From NCBI GenBank assembly GCA_976551045.1, contig CDPCPM010000061.1, positions 4,216,001 through 4,280,000 on the forward strand: a stretch of DNA of 64,000 nucleotides. Direction: 5' to 3'. A model generated the notes under the pieces. That model was not told the DNA's origin. It ran no database searches and saw only the letters and a list, made by a program, of their open reading frames with translations. Below are positions 1 to 64,000 of this stretch, one piece after another. Each line of letters opens with the position of its first letter. The stretch's first letter is position 1. Made by a program: the position numbers and the translations under genes. This DNA is from Glaucostegus cemiculus. Its lineage: Eukaryota.

Positions 1-3000
1 CTATGCAGCTTCACTAGTGATTCTCAGGCATAGTAAATAACCAAGCATTTTTTGCAGTTAATATAACATAAACTGATATAATTGACTGGATTTCATGTGT
101 TTGGTCTCTCTGTTTTTAATTCCAATTCATACAATCAATGTTTGAGGAGGCCATCCTATATCAGTACTCTGCTTCTGGCCAGACTACAAGCTGAGAATGA
201 CATCCTAAGTTATAACCACAGCAGTTTCTTGCAAGGTACAGGAAGACTGGAAAAAGTAGTACGTTCCACAACTGAGTGCCCTCTGCTTAGTCCTGTGCTT
301 GCTAACTTACATAGGTGTTAGTTTGTTTTTAAAATTCTCTGTCCTTATTTCAAAACCATCCCTATTTTTGTTGCCTTATTTGAGCCCAGATATCAGTACT
401 CCTCCAAACCTAAGCTCCTACCCTTGATTCATTTTCATTTTTCTCCCATTCTTGGCTGCCTCTTCAACTGTCTTAGCCCCACCTCTCGGATTCCTTCCCT
501 AAAACTCTGCACCTGTCCACGTCCTCTCCTCTGAAACCTACTGCTTGACCAAGATTTTGACCTCCTTGCGTAACTTGGTTTTCCGTTGCCATGCAGTGCC
601 TTGGCCTGTTTGGCTACAGTAGTTGCAAGTCGTTGCTGAGACTGTGGATAGTCGACGCGAGAAACTGAAGTTTCAGTCTGGGAGGAAGTGATAAAACTAG
701 TCCTGTGGTTTGTGGGGAGGGCGAACTAGAACCTGATCTTTCCATTTGGCCGTTAAAGATGCTGCAACCTTTCGAATTGCTTTATGTGGGAGGGGAAGGC
801 GCAGGAACGAGGGGAGTGAGGGCGAGGGACGTTGGTGGTTGACAGACATTGTGCAGAATCTGAAAGCAAAATGTTGCGGATGTTGGAAAATTTGGAAGTA
901 CTTGTTACATTAGGCAGCAGTTGTAGAAAGAGGAAGAGAGTTGACGTTTTAGGTTGACGGCCTTTCGGAACTGAATCGTTTATTGAATGCAGGTACAAAA
1001 AGTCCTGTCATCAGCCGTGTGATTTTGGAGGTGGGTAAAGCAATGTTGGAGGGGGGCTGTCAAATGCATTGTGGAAGGGGGCTGTACAGAGCACTGGGGA
1101 AGGGGGCAGGATGAAGGAGGTGGGAAAGGTGCTGGATGGATGGAGGGGAGGGGGCAGGATGGAACAGGGAGGAAGGGACTGGATGGAGTGGGGGTAGGGA
1201 GGCTGTACTGAGCTGGGAGAAGGGTCCTATGGTTAGTTGGGGAGTGGATCCTTCATACAGCTGAGGTGTTGGTGGGAAGGGATTCCAGATCTGTGTCTGG
1301 CCTCGGAAGGTTTTGGTTTGCATTCAGCACATCAGCTGAAGAGCCATGAACATTTCCGGCACCAGCATGTTTAGTTAGGGATGTGTTTTACATCCATTCT
1401 CCTGTTTCTGTCACGGATTCATCGTTTTTCTCTCTCTGCTGCATGAACAATACAGCAGCAGTCTGCTCCGAATCACCAGAGGACATGAATATAAATGAGT
1501 ACCAATGGATTCAGCCTTCTGCTTGAGTAAACACGTTTAAATAGTTTCTTTCCAAGGCCAGTGTTAAGATTGGAACATTGTCCCTCAGGAGATCATGACT
1601 CATACTTGGATTAATGTTTGTTAGGAAAGCATCCTTTGGTTTACATAGCAAGTATCTGTGAGGAGTGAGGTGGTTTATGTTAGTTGTACAGTAGATTAAG
1701 CATCTTCTTCAGATGTACTTGTCACAATAGAACTAGGAAACACTTTAATTTGAAGCAAGTTGAGGTTTTTTTAACATTCTCTATCGACAGCTGAGTGTCA
1801 CCCACTAGTCTGTGAGGGATGGGTGTTCTGTATGGGCTCACTGCACACAGTCGATTGTAAAACCGACAAAATCAGTTTGTTCAGAAGGCATTCTATTTAT
1901 AAGAGCAAAGGAAACAGAATTTATGAATGAACCACAGCAACTCCTCCCAATCCAAGCAGGGTAATTCTGAAAGAAGTGCACAGAGTGGAGGACAGTAACA
2001 GCTTGATTGACCGTGGAGTTAAGTGAGTTCACTCTTGCTTGGAATATTGTCAATATATGCTGCATTTTAAATTAACACGACCCACAGACCTACTTTATCA
2101 TCCCTTTAGTACTTATAGGTATTTTGCTTCAAAAAAGTACCAGTCTTTTTTATGGACTTTTATCTCCCTTCATTCTTGTTAGTTTAGTTTGATAAATCTT
2201 GCTCAGTTGGTCTCATTCTCTCTTTTAGGTCAGAGAGTTGCAGGTGCTTAACACCACTCCAGAACCTAGAATGATGCTTGAGTGTAGTACTGAGGGAGTG
2301 CTGCACTGTTAATGATGTCCTCCAGAAATGCTTTTGAACACACTTGGAATGGAGTACTTAGAATGGAGTACATTTCTATAAATGACCTGATCTCAGATCA
2401 AACAAAATCACTTTCGTTCTTCATATAAAATTCTGTCATACTGTGATCACTGTTCCCTAAAAGCTCCTTAATTACCGGTTCATAAACATACAGATCTAAA
2501 GAGCCATCTCGTCCTCAACTCCATTTCTGCTAGTTTGATTTCCAAGTCTATATGCAGGTTAAAGTTTCTCAGGATTCTTGTATTAACCCTATTAAATGTG
2601 CATCTTAATTTCCTGGTTTAGTCTCGGTGTTTGGGATGCCCGTAGATAACTCACACCAGCATTGTTGCTCCTTGTTGTTTCTTAGCTCCAACTACATTCT
2701 TTCTACTTGATTTCCTGAGATGTAATCCTTCGCTCTACTGACTTGATCTCATTCTTTAATATCAGGGCTAGCCCACTCCCTTTTCCATTTCTGTCTATCT
2801 CTTTAAAAGTTAAGTATCCTGGAATAATTAATTCCCAGTATTCGTCACATTGCAGTTGCCCCAGTGATGGTTATTAGATGGTACCCATTTACTTTAAATG
2901 TGCCATTAATTTACCTACCTTGAGACTGATGGCAAGTGCATTCATTCAGATAAAGTATCTTCAGTTCTGTTTTATCTCCATTCTGACCAGTTCCAGGTAA

Positions 3001-3004
3001 ACAC

Positions 3005-3320
3005 AGGCAGTACAGTGGCACAGTTAGTAGAGGTGCTGCCTCCCATCTGCAGCGATTCCACATTCAATCCTGACCTCTGCTGCTGTCTCTGTGGCGTTTG
3101 CATGTTCTTCCTATGACTGCATGGGTTTCCTCTGAGTGATTCAGTTTCCTTGCAAATCCCAAAGATGTGCCACTGTAAGTTGTCCCTACGTGTGGGTGAA
3201 TGCTAGCTTCTGGAGATAGTTGAGGGGAATGTGGAGAGAATAAAATGGGATTAGTGTAAAAGGGTGCACAGTTCTTGTCCTGGTTTGATAGATCAAGGGC
3301 CTGTTCCTGTGCTGTATGAG
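3005..3320 (+). mobile_element. Older HE1-like V-SINE with CR1-type tail (similar decayed copies ~21960-22250 +, ~52930-53220 -, ~55725-55905 +)
   Basis: tRNA-like head, decayed V-domain (gtttgcatgttcttcctatgactgcatgggtttcctc), 3' end gggcctgttcctgtgctgtatga shared with CR1. Confidence 0.7.
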
Positions 3321-3706
3321 AAACTATTAAAGTCTTGCGTTTGTATGCACTGGTCTACACTATGCAACTCTGCATGATTTTTTTTGCCCTTTCTTTCTAT
3401 ATAATCCCCTCACCAAAATCCTTCTCCCACAATTTAGTTTAAAGCCTTTTTCTACAGCCATAACTAATCATTTATGATTAGTAAGCCTTCAGCTTGCTTT
3501 GCGAAGCTTTAACCAGTAGAAAAGCTCCCTCTTTCCCTAGCCCTGTTCCCAGTGTATGAATTGAAACCCATTTCTCTCACACTACTACTGAGCCATGCAT
3601 TCAGTTATTTGATCTTATATATCCTAAATCAATTTGCATGTGTGTCAGGTAGTAATTCAGAGATTATTACCTCTGTGGTTCTGCCTTTTAATTTGGGCCC
3701 TAATTA

Positions 3707-3965
3707 TGGTAGTGTAGCTGTTAGCTTAATGCTTTACAGCGCCAGGGACCCGGGTTCAATTCCGGCCACTGTCTGTAAGGAGTACATTATCCCTGTGCCT
3801 GTGTGTGTTTCCTCCCACATTCCAAAGACGTACAGGTTAGGAAGTTGTGGGCATGCTTTGTTGGCGCCGGAAGTGTGGCGACACTTGCGGGCTGCCCCCA
3901 GAACACTCTAAAGATGCATTTTTTCTGTGTGTTTCGATGTACTTGTGACAGTAAAGAAATCTTAT
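3707..3965 (+). mobile_element. tRNA-derived V-SINE (young family), internally deleted
   Basis: A-box-like tggtagtgtagctg and B-box ggttcaattcc. Body matches the copies at 6096, 42882, 46464 and 48824. Confidence 0.8.
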
Positions 3966-4669
3966 AAGGACATGAGACATAGGAGCAGAATTAGGCCATT
4001 TGGACTTCCTTCTTTGTCCAATTTATATCATTGGTTCTCCATGGACCACAACAATTGGAACTTTCCCCTTTCAGTCTATTCCTCTCCAGCCTTTGAGATA
4101 TATGCAAAACCCTGGATACTCTCTTCCACTCACCCAACTTGAACGGCCACCTGTACCACTGTGCTGCAGTCATTTTGCCCATCCACACTGTAGACCTTGT
4201 TCTCATCCACACAGGGTGCAGGAGCTTGGCACCTGCTACACAGGTGAAAGGGCTCTGGCTCCTCCGATGCTACCTCTGGATCCCCAGGCTTGCCCCAGTT
4301 TTAGTCACACCTTCCTGACCATTTCTACCATATCTAATCTAAGGGGTGTGCCTGCCTCCAGGAGCAACGCATCATGTAACATTCCCCCTTCCTAATGGCA
4401 CGCTGTCTCTGAGCCTTAACCTCTGAGCCAAGGTTCCTCGATCTGCAGACACATACTCTATGGTTTCAATCAACTCCTAGACGCTGCAGCTGCAAACTAT
4501 CACCTGTCCTGCCATTCTGGTGCTAAAATATTCTATTAGCCTCTTGTACTGTTCCAGAAAACTCAATGTGAGTTCTAGGAACAGCAACTGACCTTCCAAT
4601 TAGGCATGTTACAGCCCTATGGGTCACAACAATGAAACCAACAACTTTAAATAACCAAACTTTCCTGTT

Positions 4670-5270
4670 TGCATCATTTATTAATTGAGCTATTGAGTAT
4701 AGGAGTCAAGAAGTTATGATGTACTTCTAGAACTCTGGTTAGGCCGCATCTAGAGTATCGTGTGCAATTCTGGTCACCTCACTAATAGAAAGGATGTCGA
4801 GGCTTTAGAGAGGGTGCAGAGGAGGCTTACCAGGATGCTGCCTGGATTAGACGGCATGTGCTGTCAGCAGAGGCTGCACAAACTTGGGTTCTTTTCTCTG
4901 GAGCGGCGGAGGCTGAGGGGTGATCTGTTGGAAGTGTATAAAATTATGAGGGGCAGAGATAGGGTGGACAAGCAATATCTTTTTCCCATTATTGAGCGAT
5001 CCAGTACCAGAGGGCATGCATTTAAGGTGAGAGGGGGCAGGTTCAGAACGGACGTGAAGGGTATGTTTTCTACTGAGAGAGTGGTGGATGCCTGGAATGC
5101 ATGGCCTGATAGGGCAGTGGAGGCAAATTCATTGGAGGTACTTAGGAGGGACTTGGATGGGCACATGAATGAGAGGAAAATAGAGGCATTTTGTAGGTAG
5201 GAGAGATTAGCTATGTCGGCACAACATTGTGGGGCGAAGGGCCTGTTCTGTGCTGTACTGTTCTATGTAA
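4670..5270 (+). mobile_element. CR1-clade LINE 3' fragment (HER1-like)
   Basis: KDVEALERVQRRLTRMLPGL...LERRRLRGDLLEVYKIM...TRGH.FK...ERVVDAWN; CR1 3' end gggcctgttctgtgctgta. Confidence 0.9.
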
Positions 5271-5603
5271 AATTGTCAACCTGTTTCATTAACTCTCTAC
5301 AAATGCTGCCTGACCTGCTGGATATTTCCAGCATTTTCTTTTATTCCGGATTTACTGTAGCTGCAGTGGTTTGTATCTCCTGGTTCCAACACTGACATAT
5401 TTCCCTTCTCTGTCCTAATTCATCTCCTTTTACTTACATCTCCTCTGGACATCAGCTGTGATTAATGAACCTCACTGCACCATCTCAGCCAGCACTACCA
5501 CCTTTTGTGCCAATCAGCTCATTGATTTCCAACCAATCAAAGACGTTCCTTCAGTTCTCTCCTCCCCTGCAACTTGAAACATGTTTAATTTCGAACTCTT
5601 CCT

Positions 5604-5640
5604 AGTTCTGATGAAAGGTCATTGACTTGAAGCATTGCTC
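5604..5640 (+). ncRNA. Degenerate hammerhead-like motif, second family
   Basis: AGUU-CUGAUGA-A-AGGUC-AUU-GACUU-GAAGC; GAAA box mutated. Confidence 0.4.
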
Positions 5641-6095
5641 CTGTTTCCCTCTCTGCACTACTGTTGCACATATTGAGTCTTTCCAACATTCTCTGCTTTT
5701 ATTTACCTTCTCATCGGCTGCTGCTTTCTTGACGTGAGGTGAGAAAGGGAGGTAGAGATTTTGAAGAGAGGGTGGATGATGGAGAAGAAAGACTCTCCAA
5801 TTGATTTTATCAAGCTGGGAGTGTGGAATCAACAGTCTGAGCCAAGTAGAGTTGGCTCAAAGTGTATTTTAGTGCACTTAGGTGAACTTTACTGTATTTT
5901 GGCCTTGTATTGCATATGGGGTAAACATGACTGATATTTGTGAAACAGCCATGTTGATGAAAACAAATTAGGTGAGTTGGGTCCATTTTGGGTTGTACCT
6001 TCTCACCGTGTTGATTTTCCCAATATCTTTAGCTTCTTAAAACTCTGCTGTAGTTTGCTACCACAGAATAATAAAGTGGTGCAAATGGAAGATAG

Positions 6096-6389
6096 GATAA
6101 GATCTTTATCAGTCACGTGTACATCAAAACACACACTGAAATACATCTTTTGCTTAGTGATTTTGGGGGGCAGCCCGCAAGTTTCGCCACGTTTCCAGTG
6201 CCGACACAGCATGCCCACAACTACCTAACCTGTACGCCTTTGGAATGTGAGAGGAAACCGGAGCACCCGGAGGAAACCCACGCAGACACGGGGAGAACGT
6301 ACAAACCCCTTACAGACAGTGGCCAGATTTGAACCCAGGTCGCTGGCGCTGTAAAGCATTGTTCTAACCACTATGCTACCGTGCCGTCC
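6096..6389 (-). mobile_element. tRNA-derived V-SINE (young family)
   Basis: V-domain gttctccccgtgtctgcgtgggtttcctccgggtgctccggtttcctc on the - strand; tRNA-like head with ggttcaaatc. Confidence 0.88.
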
Positions 6390-6854
6390 CAGTGTTATTC
6401 TTATTATCTCATCAGGTAGACTGAACGTATTAACAGAGTCCACAAGTAAATGGCACATCACAATCGGATGGTTTTTGTTCTATCTATACAATGGCTGTCA
6501 AAATCATTTTTAGAAACAAACTTCCCAATTTCGTGCTGAGTCCTGACTGCTCACAGTAATCTGACTGACGTACTGGGAATTAGAATTCCTTCTCCTGTTT
6601 GCATATATCAGCAGATGTGGTTTCTGGAGTGTTTGTGTACAGTATCTCACTCTGTAGCAAGCATTACATCTATATTTAATACTTTCAAATCTGGCTGGTG
6701 CAGGAAAATGCTCAATACTTTGAAGCCAGTTGCTTAACCTTGAGAACCCTTCCAACAGCCTTATCTGGGAGCATCATGCATTAAATAAGGAAGTTAATCA
6801 GCCCAGCCTTAAAAGGGAAATGGGTTAAGCATATGCACAAGCAAAATGTTGACT

Positions 6855-7125
6855 GAAGGATAAATATTGGTGTGAGTGCGGCAAAGAACTGCCCTGTTTT
6901 TCTTAAAATAATGCCCTGAATATTTCACATCCAGCACAGACTTGGCAATGATTTTTGCATCTCATCTTAAAGACAGAACCTCTGACAGTGCGGTACTTCT
7001 GGTACTGCACTGAAATGTCAGGCTGAATTATGTAATTAAATCTTAGATGCGGTTCTGGACTCACAGTTCTCTGACTTGGAAGCAAGAAGGATACTACTGT
7101 CCAAGGCTTGGATGCCACTATCCAA
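6855..7125 (-). mobile_element. Ancient Deu-domain SINE (SacSINE1/AmnSINE-like); other decayed copies ~2225-2320 +, ~25140-25320 -, ~43490-43820 -, ~58600-58790 -
   Basis: Recognised from memory of the family core cagtactgagggagtgctgcactgtcagagg...tggatgtaaaa...gaagagcaggg, here reverse-complemented and diverged. Confidence 0.55.
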
Positions 7126-7845
7126 GGCTGACACCCAAAGAAGAGAGATAAAAGAATGAAGCTTGGAGGTACATACAGCAGTAATTGATATAGGCAGTTG
7201 GTATAATTTCAGCTACCTGATATGTGAAGACAAAATTTTAAATTAGTAAAAATGACATTTAATTGAGGTCATAAAAATGTCCACTGAAACATTCACCATT
7301 AAGTAGATTTGTCAGGTTGGACTGGTGAATAAAAAATATCAGATAGGATAGTGCAGCAGATAATGTGGCCACCTCATGACTCTGAGGACCTGGATTCAGA
7401 CCTGACCTCCCATATCCCAGAGACGTATTAGTAGGTTAATCCCTTACTGGAAGTTGATGGACATGTGTGAGAGAGAAATAACTGAAGTTTCTCTGGGACG
7501 CAGCACAGACTTGCTGAGGCTAAGAGCCAAGGTAAGCAGGTAAGATAAATTCACCATGCTTTTGGATGTTAAGATATATGTCTTGAAGTGAAGAGGTAAA
7601 AGGCTCAATTACCTTATTGTACCTTTTGACTATTTCTTGCTTTGCGTGTCCATGTAGGTAACATTTAGATGCAGTTCATTGAACAATTCATGGCTTGTTA
7701 TCTAATTTTATGAGAATGTATGTGTGGGGCTATCTTGTACCTTTTGAGTCTTCCATTAGATCTAATATTCCAACTTTTGGATAGTTGATCTGGCTGTAAC
7801 GGTGCTCGAGTGACTTATATCTTCTTCCTTGCCTGTTTGTTTTAG

Positions 7846-7965
7846 TAAACTCACAGATGGAAAGCCACTTCTTGTGAGGGTCAAAGGGATCGAGTACATG
7901 AACGATGACCCAAGTATGGTTGATATCCTTTATGGAAAAATTGAAATGAAAGATGGAACAGACAA
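7846..7965 (+). CDS. ASCC1: ASCC1 internal coding exon (120 bp): KLTDGKPLLVRVKGIEYMNDDPSMVDILYGKIEMKDGTD(K)
   Basis: Pyrimidine tract plus tttag acceptor (7841-7845) and gtaagt donor (7966). Translation matches remembered ASCC1 GIEYMNDDP.MVD.LY motif. Phase is compatible with the next exon. Confidence 0.95.
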
Positions 7966-10900
7966 GTAAGTGATGAAGATTCTGTTAGCTCTTTCTATCT
8001 CAAAGTGGTTTCCACAACAAGACTAAAACTTGAGGGAATGAATTCATTCTTAAGCCTATTCTTAATAATTCCACCCCACTTCTTTCTCCTGCCTCGTGAT
8101 CATACCTCTCCTCACACCTGTCCAACATTCATTGATAAACATGCGGTCAAAAATAATAGAATTCCCGAAATTAAATTGCAGTATATTGCATCCTCCCTAC
8201 TCTGTTGAAAAATAAAGAAAGGCAGTACTTTGAAAGTGACCTTTACTGTGAAGGATCTCTTCCTGTGGTGTGTCAGTTGAATGGTTTGCCTTAATGATGA
8301 CTTTCATTTCTAAACAATTTATTGAGATATTTCTGAGAGGCATGACAAGATATAAGGGTGCCGTTACTTGTAATGTGATTTTTCTCTGTATTTGCTCCAC
8401 GGCCATTTTCAGTCACTATTTTTGGTGTTCAGGGATGAAGCTACGGGTATGGACAAATGTAATTTCTGGAATTTATTGTAATTGATGTGGAACTTGGTTG
8501 TTTAGGCACTGATAATTACAGGCCGAGTTGTAGATTAGTGAAAGTACACAACTAGGTCAGTCAGATGGTGTCAGAAGACTGTTGGTACATCACTGATGAA
8601 GAGAATACCGGCTGTGTATGTCCATCAAATTGTGTTTGTAATTTGCATTTTAATTTTTTTTTTTCATTTTAATTTTACCACGGATCATGGTCCTTAAACA
8701 TTTTCTTTATGGATTGAAGTTAATAATTGTCTATAGAATGGTCTTTAACCAAGCAATTAGTAAATAAAATCTATCAAAATGTGCTCCAAATCCTTACGCA
8801 GACCACAGTGTCACCAGCTTGCTCACAAATCAGGGGTAGCTCTTTCGGAACCAAGGGTAGGTGCAGAGATTATGTTGATTTGTGCCTATCTCTCTTATGA
8901 CAGAGTTTGCAAACTCACTATTAGTAAATACAGCAAGCAAAAGTGTGTGTGCGCCCTGTGTCATCAGACCCTTGCCCCCTCCAACACCCCTGAGAAAGCC
9001 AGATGATCTAAACTGAGGACGGCCATAACTCTGCAGTTTCTGATGGTGATGAAACAGGTGGACAAAGCCAGTGACCCCGCGAGTTTTTCCTGGTGCTTGG
9101 AATTGCTGCTGTTCTGAGGGTTATCTACTAATCAATTCTAATCCCTGCTCTCAGTAAACTCAGTGAGTCTACTTGCCTAGGTGAAATGCCAGACTCAAGA
9201 GGTGTTCAAACTGAGTGATGAAACCAGTGTTGAGATAATAGAATCACCGATAATGTTATTTAAATACTCCAATGCTGTATTACTGGACAGTGTAAAGACC
9301 TATTATAGCTATGTCCTACCAGTGTAATGCAGTGAATTCTGAGGCATATGCTTTTAAAGTCATATTGTTTACTGTTGCTTTTTTACATGGAAAATTAATG
9401 CAATTCTCACCTACCTAGGGGATGTGACAGCCGTGTGGCTGCTCCTGCCTAAGTCCTCTGCATTTCCCTCTACTCCAGGGACTTTCGCAATGAGGCACCG
9501 TTTGTTGGATTGGCTCCTGCTTTGTGGGATGCATGCGGTTAATGTTATTACCATATATTGTCCTTCAGAAGAAGATAGAGAAATTGTTAGTTTCTGGAAC
9601 TCCACTTATTTACAAATTGGAACTCGTATTGTTGAGTGTTGTTCCTAGTCCGTAAGTCACCACGGTGAAAAAACACTTCCTTGTGTGCTTCTTTTGCCCA
9701 AACAATCAGATTACCAACATGAGATGTACTCATTGTGTTCTCAATGAAACCAGAGGTTCTATGGGAGAAGGCAAAGCCCATGTCTGCTTAAAGAGATTCT
9801 ATTTGTGTTGGCTGTTTGGCAGGCCATTTATGTCATCTGCTTTGAAATGCCTCTCGATTACAGTTGTGTGCAGAATTATCTGGCAATATAGTTAAACAAG
9901 ATTACATTCTGTAACCTTGAAAAGCAACCCTGTGGGACATGGACTACTTGAGAAATGATCCAGAATACTTATGTACTGAGACTGGAGACATGGTGTTATC
10001 ACTGAGTAATACATTTCCTGATTAAACCTTAACAAAATTTCTCATTGTTTTCTGTGTTAATTGTTCCTGTCTGCCTATATTTAAGTTTCAAAGTACTTTA
10101 TTTCTCTTTCACACGGAGAACAATGAGAAATAACTTTTGGCTTTCAAAAAACGTGCTCTGCCCCACCTCCCTCACCTGCATCTCTCAAAACCCTTTTCAC
10201 CTCTAAAACAAGTTTCTCTGTTGCTGCAACTTTCACTTCCATCGAGGTCAAGGATCAGGACCCATTTCCAGATCTTCAGCAAGCTGATGTTTCAATGTGG
10301 TACTTAAGTGTAGATTGATAAAAGTTGGCTTTCCAATTGTAACAACATACTGGTGGTTAAGCTATTCAGTGGAATACTGAACCCCCAAACTTGTCTTCCT
10401 GATCTGTGCTGAATTTAGAGTCTCAATGCCTAGGGATAAGGAGTGATAGGATCACCCAAACTAATAGTGACCATTGATGAAGACGGGTTTTGGATGTGAA
10501 TAGGTTAGCCTGAGGCAGGGTGCAACCCATGGAGAAACAGCCTGCCATTAAAGGTTTGCCAGGATTGATGCTTTTTGGAAACTGTAAAACATTGCACTAG
10601 ATAGGAGATGTTTGTTATTTAGGAATGTGAACTATCCGGCAAAAAACAAGTCAAGGTGATTATACGTGCCAAATGGGGTTGAGTGTTTAAGAAGATATTT
10701 GGAAGAGTAAGGATATTCAGGAATATGGTGGAAGGGAAAAGGCAGGAATAATAAATTAGGTGTGTCACTGTCAAAAACAAGGCAAATATGCCTTTGAGGT
10801 GAACATTCCCTTCTGTTGTCTGTCTCTCAGCAAATGGAGACCTTACCATGCACACTGATGTTAAGGCATTGAGATGAATGCATAGACTTGGGGCAAGCTT

Positions 10901-11084
10901 GGCAGCTGTTAGATCCTAACTTCCTGTCCTCTTTCCTATCTCTTGGAGTGGAAAAACTGCACCTTGAGGGAAGGGTTGAGTTCGAAAGCACTTGAGCTAC
11001 AAGTCTGTGATCATCCGGTGGAGGTGAATGCTGCTACTTTGCTGCTTGTCTTCCTATAATGACCTGTACTCCCTCTGTGTACAG

Positions 11085-11209
11085 GTTGCAGCAGATTGCT
11101 GATGGGCTGCTGGAGCGATTTATTGCCTCAGGGCTGATGGGGAAAGAATGGGACAAGGTGAAGCTCCACGCTACTTTGATGAATACGCTCTTCAGAAGAG
11201 ATCCAACAG
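11085..11209 (+). CDS. ASCC1: ASCC1 internal coding exon (125 bp): LQQIADGLLERFIASGLMGKEWDKVKLHATLMNTLFRRDPT; contains second 2H-phosphoesterase HxT motif
   Basis: acag acceptor (11081-11084) and gtgcgt donor (11210). Contains KLHATLMNTLFR. Overlaps track ORF 11059-11313. aa|g junction rebuilds a Lys codon with the previous exon. Confidence 0.96.
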
Positions 11210-12109
11210 GTGCGTGCACAATACTCATCCCATCCAGCACGATGTCACTCAGTGTCAGTCACACACAGTCTGATAGATGCTGGGCTACCCACACAGTTAT
11301 ACTCAGGTACTAACTTATAGCAATGTCTATAGGCTGGGGTATCATCTTTTCTGAAATTATTTAAGATGTTTCACAGGGTTTACGTTTCAGTTCCACTAAT
11401 ATCTGTAAAAGGAAAATGCAGGTTAATACTTCAGCATAGTTCTGATGAAGGACCCACATCTGAAAGGCTAACCTGACCTTTCCATGACTATATGCAGTAA
11501 TGTTACAAGTATGAGAGGACCTTTAAAACACTTTATGATTTTATTAAAAACACTAGCCAGAGGAAATTCTTCTTGTTGATGCCAACTTTTGCTCAAATTT
11601 ATCCAAATCCTACATTGATTTTGTGCACACTGTCCTACTTCAAAATATGTCCCTTTAACTGCTCCTCCAGTAAGACATGCAATTTTCATTGCAATTATTT
11701 GTTAGAAAAGGCAAGGTGTACAATGGAATTATGAAGGTGCACAGGTTACAGGTATCAGTACTGGGCTACCTGTCTGTTTCTGGCCTGCAAGAAACGGCTA
11801 AAATCTCAGTCTTATTTTATCTGGTATGTGGAGACTTCCTGTTGTGTTTTTGATGGAGTTGCAGTACTCTTTCTCAGGGTCCTCAGTTGGAATAAGCCTG
11901 AAGCTTGCAAATGAACTTTGGTGAGGTGCCAGCGAATGAAACACTCCCCTCGCAGGTGCTGACACCTGCAGGAGGGAAGGAGAGAAAGTTGACAGGAAAA
12001 AACCCAGCCGGGATATAGATACTGATCTTGCACCATCTAAGTTCTACCCCAGGCAGTTAACTAATGTGAGATCCAGTGTTATTTCTGGACAGAATGAATT
12101 TATTACCAA

Positions 12110-12380
12110 AATAATGCTGTTTTCTTTAGAACAGAGGAGAAATTTAATCGAGGTACATAAGAGTGATCCAGAAAGACTGAATAGGAAGGACCCATTCCTC
12201 AAGTTAAAAAGGTCAATGACTAGGGTGCATAAAGCATTTAATGAAAGGAGTAGAGGGGAGTTGAAGGAAGAAAAAATCATCCAAGAGTGATGGGTTTGGA
12301 ACGCTGCCTAAAAGGATTGTGGGGGCAGAAACACTCATTACATTTAAAAAGTATCTGAATGAGCTCTTTTAATGTGTCAG
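12110..12380 (+). mobile_element. Degenerate CR1 3' fragment
   Basis: LFSLEQRR.NLIEVHK remnant; tggaacgctgcctaaaagg..gtgggggcagaaac. Confidence 0.6.
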
Positions 12381-12543
12381 GACTGGATACTGAGTTGAAA
12401 AGTGGTGTTAGGTTAGATGGTGCTTTTTCAGAGGCATGAACAGTTGGGCTTCCACTATAAATTCCTGTGATAAGAGTGCCTTTGTCATTGTGGTTTGGTG
12501 GCTGTGACAAACTACCAATAACTCAAACCTCTATTACTTTCAG

Positions 12544-12623
12544 TGGAAGGAGGAAACAACACTGCTTTGGGGAAGCAGAATTTACGTGAAAGGGAATCAT
12601 TTGATGCAAGAAATGTGTTAAAG
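12544..12623 (+). CDS. ASCC1: ASCC1 internal coding exon (80 bp): (V)EGGNNTALGKQNLRERESFDARNVLK
   Basis: tttcag acceptor and gtcagt donor. ERESFDARN.LK matches ASCC1 ERESFDGRNILK. Phase 1 in, phase 0 out, fitting both neighbours. Confidence 0.93.
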
Positions 12624-13335
12624 GTCAGTATTAAGCCTCAATTTAAAAAATGCATCTAGTTTCCAGGAACACATTCTGAACAGTGCTGAGTTGGGTCAAT
12701 GGCTTTAACTAGAATAGTGGGATGCTGTGCAGAGCAGGTAACATCTCCCGTGATTCTTGACTACACAGAGAGCAGGAGACTGTTCTCTGTTGTCCTGACC
12801 AATATTTACCCAATTAACATCTCTTAACCTAGAGATATAGATATCATTTCTTACTCTACTGGGACACTGTTTCCTGCAATCTGGTTGTCTGCTTTCTACA
12901 TTAGAGTCATAGAGCCATCTAGTCATACAGCACAGAAACAGGCTCTTCAGCACACCATCTGCTGCTTGTTGTACCTATCTACACCAATCCCATTTACCGA
13001 CATTGGGTCATAGCCTTTTATGCCTTGGCAATTCAAGTATTTATCTAGATGCTGCTTAAACTCACACTGGTGAACGTTTCAAAAGTGCTTCTTCAGCTGT
13101 GGAATGCTTCGGAATGTTCTGAAGTCTTGAAAGGTACTGCGTGATGGCAAATCTTTGCAATGTTGTAGTTTAAGAATAACTGCATTTTGGAAGTGAATGT
13201 AAATGAATGCAATATCTGACCAGTGAGGAAGGATCCATCGGTTGATCCTGTAGGGCACCAGCTGGGCTCTGTTTGATTACATTTTCAGAAAATTGTGCTC
13301 TTGAGCTGCACAGCTGGCTGCTGTACCTCTGAGAG

Positions 13336-13675
13336 AGTACGCTGCCCGGAGTGCTCGCCCTCCAGTACGCTGCCCGGAGTGCTCGCCCTCCAGTACGCTG
13401 CCCGGAGTGCTCGCCCTCCAGTACGCTGCCCGGAGTGCTCGCCCTCCAGTACGCTGCCCGGAGTGCTCGCCCTCCAGTACGCTGCCCGGAGTCCTCGCCT
13501 TCCAGTACGCTGCCCGGAGTCCTCGCCTTCCAGTACGCTGCCCGGAGTCCTCGCCTTCCAGTACGCTGCCCGGTGTGCTCACCCTCCAGTACGCTGCCCG
13601 GTGTGCTCGCCCTCCAGTACGCTGCCCGGAGTGCTCGCCCTCCAGTACGCCGCCCGGAGTGCTCACCTTCCAGTA
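13336..13675. repeat. 28-bp minisatellite, 12 units, consensus AGTACGCTGCCCGGAGTGCTCGCCCTCC
   Basis: Counted directly: 12 x 28 bp from 13336 to 13671 plus a partial unit. Confidence 0.97.
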
Positions 13676-15240
13676 ATGAATTAAATATCCTAAGGCTTTA
13701 TTCAAAAAGGGAAAGTCAGTTCTGATAGTTGGGTTAAAACTCTCCTCTAAACCAGTATCAGCAGTAAGGCAGATTAATTGTTAATATCCAGGCAGTGTAC
13801 GCGGTAAATATTCAGCATAATGGGACAGCAGCTGTGGGGAGAGGAACTGTGATAACGTGGTATGTTGATGATCTTTCATCAGGTCCACCTGTGTGGGTGC
13901 CTGTACACTTGACAGGGAATCTTTGCTCACCCTAACCCCCTTGAGCGCTCAGACCTGCCACCCCTCCCTGTGTACACAACTGCCCATCATCAGGTTAAAT
14001 GCTTGGAGTCATTAACGATATAAAACAGCTGCCATGTATGCTTATATAATGATCTTTGTACATGAGTAAAATGTAATGGCGATGTTTTGAGAAGAAAGCC
14101 ACTATATAGGTGCATGTTGGAATAAGCAAGATGACTTACTTTGGATTGACTTATGCTTCACTCTTCAGTTTGTTTTCTATCATGTTTCCCTCCTACATCC
14201 CACTCTCCACCAGTGGCGGGAATGAGCTGCCAGTTACGGTCTAGCCTACCATTGTGGTCGGCCACAAGGAACTGAATGAGAAGAGCCATCACAGGGGATT
14301 GGGGGGGATAGGGACTCTCCGCCTGAGCTGGGATTCTATGTGCCATCTGGGAATTATAAACAGGGATTCCCTTTCTTACTGGCAGTCCATGGAACTCCTC
14401 ACTGAAAGAGATCTTATCTTACTGGTGCAAAGTCTTGCATCACTATACGCTCACTAACTCTGGATCTCACTACACGGGCGCCCCGCTTAGCACTTATCTG
14501 TTCCCAGGAACGAAAGTGCTAAAGGAACCAGTGCTAAGAAGCACATTATAGCATTAGATACAGAAAGGTGCATTACTGACAGCTCTGTTGTGTTGGGAAG
14601 TTGACACGAGTCCCTGCCTCCCTGACACTGCACACTGCTCTGCTGGGAACCTGGTGTGAATCCTTGCCCTCCACTAATACTCATGCAGCTAGGATACCCC
14701 TCAGCTTGGTTTGGCGGTGGTGAACAGGCTGGGACAAGAGATGTGGCCGCTCAGCACCAAGATGTGGGGCTGAGGGCAACTTGGGTACTGGCAGCACCTG
14801 TCGTCAGATGACCAGGGCCCCTGGTTTCTCATCACTGCCTCCCGAAGGTAATAGTAGCTGTTGTCTCACCCTTTCTTTGATTGGCTGCACAGCTTTTCCC
14901 AGCCCCAAGATTTAAATCAACTAAAAGCCTCCAGTTACCTTTCTCAGAGCAGCTATTGTTTCCCTTTAATTACTGTAGTTGTGGGAGGCATGGGCTCCGT
15001 CTGAAAGCTGAGAGTGTGTAGAAGTTAGTGCAGCACTGAGGTGGCTGTCAGCATATGTACCACTGAGGCAGATGTAGATGGTGTCTTCCGCCTGTGCCGG
15101 GAGTGAACACAAGATAGTTTTAGTTTTTTTATATTATTATGCAATCTGATGTGGCTAGCCAGGCCAACAGTTATTGCTCGTCCTTTTCCTGCTCTTGAGA
15201 GGGTGGTGGTGAGCTACTTCCTAGAACCACTGCAGTTCTT

Positions 15241-15850
15241 AGAGTCACAGCGTTCTACAGCACAGAAACAGGCCCTTCGGCCCATCTAGTCCATGCCGGC
15301 CTGGTTTTCTGCCTAGTCCCATCTACCTGCACCCGGACCATAGCCCTTCATACCTCCCTCATCCATGTACCTATCCAAAGTGTTACAATTGAACCTGCAT
15401 CCACCACGTCTGCTGGCAGCTCGTTCCACACGCACACCACCCTCTGAGTGAAGAAGCTCCCCCTCAGATTCCCCTTAAATATTTCACCTTTCACCCTAAA
15501 CCTATGACCTTTAGTTCTAGTCTCACCCAACCTGAGGGGAAAAAGCCTGCATGCATTCACCCTATCTCTACCCCTCATCATTTTGTATAAGGTCTCCCCT
15601 CATTCTCCTACACTCCAGGGAATAAAGTCTTAACCTATTCAATCTTTGCCTATACCTCAAGTTCCAGCAATATTCATCTAAATTTTCTCTGCACTCTTTC
15701 AAGCTTATTGATATCTTTCCTGTAGGTAGGTGACCAGAACTGCACACAGTACTCGAAGTCTGGCCTCACCAAAGTCTTATACAACTTCAACATAACATCC
15801 CAACTCCTGTACTCAGTGCCCTGATTTCTGAAGGCCAAAGTGCCAAAAGC
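15241..15850 (-). mobile_element. CR1 LINE 3' fragment
   Basis: MRGRDRVNA..LFP...TRTKGHRFRVKG..FKGNLRGSFFTQRVV.VWNELP. Confidence 0.88.
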
Positions 15851-15869
15851 TTACTTTCATGGTTACGTT

Positions 15870-18300
15870 CTTGGTGTGGCTGGATCAGCTGAGTTCTGGT
15901 CAGTGGTGATCCCCAGGCCAATGGTGGGACACTGGGAAATGGACATTATCAATGATATTGAACGATGAGGGTAGTTGGTTAGACTCTCTCTTATCAGATA
16001 TAGCCAGTATTACATGCCACTTGTAACCCCATGCCTGAATATTGTCCAGGTCTTTGTACTTGCAGGCATAGACTGCTTCATTTCCTTAGGAGTTGCAGAT
16101 GGAGTTGAAGGCCACGTAATCATCAACAAACATCTGAACTTTGTCCTTGTGGTGGAGGGAAGATGGTTGGGCACAGCACTCTGCCCTGAGGAACTCTTGC
16201 AGTGATGGCCTAGGCTTGTGATGATTGGCCAGTAACAGCCACAACCATCTCTCTTTGTGTGAGGTATGACTCCAACCACTGGAGTGTTTTCCCCTGACAC
16301 CCATTAACTTCAGTTTAACCAGGACTTATTGATGCCACACTCGGGCCAACTGCTGCCTTCACCTCGTGAGCAGTCACTCTCACCTCACCCCTGGAGTTCA
16401 CCTCTTTGTTCCAAGTTCAGGGGTTTGGATCAAGGTGGCCCTGACAAAACCTAAGCGGGGCATCTGTGAGCTGGTAGTTGGTGAGTAAGTGCCACTTGAT
16501 AATACTGCAGTGACAGCTTTCACACTTTGCTGATAATTGAGAGTGGACTGATGAATTGGATAATGATTAGCTGAATTAGATTTGTCCCACATTTTGTGAC
16601 AAATACATACCTGGGCAATGTTCCACATTGTCAGTAGATGCCAGTGGGATAACTGAACTTCAATGACTTGGCTAGTGTTGTGTCTAGACTTAGAGCTCTT
16701 GTCTTCAATAACATTCTTGCCCTTAGCCTATTTACACAGAACACAGAACCTTACAGCACAAAACAGGCCCTTCGGCCCACCAAGTTGTGCCATCCTTCAA
16801 ACATCTCACAATCTAACTCTTTCCTCCCACATATTCTACTATTCCACATTCTTCCATGTGCCTATCTAACAATCTCTTGAACCTGTCCATCGTATCTGCC
16901 TCTACTACCACCCCAGGCAGCGCATTCCATGCGCCAACCATTCTCTGGGTGAAAAACTTCCCTCTGACATCTCCCCTGAACTTTCCACCCAATATCTTAT
17001 AGCCATGCCCTCTCGTCTTGTGCATCTGCGCTCTGGGAAAGAGGCGCTGGCTGTCAACTCTTATCTATTCCTCTCAATATCTTATACACCTCTATCAAGT
17101 CCCCTCTCATCCTCCTCCTCTCCAATGAGTAGAGCCCTAGCACCTTAAGCCTCTCCTCATATCTAGCTCTCACTTGCTGGGCTCCACCATCAGGTGTCCT
17201 TGAAACCTCCTCTTGTTAGCTGTTTCATTGTCCATCACCACTAGATGTGGCAGTTCTGCAGAACGTTCATCTGATCCATTAGTCATGATAATGTTTAACT
17301 TTGTTGCATGATGTTTTTGCTGTTCAGCATGCACATCGTCCTACGCTGCAGCTTCACTAAATAGGCTGCTTAGTTTTAGATTGGCCTGGTGGTGCTCCAG
17401 GCATGCAGTTCCACACATTGACCAGGATTGATCCCGTAGCTTGATTATGAGGAAGATAGAGGGAAGTACCAGGCATGACATTAGTGCATGTTGTTGATGG
17501 TCGATAGCAACTCCTGGATACCTGGTTTAGAGTCAATTCTGAGTCAATTCCATTTAGCAGAATTGTCATGCTACACAATATGATGAAAGGTGTCCTCAGT
17601 GAGTCTGCATGAAAACTGTGTGGTGGTCCAACACTATAGCACACAGATGAGTCTGCCACAGGTAAATTGGTGAGGACAAGGTTACATAGGTTTTTCCCTC
17701 ATTGTTTCTGTCACTACCTGCTGCAAACATAGCCTGTCCTTTAGGACTCATCCGGCTTTGTCAGTCGTGGTGCTACCAAGTCAGTTATGGTGATGGAATT
17801 GACAACTCCCATCCAGAGTACATACTGTGTTCTCATTTCAGCACTTTGAAGAGAATTCATTCCCCATCCAAGGAGAACAGTAAATGATAATCAGGTTTCT
17901 TTGGCCACATTTGACCATGAGATTTCATAGTGTTTGGGGTCATTGTTGAGGACCAAGGGCTGCTTCCTCCCCCACCTGTATACCACTCTACTGGCCCCTT
18001 ATGTGGGTCCGTTCCACTGATGGAACAAGAATTGTGTTGGAGCAGACTTAGCACATTGATATGATTCTGTAAGGACTACTATATTCAGCTGATGCTTGAC
18101 TTGCCTGTGGGACAACTCTCCCAGTTAGGCACCGATCCCCAGAAGTTTATGAAGAAGACTCTAAAAGTTGAACTATCAATGCCTAACAATCTATCCAATC
18201 TTGTTCCATCTACGATCCACTGTAGTGGTTACAGTACAACTGAATAACTTAGTAAGCCAGCTCAGAAGGTGTTTAAGAGTCGACCAGATTGGTGGATCTG
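15870..18300 (-). mobile_element. Old, highly decayed non-LTR retrotransposon (RT remnants), interrupted by a younger CR1 at 16735-17161
   Basis: Frameshifted RT-like pieces WNIAQVC..HK..DKSNSANHYPI (16398-16628) and VQMFVDD (16086-16304). Boundaries uncertain. Confidence 0.6.
16735..17161 (-). mobile_element. CR1 LINE 3' fragment
   Basis: TRGHGYKILGGKFRGDVRGKFFTQRMVGAWNALPGVVVEADT...FKRLLDRHM. Confidence 0.88.
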
Positions 18301-19010
18301 GACTCATAGACCAGACTGGCTAAGGGGTGTCAGATTTCCTCCTCTGAAGGACATTAGTGAACCAGAGGAGCTTTTACAAAAGTCCAGTCGTTTTTTCGGT
18401 CCTCATTACTAATGACTAGTTTTTTCTCCCCGATCATTAACTGAACTTGGATTCCACAGCTGCTTTGATGGGAGTTGAACTTGGAAGTCTCTGCATAGTT
18501 AGTCCAGGACTCTGAATTACTAATTCTGATAATTCAATCACTGTCCTCCATTGTACCTGTGTTAGGGACCCAACCTTAAAAAGCGTCAGCTTCATATGTA
18601 CTACTTGACAGCAGAATCCCCTTTTTTAAACTGCAGAAATAAAAATTTACCAGGGTTAAACAAGACAAGAGTTTATTTTAATTGACTGGGATCTTTTAAA
18701 CTAAACAATTCCTAACTACATCACAAAACTGATTTAGGAATTCAAACCTTGATTTAATTATTGAAAGGCAGCAGCACCCTAACCTCTTCAAAATTATGTA
18801 TTTCTATGAAGACTGATACTAGATGTGCAGATTTTAAATTCCAATGTCATTACTGCGCAATTAATCCTACAAGCACAAACAAGGCTGCTTTAGTGTGACA
18901 GTAGATATATCTTTTTGGTCAATTAAAGCACATTTTATATTTTCAGCATTGGTATTAAGTAGTGAAGTAGACTTTGGTGTATGATTGCAAAAAACCAAAC
19001 TGCTGGATAA

Positions 19011-19294
19011 ACTAGAGGACATAGGTTTAAGGGGAGGGGTGAAAGATTTAATAGGGACCTGAGTGGCAACTCCTTCGTGCAGAGGGTGGGTATGGAATGT
19101 GCTACCGGAGGAAATGGTTGAGGCAGGTACAACAACAACACTTAAAAGACACTTGGACAGGTATGTGGATAGGAGGGGTTCAGAGAGATGTGGGACAAAC
19201 GTGGGCAAATGAGACTAGCTTGGTGGGCACCACAGTTGGCATGAATGAGTTGGGCTGAAGGGCCTGTTTCCATGCTGTATTACTCTACAACTCT
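19011..19294 (+). mobile_element. CR1 LINE 3' fragment
   Basis: actagaggacataggtttaagg...agagggtgggtatggaatgtgctaccggagg...gggcctgtttccatgctgtat. Confidence 0.8.
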
Positions 19295-19299
19295 AACTC

Positions 19300-19837
19300 A
19301 TCAGAATCAGAATCAGTTTTATTGTCACAACCATATACATACATAGTATGCATAGGAGCGAGATACCGTCCTCCTCAGGTGCACGTCCCATTAAATAACA
19401 ACCAACAGAGACACACAGACACACTTAACAAAATAAACATTAAAAAAATATTAAACATTAAAAACTACGGCAGTTAAAATTAAATTAATGCGCAGATTTA
19501 ATTAAAAATGGCCAGTAAATAAATAAATAGTTGTTAAAGTGAACGGGCTGGTGGCGGGCATTTAAAGTGCTGGTGCATTTCTGAGCACCTAGCATCCCTT
19601 AGTGTTAACAAGGAAGATGGAGGGATGAGAGAGTTCACAGTTCTGATGGCTTGTGGAAAGAAGCTATTGTTCAGCCTGGTCGTTCTTGCCCTGATACATT
19701 TAAGCCTCCTCCCCGATGGCAAAATTGTTAAAAGGTGATGGGAGGGGTGAGAAGGGTCGGCCATTATGCTTTTGGTCTTCCTCACACAACAGTCCTTGTA
19801 TATGTCTGCGAGGGATGGAAGCGAGACACCTGTGATC
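19300..19837 (-). mobile_element. 3' fragment of the same Rex1/Babar family as 26950-29626
   Basis: Near-identical C-terminus ([60 protein letters not shown]) and the same (GATTCT)n tail. Confidence 0.9.
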
Positions 19838-20842
19838 AGGTCGAGCAACATCTGTGGAGGCAAAGGGATAGTTGATATTTTGGGTTGAGATCCTGCATCA
19901 GGGCTAGCGTAACGTTTCTCTACTGATGTGAAAGATGGGAGTTGAGAGGGAAATGTTTTTGGTAGGTTTGGAGTGTCCCAGGGCAAAGGCTGATGTCACT
20001 TAATTCAGTTGTTAGCTCATTAATGCATCCATCCCAGATCAGTCATTAGGCTGAAAATGTCTTTGTGGCTCTTTATTGATGGATAAATAAGCAGATGTTG
20101 CTGGTTTCAAGAAACTGCTCTGCATCATCACAATTTTGTGAGCAGGTACCAGGATTCTCAAGCTGTTGCTTCCTCTGTACAGCACTTCTCTTCGTGCCCA
20201 CTCTCTCCCAGACTGAGCCTGAGGCACCAATCCTTGCTGGGGTCTCCGCTGATCTTCCATCATCTGCTCAACTATCAATCCCAACAACCTGGCCAAATCC
20301 CACAGCCCTCACTGATCATCTGCCAATTAACTTGCCCGACTCCTCCCACCCCCAATGAATACACGCCCCTCCACGTCCCTCTCTAAAATCCTTTCCCACC
20401 CTCTTTCTTTACTCCACTGTAAATAAAACATTCCCCCCCTTGTAAGGTGCTTAGGCACTCAATTGCCCCATCCAACTTTCTCTCCTCAGATAGGAATTCA
20501 GGTAAACCCCTAAGAGCATTAGGTCCTCCCCGTCAGATTTTCCTCTATTTGCTGCATCTGATGAAAGGAACGATTACCAAGCTGAAGCTGTGTTTTGGTG
20601 GCCAGTCCACTAAGTAGACCAGAGCTAAAATCTGATTTTCTGCCTGCCTATCCACTCTGTTTGAAGAGATGCTATAATTAGAAACACACTGAGATCCTTT
20701 GGAGACTAATTGGTTTGAGGAAAATTTAATCAAGCTTAGAGCAAGTGTAAAAGTAATTTTCTCTTTGCTTTGATGTGGATGTGTTATGGAAGTCAGAAAA
20801 AGCAGCAGGCACATCTGGTTTCATCTTTTAACATTTAGTTTT

Positions 20843-21850
20843 CAAGGTGGCTGGAGATCCTTGACCAGTGGTGTTCCTCCAGGATCTGTACTGGGACCTC
20901 TGTTGTTTGTGTATATAAATGACTTGGGTAAAGATGTGGATGGGTGGGTTAGTAAGTTGGCAGACGATACAAAGATTGGTGGCAGGGTCGATAATATAGA
21001 AGATTGCCAAAGGATTCAGCAGGATATAAATCAGTGAGATATGGGTGAAGAATGGTGGGTGGAGTTTAATCTGGCCAAATGTGAGGTGTTGAACTTTAGG
21101 AGCTCAAATGTAAAGGGACAGTACACAGTTAATGGCAAGCCCCTTAACAGTGTTGATGTACAAAGGAATCTTGGGGTCCAAGGTCCATGGCTCCCAGAAG
21201 GTTGACAGGCATATGGCATGCTTGCCTTTATTAGTTGAGGCATTGAGTTCAAGAGTCAGGAAATTATGTCACAGCTTTATAAAACTCTGGTTAGGCCACA
21301 TCTGGAGTATTGCATTCAGTTCTGGTTGTCCCATTACAGGAAGGTTGTGAAGGCTTTAGAGAGGGTGCAGAAGAGGTTTACCAGGATGCCACCTGGATTA
21401 GAGGGCGTATGCTATATAGAGAGGTTGGACAAACTTAGGTTGCTTTCTCTGGAGCAGCAGAGGCTGAGGGGAGACCTGATAGGAGTTTATAAGGTTATGA
21501 GAGGCACAGATAGGGTAGGCAGCTGGTACCTTTTCCCCAGGGTCAAAGTGTCTAATACTAGAGGGCATGGATTTAAGATCAGAGGAGGGAAGTTCAAAGG
21601 AAATGTGCGGGACAAGTTTTTCACACAGAGAGTAATGGGTGCCTGGAATGTGCTGCCAGGGATGGTAGTGGAGGCAAATACAATAGAAGTGTTAAAAGGC
21701 TCTTTGATAGGCACATGAATGGCACAGAGTGATATGGACATTGTGTAGACAGAAGGAATTAGTTTAGTTAGGCGTTTAAATTATTAGTTTAATTAGTTCA
21801 GCATAACATTGTGGGCCGAAAGGCCTGTTCTCGTGTTGTACTGTTCTAGG
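20843..21850 (+). mobile_element. CR1 LINE fragment with frameshifted RT
   Basis: WRSLTSGVPPGSVLGPLLF, SKLADDTKIGG, YKTLVRPHLEYCIQFW, LERVQKRFTRM. Confidence 0.92.
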
Positions 21851-24800
21851 TCTAAAGTATATTGTTAGATTTCCTAATAATGAAATTTAATCAACGAATC
21901 TTTGTTTACTTTCCCTGTACCTCCAGTTTAATCAAACTGAATTTCAAACTGTGGGAATGGCTGCACAGTAGGCCTGCTGCCTCACACTTTTCCAGCTACC
22001 TGGGTTCCATCCTGACCTCTGATGCTGTCGTTGTGGAGCTTGCACATTCTCCCTGCAAGTGTGTGCATTTCCTCAGATCCCAGAGACCTACAGGTTGGTA
22101 GGTTAATGGCCACAGTAAGTTGCCCCTAGTGTGTAGGTGAGCGATAGAGATCGGGAATATGGTGAGAATAAATAGGTTAGTGTAAGATTAATGTAAACGG
22201 GTGCTCAGTGGCTGGCCCAGAAGCAGATTTTGGTACACCACAACTCTATAACTAAAATTAAGCCAGATGTCCTGTTCCTTACTGGGATATCATTCACTCA
22301 GTGGCCTCCTGGTCACCCATTAATGCAAAGTTTGGGAGATTCCAGTTCACACAGTTTGGCAGAAGGCTAGTTTTTCTGGTGTGCAAGCAGCCAGAATGTT
22401 GGGAGTTAGTGTGTGCCTTCAAGGAGTTGCCCATCTTCCAATCCAAAACTCAGATAAATACTGCCAGTCAAAGCAGTAACCACTAGCAGTGGGTCAGACC
22501 ATCCAGTCTATTATTTTGTGCCGATGCAAGGTTTCAGCCCAAAGCATCGACAGTTCCTTTTCCCCCCACAGATGCTGAGTTCCTCTAGCAGATTGTGTAT
22601 GGCTCCAGGTTCCAGCATCTGCAGTCTCTTGTGTTCCTATGTTGATTATGTGGGGTGTCCGATCCGTAACACTGTTATGGCTAATCCCTAGAAACTGACA
22701 GGTAGTGAGAAAAATTACTTTCTAACTTACTATTTATTCATTCTGTAGTGATTGATAACTTTATAATTGATGTTTGAACCAGCCACTTGTATGCTTGACA
22801 CTCAAGATATAACAGATGCCCACGTGACTTTTTATGAAGGTGAGAATATAGGATCAAGAAGAGGCTATACAGCCTCTCCTTCCTCATTGTCTGTGACTTA
22901 ATGCCACGTTCTCTTCATTTCTCTGCATGCCTTGATATCTTTGGTATACAGATTCCATCAAAATAATATTTTAAATTAACAATTGATAAATGTCTATTTA
23001 TGGAAAAGTGTTCCAGATTTCTGTCAATCTCTGTACATAGAATGTTTCTTTACTTAGATACTGAAAAGCCTGGCTCTAATTTTTAAACTGTGTCCCCTAG
23101 CCCTAGGTTCCCCAGTTAGCAAGAAATTTCCCTCCCCCCTCACCCGCAGTCCCATCAATTCCACTTAATATCTTGAAATGTTCAATCAAGTCATCTATTA
23201 ACCTTCTAAGTAGATAACTGGTATTATTCTATGGTTATGCATGACAAAAATTCACCAGCATGCATTAGATTAGCAGAAGAGTGAATACTTTTATTTCTAA
23301 CAAGGAAAAGCATGTATTACATCAATTAAATTGCTGTGGTTGAAAAACAAATTGACCTCCAAGCTGTGTGAGGAAGGCTAGCCGATGAGACTTCTAGCTT
23401 TTTATTTGCTCTGCTCTGTAGGTGGCCAAACACTGACTCTGTGGGATGTGTAGCAATTGGCTTTGAATGTGCTAGGGCACCACAGCATTTCATTTTCAAA
23501 TTGACCTTGAGTTTAAATGATACTCAGTTGAAATAGCAGCTGAGGTAGAAAGTTCACCTTTTTCTGCTTCTGTTGTAGATTGCATTAACCTGTGTTTTTT
23601 TTTAAAGCCCTCTGTCAGTCCCATTAAACTAGTGGGATAAAGGTACAGATTTGGGAAGCTTGTATCGTGGTACTCTTATGGAGAAAAGCCACAGGATGCA
23701 AACATTTCCACTGACAGTGTAAAGACAGAACAAAATTTTGGAATTACATCCCAGACCCCTTTCAATTTTATCTGACTGTCCAGAAACATAACCAGTTATC
23801 TCTTTAACCTCTATTTAAATATGATTCATAAATATTGAAATCTTCTTACCCTTTGGGTAATTTCTTATTGTACTTCCAAATTCCACATTTTAATTCATAT
23901 CACTTTGAGTTCCAGTAGTGTTTCAAACCTCATCAAACCTTTCCTTTTCCAAAGGAACTTGCCCTCCTAGGATAAGTTTGTGACATCTGGAATCATGTGT
24001 TCAGCTCAACCACTTAAAATGTGCCTTATTTATTATTACATGGAATATACAGCATAGAAATGAGCAACTCAAGCCATCTGGTCTATAATCTACATGGATC
24101 TCTTCCAGCGCTGCTTAACTTCAACCAAGCCTTCTTTTAAATGCATCTTAGTATTCACTTCCACCACTTCACTGACCACTCTTTTGATAATATTCCAGTA
24201 AGGAATATTACTGTACAGACAGTTACTAGTGTTTGTCTTGTATTTATGACCCCCTAGTTTTGGATGCCTCACAGTGAGAATTATGTCTATCCTAATCTAA
24301 TTCCTTCATAATTATAATTTATGTTAAACTGAAGATTTTTTTTATCCACCAGCCGGTAACCGGTAGGTTGATGCACAGATCCTGGCAGAGTGGTTTTCTC
24401 CCTCACCTTCTCCTGTAGGGAGAGGAACAGCAAATAATTGATGCTGCTTTATCGGATGATAAGTTTAAACTGCATTGCACATATTACAAACCAAAGAGCA
24501 GCCCATTTATAGAACCGAGAAGCACAAATGATTTGTTGATAGGCTAAACAGGTGACCAAATCCAAACTGCTGTGCAGATATGGGCCTTTTGACCCACTAT
24601 CACTGCACCAGTTACTACATTTTCATTTACAGCATTCATGTAAAAAAAAGCTTTGATTTTCTGTAAGCGCAACAACCTGACACAGTTATTCTTGTGAGTC
24701 CCTGACCTTGCTTCCAAAACACAGCTAGCTGTCCAAAAGAAAGCTCTGCTAGCTCTGTAGAAACTGCAAGAGCAATGCCATCATTTAGTCAACAAAATAA

Positions 24801-25387
24801 ATAAAATTCTGAAGACACTGTACTTGTGTCTTTCATCAGTAAAATAGAAATCTGCAGAGCCTCCCAGGTTATGCTGTGGCAATCCATGAGGAACAGCGGG
24901 TTAAAGCTGTGGTTACAATGTCAGCCGTAGCATCTATGGAGATGGAGGTTCTGTTCAACAAATGAAAAAGAAATACATACATTTATATAACACCTTTCAA
25001 CCTCGGAACGAATAAAGTACCATGCAGCCAACTGAATATTTTTTTGAAGTGTGCTATTTCAGTTTCTGAAATGCATCAACTAATTTTCACACTTCAGTCT
25101 CCCACTGGCAGCAGCTTGTGTATGTTTTGATGTTGGTTGAAGGATAAATATTGACCAGGAAACTGGGAGTAACTCTCGAAATAGTCTCATGAAATCTTTT
25201 ACTTCCTAAGGGGGCAGACAGGATCACAGTTAAGTATCTACTCTAAAGGACAGCATGTCCATCACTAAGGTACTCCCTCAATAATGCATTAAGTTCCTGC
25301 CCTAGACTCTGAGCATTGACTGTAATACTTACATAGTTGCACAATAGTTCCATATTAAGGTTTTCTCTCATTACCATGAGAAAGGGT

Positions 25388-25765
25388 TGGATCTCATTGA
25401 AACCTACCGGATACCGAAAGGCCTGGATAGAGTGGACGTGGAGAGGATGTTTCCATCAGTGGGAGAGTCCAGGATACAAGGGCACAGCCTCAGAATAAAG
25501 GGACGTCCCTTTAAAACTGAGATGAGGAGAAACTTCAGCCAGAGGGTGGTGAATCTGGGATTAGTTGTCACAGAGGGTGGTGGAGGCCAAGTCATAGCAT
25601 GTATTTAAGGCAGAGGTTGATGGGTTCTTGATTGGTAAGGAGGTTAAGGGTTACAGGGAGAAGGTAGGAAATGGAGTTTGGGGAAAAAAAAAAATCACCC
25701 ATGATTGAATGGCAGATCAGAGTCAATGGGCCAAATGGCTTAATTCTGCTCCTGTGTCTTGTGGT
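25388..25765 (+). mobile_element. CR1 LINE 3' fragment
   Basis: DLIETYRI.KGLDRVDVERMFP.VGESR..GHSLRIKGRPFKTEMRRNFSQRVVNL. Confidence 0.85.
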
Positions 25766-25868
25766 CATTGCATGTTGAGATATGCCAAGTTAACAGACAC
25801 CTCCAACAAAAGGAGGAATAACCCTCCACCTTGCAGGTAAAATATTAACATCTTCCTTTCCTTTGCAG

Positions 25869-25985
25869 AAATTTGAAGATTACTTTTTTGGTGAAGTAGA
25901 GCTGAACATGGTCCGTATCTCCCAGAGGTTCTCAGCTGACAGTTCTGGGTTCTATTCTTCTTCTGGCTCCATCAGCTTTTCTTAA
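25869..25985 (+). CDS. ASCC1: ASCC1 terminal coding exon: KFEDYFFGEVELNMVRISQRFSADSSGFYSSSGSISFS*
   Basis: Long pyrimidine tract plus tgcag acceptor (ends 25868). Matches ASCC1 C-terminus (FE.F.FG...L....ISQRF..DS.G.Y.S.G.I.FS). TAA at 25983-25985. Confidence 0.94.
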   Translation, partial: KFEDYFFGEVELNMVRISQRFSADSSGFYSSSGSISFS

Positions 25986-26662
25986 AAGTTGTGGAATTGT
26001 TGAGCCGTGGCTGTCTGACAGGATGTGTGCAAGATCAGTCACTGCACCCCGACAACCCAACAAAAAAGGCAATAGATAAGTCTCGCAGCTGAACTTGGAA
26101 ACCACAGTAGAACAGACTCACGTGGTGTTTATAGAAAATGAAGCAGAGTTTCAATTTAACCTTTTTCTGAAGCAAGGACTGAATTGTTAAGACTTTTTTT
26201 GGCCTTGGGATAAGAAACTGACATTGAAAAATGGAATACTTTTATTTGTCAGAATCAGGTACTTCCAAGTCTAGGGTAACAGAGCTCAGTAAAGCTCCCT
26301 GTTTTTGACCTCAACATTGTTCCTCAGAAGGATATGTCCTACTGTACCAACTTGGCACTTTTCCAGCCCTGTGCCAATCATCCTGTGCTCTCTTGGGCGG
26401 ATTGCCATCTTCGTCCTGACATGCGCCACCACAGACTGTTTATATGCATTTTGTAGATGACCCATGGGGTCAGCAGGCAGAGGAGACTCTTAATGCCATT
26501 GTCACTCCAGAACTGGAAACAAGAGGCCAGTGGTGCTGACCTTCTGCTCCAGCCTGCCCTCTGATTGCTGGGTTGTTCTCAGCCTGTCAGACAGTTGTGG
26601 GGAATATTTGGTTGCAACATGTTGTGGTGAGTTAATAGAGCAGATGTGCTTCTCATGTAACA

Positions 26663-26668
26663 AATAAA
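26663..26668 (+). terminator. Candidate polyadenylation signal of ASCC1 (AATAAA)
   Basis: First AATAAA I found after the stop codon (~680 nt downstream), just before the repeat cluster at 26866. Not verified by transcript data. Confidence 0.4.
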
Positions 26669-26949
26669 TCATCACAGACATGAAGCCTGATGTGCCCATG
26701 AATTCCCTGCAGAATATCACTGGTTTGGATTGTGTTTTCCTTGCCTTACAGAAGGCACAGTTGAAAGTCCAGGATAAAATGCAGGATCTGGCCATATTAA
26801 CCTTGCAGCATGATAACACCCAGGAGGCCATTCACCCATCAGGTTTGTGACTGCTCCTCAGTGAGCAGTCATGGAGTTTTACAGCACAGAAACAGGCCCT
26901 TTGGTCTCACTCATCCATGCTGATCAAGCTGCCTAACTGAGCACATCCT

Positions 26950-29626
26950 CAGAATCAGAATCAGTTTTATTGTCACAACCATATACATACATGGTACGCA
27001 TAGGAGCGAGATACCGTCCTCCACAGGAACACGTCTCATAGAAAAGAATAACATAACAACCAACAGAGAGACACATACACACTTGGCAGAATACACAGTA
27101 CAAAACATTACTCATTAGTTCTTACATAAATAGATCTTAAAGTGAACGGGCTGGTGTCAGGCATTTAAAGTGCTGGTGCATTTCTGTGCACCTAGCATCT
27201 CCTAGTGTTAACAAAGGAAGATGGAGGGATGAGAGAGTTTGCAGTTCTTATGGCTTGCGGAAAGAAGCTATTGTTCAGCCTGGACGTTCTTGCCCTGATA
27301 CATTTAAGCCTCCTCCCTGATGGCAAAATTGTGAAGAGGTGGTGGGAGGGGTGAGAGGGGTCGGCCATTATGCTTTTTGTCTTCCTCACACAACGGTCTT
27401 TGTATATGTCTGCGAGGGATGGAAGCGAGACACCTATGATCCACTCCGCAGCCTTAACTATCTTCTGGAGGGACTTCCGCCCAGCAGCTGAGCAGCTTCC
27501 AAACCAAACAGAGATACATTGAGTTAGGATGCTCTCAATGGTCCCCCTGTAGAAGGATTTCATGACTGAGGGGTGTGGGTACGCCTTCCTCAGTCTCCGC
27601 AGGAAGTAGAGGCGTTTCTGAGCCTTCTTCGTGAGGGCCGTAATGTTAGTGGACCAGGTCAGGTCGTCGGTGATGTGCACCCCCAGGAACTTGGTGCTGC
27701 GTACTTGTTCCACAGCAGACCCGTTGATGGTCAGCGGGGCGTGCACACGATGACCCCTCCTAAAATCCACTATCATCTCCTTGGTTTTATCCACGTTCAA
27801 GGAGAGGTTGTTGTCATGGCACCACACAGCTAGTTGGTTCACCTCCTCTCTATAGTCCGACTCATCGTCATTCGTAACAAGACCCACCACTGTCGTGTCA
27901 TCGGCAAATTTAACAATGCGGTTGGAGCTGAATCTGGCCTCACAGTCGTGGGTCAACAAGGTGAACAGGAGCGGACTGAGCACACAACCCTGAGGGGAGC
28001 CAGTGCTCAGTGTGATGGTGCTTGAGGTGTTTTCACCAATTTTGACTGACTGTGGCCTGCCAGTTAGAAAATCCAGTATCCAGTTGCAGAGAGGAGTGTT
28101 GATGCCCAGAGCGCTCAACTTCCTGATAAGCTGTTGTGGGATGATGGTATTGAAAGCGGAGCTGAAGTCAATGAATAGCAGCCGGCAGTATGAGTCCTTC
28201 TTCTCTAAGTGATGTAGTGCAGAGTGCATGGCAGAGGAGACTGCATCATCGGTGGACCTGTTTGCCCGATAAGCATACTGATGAGGATCCAAGGATGGGG
28301 GGAGGGAGGCTCTAATGTGCTTCATAACTAGCCTCTCAAAGCATTTCATGACAATCGGTGTTAGGGCTATAGGACGGTAGTCATTCAGACACTTTGGAGG
28401 AGACTTCTTGGGAACAGGTATGATGGTGGCAGATTTTAGGCACTTAGGAACAACAGCCTGCTGTAGGGAGATGTTGAAGATGTCAGCCAGTACATCTTTA
28501 AGCTGGTCCGCACAGTCCCTGAGTATCCGCCCTGGTATGTTATCCGGTCCCGCAGCCTTCCGAGGGTTAACCTGTGAAAGGGCTTTCCCCACAGTGGCTG
28601 GGGTAAGTCTCAAAGCCTGTTCTTCTGGCGAAGGCCGGGCTTTCGAGGCAGGTGTGTGGTTCATGGCCTCAAACCTTGCATAAAATTCATTCAACTGGTC
28701 TGGTAGGGATGAGTCCCCATCACAAACCTGGGGTGGAGCTTTGTAGTCAGTGATGACCTGGATTCCCTTCCACAGGCGCCTCGCATCCTTGTCATTGGTG
28801 AAATTATTGTTTATCTTTTCTGCGTATAGTCGTTTTGCCTTTTTAATACCCCAAGACAGGTCTTTCCTTGCAGACTTCAGAGCTTCCTCATCCCTCGCCC
28901 TGAAAGCTGCATCTCTAGTACGCAGCAGACAGCGAACCTCCCCAGTCATCCAGGGCTTCTGATTTGCCCTCACTGTAGTCACTTTGTCCACAGTTACATC
29001 CTCAATGCACTTCCTGATGTAGCATAGCACAGAGTCTGTATACTCTTGGATGTCAATGTGGTTGTCCTGAGTGGCTGCCTCTTTGAAGGTGTTCCAGTCC
29101 GTAGTTTCCAGGCAATCCTGTAGGGCTAAGACTTTGCCCTCAGGCCAAACCCGAGTCAGTCTCTTGACTGGTTTGTTCAGTTTCACCCGAGGTCTATATG
29201 CAGGCTTAAGCAAAATTGTGATGTGATCCGATGAACCCAGGTGAGGGAGGGGGCATGCTCTATATGCCTCCTTCACACTGGTGTAAACCTTATCCAGTGT
29301 ACTATTCTCTCTGGTCGCGAAGTTTATGTGTTGGTGAAACTTAGGCAGGACTGACTTTAGATCTGCGTGGTTGAAATCCCCCAATACGATGAAGAATGCA
29401 TCAGGAGGAGCGGTCTGTTGTTTGCTGATGGCATCATATAATTCGTTCAGTGCCTCTCTAGCATTTGCACTGGGAGGGATGTACACCACCCCCATTATAA
29501 TACTTGTGAAGTCCCTTGGCAGATAGTATGGACGACACTTTAAGAACAGAGACTCCACTATAGCTGAGCAATGTTTATAGACAACCACAACATCCTGGCA
29601 CCATGCCTTGTTGATGTATACACAGT
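26950..29626 (-). mobile_element. Rex1/Babar-clade non-LTR retrotransposon, 5'-truncated, young
   Basis: Open ORF with APE and RT motifs. 3' end is AATAAA plus (GATTCT)n tail, seen as cagaatcagaatcag at 26950. Candidate 5-bp TSD ATCCT at 26945-26949 and 29627-29631. Splits a CR1 3' end. Confidence 0.92.
27192..29588 (-). CDS. Rex1/Babar ORF: partial apurinic-like endonuclease plus reverse transcriptase (798 aa, no true start codon)
   Basis: APE motifs VYIPP, LGDFN, LDKVY, SSDH. RT motifs [45 protein letters not shown]. Rex1-typical CRPYYLPR. Frame extends upstream to CVYINKAWC at the truncation point. Confidence 0.92.
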
Positions 29627-29939
29627 ATCCTAGTGCCTGAATTTGGCCCTAAACCTTTCCTATCCATGTACCTGGCCAAATATCCTCAAAATGTTGTAAT
29701 TGTACCCACCTTTACCACTTTCTCTAGCAGCTCACTCCAAATACACACAAGCTTGTGTGAAAAATGTTGCCCCTCAGGTCCCTTTTAAATCTTTCCCCCC
29801 CCCTCACTTTAAATCTCTGCCCTCTAAGTTTTAGAATCCTCTACCCTGGAGAAGACAGTGGCTATCCACCTTATCCATGCTCCTCATGATTTTATAAACC
29901 TCTATTAGTCACTCCTACACTCCAGGGGAAAAAGTCAGC

Positions 29940-30320
29940 ATCAGAATCAGATTTATTGTCACTGACATATGATGTAAAATTTGTTGTTTTGCAGCAGCAG
30001 CACAGTCCAAAAACAAAATCCATGATTTACAAAAATTAAATAGTGCAAAAAAAGGAATAATGGTGTGGTGTTCATGGATCATTCAGAAATCTGATGGCAG
30101 AGGGGGAAGAAGCTGTTCCTGAATCGTTGAGTGTGGGTCTTCAGGCTCCTGTACCTCCTCCCCGATGGTAGTAACGAGAAGAGGGCATGTCCTGGGTGGT
30201 GAGGGCCCTTAGTGATGGATGCTGCCTTCTTCAAGCACCGCCTCTTGAAGATGTCCTCATTGATGGGGAGGGTTGTGCCTGTGATGGAGCTGACCGAGTC
30301 TACAACCCTCTGCAGCCCCT
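29940..30320 (-). mobile_element. Rex1-like LINE 3' fragment (second family)
   Basis: LQRVVDS..SITGTTLP...DIFKRRCLKKAASI.K.PHHPGHALFSLLPSGRRYRSLKTHTQRFRNSFFP, with (GATTCT)n tail. Confidence 0.85.
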
Positions 30321-32779
30321 TGTTATACCATCCTAGCCTATCCAGTCTCTCCTTGTAACTCAAACCCTTCAGTCCTGTAAATGTTCTCGTAAATCATTTT
30401 TGCACCCTTTCCTGTCTTAACTCTTTCCCCTTAGTTATGTAAATCTTTTCCCTTGAGATATTTACCCATTTTCTTTTGAATGTTAGTTGGATTTGCCTTT
30501 TTTAGACAGTGTATTCCAAATCACAACAACATGTGTAACAAGCAAAACCCATAAATGTTGCTTGTGATCCTTTTCCCTTCTCACCTCTGCCTTTGGTTAC
30601 TGATACTTCAACTGAAAGCAGTTGCTCTGTTAAAGCAGTCTATGATTTTTAAACACTTCTGCTCCATATTTTCTGGTCTCCTATTCATGTTAGGCAGCTT
30701 CTGAAGGTATAGATTAAAATGTACTGCCATTTTCCTGGAAAATAAGAATCAAACAGTGCATATTCTTCAACCAGAAAGTCTATTTCTGAATGTCTAGGCA
30801 CCATTGCCATAACCAACCTCATCCCTTCCCCCCCACCCCAAAGATCCACTTGCCACAAGGCACAGCACCCAAAATAAGATAAGTAATTATAATAGAGACA
30901 CCAGAGACTCCAGATGTTGGAATCTGGAACAAAAACTAAACTGCTGGAGGAACTCAGTGGGTCAGGCAGCATCTGTGGAGGCAAAGAGATGGTTGACATT
31001 TTGGGTTGTGACCCTGCATCTGGACTGAGTACAGAGGGAAGATAGCAGAGAGGTGAGATGGGATTGGCTGGTGATGACAGAGCACCATGTGGATATATGT
31101 TAAGGAATTTGGTGTGCTAACATCTTAAACTTAAATCCAAATTTCTGACTTAAACTGAAAATGCTACCAATCCTAGTGGATTCATTTAGGACTTATTCAC
31201 CAAGGAGAATTTGCTGTTAAAATAGCCTTATCTAAACCAGCAGGGAATTTAGACTGGACCATCCAATAGGTAAGAAAATTAAAAATTTGTAATCAATAAA
31301 ATCTTGAAAATGTTCAGCAAGTCAAATGGAATTTGTGGAGAGAAACAGAATTAATGCTCAAGGCTGGTACTCAGAACTGAAAAATTTGGGATGCAGAGAA
31401 AAGGTTTTAAGTGAATCTAGAAGCAGGGACACATGGGAGGAGAGGAAAGTACAAAAAGAAAGCTCTATGGAAGGAAAGATTATATGACAAGAGGGCTGAT
31501 GCTTTAAAGGCAAAAAGAGCACTGAGCTAAAAGACAATGGGTTGAGAAGCCATAAAAGGCAACAACAAAATCATTGCCAGCAGTTTGTGTCTGGAAAAGT
31601 GGGAGGTGTGGTTAAAATCTGAAAGTGTTGACTACAGTATTGTGCAGAAGCTCTAAAGAGGCTAAACAAAGATGAGATGCTGCATCTTGACCTTTTATTG
31701 AGACGGATTGCAACAGTAAGTAGCCAATGACTAAGGTCAATAGAGAATTAAAATAGTAAATGGCCAAAAACCTCAGGATCCTACTGACAAACTGAACAGA
31801 AGAGTTGAGCAAAATAATTACCTAATCTCTGGTCTCAGTTGAGATCATGTTGTGAGCACTATACTAAATTGAAGGAAATACAGGTAAATTGCTGTTTGAT
31901 GTACAAAATAAGTGCAAGTGGAACTGACTGACCTGACCTGAATTAGTTGTCCTTGTTCTCCTTTTGGTCCATGGGCTGTCATTGGGTGTCTCCTAGAATA
32001 GCCCTTTGGAGCCAGGTCTGTCATTGCATCTTAACTAGTTGGATTTATGGGCACACCAAAGGACCTCAAACTTAGCTCTTCAGTTGTTACACAAGTGGCA
32101 GAAAAGGGCAAGAAGGGAGTGTGCAATGTGGAGCCATGTGCTCATGAATATCACTGCAGTGGTTAAAGGCATACTGCTCACAACTGATCAGTGAGGGAAT
32201 TGCCTTATGTTCATTTTGCAGTCACAAGGCTAATGGGATGAATGGCCTCCCAAGCTGCAACTCTTCCGTCTGCTTGTCCAGGTCTTTTTCCTGTCTAAGT
32301 TCCAGTCATCCACAATCACTGTGCTGGTGCAGTTTTGATCTAATGCTCAGTGCCTGCCACCACTGACAGCCCCAGTCTCTGGAATTCCCTCCCTAAACCC
32401 CTCCACCTCAATATCTCTCCTTGTTTAAGACCATCCCTTAAATCCCATCTGTTTTGGGAAGGTTTCTTCAGTGTCTTGGGAGGTATAACTGTTGAAGCTG
32501 CTGTACAAATCCAATTTGTTGCTTTTTTGGGAATGAGGCAGGTGGTGGCCAGACACCAGGTTGAGGATCACGACTGCGTGGGTCATTCTGGCTTGTCGCA
32601 TGACTGGGGTGATTTCACATCACCAGATGCACTGTTGTGGAGCCAATTCTTACTGCAGCTTGCAATTTTAATGGATCATTAAAGGCACACATTGCTGCCA
32701 AGCCACTAGCCCATACAAGATAAAGCAGCTTCCTGCTGCCAGCCTGAACTGACAGTAATGTCCATCAGCACTGCCTGAG

Positions 32780-33412
32780 TCAGAGAGCAGTACAGCACGC
32801 AGATACAAACCCCTCAGCCCAACCAATCCATACCAATCACAGTGCCTACCCAGCTAATCCCAATTTCCTGCATTTGGCCCATATCCCTTCAAGCCCCTCC
32901 CCTCCCCTCCATGTACCTACCCAAGTGCTTCTGAAATGCTGCTGTACCTGCCTCACCCACTTCCTCTGGCAGCTCATTCCATATACTCAGCCCCCTCCGT
33001 GTATCATCGCTCCCCTTTCTGGGAAGGCCACAACTGTTGGATTGCATTCATTTGTGCACTTACTTCCACTTTAACTTTGTACCAGGAGTCACCCATTGCC
33101 CCTCAGGTCCCTTTTAAATCTTTCCCCTCTCACCCTAAACCTATGCCCCCTAGTTTTGGACTCCCCTATCCTGGGGGGAGAAACTATTATCATCCACCTT
33201 ATCTATGCCTCTCAATTTTAAACACTTCTATAAGTTTGCCCCTCATTCTCCTACATTCCAAGGAATAAAGACCCAGCCTGGCCAACCTCTCCCCATAACT
33301 CAGGCCCTCTAGTCCTGGCAATTTTCTCTGCACTCTTTCCAGTTTAATCATGTTTCCTATAACAGGGTGACCAAAACTGTACATGGTACTCCAAGTGCTG
33401 CCTCACCAATGA
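32780..33412 (-). mobile_element. CR1 LINE 3' fragment
   Basis: IKLERVQRK.PGLEGLSYGERLARLGLYSLECRRMRGKLIEVFKI. Confidence 0.85.
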
Positions 33413-35084
33413 CTGCCTTCATCCAGTAGCATGGAGAAAAATGGTACAGAGGCTGGAAATGTAACTGAACACAGAAAATGCTTGGAAGAAAGGACAGCAA
33501 CTGTGGAGAGAGCAACAAATTCCAGGGTTTAGGTCAATAACCTTTCACAAGAACTGGAAGGAGGAAGGGCAGGAGTGGATGCAGAACCAGGGAAAAATTT
33601 GGTAAAGGGTTGGCAGAGGAGATAGGTCAGAAGATGGAAGAAAAGGGGAGAAATCACATCAAGACATTAAGGAAAATTGACAGGAGAGAGAAAGAACAAC
33701 TAATTCTACTGGTTGGCAAGACTTGGACTGGAGTGCAGTCCAAAAATTAGAGCAATTTTTTGCAAAACACTTACATACTGGGTAAGCTGTTGATTTTAGA
33801 TCACAGTATGGCTCCCAGATCAGCCAACATCTCAGTGAATTGCTGAACAGGCTTGTAGGGACAAATGGCCCAGTGGAACTGCCACAGACAAGATGCTGGA
33901 GGAACTCACCAGGTCAGGCAGCATCTGTGGAGGGAAATGGACAGTCGACTTCTCAGGTTGAGACCCTGCATCTAGACTGAAAGGTAGAGGAGATGGCCAG
34001 TATTAAGAGATGGAGCAAGAGCCGACAAGCAATAGGTGACTCCTGGGACAAGGTTAAAATGGAAGTAAGTGACCGCAAATTAATGCAGTCTGACAGTTGT
34101 GGCCTTCCCAGACAAAAAATGGGGAGCGATGATTTGTCTCAAGAGCAGAAAGGCAAGCTGCAGTGCCACTTACAAATCAGTGCAGTGCCTATGCTGCTCC
34201 TGCCATTTCATGGCCAAACAGCAGTCTGCCCACTTCACCTTAACATCAAGGGAAGGAAAGGTTGCATTTTAATGTATTGAACCACAAGGCAGGAATTAAA
34301 ACTAGAGAAACTGACTGTGTGTCAGAAAGCTGGCTCCTACTCGCTGACTTCTGGATTTAATTCCAGTGTTCAGCTGTGTGTGAACCTCTGGAGGGGTGAT
34401 TTGCCAACTTCAATATGTTAATCTGTCAGTTGCAATGATATTAACTTTTTTTTTTAATATAATTTAATGGAGTGTCCACAATTCAATAGATTCTCTGGAA
34501 CTCACCAGTGGAAAGGAAGATGAGAACATATTGGAACAGAGGATCCAAAGGCATAATAAGCAAACGTGTGAATTGAGTACTGACATTTGCCAGCTGCTTT
34601 CCTACCAACTTCTGTGAAAGGTGTTGATCGTGATACTTGTGCCAAGTGGTTACTTTGACACCTATGTAGGTCTGTCAATATGGTCTCCTCTTTGGAGCAT
34701 TAATCAGATGTTGCCACTGCTTTTGCTGTTTTTATTTCAATTTCTCATGAGGACCAAGATGTCTAGTGGTATCAGCACAGCAGGCTATTCACAGACCAGC
34801 AGCTCCAAATGACAGCAGCTCCTGGGAGATCACTCCCAGCACCTGCAGGAAGTGGATAGGTTTCTCAAACCTCTCAGGACACCAGTGTCCCGGGAGCTCA
34901 GGGTGCCATGGCAGATCGTGGCAGCTTGCTGGAATGGGATCTGCTGCCAAGTGGATCTCATGGACACTGTTTACTTTCAACCAGCCATATCATCACTGTC
35001 GTTTTACACCAGCTCAGCCTCAGCTCAAGGCTCTGAAAGCAGCAAACCCAGAGCACTTTATAAAGTTACATTAAAACTGACCAA

Positions 35085-36018
35085 ACACAAGCAAAATTTT
35101 AATATACAGAGCACAAATAATATGACATTATGAAATTACCAAAGATTATGATGGAAAATACTACAAACTGTTGTATACTAATTTAACCCCTGTACCTTAC
35201 ACAGCCCTAAGGTTAACTGTAGTCTATGAAATACAAATCATGTGTACCTCTGTATAAGTAATAAACTCTGTCCACAGTTCCCTTCTAAGTTTAGTAAAGT
35301 TTGTCCTGAACCCCACCTACTTCATTGTGCAAATATCTCATCTGTGCAAATTTAATAGATACAAACACCCTCCTTGATGATACTGTCTTCATCCCATTTG
35401 TCCTGAGCTGTACAATGTAGGAATATTTGATATTCAACTGCCAGCACAATAAAAATGCTCCGTTGGGGAAAAGTTTGAGCTTATCAGCATTGAAAGGTTG
35501 AGTCACACTCTTGTGGTGATTCTAATGTTTACCACTTCTAATGATTGCAGGGGACTGGAGCTGCTGTACGCAAGCCATCTTGTTATTTAGGTGCCGACTT
35601 GTAATTTTCTGGTGACATTACTACCTAGCAGGGGTCCAGAGAAAAGCCTGTGTTTACACACACAAATTCTTCACAATTTCCTTTCAAGTCATAGCCTGTT
35701 TGAAAAGTTCAGCACAGACCTGGATTCCTTAGAGCATGCTGGGAAAGAAGTCAATTTTGGTCCACTATGAGTTAAGTATTTCTGGAAGTATCTGAATACA
35801 CCACAAGTAATATAAATACAAGCAGTACAAATAATATGACATCAGACATTTTATGAAAGTGGTAAAATATGATGGGAAATACCACAAACTGTTGTGCATT
35901 AATTTGACCACTCCCTTGCACCTTATACAGTTTTAAGCTTTAACTTGAATCTATGACATACAATCACACATACCTCTCCTTAGACTTTACAGACAAAGGA
36001 TTCTGTTCACAGTTCCCT
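35085..36018 (+). repeat. Diverged ~200-bp direct duplication (35085-35283 vs 35801-36018)
   Basis: Shared colinear blocks acaaataatatgacat, tatgatgg.aaatac.acaaactgttgt, tctatga.atacaa, ctgt.cacagttccct. Confidence 0.75.
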
Positions 36019-37075
36019 AACCACTGTGCCTTTCTTTTCTGGGCTCCACTGGAAATATTTGCAGGATCTGGCAGTTCTTGGGCTGGGTAGCTTGTTTGCT
36101 AAGGCCTGTTTCCTGTTTTTTTAATAACAGATTTATTAACCTATTTACAAAATTTAGGTAACCTTCAGATTAAAATATTATCAGAGTCATGCAGGATGCA
36201 GTCCAGCCCCTGCAGAACCCAGTAATCCTGGAAAGGCTTCAGAGGACCATGGGACACTGCATGCTCCCTCTCCAAGGACACTCACATACAGGCATATTTT
36301 CAGGAGAGAGGCAGGCAGTTGGCTTGAACAGAACCTTCACCATCTTGCTACCTGGACATGTAAATGGCTACTGTGGTCAGGTCCAAGAGTAGACAGATCA
36401 GAAGGACCCTTTCCCTGTAATGATACCTGTCAGTGTCACAATGTTGATTGAAGAGCAAACTCACAGAGAACCCAAATGCAGCACACTGGTACAAGACTGG
36501 AGTCAGGATACTTCCTCAGGACCAAACACAGGCAGCAACTGGAAGGAAATCTTGCCTCAGAGGTCTGAGTGGTTATCCCAACACAAACTGAATCTTCAAG
36601 CAGGACTAGAGAACACAGGACTGCTCTGGAGTAGACCACTCAAAGCAGCTAGGAGCCAAAGTATACCTGAAGGTTGACCAATCCTCTGGCAACTAGTGCT
36701 AGAGGAACCCAGGTACTTATGCTAGGCCCCTGATGGGGCTCAGGTGTGTGTCATTGTGCAATCAGTCCAGCATGGAATCCATGTGCTGTACAACGAGGCA
36801 TCTAAGGAACCAAATCAAGGGCCAGTGCTCAGAATCATGACAGTCAGGTTCACAACTGTGGCTGATGTCCCGCCAGGGGAGAGTGTCATCAGAGGACACT
36901 TACCCATCATTGTGCAACCACAAAACTGAGCAAGATCCTCAGACAGCTGTAATTCTGCTTTTGTTCTCCAACATTCCACTTTCCTTGATCTCTTTCCACA
37001 CCAACCTACCAGCTCACTGCCCAGGGATGAGGGGCGTCTGCTAGAGATGCTCAGCAAGTCTGGAGAGGGAAGCAA

Positions 37076-37110
37076 AATTAACATTTCAAGTCGATGACCT
37101 TTCATCAGAC
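37076..37110 (-). ncRNA. Hammerhead-like motif, second family (stem I disrupted in this copy)
   Basis: - strand reads CUGAUGA-A-AGGUC-AUC-GACUU-GAAAU-GUU-AAUU. Confidence 0.5.
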
Positions 37111-39442
37111 ATGATCTGACCCGTCGAGAATTTCCAGCATCGTCTGTTTTATTTCACATTTCCAGCATCGGTATTATTTTTGTGTGTGTATGCCCACTTA
37201 AAATGTGCTTGATAACAGTTGTGAGGACCCAACCAATGAAGCCCTGGAATAATTGAAAACTACATGTCTCGTTGAGCTTGTCGAAGGTGGGCAGGGCAGG
37301 CACAAGCAGCTGCTGCAACTCGTGCAGTCATTGAGCAGGGTACGACTGCAGCAAAGGCTGTGCAAGGGACTGTCGGGTTTCAGCTGCACTGTGTATGTCC
37401 GCTGTGGCACAGTTGTTGGTGAAGGAGAGGAACTGAAGGGGTGAGAAGCAACCCTTCACACCCAGTTGTCAGATGAGCAGACCAGAGGAACCTGAGTGAA
37501 CCTGCAACATTCTGAGTTGACGTAAGCACTCCGTTCTACCTCCTCCTTGTCGACAGAGTTGTCCAAAGAGACTCGGCTTCTCCTGCAGGTCCAGTTTTTG
37601 ATCCTGTGCAATGTTGTTCAGAGGGTACAAGGAATAACTGAGATGGCCCATACAGGCCTGTCAGCCTCCTCTGCCAATCAATCACATCATGTCTGTGCCT
37701 CGTCCATTTTCCGGGCTGATCTTCATATTCCCAACACATCCACAGCCCACTGGGGCAGAGAAATCCCAAAGGTTTTACTGTGTGGGAAGAGGCTTCTCCT
37801 CATCCCAGTCCTGACTGACTGATCCTTTTATGCCACGACTACCTGAACCAACAACAAAGTGAAAGAGCCGCTCAGCATCTACACTGCCTTTCACACACTC
37901 TCCACTCCAGTTCCTGCCTCCACCATCTGCTCTTAGTCCCTTGTTATGTATGAGTCACCAGGTGAAAACCCAGCCACCTTGAATGTTCCCAGCTAGAGAA
38001 TATGCTTAGCGTCTTTCTTGAAGGGTATTTACATGAACCAGTTCGACTTTTATGAAAATTTTAAGCTGCTTTTACTTTTTTGCTGGAGCCATTTCACTGG
38101 TTAATCAGATTAGAATTTGCCATGGCACAATCCAGCCTCTTAACCTGTAGTTTGCTAATTCTATAGTTCCCCAGTAAGGATCATAATATTTTATTTATAT
38201 TAATGTGAATCTATGTTACTTCCTCCAGGAATAAAGGACACAGTCTCACTCCAAAGTTCATGACCTCTAGAGAGATCTCGCAGAACAGCCTAAAAAATTG
38301 TCTTCATTACCACTGTAGTGTCAACACTAATTAATTCTGTGCAATTTTCGCCACTTGAGCATGATAAAGGCTGCTGTAAATCTCCTGTGAGTCCAATGGA
38401 GCCAATTGTTGCCTAGAGCTCTCTTCATATCCACAATAATTGTAAAGCCAACTATTTTCCTAGTGCTCCAGTGGTCTTTTCAGATTGATGTTTACTGGAA
38501 TCAATTATTAAGATATTTAAATTGCAAGAGAATATTGGCAGGAAGGAACAAAAAATCAAAATGTTCTGCCTGAAGTAATTTTGAGTTATTCTCTGCACTG
38601 CACAAAGAGAATGACAGCCACAAACCGAAATGTCATGTTCCACTTACATAAAAAAATAATAATTATGCATCTCTTTGGCTTGATTAATGGCAGTGTGGTC
38701 ATTAGGAAAGCAGCCCATGGGGGTGTATCACCAATAGAGTTCTACATCACTGCAGGGTCACACCACATGTGAGGCATTAAAATGTGTCCATCCGTCAGGA
38801 AAGTGACTAGACCATTCAGCCCCTCGACTCTGGTTTCTGTTTCAGTAGTTAGATCGTGACTGCTTTGCTTCTGTGTCAGTTTTCTCCTTAACCTCTTATA
38901 CTGTAGACAAACACGAAACTCACTGACATCTCACTCTTGAAACCTCCACATGTTCATATGTCCCAAGGTGCTTCATAGGAGTGTTAATCAAACAAACTTT
39001 GGCACTGAGCCACCTGTTTTCATTTGCTTTCACAAGCAAAGTTAATTGCAACATTTAGTTCTGTAAAAGGACCGACTACAAGACAGCACAAGGTGGATCT
39101 GCTCCACGTGCATCAGTCTGCCTGTCACTGACAGTGACTAAGTGCTTCTGTCTAACTTCTGTTGGACTAAGTATTTGTTTCCTCGGCTCTGCAGGAGAGA
39201 CCTCCAATTAAAGATTATTCTCAAGCAGTACAACCTTGTCCAGGATGGAAACTGCAGCGGGTACACAAAGGCTGCAGGATTTGGGATCCCCAGATGGAGG
39301 AGAGAGGTTGATAACCAGGCAGTAAAGAATTGTTATCTGTAGAAGCATTAGAGGGGATTTAAGGAACATTTTATTTACCTAAACTCTGGTGGAAGCAGAA
39401 CTTCTCATTCCATTTAAAAAGTATCAGAAAGAGCCCCTCACA

Positions 39443-40085
39443 GAATCATAGAAACGTGACCCTCTTGGCCTACCTCGACCATGCCTATCCACGCTAATCC
39501 CATTTCCCTGCATTAGGCCTGTATCCCTCTACACTTTTCCACCAAAGAACCCGTCCAAGTTCCTTTTTAAGCAATGTAATTGGAGCTGCCTCCACTACCT
39601 CCCCTGGCAGCTCGTTCCACACAAACACCACCCTCTGTGTGAAACATTTACCCCTTGGGTCTCCTTTTATGTTTCTCCCCCCTCACCTTAAACCTGTGCC
39701 CTCTGATCCTAGATTCCCCTGTCCTGGGAAAAAAGATTCTGACTGTCTTTCCTAAAAATGCTCCTTACATGACCTCTGTAAGTTCACCCCACAGCCTTTT
39801 AAATTCCAGTGGGAATAACCCAACCTAATCAATCTATTCTGCAGTCTGTTGTTGCTTTCCCCTTGTACTACCTCGATGTACTGATGTGATGAAATGATCT
39901 GTATGGATGGCATGCAAAACAAAGTCTTTCACTGTACCTCAGTACATGTGACAATACTAAACCAATTACCAATTAACTACAGCCCTCCATTCCAGGCAAC
40001 ATCCTGGAGAATCTCTTCTGCACTCTCTCTATTGTGACCAATGCAGTCTTCACAGGCTTCCTGTAGTGCAGTCTAAACAATGCTT
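39443..40085 (-). mobile_element. CR1 3' fragment containing a + strand Rex1-like 3' tail (~39850-39975)
   Basis: Colinear with other minus-strand CR1 copies. Insert ends gtacatgtgacaatactaaa(ccaatta)n. Confidence 0.7.
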
Positions 40086-41157
40086 TGTACCTGCTATTGC
40101 TACAAGTCTGCAGATGAATATTTGGAAGTGGGATTAGTCTCAACGTCACTATCCAGCTAAGATGGGTCCAAGTGCCACGTATTATGCTTCAGATTGTTAT
40201 GATTCTATTTCGAGCCGTGTTATTCTCCCCCTATTCCCCCATCATCTTCCTTATCTAAAACTCCAAATGCATTCACTTCCATTGCCAACTGTCTCCCAGA
40301 AGCAACTGCATATTAAAACTCTAATCTTTTCGTGCAAAGTATATGTTTCTGTTGGGTGTTATCTCTTGTTTTAGTGTTGCATGGATTTTTGAATGAAAGT
40401 TAAGAAAATTGTGGTGAGAAGATTTGCTAATTGATCAATTTCAGCTTAGGTTTATAGAAATTCTGATCCAATTGCCACTCAGTGCCAAGAGCACATTGCA
40501 TTTCTTGGCAAAGAGGCTGTGTGTTCAACAACATGATCATAATTTGTATAACAATCAGAAACTCTGCTCAGGCTTGGGATTTTTGCCATGCTTTCAAATC
40601 TCAAACGAAAAAGGCACAATTTGTAAGCTTCCAAGTTGTTCCCTTTTTTGCTTTAAGTAAAGGCCAGAAATTGGTTTTGCAAACACAAAGATATATACAT
40701 CTAACAATTGCTGCTGTGGTAGTTAGTCAGGTAAAAGATTGGCTCCATTTTCCTAGAAGATGTCGTGTTAAATGTACAGTACTATAATCAGGCTGCACCT
40801 TGAGTATTGTGTCCATTGTTGGTCACCAACACATAGGGGCAACATCCAAACTCTGCAGGGAATGCATGGAAAACTTGCAAGACTAATTCTCAGTCTCAGT
40901 AGTTTCAGATACAAGGAAACACCTAAGAAACCTAGACTATTTACCCCGAAAGCTGGCAACTGAAATGTTCATACAAGATGAAAAACCGCAGAGCGGGTGA
41001 AATCCAGAACAAAGACAAAGTGCTGGAAGAATGACAGCGTTCTTAACTGTGGAGAGAGAAAGAGAGTCAACATTTCCGGTCAAGAATCCCTCACCGACCC
41101 AATGTGAGCTCAAGGAGCAGCAGCTCATCTTTCATCTTCCATCCAGCCCTTGGGACT

Positions 41158-41598
41158 CAGAATCAGAATCAGATTTATTATCACTGACTTATATGACCTG
41201 AAGTTTGTTGTTTTGCAGCAGCAGTACAGTGCAAAGACATTATTTTTTTATAAATTACAAAATAAGTAAATAGTACTAAAGAAGGAATAACGAGGTAGTG
41301 TCCATGGGTTCAGGGACTGTTCCGAAATCTGACGGCGGAGGGGAAGAAGCTGTTTCTGAATCATTGAGTGTGGGTCTTCAGGCTCCTGTACCTCCTCCCC
41401 GATGGTAGTAACGAGAAGAGGGCATATCCCAGATGGTGAGGGTCCTTAGTGATGGATGCTGCCTTCTTTGGGTACCGCCTCGTGAAGATGTCCTCATTGA
41501 CGGGGAGGGTTGTGCTTGTGATGGAGCTGGCTGAGTCTACAACCCTCTGCAGATTACTGCAATCCTGTGCATCGGAGCCTCCATACCAGGCTGTGATG
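41158..41598 (-). mobile_element. Rex1-like LINE 3' fragment, same family as 29940-30320
   Basis: High nucleotide similarity to 29940-30320, with tcagaatcagaatcag tail. Confidence 0.85.
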
Positions 41599-42881
41599 TG
41601 AGTTCAACAATTTCACACAGCTAGCCTCCTCTTTTTCTGCTAAACATTTGAGTTTCACTCTGGCCCTTTGTTTCTTTCCTCCTCTATCTCTAAATGCCAG
41701 TATTTAAATTGTTCACGTGATAACCTTAGTCTGCAGAGAGCATACTAAAGAGACTCCAGGTGCTGGAACCTGGAACAAAATCCAGAACACTGGAAGAACT
41801 CAGTGGGTCAAGCAGCATCTGTGGAGGCAAAAGGTGTATGTTGACATTTTGGGTTGAGACCCTGCATCAGGACTTTGGTCTGCACCTTGTTACCTCTGTT
41901 CCCTCCACCCCTCCACCTTCCCAGCACTTAAGACATACTTACTCACTTTTCCAGTTCCATTGAAAAAGATATTGACCTGAAATATTCACTCTGTTTCTCT
42001 CTCCACAGATGCTGCCTGACCTAATGAGTGCTGACAGCAGTATGTTTTTGGCCCAAGATGAAAACCAGAACTGTATTGCATATTAAAATCTGAACTGTTT
42101 CTAACCTAATGTAATAGCCCAGGACATAAGGAGTGAATGTTGAGCACGTTTGTGAGGAAGCAGATGGAGATGACTGAAAACTGGATTGAAATAATGGGTT
42201 TAAACTTGAGGTTCAGTGAAATAAGTCTAAAAGATTGGGATCAAAGTGAGTGAAAGCTCAGCCATTGATGGTGGAGAGGGAGGAGAAATGATTAGAAGTC
42301 GAGAGAAATGGGGCCTTTGATGGAGAGAGATGCTAGGACTGAAAGTGTAGGGAGATGCCAAACTATGGAGGGCATTTCAATGACAATATGTGAGGAGAAG
42401 CTCAGGAAGGATGTGGTGAATGGATGAGCAAAACTTGGGGCAACATAACCAGAATTTTGGGCACATTGTGTTTCCTTCTCCTTGGGATCAAGGATGACTT
42501 GCTTGTGTCCCAGCTCCGAGATGGCTGACAAGGCAAATGTGGGATATGCAGAGCCTCTGCTACACATGAGACAGCAGATGCCTGACAGATTGGGCAGGTA
42601 GTTCTGTGTTCCTGCCACAGTTTAAGATGGGTGTTGTGGGCTGCACGTATTGTAGCTTGTGATGAAAGGATGGGGAATCGTTAAGATGGGGGGTTAGAAC
42701 AATTGAGAATGGAGGTAACAGATTCCTGTTCCTGGGTTTAAGTTGTAGATGGGTCGCAACAGGGAATGAAGATTGTGAAATTAAATAATTCTGGCAATGT
42801 GCAGAATGAGAAGTTTAAATATAACTCGTGGTTAAACAGATTGTGAATAGTATGGTTCATCCAAAGAGCTAGCTTTCATTA

Positions 42882-43150
42882 GATAAGATAAGGTATCTTT
42901 ATTAGTCACACAGTGAAACGCATCTTCTGCATAAAGTGTTCTGGGGACAGCCCGCAAGTGTTGCCACGCTTCCAGTGCCAACATAGCATGCCCACAACTT
43001 CCTAGCCCGTACGTCTTTGGAATGTGGGAAGAAACTGGAGCACCCGGAGGAAACCCACGCAGACACGGGGAGAACGTACAAACTCCTCACAGACAGTGGC
43101 TGGAATTGAACCTGGGTCACTGGCGCTGTAATAGTGTCACGCCAACCGCA
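42882..43150 (-). mobile_element. tRNA-derived V-SINE (young family)
   Basis: Same V-domain and body; (atctt)n tail seen as gataagataag. Confidence 0.88.
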
Positions 43151-43866
43151 GGGACCTGTAGGTTTCTCTGGAGCAAAATAAGCCAAAATCCTGAAGGAAC
43201 TCAACAGGTCAGGCAGCATCTGTGGAGGGAAATGAACATTTTGGGTCAAGACCCTCCAGCATTTTTGGTTTTTTTTGCTCCAGATCCCAGCATCTGCAGT
43301 TTCTTGTGTCTCCTGTAATTTTCTCTGTATTGGTTTGTTAAGGTGGTATCAACATTCTTAATTCCCTCTGGCTCAGCATTTTGCAAAATAAACCCACAGC
43401 GGAAAGCTAATCTACTTGCATCCAATACTGCAGCACTGTCCTTAGTTAGAGGCTTGAAGTTCTCTGTCAAAGTGTGCAAACCTGAAGAATGATTTGTATT
43501 TATTACAATGCCTGTCAAAACCTCAGGACAGCCCAATGTGACTTACAGTCAACTAAACACTTCTGAGGTGCATTCGCTGTTGTTGATGTAGGAAATTCAG
43601 CAGTCAAAATATGGACAGCAACTCCCGCAAACAGCAAGACAATAATGACCAGGTCATCCTTTTATTTGAAGTGCTCTTTATGGAGGGATTAATATTGACC
43701 AGGACACCTGGGAGGACTCCCCTGCTGTTCTTTGGCAATGGGATCTTTTACAAATACCCAATGGGACAAATGGAGCCTCAGTTTAATCTCATCAGAAAGG
43801 GTGACACCTCCAGCAGCACATGACTTCCTTGGTGCAGGAAGTGAAAAGAGATCAAGAAAATAATTA

Positions 43867-44524
43867 CAGAGGCACAAGAGATTCTGCAGATGCAAAATGC
43901 TGGAGGAACTCAGCAGGTCAGGCAGCATCTATGGAGGGAATTAAACAGTTGATGTTTCGGGCCGAGACCCTTCATCAGGACTGGAAAGGAAGAGGGCAGA
44001 AACCGGAATGAGAAGGTTGGGGGAGGGGGAGGAGCACAGGCTGGCAGGTGACAGGTGAGTCCAGGTGAGAGGGGGAGGAGGGTGGGTGGGTAGGGGAGGG
44101 GGGGATGAAAGGGACTGACGTAAGAAGCTGAGAGGTGATAGGTAGAAGAGGCAATGGGCTGAAGGAGGAGGAATCCGGTAGGAGAGGGCAGTGGACCATG
44201 GGATAAAGGGAAGGAGGTGGGGAATAGACGGGCAGGTCATGAGGGCAGAGGAGGGGAAAGAAAAGGGGTGAGGGGGCCACAGTAATGAGGGAAAACAAAA
44301 GGGTGGGGAGAAAAAACTGGGGGGGAGGAGGGGAATGGTTTCTGGAAGTTAGAGAAATCGATGTTGATGCCATCAGGTCGGACACTCCCAAGATGGAATA
44401 TGAGGTGTGGCTCTGCCGACCTGCGTCCGGCCTCAGCGCGGCAGTATAGGAGGCCGTGGATAGACTTGTCAGTATGGGAGTGGGATGTGGAATTGAAGAT
44501 CTGGCCACCGGGAGATCCTGGCAA
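43867..44524 (-). mobile_element. Penelope-like element 3' fragment: GIY-YIG endonuclease C-terminus, pyrimidine-rich UTR and terminal repeat with hammerhead motif
   Basis: ORF 44237-44524 gives FNSTSHSHTD.SIHGLLYC..EA.RR..E.HLIFHLGS..PDGINIDFSNF, the typical end of a Penelope EN. It is followed by the terminal repeat gatgctgcctgacctgctgagttcctccagca found many times in the window. Confidence 0.85.
43945..43984 (-). ncRNA. Minimal type-I hammerhead ribozyme motif in a Penelope terminal repeat
   Basis: - strand reads CCAGUC-CUGAUGA-A-GGGUCUCGGCCC-GAAAC-AUC-AACUGU: both core boxes, stem II GGG/CCC, stem I CAGU/ACUG, NUH triplet AUC. Confidence 0.7.
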
Positions 44525-46463
44525 ATATAATTAAATTGCTGTGACCTTTTAACTGCTTGTCTTGCCCTGAACACATTAAACAGAGGAATTCAGCAGGTCA
44601 GGCCACATCTGTGGAAGGAAAGGAATTGTCAACATTTCAGGTTGAAACCCTGCATCAGGATCTGACCCGCTGAGTTCCTCCAACAGATTACTTGTTACTC
44701 CAGATTCCAACATCTGCAGTCTCTTGTGTCTCCAGTCCAGGTAAAGGGTCCCGATCTGAAATGTCGACTGTCCACTTCCCTCCACAGATGCTGCCTGACC
44801 CACTGAGTTCCTCCAGCAGCTCGTTTCTCACTCCAGATTCTCTGTGTCTCTGTGTCTTCACATGTGTTATCCTGTATTACACAGACATCTCCCGCACCCT
44901 GTCAAAGTGACCATGCTTTTTCTGACTGAGCAGGTCAGCGTGCTCTTTGACTGTGGAAAGCAACGCAGCTGAGCCCTAGTCTCCCTTAGCTCCAGGCCCA
45001 AAAATATATCATTTTACTGCAGCCCACAAATCAGATGCAGGAAGCAGGCTCATTTTTTGTTAGGAAATCTTCGAGCTTTTCCTATCTTTAAATCACAGAA
45101 CCCTGCAGAAGGCCAACTCCCTCCTACACAACTTGACAACCACCAGATTTTCGACTCTGAGCATTCCTCAGAGAAAGTCCCCAGTCAATAGTGTGTACGT
45201 GATCAGCTTTTCACTTTAAAGAATTCAAAGAAGAATGGTTACAGCAATTCCACAAGGAATAGGTTTGGATGAAAGCCCTGAGCCTTATTATTGCCGTAGA
45301 AGAGAGACTTACTGACAACCTTTATAACAATGAACAGTTAATGTGAATTAAAGACAAGGAAGTTGTTCAGCCTGAGAACAAAAATTGACAATGCAGCCAC
45401 GCAAATCACCACCCTTGGGCAGTGCTGAGATTCAAATACTTTTTCCCAAACAATGCAGCAAATTCCCAGGAATAGTAGTTACTGATGGAACACGACTGCA
45501 ATTTAAAAAAAATCTATTGAGGAACAGAGTTGACAGCAATGGAAATATTAAAAGCAAAAAACAACTGCTGCAGGAACCCAGTGGGTTGAGCAGCATCTGT
45601 TGGGGGAAGGAATTGTTGATGTTTCAGGTCGAGACCCTCCATCAGATCTTCAAGAGTTTTGCCTCTGAGATATTAATAGATCTATTTTGCTCACCAGGGG
45701 TTTAGCAAAGTGTGTTTAGTTAGATGGTGAAGGAAGAGATTTTTGAGATGGTCATATGACAACTTACATTTATACAGTGTCCTAAAACTTGTTAAGACAC
45801 CCCCAGGTGTATCAAGGGAATGATTTTCAAACAAAATTTACCACCAAGCCACAAGTGATATTAGATCAGGTGGCTTGATCGAAAAGGTAAGCTGTAAGGA
45901 GCATCTTACAAGAGGAGAGAGAGGTAAAGAGAGAGAAGTGTAGGGAAGGAATCCCAGGGGTTAGAGGTTGGGTGGTTTATGCAAGGACTAAAGGGGAAAT
46001 GATTGAAACTGGGATTGTACAAGTTGCCTGAATTGGATGAGGACGAAGATATTGTGGTTGGGAAGGAAGGAGGTTCCGGAGATGGTCTCTGACGAAGGAC
46101 TGCAGGGATTTGGAAATAGGTGAGAAATTTAAAATCAAGTCATTAGCTGATCAGGAGCCAGTGCCGGTCAGCAGGGACAAGGAGGAGAAGGGTGAGTTAG
46201 GTCACTGGCATCAGATTTCAGGATGAACTCCAGTTCTGCAGGTTTCAAGGTGAGAAACCAACCAGGTATTGGAATAGTCAATGGATGGTCTGTGGGAGGA
46301 AAAGGCTTGATGGGCCAAATGGTTTTGCACCAATTTATGCTTTCATGTCCATCTGTAGTTACCTCAGTCCATCAATGGAACAACTGCAATGTTCTACAAA
46401 TAATTTCCATCCAATATCAACAGGGCATTTATACAATGTTCAAATTAATTACTTAAATCCTTG

Positions 46464-46765
46464 CATGGTAGCGTAGAGGTAGCGCTATTACAGCGCCAGT
46501 GAACTGGGTTCAATTCCACCCACTGTCTGTAAGGAGTTTGTACATTCTGCCCGTGTCTGCGTGGGTTTCCTCCGGGTGCTCCGGTTTCCTCCCACATTCC
46601 AAAGCTGTACAGGTTAGAAAGTTGTGGGCAATGCTATGTTGGCGCCAGAAACGTGGCGACACTTGCGGGCTGCCCCCAGTGTTGCCCAACACTTGATACA
46701 AAATGTGCATTTCACTGTGTGTTTCAATGTACATGTGACCAATAAAGATATATCATATCATATCT
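46464..46765 (+). mobile_element. tRNA-derived V-SINE (young family)
   Basis: Head gcatggtagcgtag...gggttcaattcc, V-domain, tail gtacatgtgaccaataaagat. Confidence 0.88.
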
Positions 46766-46875
46766 TTCATATCATTATAATTGTTTATAACATGTCAGAT
46801 TTTTAACTCTTGTTTTGTCATTCCTACGTAATTATACCTTGAATTAATCAACTGTAAAATCTGAAGTGCAACATG

Positions 46876-47150
46876 TACCTGAAAGCACGTACCACCAGGC
46901 TCAAGGACAGCTTCTGTCCCACTGTTATAAGACTATTGAATGGTTCCCTGGTACAATAAGATGGACTCTTGACCTCACAATCTACCTTATTATGAACTTT
47001 CACCTTACTGTCTACCTGCTCTGAACTTTCTCTGTAGCTGTGACACTTCACTCTGCATTCTGTACTGTTTTTCCCTGTACTGCCTCAGTGCACTGTGTAA
47101 TGAGTTGATCTGTATGAACGGTATGCAAGACAAGGTTTTCACTTTCACTA
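46876..47150 (+). mobile_element. Rex1-like LINE 3' fragment (third family)
   Basis: gcacgtaccaccaggctcaaggacagcttc (ARTTRLKDSF) plus a 3' UTR shared with 63657-64000. Confidence 0.75.
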
Positions 47151-47989
47151 CAGCTTCCTTGCCTGTGATACCTGCTGTTCACCTCTACCTGCTATAGTAA
47201 CACAGAGCAAAGGGTTGACTCAGATCCATTCAACACGTTGGCGTACCTCAAAGTTGTGGATATTTTCCTTCTGTTAATTATCTTGTAAACATTGAAGAAA
47301 TACTTTATTTTCTGTGTTGGGCTTTTCCAGTGATTATTTGCCCACTGATAGATCAATTGTTCTAGCATCTTGTCTTGAGCCAGATGGGAACTGTTTTGAA
47401 CGACCTCATTTTACGGCTATAGCTTATACAATGGACAGCTTCAAAACTGGGTAAGTTTCAAAGTAAAGAGTCAATCCTTGGCTCTACCAATGGTAGGAGA
47501 GCTAAACAACAAAGCATTAAAGAAAAATCTGCATTTGTATAACACCTTTCATGACCTCAGACAGTAAAGTCACACAATGCAATCGTCCTCATCATTGCAA
47601 CATGGGAAATATTGTTGTCAATTTGTGCACAGCAAGCTTCCACAAACAGCAATGAAATATTAAACAGATTCTGGCACAGCTAACTTCAGATTATAGCTAA
47701 CTGAGAGTAAGATCTGTGGCTTTCAGAACTTATGTCTTTCTAAAGTGCTTCACAGCCAATTTCTAGTGCAGTTACTTTTGCAATATAAGAAAATTAAACA
47801 TTTTATTTTCAAACCTACTTAATCCAATTAGACCCGGTGACATGAAAGAACCAGGCCTGATTATGCATAACCTTAACGTTGCTTCTAGATAATATATTGT
47901 GCAGTCTAATTGTGCACACAGTCCTCCACAGCAGAATGGGTAATATTTAAATATAGAATGTGAAGCAAATGTTTCTCATTACTGATCAA

Positions 47990-48640
47990 TGTCAAAGTCA
48001 AAGTCGAGTTTATTGTCATATCCACAAGTACATGTGTGCACAGGTGCAATGAAACACTTGCAGCAGCATCACAGGCACATAGAATTAGAGATACACCATT
48101 CAGAAGAAAAACATAGATTAAACATAAATTATACAAAATTATACAAGAAAGAGTACAATTAGAGTAAAGAAAAAGTCCATTGTAGTGCAAAGTGGTCATA
48201 GTGTTGCTATACCAAGGTAGTGATTAGGGTTGGTATTGGTATTGGTCACTTGTACCGAGGTACAGTGAAAAACTTGTCTTGCATTGAGTTAGTACAGAGT
48301 GCACTGAGGTAGTACAGGTAAAAACAATATCAGTACAGAATAAAGTGCCACAGCTACAGAGAAAGTGCAGTGCAATAAGGTGCAAGGTTGTGCAGATTGC
48401 TTCAAGAACCAAATGGTTGAAGGGAAGTAACTATTCTTGAACCTGGTGGTGTGAGACTTCAGACTTCTGTAACTCCTGCTGGGTGGTAGCTGCGAGAAGA
48501 TGGCAATGGCCTGGATGGTGGGGATCTTTGATGATGGACGTTGTCTTCTTGAGGCAGCACCTCCTGTAGCTACTTCTGATGGTGGGGAGGGATGTGCCCG
48601 TGATGTATTGGGCTGAGTCCACTACACTCTGAAGCTTGTA
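47990..48640 (-). mobile_element. Adjacent/nested Rex1-like 3' fragments
   Basis: KLQSVVDSAQYITGTSLPTI...RRCCLKKTTSIIKDPHHPGH in ORF 48431-48949. Short tandem tails (tcaaag)n near 47992 and (ttggta)n near 48230. Confidence 0.7.
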
Positions 48641-48823
48641 CGTACCGCTTGTAAAATATTTTAGGTTTTTGACCCAAATCGTCAGTAATTCCTTGCCCCC
48701 CCACAGATGCTGCTCGACCTGCTGAGTTCCTCCAGCAGGTTGTCTATTGCTCCAGATTACAGCATTTGCAACTTCTTGTGTCTCAGCTCCTGCTATTTTG
48801 CCTCCAGATGAAACAATATAAGC

Positions 48824-49115
48824 TAAGATATCTTTATTAGTCACATGTACATCGAAACACACAGTGAAATGCATCCCTTGCGTAGAGTGTTCTGGGGGCA
48901 GCCCGCAAGTGTCGCCATGTTTCGGGCGCCAGCATAGCATGCCCATCACTTCTTAACCTGTACGTCTTTGGAATGTGGGAAGAAACTGGAGCACCCGGAG
49001 GAAACCCACGCAGACACGGGGAGAATGTACAAACTCCTTACAGACAGTGGCCTGAATTGAACCTGGGTCTCTGGTGCTGTAATAGCGTTACACTATAACC
49101 GCTGCACTACCGTGT
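48824..49115 (-). mobile_element. tRNA-derived V-SINE (young family)
   Basis: Full-length match to the other four copies. Confidence 0.88.
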
Positions 49116-49540
49116 CTGGCCAATGTTCAGCTGAAGTGCAGCAGAGGATGGTTAATGAGGGTGAAAGTGATTGAGCCCAGTCTTCCAGTTTTTATCTTTC
49201 TGGGCTGGTGAGAAAAAATGAGTCTCTCTCCAGTTGGCTCTATTCAGTCAAGCAACATACCGACACAATGACCAACTATTCAGCTCTGCTATATTTTTAC
49301 ATATTCCTGACAGCGGGAGTATTTCAATAGTGACACAAGTAGGTTCTTACAGACATATTCTAAGAATTACTCACCATTCAGAGGGCTAATTCACAATCAA
49401 CACTACATGACATTCCAAATATAAAGCAGCATCACAACATTTACAATATAATTACAATATTTTAATGTTACGTGGATATTCTTGGAGAATTTTGCCCAGA
49501 AATTTGCACCTCTGTTTTTTCCTCTAGGTTTGTTTTAGAT

Positions 49541-49806
49541 GCTAATTCCTGCTGGAATGGAATTGCATAGGTGCTGATTCGTGCTGGTATGCAATGGCAC
49601 AGATGCTGACTTGTATTGAAGTTGAGTTATCTGGATGCTGATTCATGCTGTGGTAAGTTTCATGAGTATTGACTCAAGCTGCTGTACAGCTGAAAGATTC
49701 TGATGTTGAAGTGGTTACATAGTGCTGACTCATGCTGGAGCAGTTATATAGTTGCAAATTCATCCTGGAGTATAATGGTATTGCTCCTGACTCATACTGG
49801 GATGCA

Positions 49807-49808
<2 letters not shown>
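49541..49808 (+). repeat. Decayed ~32-bp tandem array (about 9 units) with core (T)GCTGACTCATGCTG
   Basis: Unit starts at 49541, 49573, 49605, 49637, 49668, 49699, 49724, 49754, 49786. Confidence 0.7.
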
Positions 49809-49861
<53 letters not shown>

Positions 49862-50163
49862 AAGTATGTCTGTATATCCACATGAGTATGTACATGAGTG
49901 TGTATTTCTGAGAGTCTGTGATTTAATCACCTATCTATGACTAAATATGTGTGTGTGTGTGTGTGCAGGTGTGTTTGAGCATATGTGACTGTGTACATGC
50001 ATGTATAAATGAGTGTGTATGTACTTGAGTGTATATGTGTTGGTTTACAGTATACCTATCTATGTGTCTGAGTATAAATCCATGTATGTAAATGGCGCAC
50101 ATACATGTACTGTATGTAAGTGAATGTATATGCAAAATATGCATAACTATTTTTCTGAGTAAA

Positions 50164-50213
<50 letters not shown>

Positions 50214-50420
50214 TTTATAGGGGTATCTGAGTTGTGTAATTGTAATAATTGTGCGTGTATGTACACACATGTACACACATGTACACACATGTACACACAT
50301 GTACACACATGTACTTGTGATGAATACGTGTGAATGTGTGTGTATATTCTAGATTTCTGGGTGTGTCTCGGAGTTTATGTCTGAGGACGTGGATACAGTA
50401 TCTGTCTGTATGTGTGTGTG
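49809..50420. repeat. Compound alternating purine-pyrimidine tract: (TG)25 at 49809-49858, (GT)22 at 50167-50210, (GTACACACAT)5 at 50261-50310
   Basis: Read directly from the sequence. Confidence 0.95.
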
Positions 50421-50429
50421 TAAAGTGAG

Positions 50430-50900
50430 TTGGCGATGTGCTGGGTTTGTGGCGCAGACTCACACCGGCTCAGATTAAGGAGGAGGGAAGAGGGGGGGGG
50501 TTGTGATTGGAAATATAATCAGCTCTCATTTCACAGCAGCCAACCTGCGGAATAAGTCGCATCAGCGCGGCCTCGGAGAATGTTGCAGCCGCTGAACCCG
50601 CTGCTGATGGCGCTGCTCCTGGCGGCGGCGGCGGCCGGGGAGGGTGCGGACACGGCTGGGAAGAACGGGAATGCTCTGGAGGATGAGCAATGGCTGGCCA
50701 GGGTCTCCCCGTTCAGCCAGCACATCAGGAATTGGAACCGATTCAGAGACGTGAGTTTCCGCTGCAGAATTGTTCCAATTGTAAAATATCGCAGAGCGGA
50801 AAAAAACATTGAGGGGGGGGGGTTTATTATCATCAGATAATAAATGAGGGGGGCGAGGGGTGATGGTGATGTGGGGGCTCAGCGGGGATGCAGCGGTGTG
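50430..50900 (+). promoter_or_regulatory. CpG-rich promoter/first-exon region of SPOCK2 with reverse CCAAT (ATTGG 50506-50510) and TATA-like TATAA (50514-50518)
   Basis: Local high GC and retained CpGs against a CpG-depleted background. Motifs are 60-75 nt upstream of the ATG. TSS unknown. Confidence 0.55.
50580..50750 (+). CDS. SPOCK2: Testican (SPOCK2) first coding exon: signal peptide plus EDEQWL...WNRFRD; 57 codons, phase 0
   Basis: ATG at 50580, hydrophobic leader LLMALLLAAAAA, testican N-terminal motif EDEQWL..S.....I..WNRFRD, gtgagt donor at 50751. Paralogue assigned from the known ASCC1-SPOCK2 adjacency. Confidence 0.9.
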
Positions 50901-51000
50901 TAATTCACCTGTCCTTACCGTGAAGAGCTCGCCCACTGCACCACGTCTTAGCCAGGGAGTCTGACCGGCTGGGGGGTGGGTAGATGGAGGGGGGGGTCAT

Positions 51001-51408
51001 TGCTACTGTCCATTGCTGCTGGTCATTGCTGCTGTCCACTGCTGCTGTCCATTGCTGCTGTCCACTGCTGCTGTCCACTGCTGCTGTCCACTGCTGCTGT
51101 CCATTGCTGCTGTCCACTGCTGCTGTCCACTGCTGCTGTCCACTGCTGCTGGTCATTGCTGCTGTCCACTGCTGCTGTCCACTGCTGCTGTCCACTGCTG
51201 CTGTCCATTGCTGCTGTCCACTGCTGCTGTCCGCTGCTGCTGTCCGCTGCTACTGTCCATTGCTGCTGTCCATTGCTGCTGTCCATTGCTGCTGTCCATT
51301 GCTGCTGTCCATTGCTGCTGTCCATTGCTGCTGTCCACTGCTGCTGTCCACTGCTACTGTCCACTGCTGCTGTCCACTGCTGCTGTCCATTGCTACTGTC
51401 CACTGCTG
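51001..51408. repeat. 13-bp minisatellite, 31 units, consensus TGCTGCTGTCCA(C/T), in SPOCK2 intron 1
   Basis: 31 x 13 bp from 51001 to 51403. Explains the 13-aa periodic ORFs on both strands. Confidence 0.96.
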
Positions 51409-51976
51409 GGCGACGCTAATCGATTTGGTGATCAATTTTGCCAGGTGGCCGGTTGAGAGAAAATATATTTATTTCACTTGCTGCAGCAGTTAAATGTTTG
51501 TATGTAGAGGGGGTGAAGATCTGGTTCCCGGAGAGGGAGAGGGAGAGGGGAGGGGGGGGTTGTTGGGAACGATACACGGGGGGAGGGACTTCGGAAGGGA
51601 TGGGCAGTAACGGGACCCTGGCAGTCAGGTGCTCCACACGGTCTCCCCACAGCCTGCGTCAGCCCATCGCCCCCTACACAAAACAGGCCGTTTAAATCTG
51701 TCCATGGACCCGATCCGTGTGTCTCCCCCCCCCCCCGCCTCCCCATGCAAACGTACTTGGTCTGCAGGGCTGTAGCTTTTCTTGCAGAGAGGCTGACCGA
51801 CTGAAGCAGGAGCCCAGTGAGGTGATGAGCTTGGGCTGGACCTGGTGTTTGGTGGCGAGGTTGGTGTGTCCCTCGGGTGTTTGCAACCCTACAGCCTCTT
51901 GTGGGTCTTCAATGGTAAAAGAAGCTCAATCCTGATTTCAAATTCACTCACTGAGCTCAGGTCTTGGCGGTGTCAT

Positions 51977-52449
51977 CTCCGAGGTATCTCCACCCCTCCA
52001 GCCCTCGCCTCTTCCCTCCATCCGAGGTATCTCCACCCCTCCAGCCCTCGCCTCTTCCCTCCACCCCTCCTGTCCTGGCCTCTTCCCTCCACCCGAGGTA
52101 TCTCCACCCCTCCAGCCCTGGCCTCTTCCCTCCAGCCCTGGCCTCTTCCCTCCACCCCTCCTGCCCTGGCCTCTTCCCTCCACCTGAGGTATCTCCACCC
52201 CTCCAGCCCTGGCCTCTTCCCTCCACCCCTCCAGCCCTCGCCTCTTCCCTCCACCCGAGGTATCTCCACCCCTCCAGCCCTCGCCTCTTCCCTCCACCCG
52301 AGGTATCTCCACCCCTCCAGCCCTCGCCTCTTCCCTCCACCCGAGGTATCTCCACCCCTCCAGCCCTCACCTCTTCCCTCCATCCGAGGTATCTCCACCC
52401 CTCCAGCCCTGGCCTCTTCCCTCCACCCGAGGTATCTCCACCCCTCCAG
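51977..52449. repeat. C-rich minisatellite, 43-bp unit (GAGGTATCTCCACCCCTCCAGCCCTCGCCTCTTCCCTCCACCC) mixed with shorter ~30-bp variants
   Basis: gaggtatc recurs at 51981 and 52024 (period 43). Some units lack the cgaggtatct block. Confidence 0.93.
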
Positions 52450-55400
52450 TCCATTAAACTGTCATCATTGACAGTTGGGTTAATGGACCCTTAATTCACC
52501 AACACGTTCCCCCCCCCACCCCCCCCCCACCCACCAAACCCTTCCTAAAATCTCTCTGCTTCTTCTCTGAGATGCTGCATAAAACCTGCGCCTTTGGCCA
52601 AGATCTTGGTCATCAGTCAGTTGTGCAGGTGGGTGTCAGTCTCTTGTTTGATGAAGCTCCCGTGAAGTGCCACATAGAGGATTGTTCCGATGTAAAACTG
52701 AGCCACCCGTGGGTAATCCAGTCCTGGCCCAAGCCCGAAGACTTGTGATGATTTTGATGCCCTCCCAGAACCGACCCCAAAACACTCAGTGGGGTTCGGT
52801 CACTGAGCTCAGCAGGTGGGGCCGCACCCCGAGAGACAAGAGCATCTTCCTGCCTCTCCTGGTCGACTGTGGACAGTCAGACCCATCACACCCTACAGTA
52901 CCAGTGTAGTTATTCATAAAGACCCATTCTGATCTGAACCCATTTCATTTCCTTACAGTTATAGAAGGAGGCCATTTGACCCATCAGGTCTATGCCGGCT
53001 CTCAGTGCAATTCCATCAGTTCCATACCAATACTTATTTTCCCTGTAACCTGTTCTCTCTCTCATGCCCATCCACTTCCTATCCAATTCTCCCACTGTTC
53101 ACCCACTCTAGGGTAAGTTATAGCCAACAATGAACCTACCAATCCCTCGTCTTTGGGATGTGAGAGGAAACCTGAGGACCTGGAGACTTCATGCAGATAG
53201 CACTGGAGATCAGGACTAAAGCCAAGCCAGTGGCTTTTGGGTCTGACCCAAACCAAACCTGATTACAGAACCTTGGGACATTTGTTCTTTTTTAAGGGCA
53301 TTAGTAAACAAAACTGCTGAAAGTACACAGCAGGTCAGTCAACACCCGTAGAGTAAAACGTGTGGACTTTACATGGTGCATACTTGGGATGTCGGATCCT
53401 GCCCCATTATCTTTAGAAACGGTGACTGCTCTGCAGTGTACGGCCAGCTATTTTCTTTTACACAGATGGCATTTGATAGCCACCTGCCTCTGAAGGGGTA
53501 AGCATGGTAAAAAAAAATTCTTGCATTTATAGAGTGGTTTTCATGAGCTCAGCACATGCCAAAGAGCTTTGCAGTCATCGTTGTAATGTGCACAAAGTAA
53601 ATTCCCTCAAATATCAAAAAGATATGGACCTCTGAGTGATAAATATCACTTGTAACAATGAGAACCCTTCTCTTTTATACTGAAACCACAAATTTTAAGG
53701 GAAATTAGGGATTAGAAATTATAGATAATGGATGTGGAGCAAACTGAGGGAATGGTTGCTAATCTTAGGTCAGTTTGCCAACTTCAACATTGATTCACAT
53801 GGTGATTCGGAATGGAATTGAAATCCCTTTGGTAGGAAAGGGTCCATACAGGTTTTGCATGGATTGTTGAAGGGACCTATTTAAGTAGCTTCTTCTTGGT
53901 GTGAATTTTGCTTCCTGACTCTGACTTTCAATTGCCAAGATGGTCCCTGGAAAGATCCCCTGGCACCAGGGGTTGTGATGTCGGGAATACAGTGTTGCTG
54001 TTATCAGTTCTGCTAGCCTTCGTACTTGGCGATGTGATGGTCACGACTGGGTTTCAGCCACTGCTTTTCCATGAGGATGCACAGGAAAAATCTTCACAAA
54101 TCATGATTCCCTATCAGTCCAGATTGCTTATTCTGCCCTGATGCAGGGTCTCGACCCAGAACATCCCCCTCCCCACAGACGCTGTGCGACCCACTGGGTT
54201 CCTCCAGCAGATGGTTTTATGCTCCAGGTTCCAGCATCTGCGGTCTCTTGTGTCTCCAGTCCTGATCAGTGATGCTTAGTGCAAGTAGGTTGGGACAGTG
54301 CAAGCTTGCACTACTCATCCCTTTCCTCAGCACATGCAGGTTGCCTCGCTGCTCAAGCAAAGCAAAGTTACAGGGGCAGTAAGACTGCTGGTTCATCGGT
54401 TGAAGAAATAAGAAATCACCCGCCCAGTTGCCCACTGAGTGCAGAGATACTTCCTACTGTAATGTTAAAATTGCATCATTGCAACAAGACTTAAGCTAAG
54501 AAAAAATGATAGATTTTTAATTAAATACTCTGGATGGAATATTTTGCTAAAAGCCTCCTACACCAACACCCTTTGACCTGCATTCCAAGCCCTGTTTATG
54601 TATCAGTTAATTAAAATGGTTTAAGGTGTCTCATCGCTGGCTCATGCTAGTGGAACAGATACAGAAACCTTTATTGTAAGAATAACATGGTGCTGTTCAT
54701 GACCCCAGGAGCTCAGCACACTTTACAACTACTTGAGTGCTTTGGAAACATCGCCTGACGGGACAAGGTGCCTGTGAGGGGTGTGATGGACCTTGGACAA
54801 CGAGGATGAGTGGTCTTTCCTTACCCTCTCAGCTTCCCTCCTCAGGTCTGCTTCCTGCACAAGTGCCAAGCTTCTGCCTCCTAGCGCCCTCTCAGCAGAC
54901 AGGGAACTGTGACCCACATATCCTGTATGTAATTAGTTGCGTTTGAGAAACAATACTGGGTGAGAGTGGCTAGGCTGCAAGCACTTTACTTACAAATCTT
55001 TGTGACAAGAGTTATTCCCAGGGCTCCGTGATTATGACACAACCCTGGAAATTACTGAAGCTGATGTTAATAGAAGAACACTTAACTCATTTGTGTGACA
55101 TTCTCCCACCTGCTAGCTTAATGGGAATTACATTCTAAAATATTACAAAGTTCCACCACTGTGGTTCATTGGGTTACATTATTCCTTCTGGAGCAGGGGA
55201 TTGTGGATTCGGGCTCTTTTCCAGAGACTTGAGCGCGTGATCTGGCTTAACACGAGCTGCTGGAGGAACTGAGTGTGTCAGGCAGCATCTGTGGAGGGAA
55301 ATGGACAGTCGACGCTTCTGGTCCAGACGCAGGATCTCAATCTGAAATGTCAGCTGTCCATTTTCCTCCATAGATACTGCCTGACCTGCTGAGCTCCTCC

Positions 55401-58400
55401 AGCACCTCTGGTGTTGCGCCGGGTTCCAGCATCTGCAGTCTCCTGTGTCTACATGGACCTGGGTTGAGGAGCTGGTTACAGTACGGCTGCTGTGCTGCAC
55501 TGTCGAGATGTTCCCTTGCAGACAAAGTGTCAGCAGAAATCCTAGCTGTCCTCTCAGGTGGATGGATAGGTTTATATTTAAAACCAGTGTGGGGTAGTTC
55601 TCTCTGGTGCCCCGACCAATGGTTAACCTACAGCCAACATCGATAAGATAGGTTTCCTGGCCATTTTCAGGTCACTGTTTATGAAACTGGGTGCTCCGTT
55701 TTCCTCCTATATTTCAGAATACATGCAGGTTGGTTGTAAGTTGCCCCTAGTGTGTAGGTGAGGGGTAGAATCTGAGGGGAGTTGATGTGAATTTGGGAAA
55801 ATAAACTAGATGAGTGTAGGGTTAGTGTAACTGGGTGTTTGATGATCCGTATGGATTTGGTGGGCTGAAGGGCCTGTTTCCGTGCTCTGTGACAATGATT
55901 CTATGAATTTTGCAGTATTTAAATGAGTTGCAGTGTTCCCTTGATACTCTGGCTGTAAAATGCTCTTTGTGGGGCATTTTCTCCGACGCACTGCATTGTG
56001 GGGGCTGCAGTCCCCATGGGCAGCTCCTTAAAGCAATCCCTCGGCCTTCACTCCACTTCAACTAAGTCACCGCACTTTAACCCATCACCCCCTGAACTGC
56101 TTCTACACCACCTTTCTCCCGTGAATCCCATCCCTTTCCCTGATATCCCCACTTCCTAAACCTTTTCCTGATCCATGATCCTTGGGCACCAGAGAAAGTG
56201 CCTGGCAGATGAAGCGTGTGGCAGTGCTGCACTCTGAGAGGTCTGTCCGTGTTCTCAGACGGGAGGGGGAGTGGTGACGGAGGGATTCACCCGTGACTGC
56301 CAACACGGCCGATGCGGTGACGTCACATCTAACTCTTACCGCCCCACAGCAGTGAGTGGCTCAAAATAAAAATTGACAACATTTGTTGTTTCTTTTGCTC
56401 GAGCCTTGTCCCTCCCTCAATCCTAATGTTGGCCTCAGCTGCTAGATAACGGTCGTGGGTCACTTTGTCATCACTGATAAAATGGCTTAATCTGAGAGAA
56501 AAATACCTCATAGGATGGTATCTCCATGTAACATGGGTTTCAATGTGTGTTACAGAAAATTGAGATACGGATGTTCTTCTAGGAAGACAACCCCTCCATA
56601 ATACGGGGTCACCTGTATGTTGTCATTTCTTCATTAGCGCTCCCAATGTAATAGCACCTTGAGGCATCTTCTTCATATGGATTGCAAAGTTCAAGAAGAT
56701 GCCTTACCACCACTTCCTCAAGGGGTGTGAGGGGTGGGCAGTAAATGCCAAGCTTGCCAGCAGTGCCCATATCCCACGTATGAATAGAATAAACGGCTAC
56801 TTTACAATATATGTAAACGTCACTTCCAATGTCTTTGTGTCCATTTCAAGAACAGAGCAACTTGCATTGATACCTCAGCTTCTTTGTCTCCAGTGGTGAG
56901 CTGCATTCATTTGCAGTGATTGTAGTTCGATAGGTAGATAATCTCTCTATGCAGGATAAACCATTACAATTAGGTGAATGGCCACTTTTTTGCGTCTAGT
57001 TGGGAAAGGAATGCTGGCTGGTACACACTGCATACCCTCTGCTTTAGTTTACATGGTGCCACAGGATATTTAACATCAAACAGGAATTTACTTTAATATC
57101 TCATCTTGGAGGATATCTCCAAGGGATGCAGAGAATTCATTTCTTGCTGAGAACTGGCAGGAAGCAGGAGGGGCATACAGAACATTTTAAATGAATCGAA
57201 ATGTATTGCCTGAAATGTCGATGGAAACAAATTCGACAGAGTTTGCCAGAGGATATTGGGATAAATATTTAAACTTGTTGAGCTGTGTGGAAGGAGTGAG
57301 GTTGTGAGATTAACTGGGCAATTCTTGCAAGGGGTCGGCTGGCCCCAAGGAGCCTCCTTCTGCAAATTGGCTGCCAATCCTCAGGAACAAAAATAAATAT
57401 TTGCCTTTAAATAGCACCTTTTCAGGTTTGGGTCATGGTACCTAAATAGAAAGATACTCCAGCCTGTCCTCCTTTGATGCCCTTTCTGATTGTAGGTCAT
57501 TGGAATGGACTCACAAATACCCTGGTAGAGACCCACCCGACCACCGTCTTAATCTAAAGAGGGTGTGGCCACTTTGTTGCTTTCACTGTCCTTCTGTCGA
57601 TGAGCTACAAGCCCGGCAGAGTTGTGGATCTCAACCAGACACTGCACCGGTTCTGCATATCTAGGTAATCTCAGAGCCAATGCAGTTGCACATGAAAATC
57701 TCGCAGGGAATTCTACCTGGGAATTTATCCTCTTCTAATTTCCCTTCCCTGTTGGGTGTGAGTACACTATCCTTTGTCAGCTCCCTTGACTGTGCTTAAG
57801 CTTATGAGCTGGGCAGGTGGGAGTAATCACTAGTCTTTGATACGATCCTGTGTCCTATTATCTGAGTCCTCCATTACTTGTGGAGCTGTTCCTCCAAGGT
57901 CACACATGGTCGGTGATGCTGCACTAATGCAGCAATCCCTCGTACACCAATGTGAAGAAAACCTTTGGATTTCTTAAAATAACCCACTAAAGGCGCAGCA
58001 GTGATTTGTTTCCTGCTGGTACCAGGTCTGATGTTTTGGAAATGTGCTGCAGGCAAGCAGCTGTGACTGTTGTTTCCACCCCCATTGTCTTACCCATTTC
58101 CATAGCAACGGGCTGTACAGCCTCGCTGTAGACTTCATCTCTGCTGAAGCTGCAGTGTTTGAGTCCATGAACTTGAATGAATGAAAGGACCAGCACGCGA
58201 GGATGTTTTGGAGTTTGCATTGATTTGTATCCTGCAAATAAACACATATTTGTCTTGTTTTGATGGGGCAAAATGTGGCAGCCAATTTTCACGTGGCAAT
58301 ATTCCACCAACTGCAGGGAATACATGGATTTTTATAACAATTTTCACATGATTTCAGCACAATTGTAGCTGGTATACAACCGCTATCCCGCATTAAATCA

Positions 58401-58864
58401 CACATAGGTTCCTTCCACTCATCAGTAAAGCAAGTCGTCTTTGATCCCTAGTGACACCCTAAGGAGAAGAAGAAGACCCCAAAGAGATTTACAAACAGTT
58501 CTGAAGTGTGATAATATAGAAAACACTGCAACCAATTCACAGCAAGCTCCGATAAACAGGAATTCAATAAGGGCCAGACAATTTGCTTTTGTGATTTTAA
58601 ATGAGGGATAATTCCCCTGCGTTTCTTCAAACTAATGCCATTGAAATTTATACATCTACCTGAGAGAGTGGATGGACTGTTGGTTTAAAGTGACACACTC
58701 TGACAGTACCACACTTTCTCAGTTGCCACATCAGACTGTCAGCCTGGACTTTTGTACTCAGTTCTATGGAATGCCACTTGCTTCCACAGTCTGCTGATCC
58801 CATTCAGAGAGGGGCAGAGGACTGCCCTGAGAGGGTGAATTGACCAGAAAATAGATATCCATAA

Positions 58865-59100
58865 AGAGACCAGAGACTGCAGATACTGGAATCCAGAGCA
58901 AAAAAACAAACTGCTGGAGGAACTCAGTGGGTCGAGCAGCATCTGTGGAGGCAGAAGGTGTACATTGATGTTTCTGGTTGAGACCCTGCATCAGGTCAAC
59001 ATACACCCTTTGCCTCCACAGAAGCTGCCTCACCCACTGAGTTCCTCCAGCGTTCTGTTTTTTTTGTTCCAGGTCCCATTGTCTGCAGTCTCTTGTGTCT
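58865..59100. mobile_element. Palindromic non-autonomous element made of two inverted Penelope terminal repeats (others ~43170-43313, 44583-44733, 55255-55450, 61370-61547, 62470-62647)
   Basis: Left arm gagactgcagatactgga...ctgctggaggaactcagtggg..gcagcatctgtggaggca. Right arm tgcctccacagaagctgcc..cccactgagttcctccagc...tctgcagtctc. Confidence 0.8.
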
Positions 59101-61054
59101 TCAGTAAATGGTCACAAGTAGGCATAAAGCATGCCCCGGCAGTCTTGCAAAGTAAGGGTGAGGTATGAAAAATAAATATCTGTAGATGCTGGAAATCTGA
59201 TTAAAATCAGAAAATGCTGGGAACACCCAGCAGATGAGTGGTGGAATTTGGTGAGGGGGGAGTTGGTGGGAGTGTGGGGAGAAAAGAAACAGGTTAGCGT
59301 AGGATTAGAGTCATTGTGTGCTTGATGGTCATTGCGGACGGTGGGCCCGACTGTTCCATTGCTGTATCTCCTTGTAACTCGGAGGTCAGGTGGCATTTGT
59401 GGAAAGAGAGACAGTTCACACTTCAGGTACAGACTCTTCGTCAGATGGACCTGAAACATTATCTGTTCCTCTTTCGTCAAATGCTGCCTGACCTGCTGAG
59501 TGTCTCCAGCATTTTCTATTTTTATTATAGGTGAGGTATCTCAGGTTTCCTGGCCAATATTTATTCCTTCAATCAACAGTCAATCTGCACATTCTCACTT
59601 CAGCATTTGTGGGAACCTGCTTTTGCACAAATTAGCTTGCATAGTTCTACATTACAGCACCACCTCATTGGCTGTACAGGCCCTTCCTGGGCTATGATGC
59701 CAACTTAAGGACACCCCTACAAACCAACGGGCTCCCATAATGTTATAAAATTCAAAAGTCCGACATATGTACGTACATTCGTTACTATGAACGGCAGAAC
59801 TAGTTCTCTTCCCTCCCTCTCCCTCTCTTCCCCTCCCCCACACACTTATTGTTCTTTCTTATGTGCTTTTGATACCATTCATTACAACACTGTGAAGGTG
59901 TGGTTACCATATCGAGCGATTATTGTGTATTATCTGACTTATGGAGAAGATTGACTTCTGGACATCTGTTAAAATGGAGCCCACTTGTTACCCAGGGAAG
60001 ACCTGTAGGGAATTTGAAGAGTGCTGGAGAAAGGCCTCCGTGTTTAAGTGTTGCCGATCACTAAAACACGAGTAGCACTTAAAAAGCAAAATGGACTCAG
60101 AAACTTACCAATGCAGTAACAACATTGGACATTTTCAGGCACCCCTCCCACCAATAGAATTTTCCTTTCGTCAGAGGAACTTGAGGCAATCCTGTCTTGG
60201 TGGAACCATGAACTCATCAGAGTCCGTGTGTTGCTGCTGCAGAGGCAGTCGGTCTGTGTAGCAGATACCTCCCATTGATTCAGGCTGCTGTGACCTCAGT
60301 TCAGCGTGCAGCAGTAGCATTTCACACAATAGCTAATTGCTTTTCCTCAACCACATTAGTGTCTGCACCTAATTGTCTGTATTATTGCTGCAGGAGATTT
60401 AATTAAATTGTCTTTCACCTGCATAAATTTGCAATTTTCAATATCATTGAGCCAAATTGTTTTGAACAATGTACTATCCCACAGGCCAGGGGTATCTAAT
60501 CATTTGCTTTCAAGTGTCACATGGTGTATACCAAGGAGCCTGAGGGCCATATTTGGTTATTAAACCCATGCACCCATAATTCCCATGTATCTCAAATAAC
60601 TCCCACTAACAGACCTTGATGGTTCTCACGAAGCTTGGTAGGAAGAAAGCTTTGCATTTATAAAGTGCCTTCTGCAACCTCAGGACGTTGTAGAGTGCTT
60701 CTTGGACAACTCTGATGTGTAATCAATATTGTAATGTCGGAAATGTAGTCAATAATTTATGCACAGTAAGCTCCCACAGTAAGCAGTCAGGTAATCTGAG
60801 TGGTGTTGGCTGAGCTATCAATACTGTTCGGAATAATGCTGAGAAGAATCCCCGTACTCTTATAGAATTATTATGACATTGATGGAGACCATTTGGCCCA
60901 TTGAATCCGTACTAGTGTTTTGTAAAGCAATGCTGACAGTTCCATTTCCCTGTTCATTCCTGTTGGGATCTTTCACATTCATCAGTGAAGGCGGACAAAG
61001 CTTCGGTTAAGAGTCTCATTTGAAAGGCATCACCTCCAACAGTTCGACACTCCT

Positions 61055-61330
61055 TGGTGCTGGCTTCTGTGAAGGTTGTGAGTTCAAACCCCACTCTGGG
61101 GACTTGAGCATAAAAGTCAGGCATGCTTCAGTACTTTATTGAAGGAGTGATGCACAGATGGAGGGGTTGCTGTTTGGGTGAGATATTGTCTACTCACTTG
61201 AGTGGATGTAAAACAATCTTACAGTAATATTTCAAAAAAGAGCAGAGGATTTATCTGCAGTGTACTGGCTGATGCTATCTATTAATCAACACTACCAGTA
61301 AGATATTTGGTCATTATTACATTGTTATTT
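61055..61330 (+). mobile_element. Ancient Deu-domain SINE
   Basis: B-box gagttcaaaccccactc, then gacttgagca...gtggatgtaaaa...aagagcagagg...ggtcattattacattg. Confidence 0.6.
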
Positions 61331-63656
61331 GTGTTTAAACTGTTCTGCTGAGCTTCCTCTATTACAGTGGAGACACAAAAGACGGCAGATGCTGGAATCC
61401 TGAGCAACAAACAATCTGCTGGAGGAACTCAGCGGATCGAGCAGCATCTGTAGGAGGAAAGGAATTGTCAACATTTCACCTGGAAACCCTGCACCAGTCC
61501 TTATGCTGCTCGACCCGCTGAGTTCTTCCAGCAGGTTGTTTGTTGCTTCCTCCATTACAACACTGGCTGCACTTGGAAACAGCTCATCGGCTGCAGTACT
61601 GTTTGGAAAGTTGCTGCATTAAGTGTAAGTCTCTTTCCCAATAGTGGAGTGGAGTTTCCCCCTCAACCACTGGCAGAAATCGCTGGAGTGAGATTTGATT
61701 TCCAGCCTTCCAAATCAGAAGTGACGGATCCTGCCGTGAGCCCTTGCTGAGATCCAGATGCTGAGGGTCTGGGTAACCCACCAGTAAAGCCACAGTGGTT
61801 AAAAACCCACCAGACTGAGAACATTGAAACTGGCAGTGGATAGGAAAAAGGTGCAGCAAGCCAAACGGGAGATAGGGAGGGACTTCCAGAGACTGGATGT
61901 CTGGAAAAATGCCCACCAACAACAACGAGATCCTGGAAGACTTCATTTTTTTTTAGGAACGCATTAGAGACGTCCTTCTCCCTGAGCTGTGGGGGGGGGT
62001 CCTCAAGAAACCTGGGGTTTCAGGCAACAAAAAATGCCACCATCTCGGTGTTAATGGTTCTACTCCATGTTTAGCTTTTACCTTTGAAGGAAATGCTTTG
62101 CAACATGCATCTACGCCATGGAGAGGCATTTTTGCCAGATCAAAGGAAACTAAGTACCCAGTTCTTAATGTTTTCCTGGGATCCACATTTGCTGTACCCT
62201 AGGTGGAATTCCTTTGCCAGCACTCTAGAAATGTGTGGCATTTGGGCTCATCAAAATGTTCAAATTGCCTTCAATTTTCCGCCTGCCTTCCTTTCATCAA
62301 GAGGCTCCAAATCCTTGTGAGCGACAACTCCTCACCCCATGGGAGAAACTTAGCCAAATCCAGAATGCACGGAAAAGCTGGAATCTTCCTTCGGTTCAGA
62401 ATGTCACTGAACTTCAGTGCAGTTGACCAAACTAATTGGGAAAAGTACATCCTTTTAAAAACTTGCAATTGCTGGAAATCTGAAATGAAGCCAGAAGTTG
62501 CTGGAAACACTCAGCAGGTCAGGCAGCATCTGTGGAAAGAGAAGCAAAGTTAACACTTCGGGTCAAAGATGAAGGGTTTTTTGACCTTAACCAATACCTG
62601 TTTCTCTTTCCACAAATGCTGCCTGACCTGTTGATTGTTTCCAGCAATTGGAAATGACTACTTTAAGGAAGAATCAATTCTTTAAGATAAAGCAAGGCAC
62701 TAGGTGCTCATTCCCTTGAGAAATTAAATGAAATTACATGATTCTACCTCTTTGACAGTTTTAATTGGAAAGACCGGTGTTAAATACCATGGTGTCACAT
62801 TGCTCAATATCTCAAAGCACTCCACATCTAACTATTCGCTTTGAACTGCTGTGGATAATGTTATGGGCAGCCACAGTAGCCATTTTGGCCATAGCTGGGA
62901 CCTAGAAAAAATAAGCAGAGGAATGGTAAGTTAGTCTGCTTTTTGTGGATTTGATTGCACAAGGAAAGTTGACCCTCAAGAAGAAAGGAAAATTAAATCC
63001 CTGTTGGAGGTCAAATATGTTCAATGGCAATGAACAGACTGTTAAGAAACAAATGACATAACTATCACTCTTCCGTGGTTGGAGTGTGCTGTTTAACAAT
63101 TAATTTAATGGTCAGTTTATTTGAAATTTAAGAAGCATTTCCATTTTAATAATTTAAGATCTGCTTGACCTTGGATTTGCTCATGAGGAATGTTCTGCCT
63201 GATTGTACAGTTCCCAGCTCAAGGTGAAAGTAGTTTCAAGCAGAATGAGACGTGGCTTCTTCATCAAAGATTAATTTCAAAAGTCTATTTCTTGTGGCTC
63301 ACTGATGATGTAGAGAGGAGAGGCATCACACTGTGTAGTACCGAGCACATCAGACAAGAACACTCCAGCTACAATTGTTGAAGGAGATTCAATTTTAAAA
63401 TTGGACTAGGCTAGTCAAGTGTAAAATCAGGAAGGGTTCTTTTTCTCATTAAAGGATTCTATTGACCCAGAAAACCCATAGCTGCTCGGGGAGGCAAAAT
63501 ATAATTGTCCAGATTGCCATTGGGTGAGAGCATTGGAAGTAGGGATCAAAGGCAGGTCAATAGCATCAAGGTGAGTCATGATCTGTTTAAAATTAAATGG
63601 TGGTACATACGGTATATGAGGGGTTGAAAGGCCTATTCCTGATTGCTTGGATTAAT

Positions 63657-64000
63657 AAGGCCACTACTTCCACTGCCTTAAGTGTAGCAGCCAGTATAAT
63701 CAAAGACCCCACCCACCCAGGTCATTCTCTCTTCTCTCCTCTTCTATCAGTTAGAAGATACAGGAGCCTGAGGGCACGTACCACCAGGCTTAAGGACAGC
63801 TTCTACCCCACTGTGATAAGACTATTGAATGGTTCCCTTATACGATGAGATGGACTCTGACCTCATGATCTACCTTCTAGTGACCTTGCACCTTATTGCA
63901 CTGCACTTCCTCTGTAGCTGTGACACTTTACTCTGTACTGTTACTGTCTTTACCTGTACTACATCAACGTACTGTGTACTAACCCAATGTAATGAATTGA
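63657..64000 (+). mobile_element. Rex1-like LINE 3' fragment running off the window end
   Basis: AASIIKDPTHPGHSLFSPLLS.RRYRSLRARTTRLKDSFYPTVIRLLN in ORF 63597-63848. Confidence 0.85.

What the first reader, a model, noticed from the sequence alone, without database searches (positions are those of the whole stretch)
43945..43984. Minimal, probably dimer-dependent hammerhead ribozyme at the end of a Penelope element
Seen: the - strand reads CCAGUC CUGAUGA A GGGUCUCGGCCC GAAAC AUC AACUG, downstream of a Penelope GIY-YIG C-terminus. Sister copies keep the un-decayed GTCGACTG (33941-33949, 44763-44770, 55306-55313), so the ancestral form is CAGUC-CUGAUGA-A-stemII-GAAAC-GUC/GACUG, with a perfect 5-bp stem I. 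Established: Penelope-like elements encode minimal type-I hammerheads, and an extra A after A9 is tolerated in some viroid hammerheads. Inference: stem III is only the palindrome ACGU with no loop, so it could fold only as a dimer of two copies, favouring cleavage in tandem transcripts. No ORF track would reveal this.
Basis: partly seen in the sequence, partly recalled or inferred. Interest (0 to 1): 0.72.

Follow-up and report, generated by a model that had tools for sequence, protein, structure and literature searches.

The report
Decayed Penelope-element minimal hammerhead copy
This is a real but worn copy of the tiny self-cutting RNA motif already known from the ends of Penelope-type jumping genes; this copy is likely unable to cut, and the family's short copies start just before the motif rather than at its cut site, suggesting they were likely copied from uncut RNA.

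Summary
The motif is there (43946-43983, minus strand). It sits in the terminal repeat (pLTR) of a solitary, 5'-truncated 660-bp copy of a very abundant Neptune-type Penelope-like element (RT, Cys linker, GIY-YIG). The family form (GUC/GACUG) is confirmed: 357 exact intact copies genome-wide, control 0. It fits the published minimal-hammerhead consensus of Cervera and de la Pena 2014 letter for letter, including the extra A and loopless palindromic stem III, so the catch is right but known. The copy at these coordinates has two CpG-decay changes (G16.2>A, G1.1>A) that break the ACGU palindrome and the pair beside the cut site. It has no intact tandem partner and is probably inactive. The core boxes are not more conserved than flanks across copies (0.85 vs 0.82), as expected for dead copies. 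Extra: truncated copies pile up 3-5 nt before the core (55 of 100 listed), with no spike at the cut site, and a sister lineage spread with an A9>C core. This scan noted the same family and similar 5'-end patterns on other DNA.

The parts
43863..44522 (-). Solitary 5'-truncated copy (about 660 bp) of a Neptune-type Penelope-like element: endonuclease C-terminus, pLTR, hammerhead, tail
   Evidence: blastn to four longer copies, 76-79% identity over 43890/43893-44519/44522, and nhmmer end at 43863
44342..44522 (-). Remnant of the GIY-YIG endonuclease C-terminus (frameshift near 44500; stop codon mutated)
   Evidence: translation; own-genome protein search; longer copies match RVT_1 and GIY-YIG
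43984..44341 (-). Pyrimidine-rich 3' UTR / pLTR body ending in a polypyrimidine tract and CAG
   Evidence: alignment of 15 endonuclease-selected copies
43979..43983 (-). Stem I 5' strand (CAGUC); family-wide hot spot of 5' ends at -3 to -5; overlaps an Initiator-like word (Inr consensus recalled)
43971..43978 (-). Core box C3-A9 (CUGAUGA) plus the extra A before G10.1; intact
43959..43970 (-). Stem II, 4 bp (GGGU/GCCC) with CUCG loop; intact
43951..43958 (-). G12-A13-A14-A15.1, loopless stem III and N17; G16.2 is changed to A at 43953, so the palindrome ACGU is lost (ACAU) and the triplet is AUC
   Evidence: sequence against 357 intact copies
43946..43950 (-). Stem I 3' strand; predicted cut between 43951 and 43950; G1.1 is changed to A at 43950, giving a C-A mismatch beside the cut site
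43863..43945 (-). Downstream pLTR part with the optional tail of about 35-45 nt (this copy has an internal deletion of about 25 nt); in full-length copies this runs on into the ORF start

Best explanation
The motif is a decayed, likely inactive copy of the minimal type I hammerhead that a high-copy Penelope-like retrotransposon (likely Neptune clade) carries in its terminal repeat. SHOWN: the family form has stem I of 5 bp, stem II of 4 bp, an extra A and a loopless ACGU stem III; it occurs once per pLTR, at the 3' end of truncated copies and at the 5' end of partial tandems just ahead of the ORF. INFERRED from geometry and from published assays on relatives: a monomer cannot close stem III; two copies (in a tandem transcript or in trans) would swap strands to make a double hammerhead with 5+4+5 intermolecular pairs and cut after GUC, slowly and probably with help from the element's protein. 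INFERRED from 5'-end mapping: most new insertions were reverse-transcribed from uncut RNA, starting internally at one of two sites about 90 and 135 nt past the core and ending at random or at a hot spot 3-5 nt before the core. This copy inserted alone, then lost two CpG guanines (G16.2, G1.1) by neutral decay.
For: 357 exact intact 31-nt copies, control 0; 2,358 copies with stems fixed and core left free, control 0. 20 of 20 copies chosen by endonuclease homology have the hammerhead end downstream on the same strand, 19 within about 0.1-0.4 kb. RT and GIY-YIG in long copies (RVT_1 E 1.2e-8 and 2.4e-5; GIY-YIG E 0.011; 3 of 5 pieces matched), Cys linker, DKG motif. 5' pLTR with hammerhead running into the ORF in L146/L162; two same-strand hammerheads in L171 and L028. 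Two 3' ends near +88 and +134. Match to the published consensus; there the monomer was inactive and dimers and trimers weakly active. Double-hammerhead secondary structure: -19.9 kcal/mol for an intact copy, -4.2 for this copy. One compensatory change between subfamilies, C2.1-G1.1 to U-A with C17>U: 9 of 23 vs 3 of 52, Fisher p 0.0008 (one event, copies are not independent).
Against: No cleavage was measured. Core positions are not better conserved than flanks in 78 of 192 copies that passed the filters (core 0.852, stems 0.832, downstream 0.817, best downstream block 0.862; both filters bias this). The dimer MFE is a different, non-catalytic duplex (-33.7 vs -19.9). Shared core changes U4>A (19 of 78) and A9>C (18 of 77) exist. 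No spike of 5' ends at the cut site. This copy's enzyme half is intact, so it could in principle cut an intact partner in trans. Neptune placement rests on the linker motif, not on a tree.
Confidence: 0.85

Rival explanations
1. The hammerhead is catalytically vestigial in this whole family and persists as part of the pLTR (promoter, RNA 5' end, fold-back or protein-binding signal), not as a ribozyme.
For: A sister lineage with CUGAUGC-A (A9>C) and often a 3-bp stem I is linked to its own diverged endonuclease (5 of 25 loci had endonuclease hits; 2 of 28 within 700 nt). U4>A is common. No 5'-end spike at the cut site. In the anole Poseidon element, hammerhead mutants did not affect insertion in vitro and no RNA-seq reads began or ended at the cut site (PMC11167929).
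Against: The canonical-core lineage keeps every feature of the cross-phylum consensus; variation between subfamilies also falls on tolerated places (N7, N17, loop 2, a compensated 1.1-2.1 pair); the anole ribozyme does cut when protein is present. A9>C could be an extra C before A9 instead of a lost A9.
Confidence: 0.3
2. This particular copy is an active or host-co-opted ribozyme that cuts a transcript at this locus.
For: All 11 single-stranded core nucleotides, stem II and 4 of 5 stem I pairs are intact; AUC is an NUH triplet.
Against: Palindrome lost, C-A mismatch at 1.1-2.1 (a rejection criterion in PMC3088659), no intact partner nearby, both changes are ordinary CpG decay, and the site is intergenic and antisense to both neighbouring genes.
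Confidence: 0.04
3. The motif belongs to a tandem non-LTR retrozyme or a separate SINE-like element.
For: Most family copies are 90-140 nt and non-coding; retrozymes are reported in one chondrichthyan genome (bioRxiv 10.64898/2026.07.22.740005).
Against: This copy is joined directly to endonuclease sequence and is single; short copies have variable ends and often an inverted partner (17 of 30), which are PLE truncation products (PMC8557442).
Confidence: 0.03

Closest known systems
Minimal hammerheads (min-HHR) in pLTRs of metazoan Penelope-like elements (Cervera and de la Pena 2014, PMC4209133; read parts 1-3 of 4 and supplement file 2, part 2)
   Same: Type I, CUGANGAH core with an extra nucleotide before G10.1, G10.1-C11.1, GAAA, palindromic 15.2-16.2 with no loop, NUH, short stem I, located in pLTRs, mostly solitary copies, dimer model.
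   Different: Stem II is only 4 bp with a tetraloop (7-8 bp in Schistosoma). No shark, Callorhinchus or Leucoraja entry in supplement file 2 (file 1 could not be searched). This copy is decayed.
Poseidon element PAc of Anolis and its hammerhead (Frangieh et al. 2024, PMC11167929; read parts 1-2 of 4)
   Same: Hammerhead at the pLTR-ORF junction, two internal RT start sites giving an optional 30-40 bp tail, uncut RNA as the dominant template, no reads at the cut site.
   Different: Different clade (this family has a Cys linker); in PAc the ORF starts at stem II, here the in-core AUG opens only a short frame of about 21 codons and the long ORF starts further on.
Neptune-clade EN+ PLEs (Craig et al. 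2021, PMC8557442; read passages)
   Same: RT with C-terminal GIY-YIG, CX2-5CxxC linker, DKG motif, 5' truncation, partial tandems, inverted 5' copies, tail, hammerhead in pLTR.
   Different: No tree built, so Nematis is not formally excluded; no intact ORF among the copies fetched.
Dimer-cleaving PLE hammerhead variants (Lunse, Weinberg, Breaker, RNA Biol 14:1499; paper not held, seen only as cited in review PMC6765202 passages)
   Same: Very short palindromic stem III, dimer-dependent cleavage.
   Different: Could not compare sequences.

Membership tests
min-HHR of metazoan PLEs | Core CUGANGA + extra H + G10.1-C11.1 + GAAA | tested here: met
   Window copy and family against the consensus
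min-HHR of metazoan PLEs | Palindromic 15.2-16.2, no loop 3 (family form) | tested here: met
   ACGU in 357 exact copies
min-HHR of metazoan PLEs | Palindromic 15.2-16.2 and paired 1.1-2.1 in the window copy itself | tested here: not met
   ACAU and a C-A mismatch
min-HHR of metazoan PLEs | Located in the pLTR of a PLE, at both ends of tandem units | tested here: met
   20 of 20 endonuclease-selected copies; 5' pLTRs in L146, L162; two hammerheads in L171
min-HHR of metazoan PLEs | Compensatory changes across consensus families | tested here: inconclusive
   One compensated pair at 1.1-2.1 and a U-A/U-G change at 10.4-11.4, but also uncompensated core changes U4>A and A9>C
min-HHR of metazoan PLEs | Self-cleavage as dimer, not as monomer | not testable with these tools
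   Only secondary-structure energies
Neptune-clade EN+ PLE | RT with DKG motif plus C-terminal GIY-YIG endonuclease | tested here: met
   (GIY-YIG below the Pfam cut-off, E 0.011; copies are frameshifted)
Neptune-clade EN+ PLE | CX2-5CxxC linker between RT and endonuclease | tested here: met
   L041, L121; feature as described
Neptune-clade EN+ PLE | Partial tandems, inverted 5' copies, 30-40 bp tail | tested here: met
Neptune-clade EN+ PLE | Phylogenetic placement with Neptune rather than Nematis | not tested
   No reference set at hand
Non-LTR retrozyme | Non-coding tandem array with a complete hammerhead in at least two consecutive units | tested here: not met
   Single endonuclease-linked copy; definition

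The most novel reading that the evidence does not exclude
In this Neptune family the element's RNA begins at an Initiator-like site inside the ribozyme's own stem I, so the hammerhead is the first 37 nt of the mRNA. Internally primed reverse transcription on uncut RNA runs off there, giving strong-stop-like cDNAs of 90-140 nt that make up a large share of the genome's copies. Cutting would be a rare, dimer- and protein-gated switch that removes the cap and a short upstream frame, and a sister lineage amplified with an A9>C core, which would make either a new natural core variant or evidence that cleavage is dispensable.
Probability: 0.25. Interest if true: 0.5.

Novelty: new member of a known kind. 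Interest (0 to 1): 0.18.

Why it matters
The motif class, its dimer logic and its place in Penelope pLTRs were described in 2014, and this copy is debris, so it matters little by itself. The family is of modest use: with roughly 200 recognisable ends per Mb (206 hits in 1.064 Mb) its 5' ends record which RNA was copied. That bears on the open question of what PLE hammerheads do, and here points to uncut RNA as template.

Tried and rejected
Rfam scan: no hammerhead model matched. Intron idea (GT at the ORF stop, CAG inside stem I, as in D. virilis): a guessed spliced-junction pattern with 1 mismatch found 0 genomic copies; 5' starts at -2 are not enriched and share no upstream exon; the RNA test was inconclusive because the tool skipped 7478-7585, next to the candidate donor at about 7467, and showed only the best 15 joints. 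Sequencing runs: no RNA holder listed for the locus. Three raw RNA runs under a coded label whose indexed runs hold under a tenth of the words, laid at 80-82% likeness on two other copies (L058, L172), showed family reads in both directions, no begin/end pile-up and one of 6 molecules near the tail end, not the cut site; ordinary libraries miss 5'-OH and cyclic-phosphate ends, so this is not evidence. The first 5'-end peak was partly an artefact of older subfamilies with different upstream sequence, so it was re-tested on young copies. Exact stem-I fold-back explains only about 3 of 30 hot-spot junctions, though 17 of 30 have some inverted partner. An untemplated cap G at the junction is only hinted (8 of 17 starts at -4; flanks were selected to be purine-rich), so it is not claimed. 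U4>A copies: 0 of 11 had endonuclease within 700 nt upstream. Two Pfam queries (L122, L136) gave nothing and were probably out of frame. The Lunse paper was not held. Literature searches: (Penelope-like elements + hammerhead + shark) listed one review, not read; none of the listings described this family, and bioRxiv supplements were closed and could bear on the chondrichthyan retrozymes.

Full report
Observation. The minus strand of 43945-43984 reads as stated. Numbering from C3 at 43978: stem I 5' strand 43983-43979, CUGAUGA 43978-43972, extra A 43971, stem II 43970-43959 (4 bp, CUCG loop), GAAA 43958-43955, then C-A-U-C and AACUG. A core-plus-stems descriptor hits once in the window, at this copy, against 0.03 per shuffle (3 of 100 shuffles had one). 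Rfam has no hammerhead match in the window.

The family. The genome is 2.85 Gb. The intact 31-nt form ending GAAACGTCGAC occurs 357 times, control 0. With stems fixed and both core boxes left free there are 2,358 matches, control 0, and the 100 listed are mostly CUGANGAA / GAAAC and their CpG-decay forms. A 23-nt downstream anchor with AAA at the second box has 14,735 exact matches. In 1.064 Mb of unselected DNA (19 blocks, one including the window) a downstream-only profile found 206 hits and only 2 strictly intact motifs. The window holds 32 family fragments. The host is probably a shark or ray; that label is recalled and echoed by earlier AI notes, not tested.

The element. The window copy spans 43863-44522 and is 76-79% identical to four longer copies. 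Upstream of the motif lies a GIY-YIG C-terminus. All 20 copies fetched by endonuclease homology have the hammerhead end downstream on the same strand, 19 within about 0.1-0.4 kb. Longer copies give Pfam RVT_1 (E 1.2e-8, 2.4e-5) and a weak GIY-YIG (E 0.011); 3 of 5 pieces matched. They carry DKG and a CX2-5CxxC linker, which PMC8557442 (passages) gives for Neptune and Nematis; no tree was built. Walking upstream found two copies of 30 in which a pLTR with hammerhead and tail runs straight into the ORF start (L146, L162). L171 has two same-strand hammerhead ends about 1.8 kb apart and L028 two 223 nt apart. The unit is about 3.4 kb. 3' ends cluster near +88 and +134, the optional tail that PMC11167929 (parts 1-2) ties to two internal RT start sites.

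Comparison with print. PMC4209133 (parts 1-3 and supplement file 2 part 2) defines exactly this motif: CUGANGAH, G10.1-C11.1, GAAA, palindromic 15.2-16.2, NUH, in pLTRs of Xena, Poseidon and Neptune elements of fishes. A Schistosoma monomer was inactive there, and dimers and trimers weakly active. Its supplement file 2 has no shark, Callorhinchus or Leucoraja entry; file 1 was not searchable. A 2026 preprint (parts 1-2 and passages) reports retrozymes in one chondrichthyan. In anole PAc the ribozyme cuts only with protein and is not needed for insertion in vitro.

Is this copy alive? Probably not. G16.2>A removes the palindrome and G1.1>A leaves a C-A mismatch beside the cut site; both are CpG decay, the commonest change in the family (CpG places 0.41-0.65 identity). 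A mispair at 1.1-2.1 is a rejection criterion in PMC3088659 (passages and section 8). The double-hammerhead secondary structure scores -19.9 kcal/mol for intact L011 and -4.2 for this copy; in both, the dimer MFE is a different, non-catalytic duplex (-33.7, -31.9), and these energies ignore core tertiary contacts. The nearest same-strand motifs, 680 nt upstream and 2.1 kb downstream, are decayed A9>C copies. The site lies between the last exon of an ASCC1-like gene (about 25.9 kb; AKAP7_NLS hit on an earlier exon) and the first exon of a SPOCK2-like gene (about 50.6 kb), antisense to both (gene names recalled). Its enzyme half is intact, so trans cleavage of an intact partner is not excluded.

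Among 78 of 192 copies that covered the motif and passed a 50% identity filter, non-CpG core identity was 0.852, stems 0.832, downstream 0.817 (0.736 just after stem I, 0.862 further on). Copies were found by the downstream part and filtered on the motif, so both sides are biased. There is no preferential conservation, which is what dead-on-arrival copies should show and does not refute function in the master. Between subfamilies, changes fall on tolerated places (N7, N17, loop 2, U-A/U-G at 10.4-11.4) and on one compensated pair, C2.1-G1.1 to U-A (9 of 23 vs 3 of 52, p 0.0008, one event). But U4>A (19 of 78) and A9>C (18 of 77) are also shared. The A9>C form has 29 exact copies of a 34-nt pattern, its own upstream sequence, often a 3-bp stem I, and endonuclease hits in 5 of 25 loci. 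It may be a lost A9 or an extra C before A9. A search for such variants in print listed one paper, with no occurrence of the term A9C.

Where copies begin. Of 2,906 copies with a 20-nt core-and-stem II anchor, 139 have three purines at -13 to -11, marking truncation between -10 and 0. My hand tally of the 100 listed, by letters matching the family upstream: 0:15, 1:8, 2:10, 3:17, 4:17, 5:21, 6:8, 7-10:4. So 55 start at -3 to -5 and 4 in the next four places beyond -6. In 24 intact young copies (L007-L030; L001-L006 dropped as segmental duplicates) 7 start at -6 to 0, against 0.02-0.07 per nt further upstream. For the cut site, 753 copies lack the AAA box. In the 100 listed, by hand, about a third are small internal deletions or duplications and about 4-7 begin exactly at G1.1, like the neighbouring places (about 5 each at +25, +26, +27, about 8 at +30). 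Of 30 hot-spot loci, 17 have an inverted partner, about 3 are exact stem-I fold-backs, and 13 have no partner. The simplest reading is an RNA 5' end near -4, where CCAGTCC fits the Initiator consensus (recalled); cDNA hairpin formation is the rival. D. virilis Penelope starts 46 nt before a 75-nt intron instead (PMC2377424 passages). I saw the peak first; earlier notes e1-9877312 and e1-9940539 prompted the targeted tests and the RNA-start wording.

Mechanism and verdict. Shown: motif, family form, pLTR location, tandem and inverted layouts, decay of this copy, 5'-end hot spot. Inferred: dimer-only slow cleavage in the master, uncut RNA as the main template, inactivity of this copy. Untested: any cleavage, the transcription start, clade by tree. 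It is a new member of a known kind, already noted many times in this scan; interest 0.18.

Noticed in passing
window 7895-25990 (+): Exons of an ASCC1-like gene (AKAP7_NLS hit E 1.1e-7 on 11011-11310; further exons near 7895, 12588, 25917); name recalled.
   Followed up: partly
window 50580-50760 (+): First coding exon of a SPOCK2/testican-like gene (signal peptide, EQWL and NRFRD motifs); name recalled.
   Followed up: partly
window 44583-44840, 55240-55453, 58866-59105, 59376-59517, 61367-61602, 62382-62649: Head-to-head pairs of family ends forming long hairpins; in most pairs one arm starts within -3 to +2 of the core.
   Followed up: partly
L219-L243: Sister lineage with CUGAUGC-A core, UUCG or CUCG loop, often 3-bp stem I and its own diverged endonuclease.
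   Followed up: partly
L001-L006 (contigs C3, C4): Six intact copies share flanks on both sides, so they were multiplied inside a larger duplicated unit; similar runs of identical variants on C1.
   Followed up: no
window 27192-29648 (-): An 818-aa open RT frame of another non-LTR retrotransposon, with a 94% identical fragment at 19610-19837; looks young.
   Followed up: no
window 13252-13727, 50907-51500, 51945-52511: Tandem repeats of 28 nt, 13 nt and mixed 15/28/43 nt, two of them just inside the SPOCK2-like gene.
   Followed up: no
L172:7051-7135: In three RNA runs of a coded label, reads over the rare ORF-start region are strongly one-directional and share differences, suggesting one expressed near-full-length copy.
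   Followed up: no
window 43984-44341 (-): The pLTR body looks like an intron (GT at the ORF stop in the family, long pyrimidine tract, CAG inside stem I), but no spliced form was found.
   Followed up: partly
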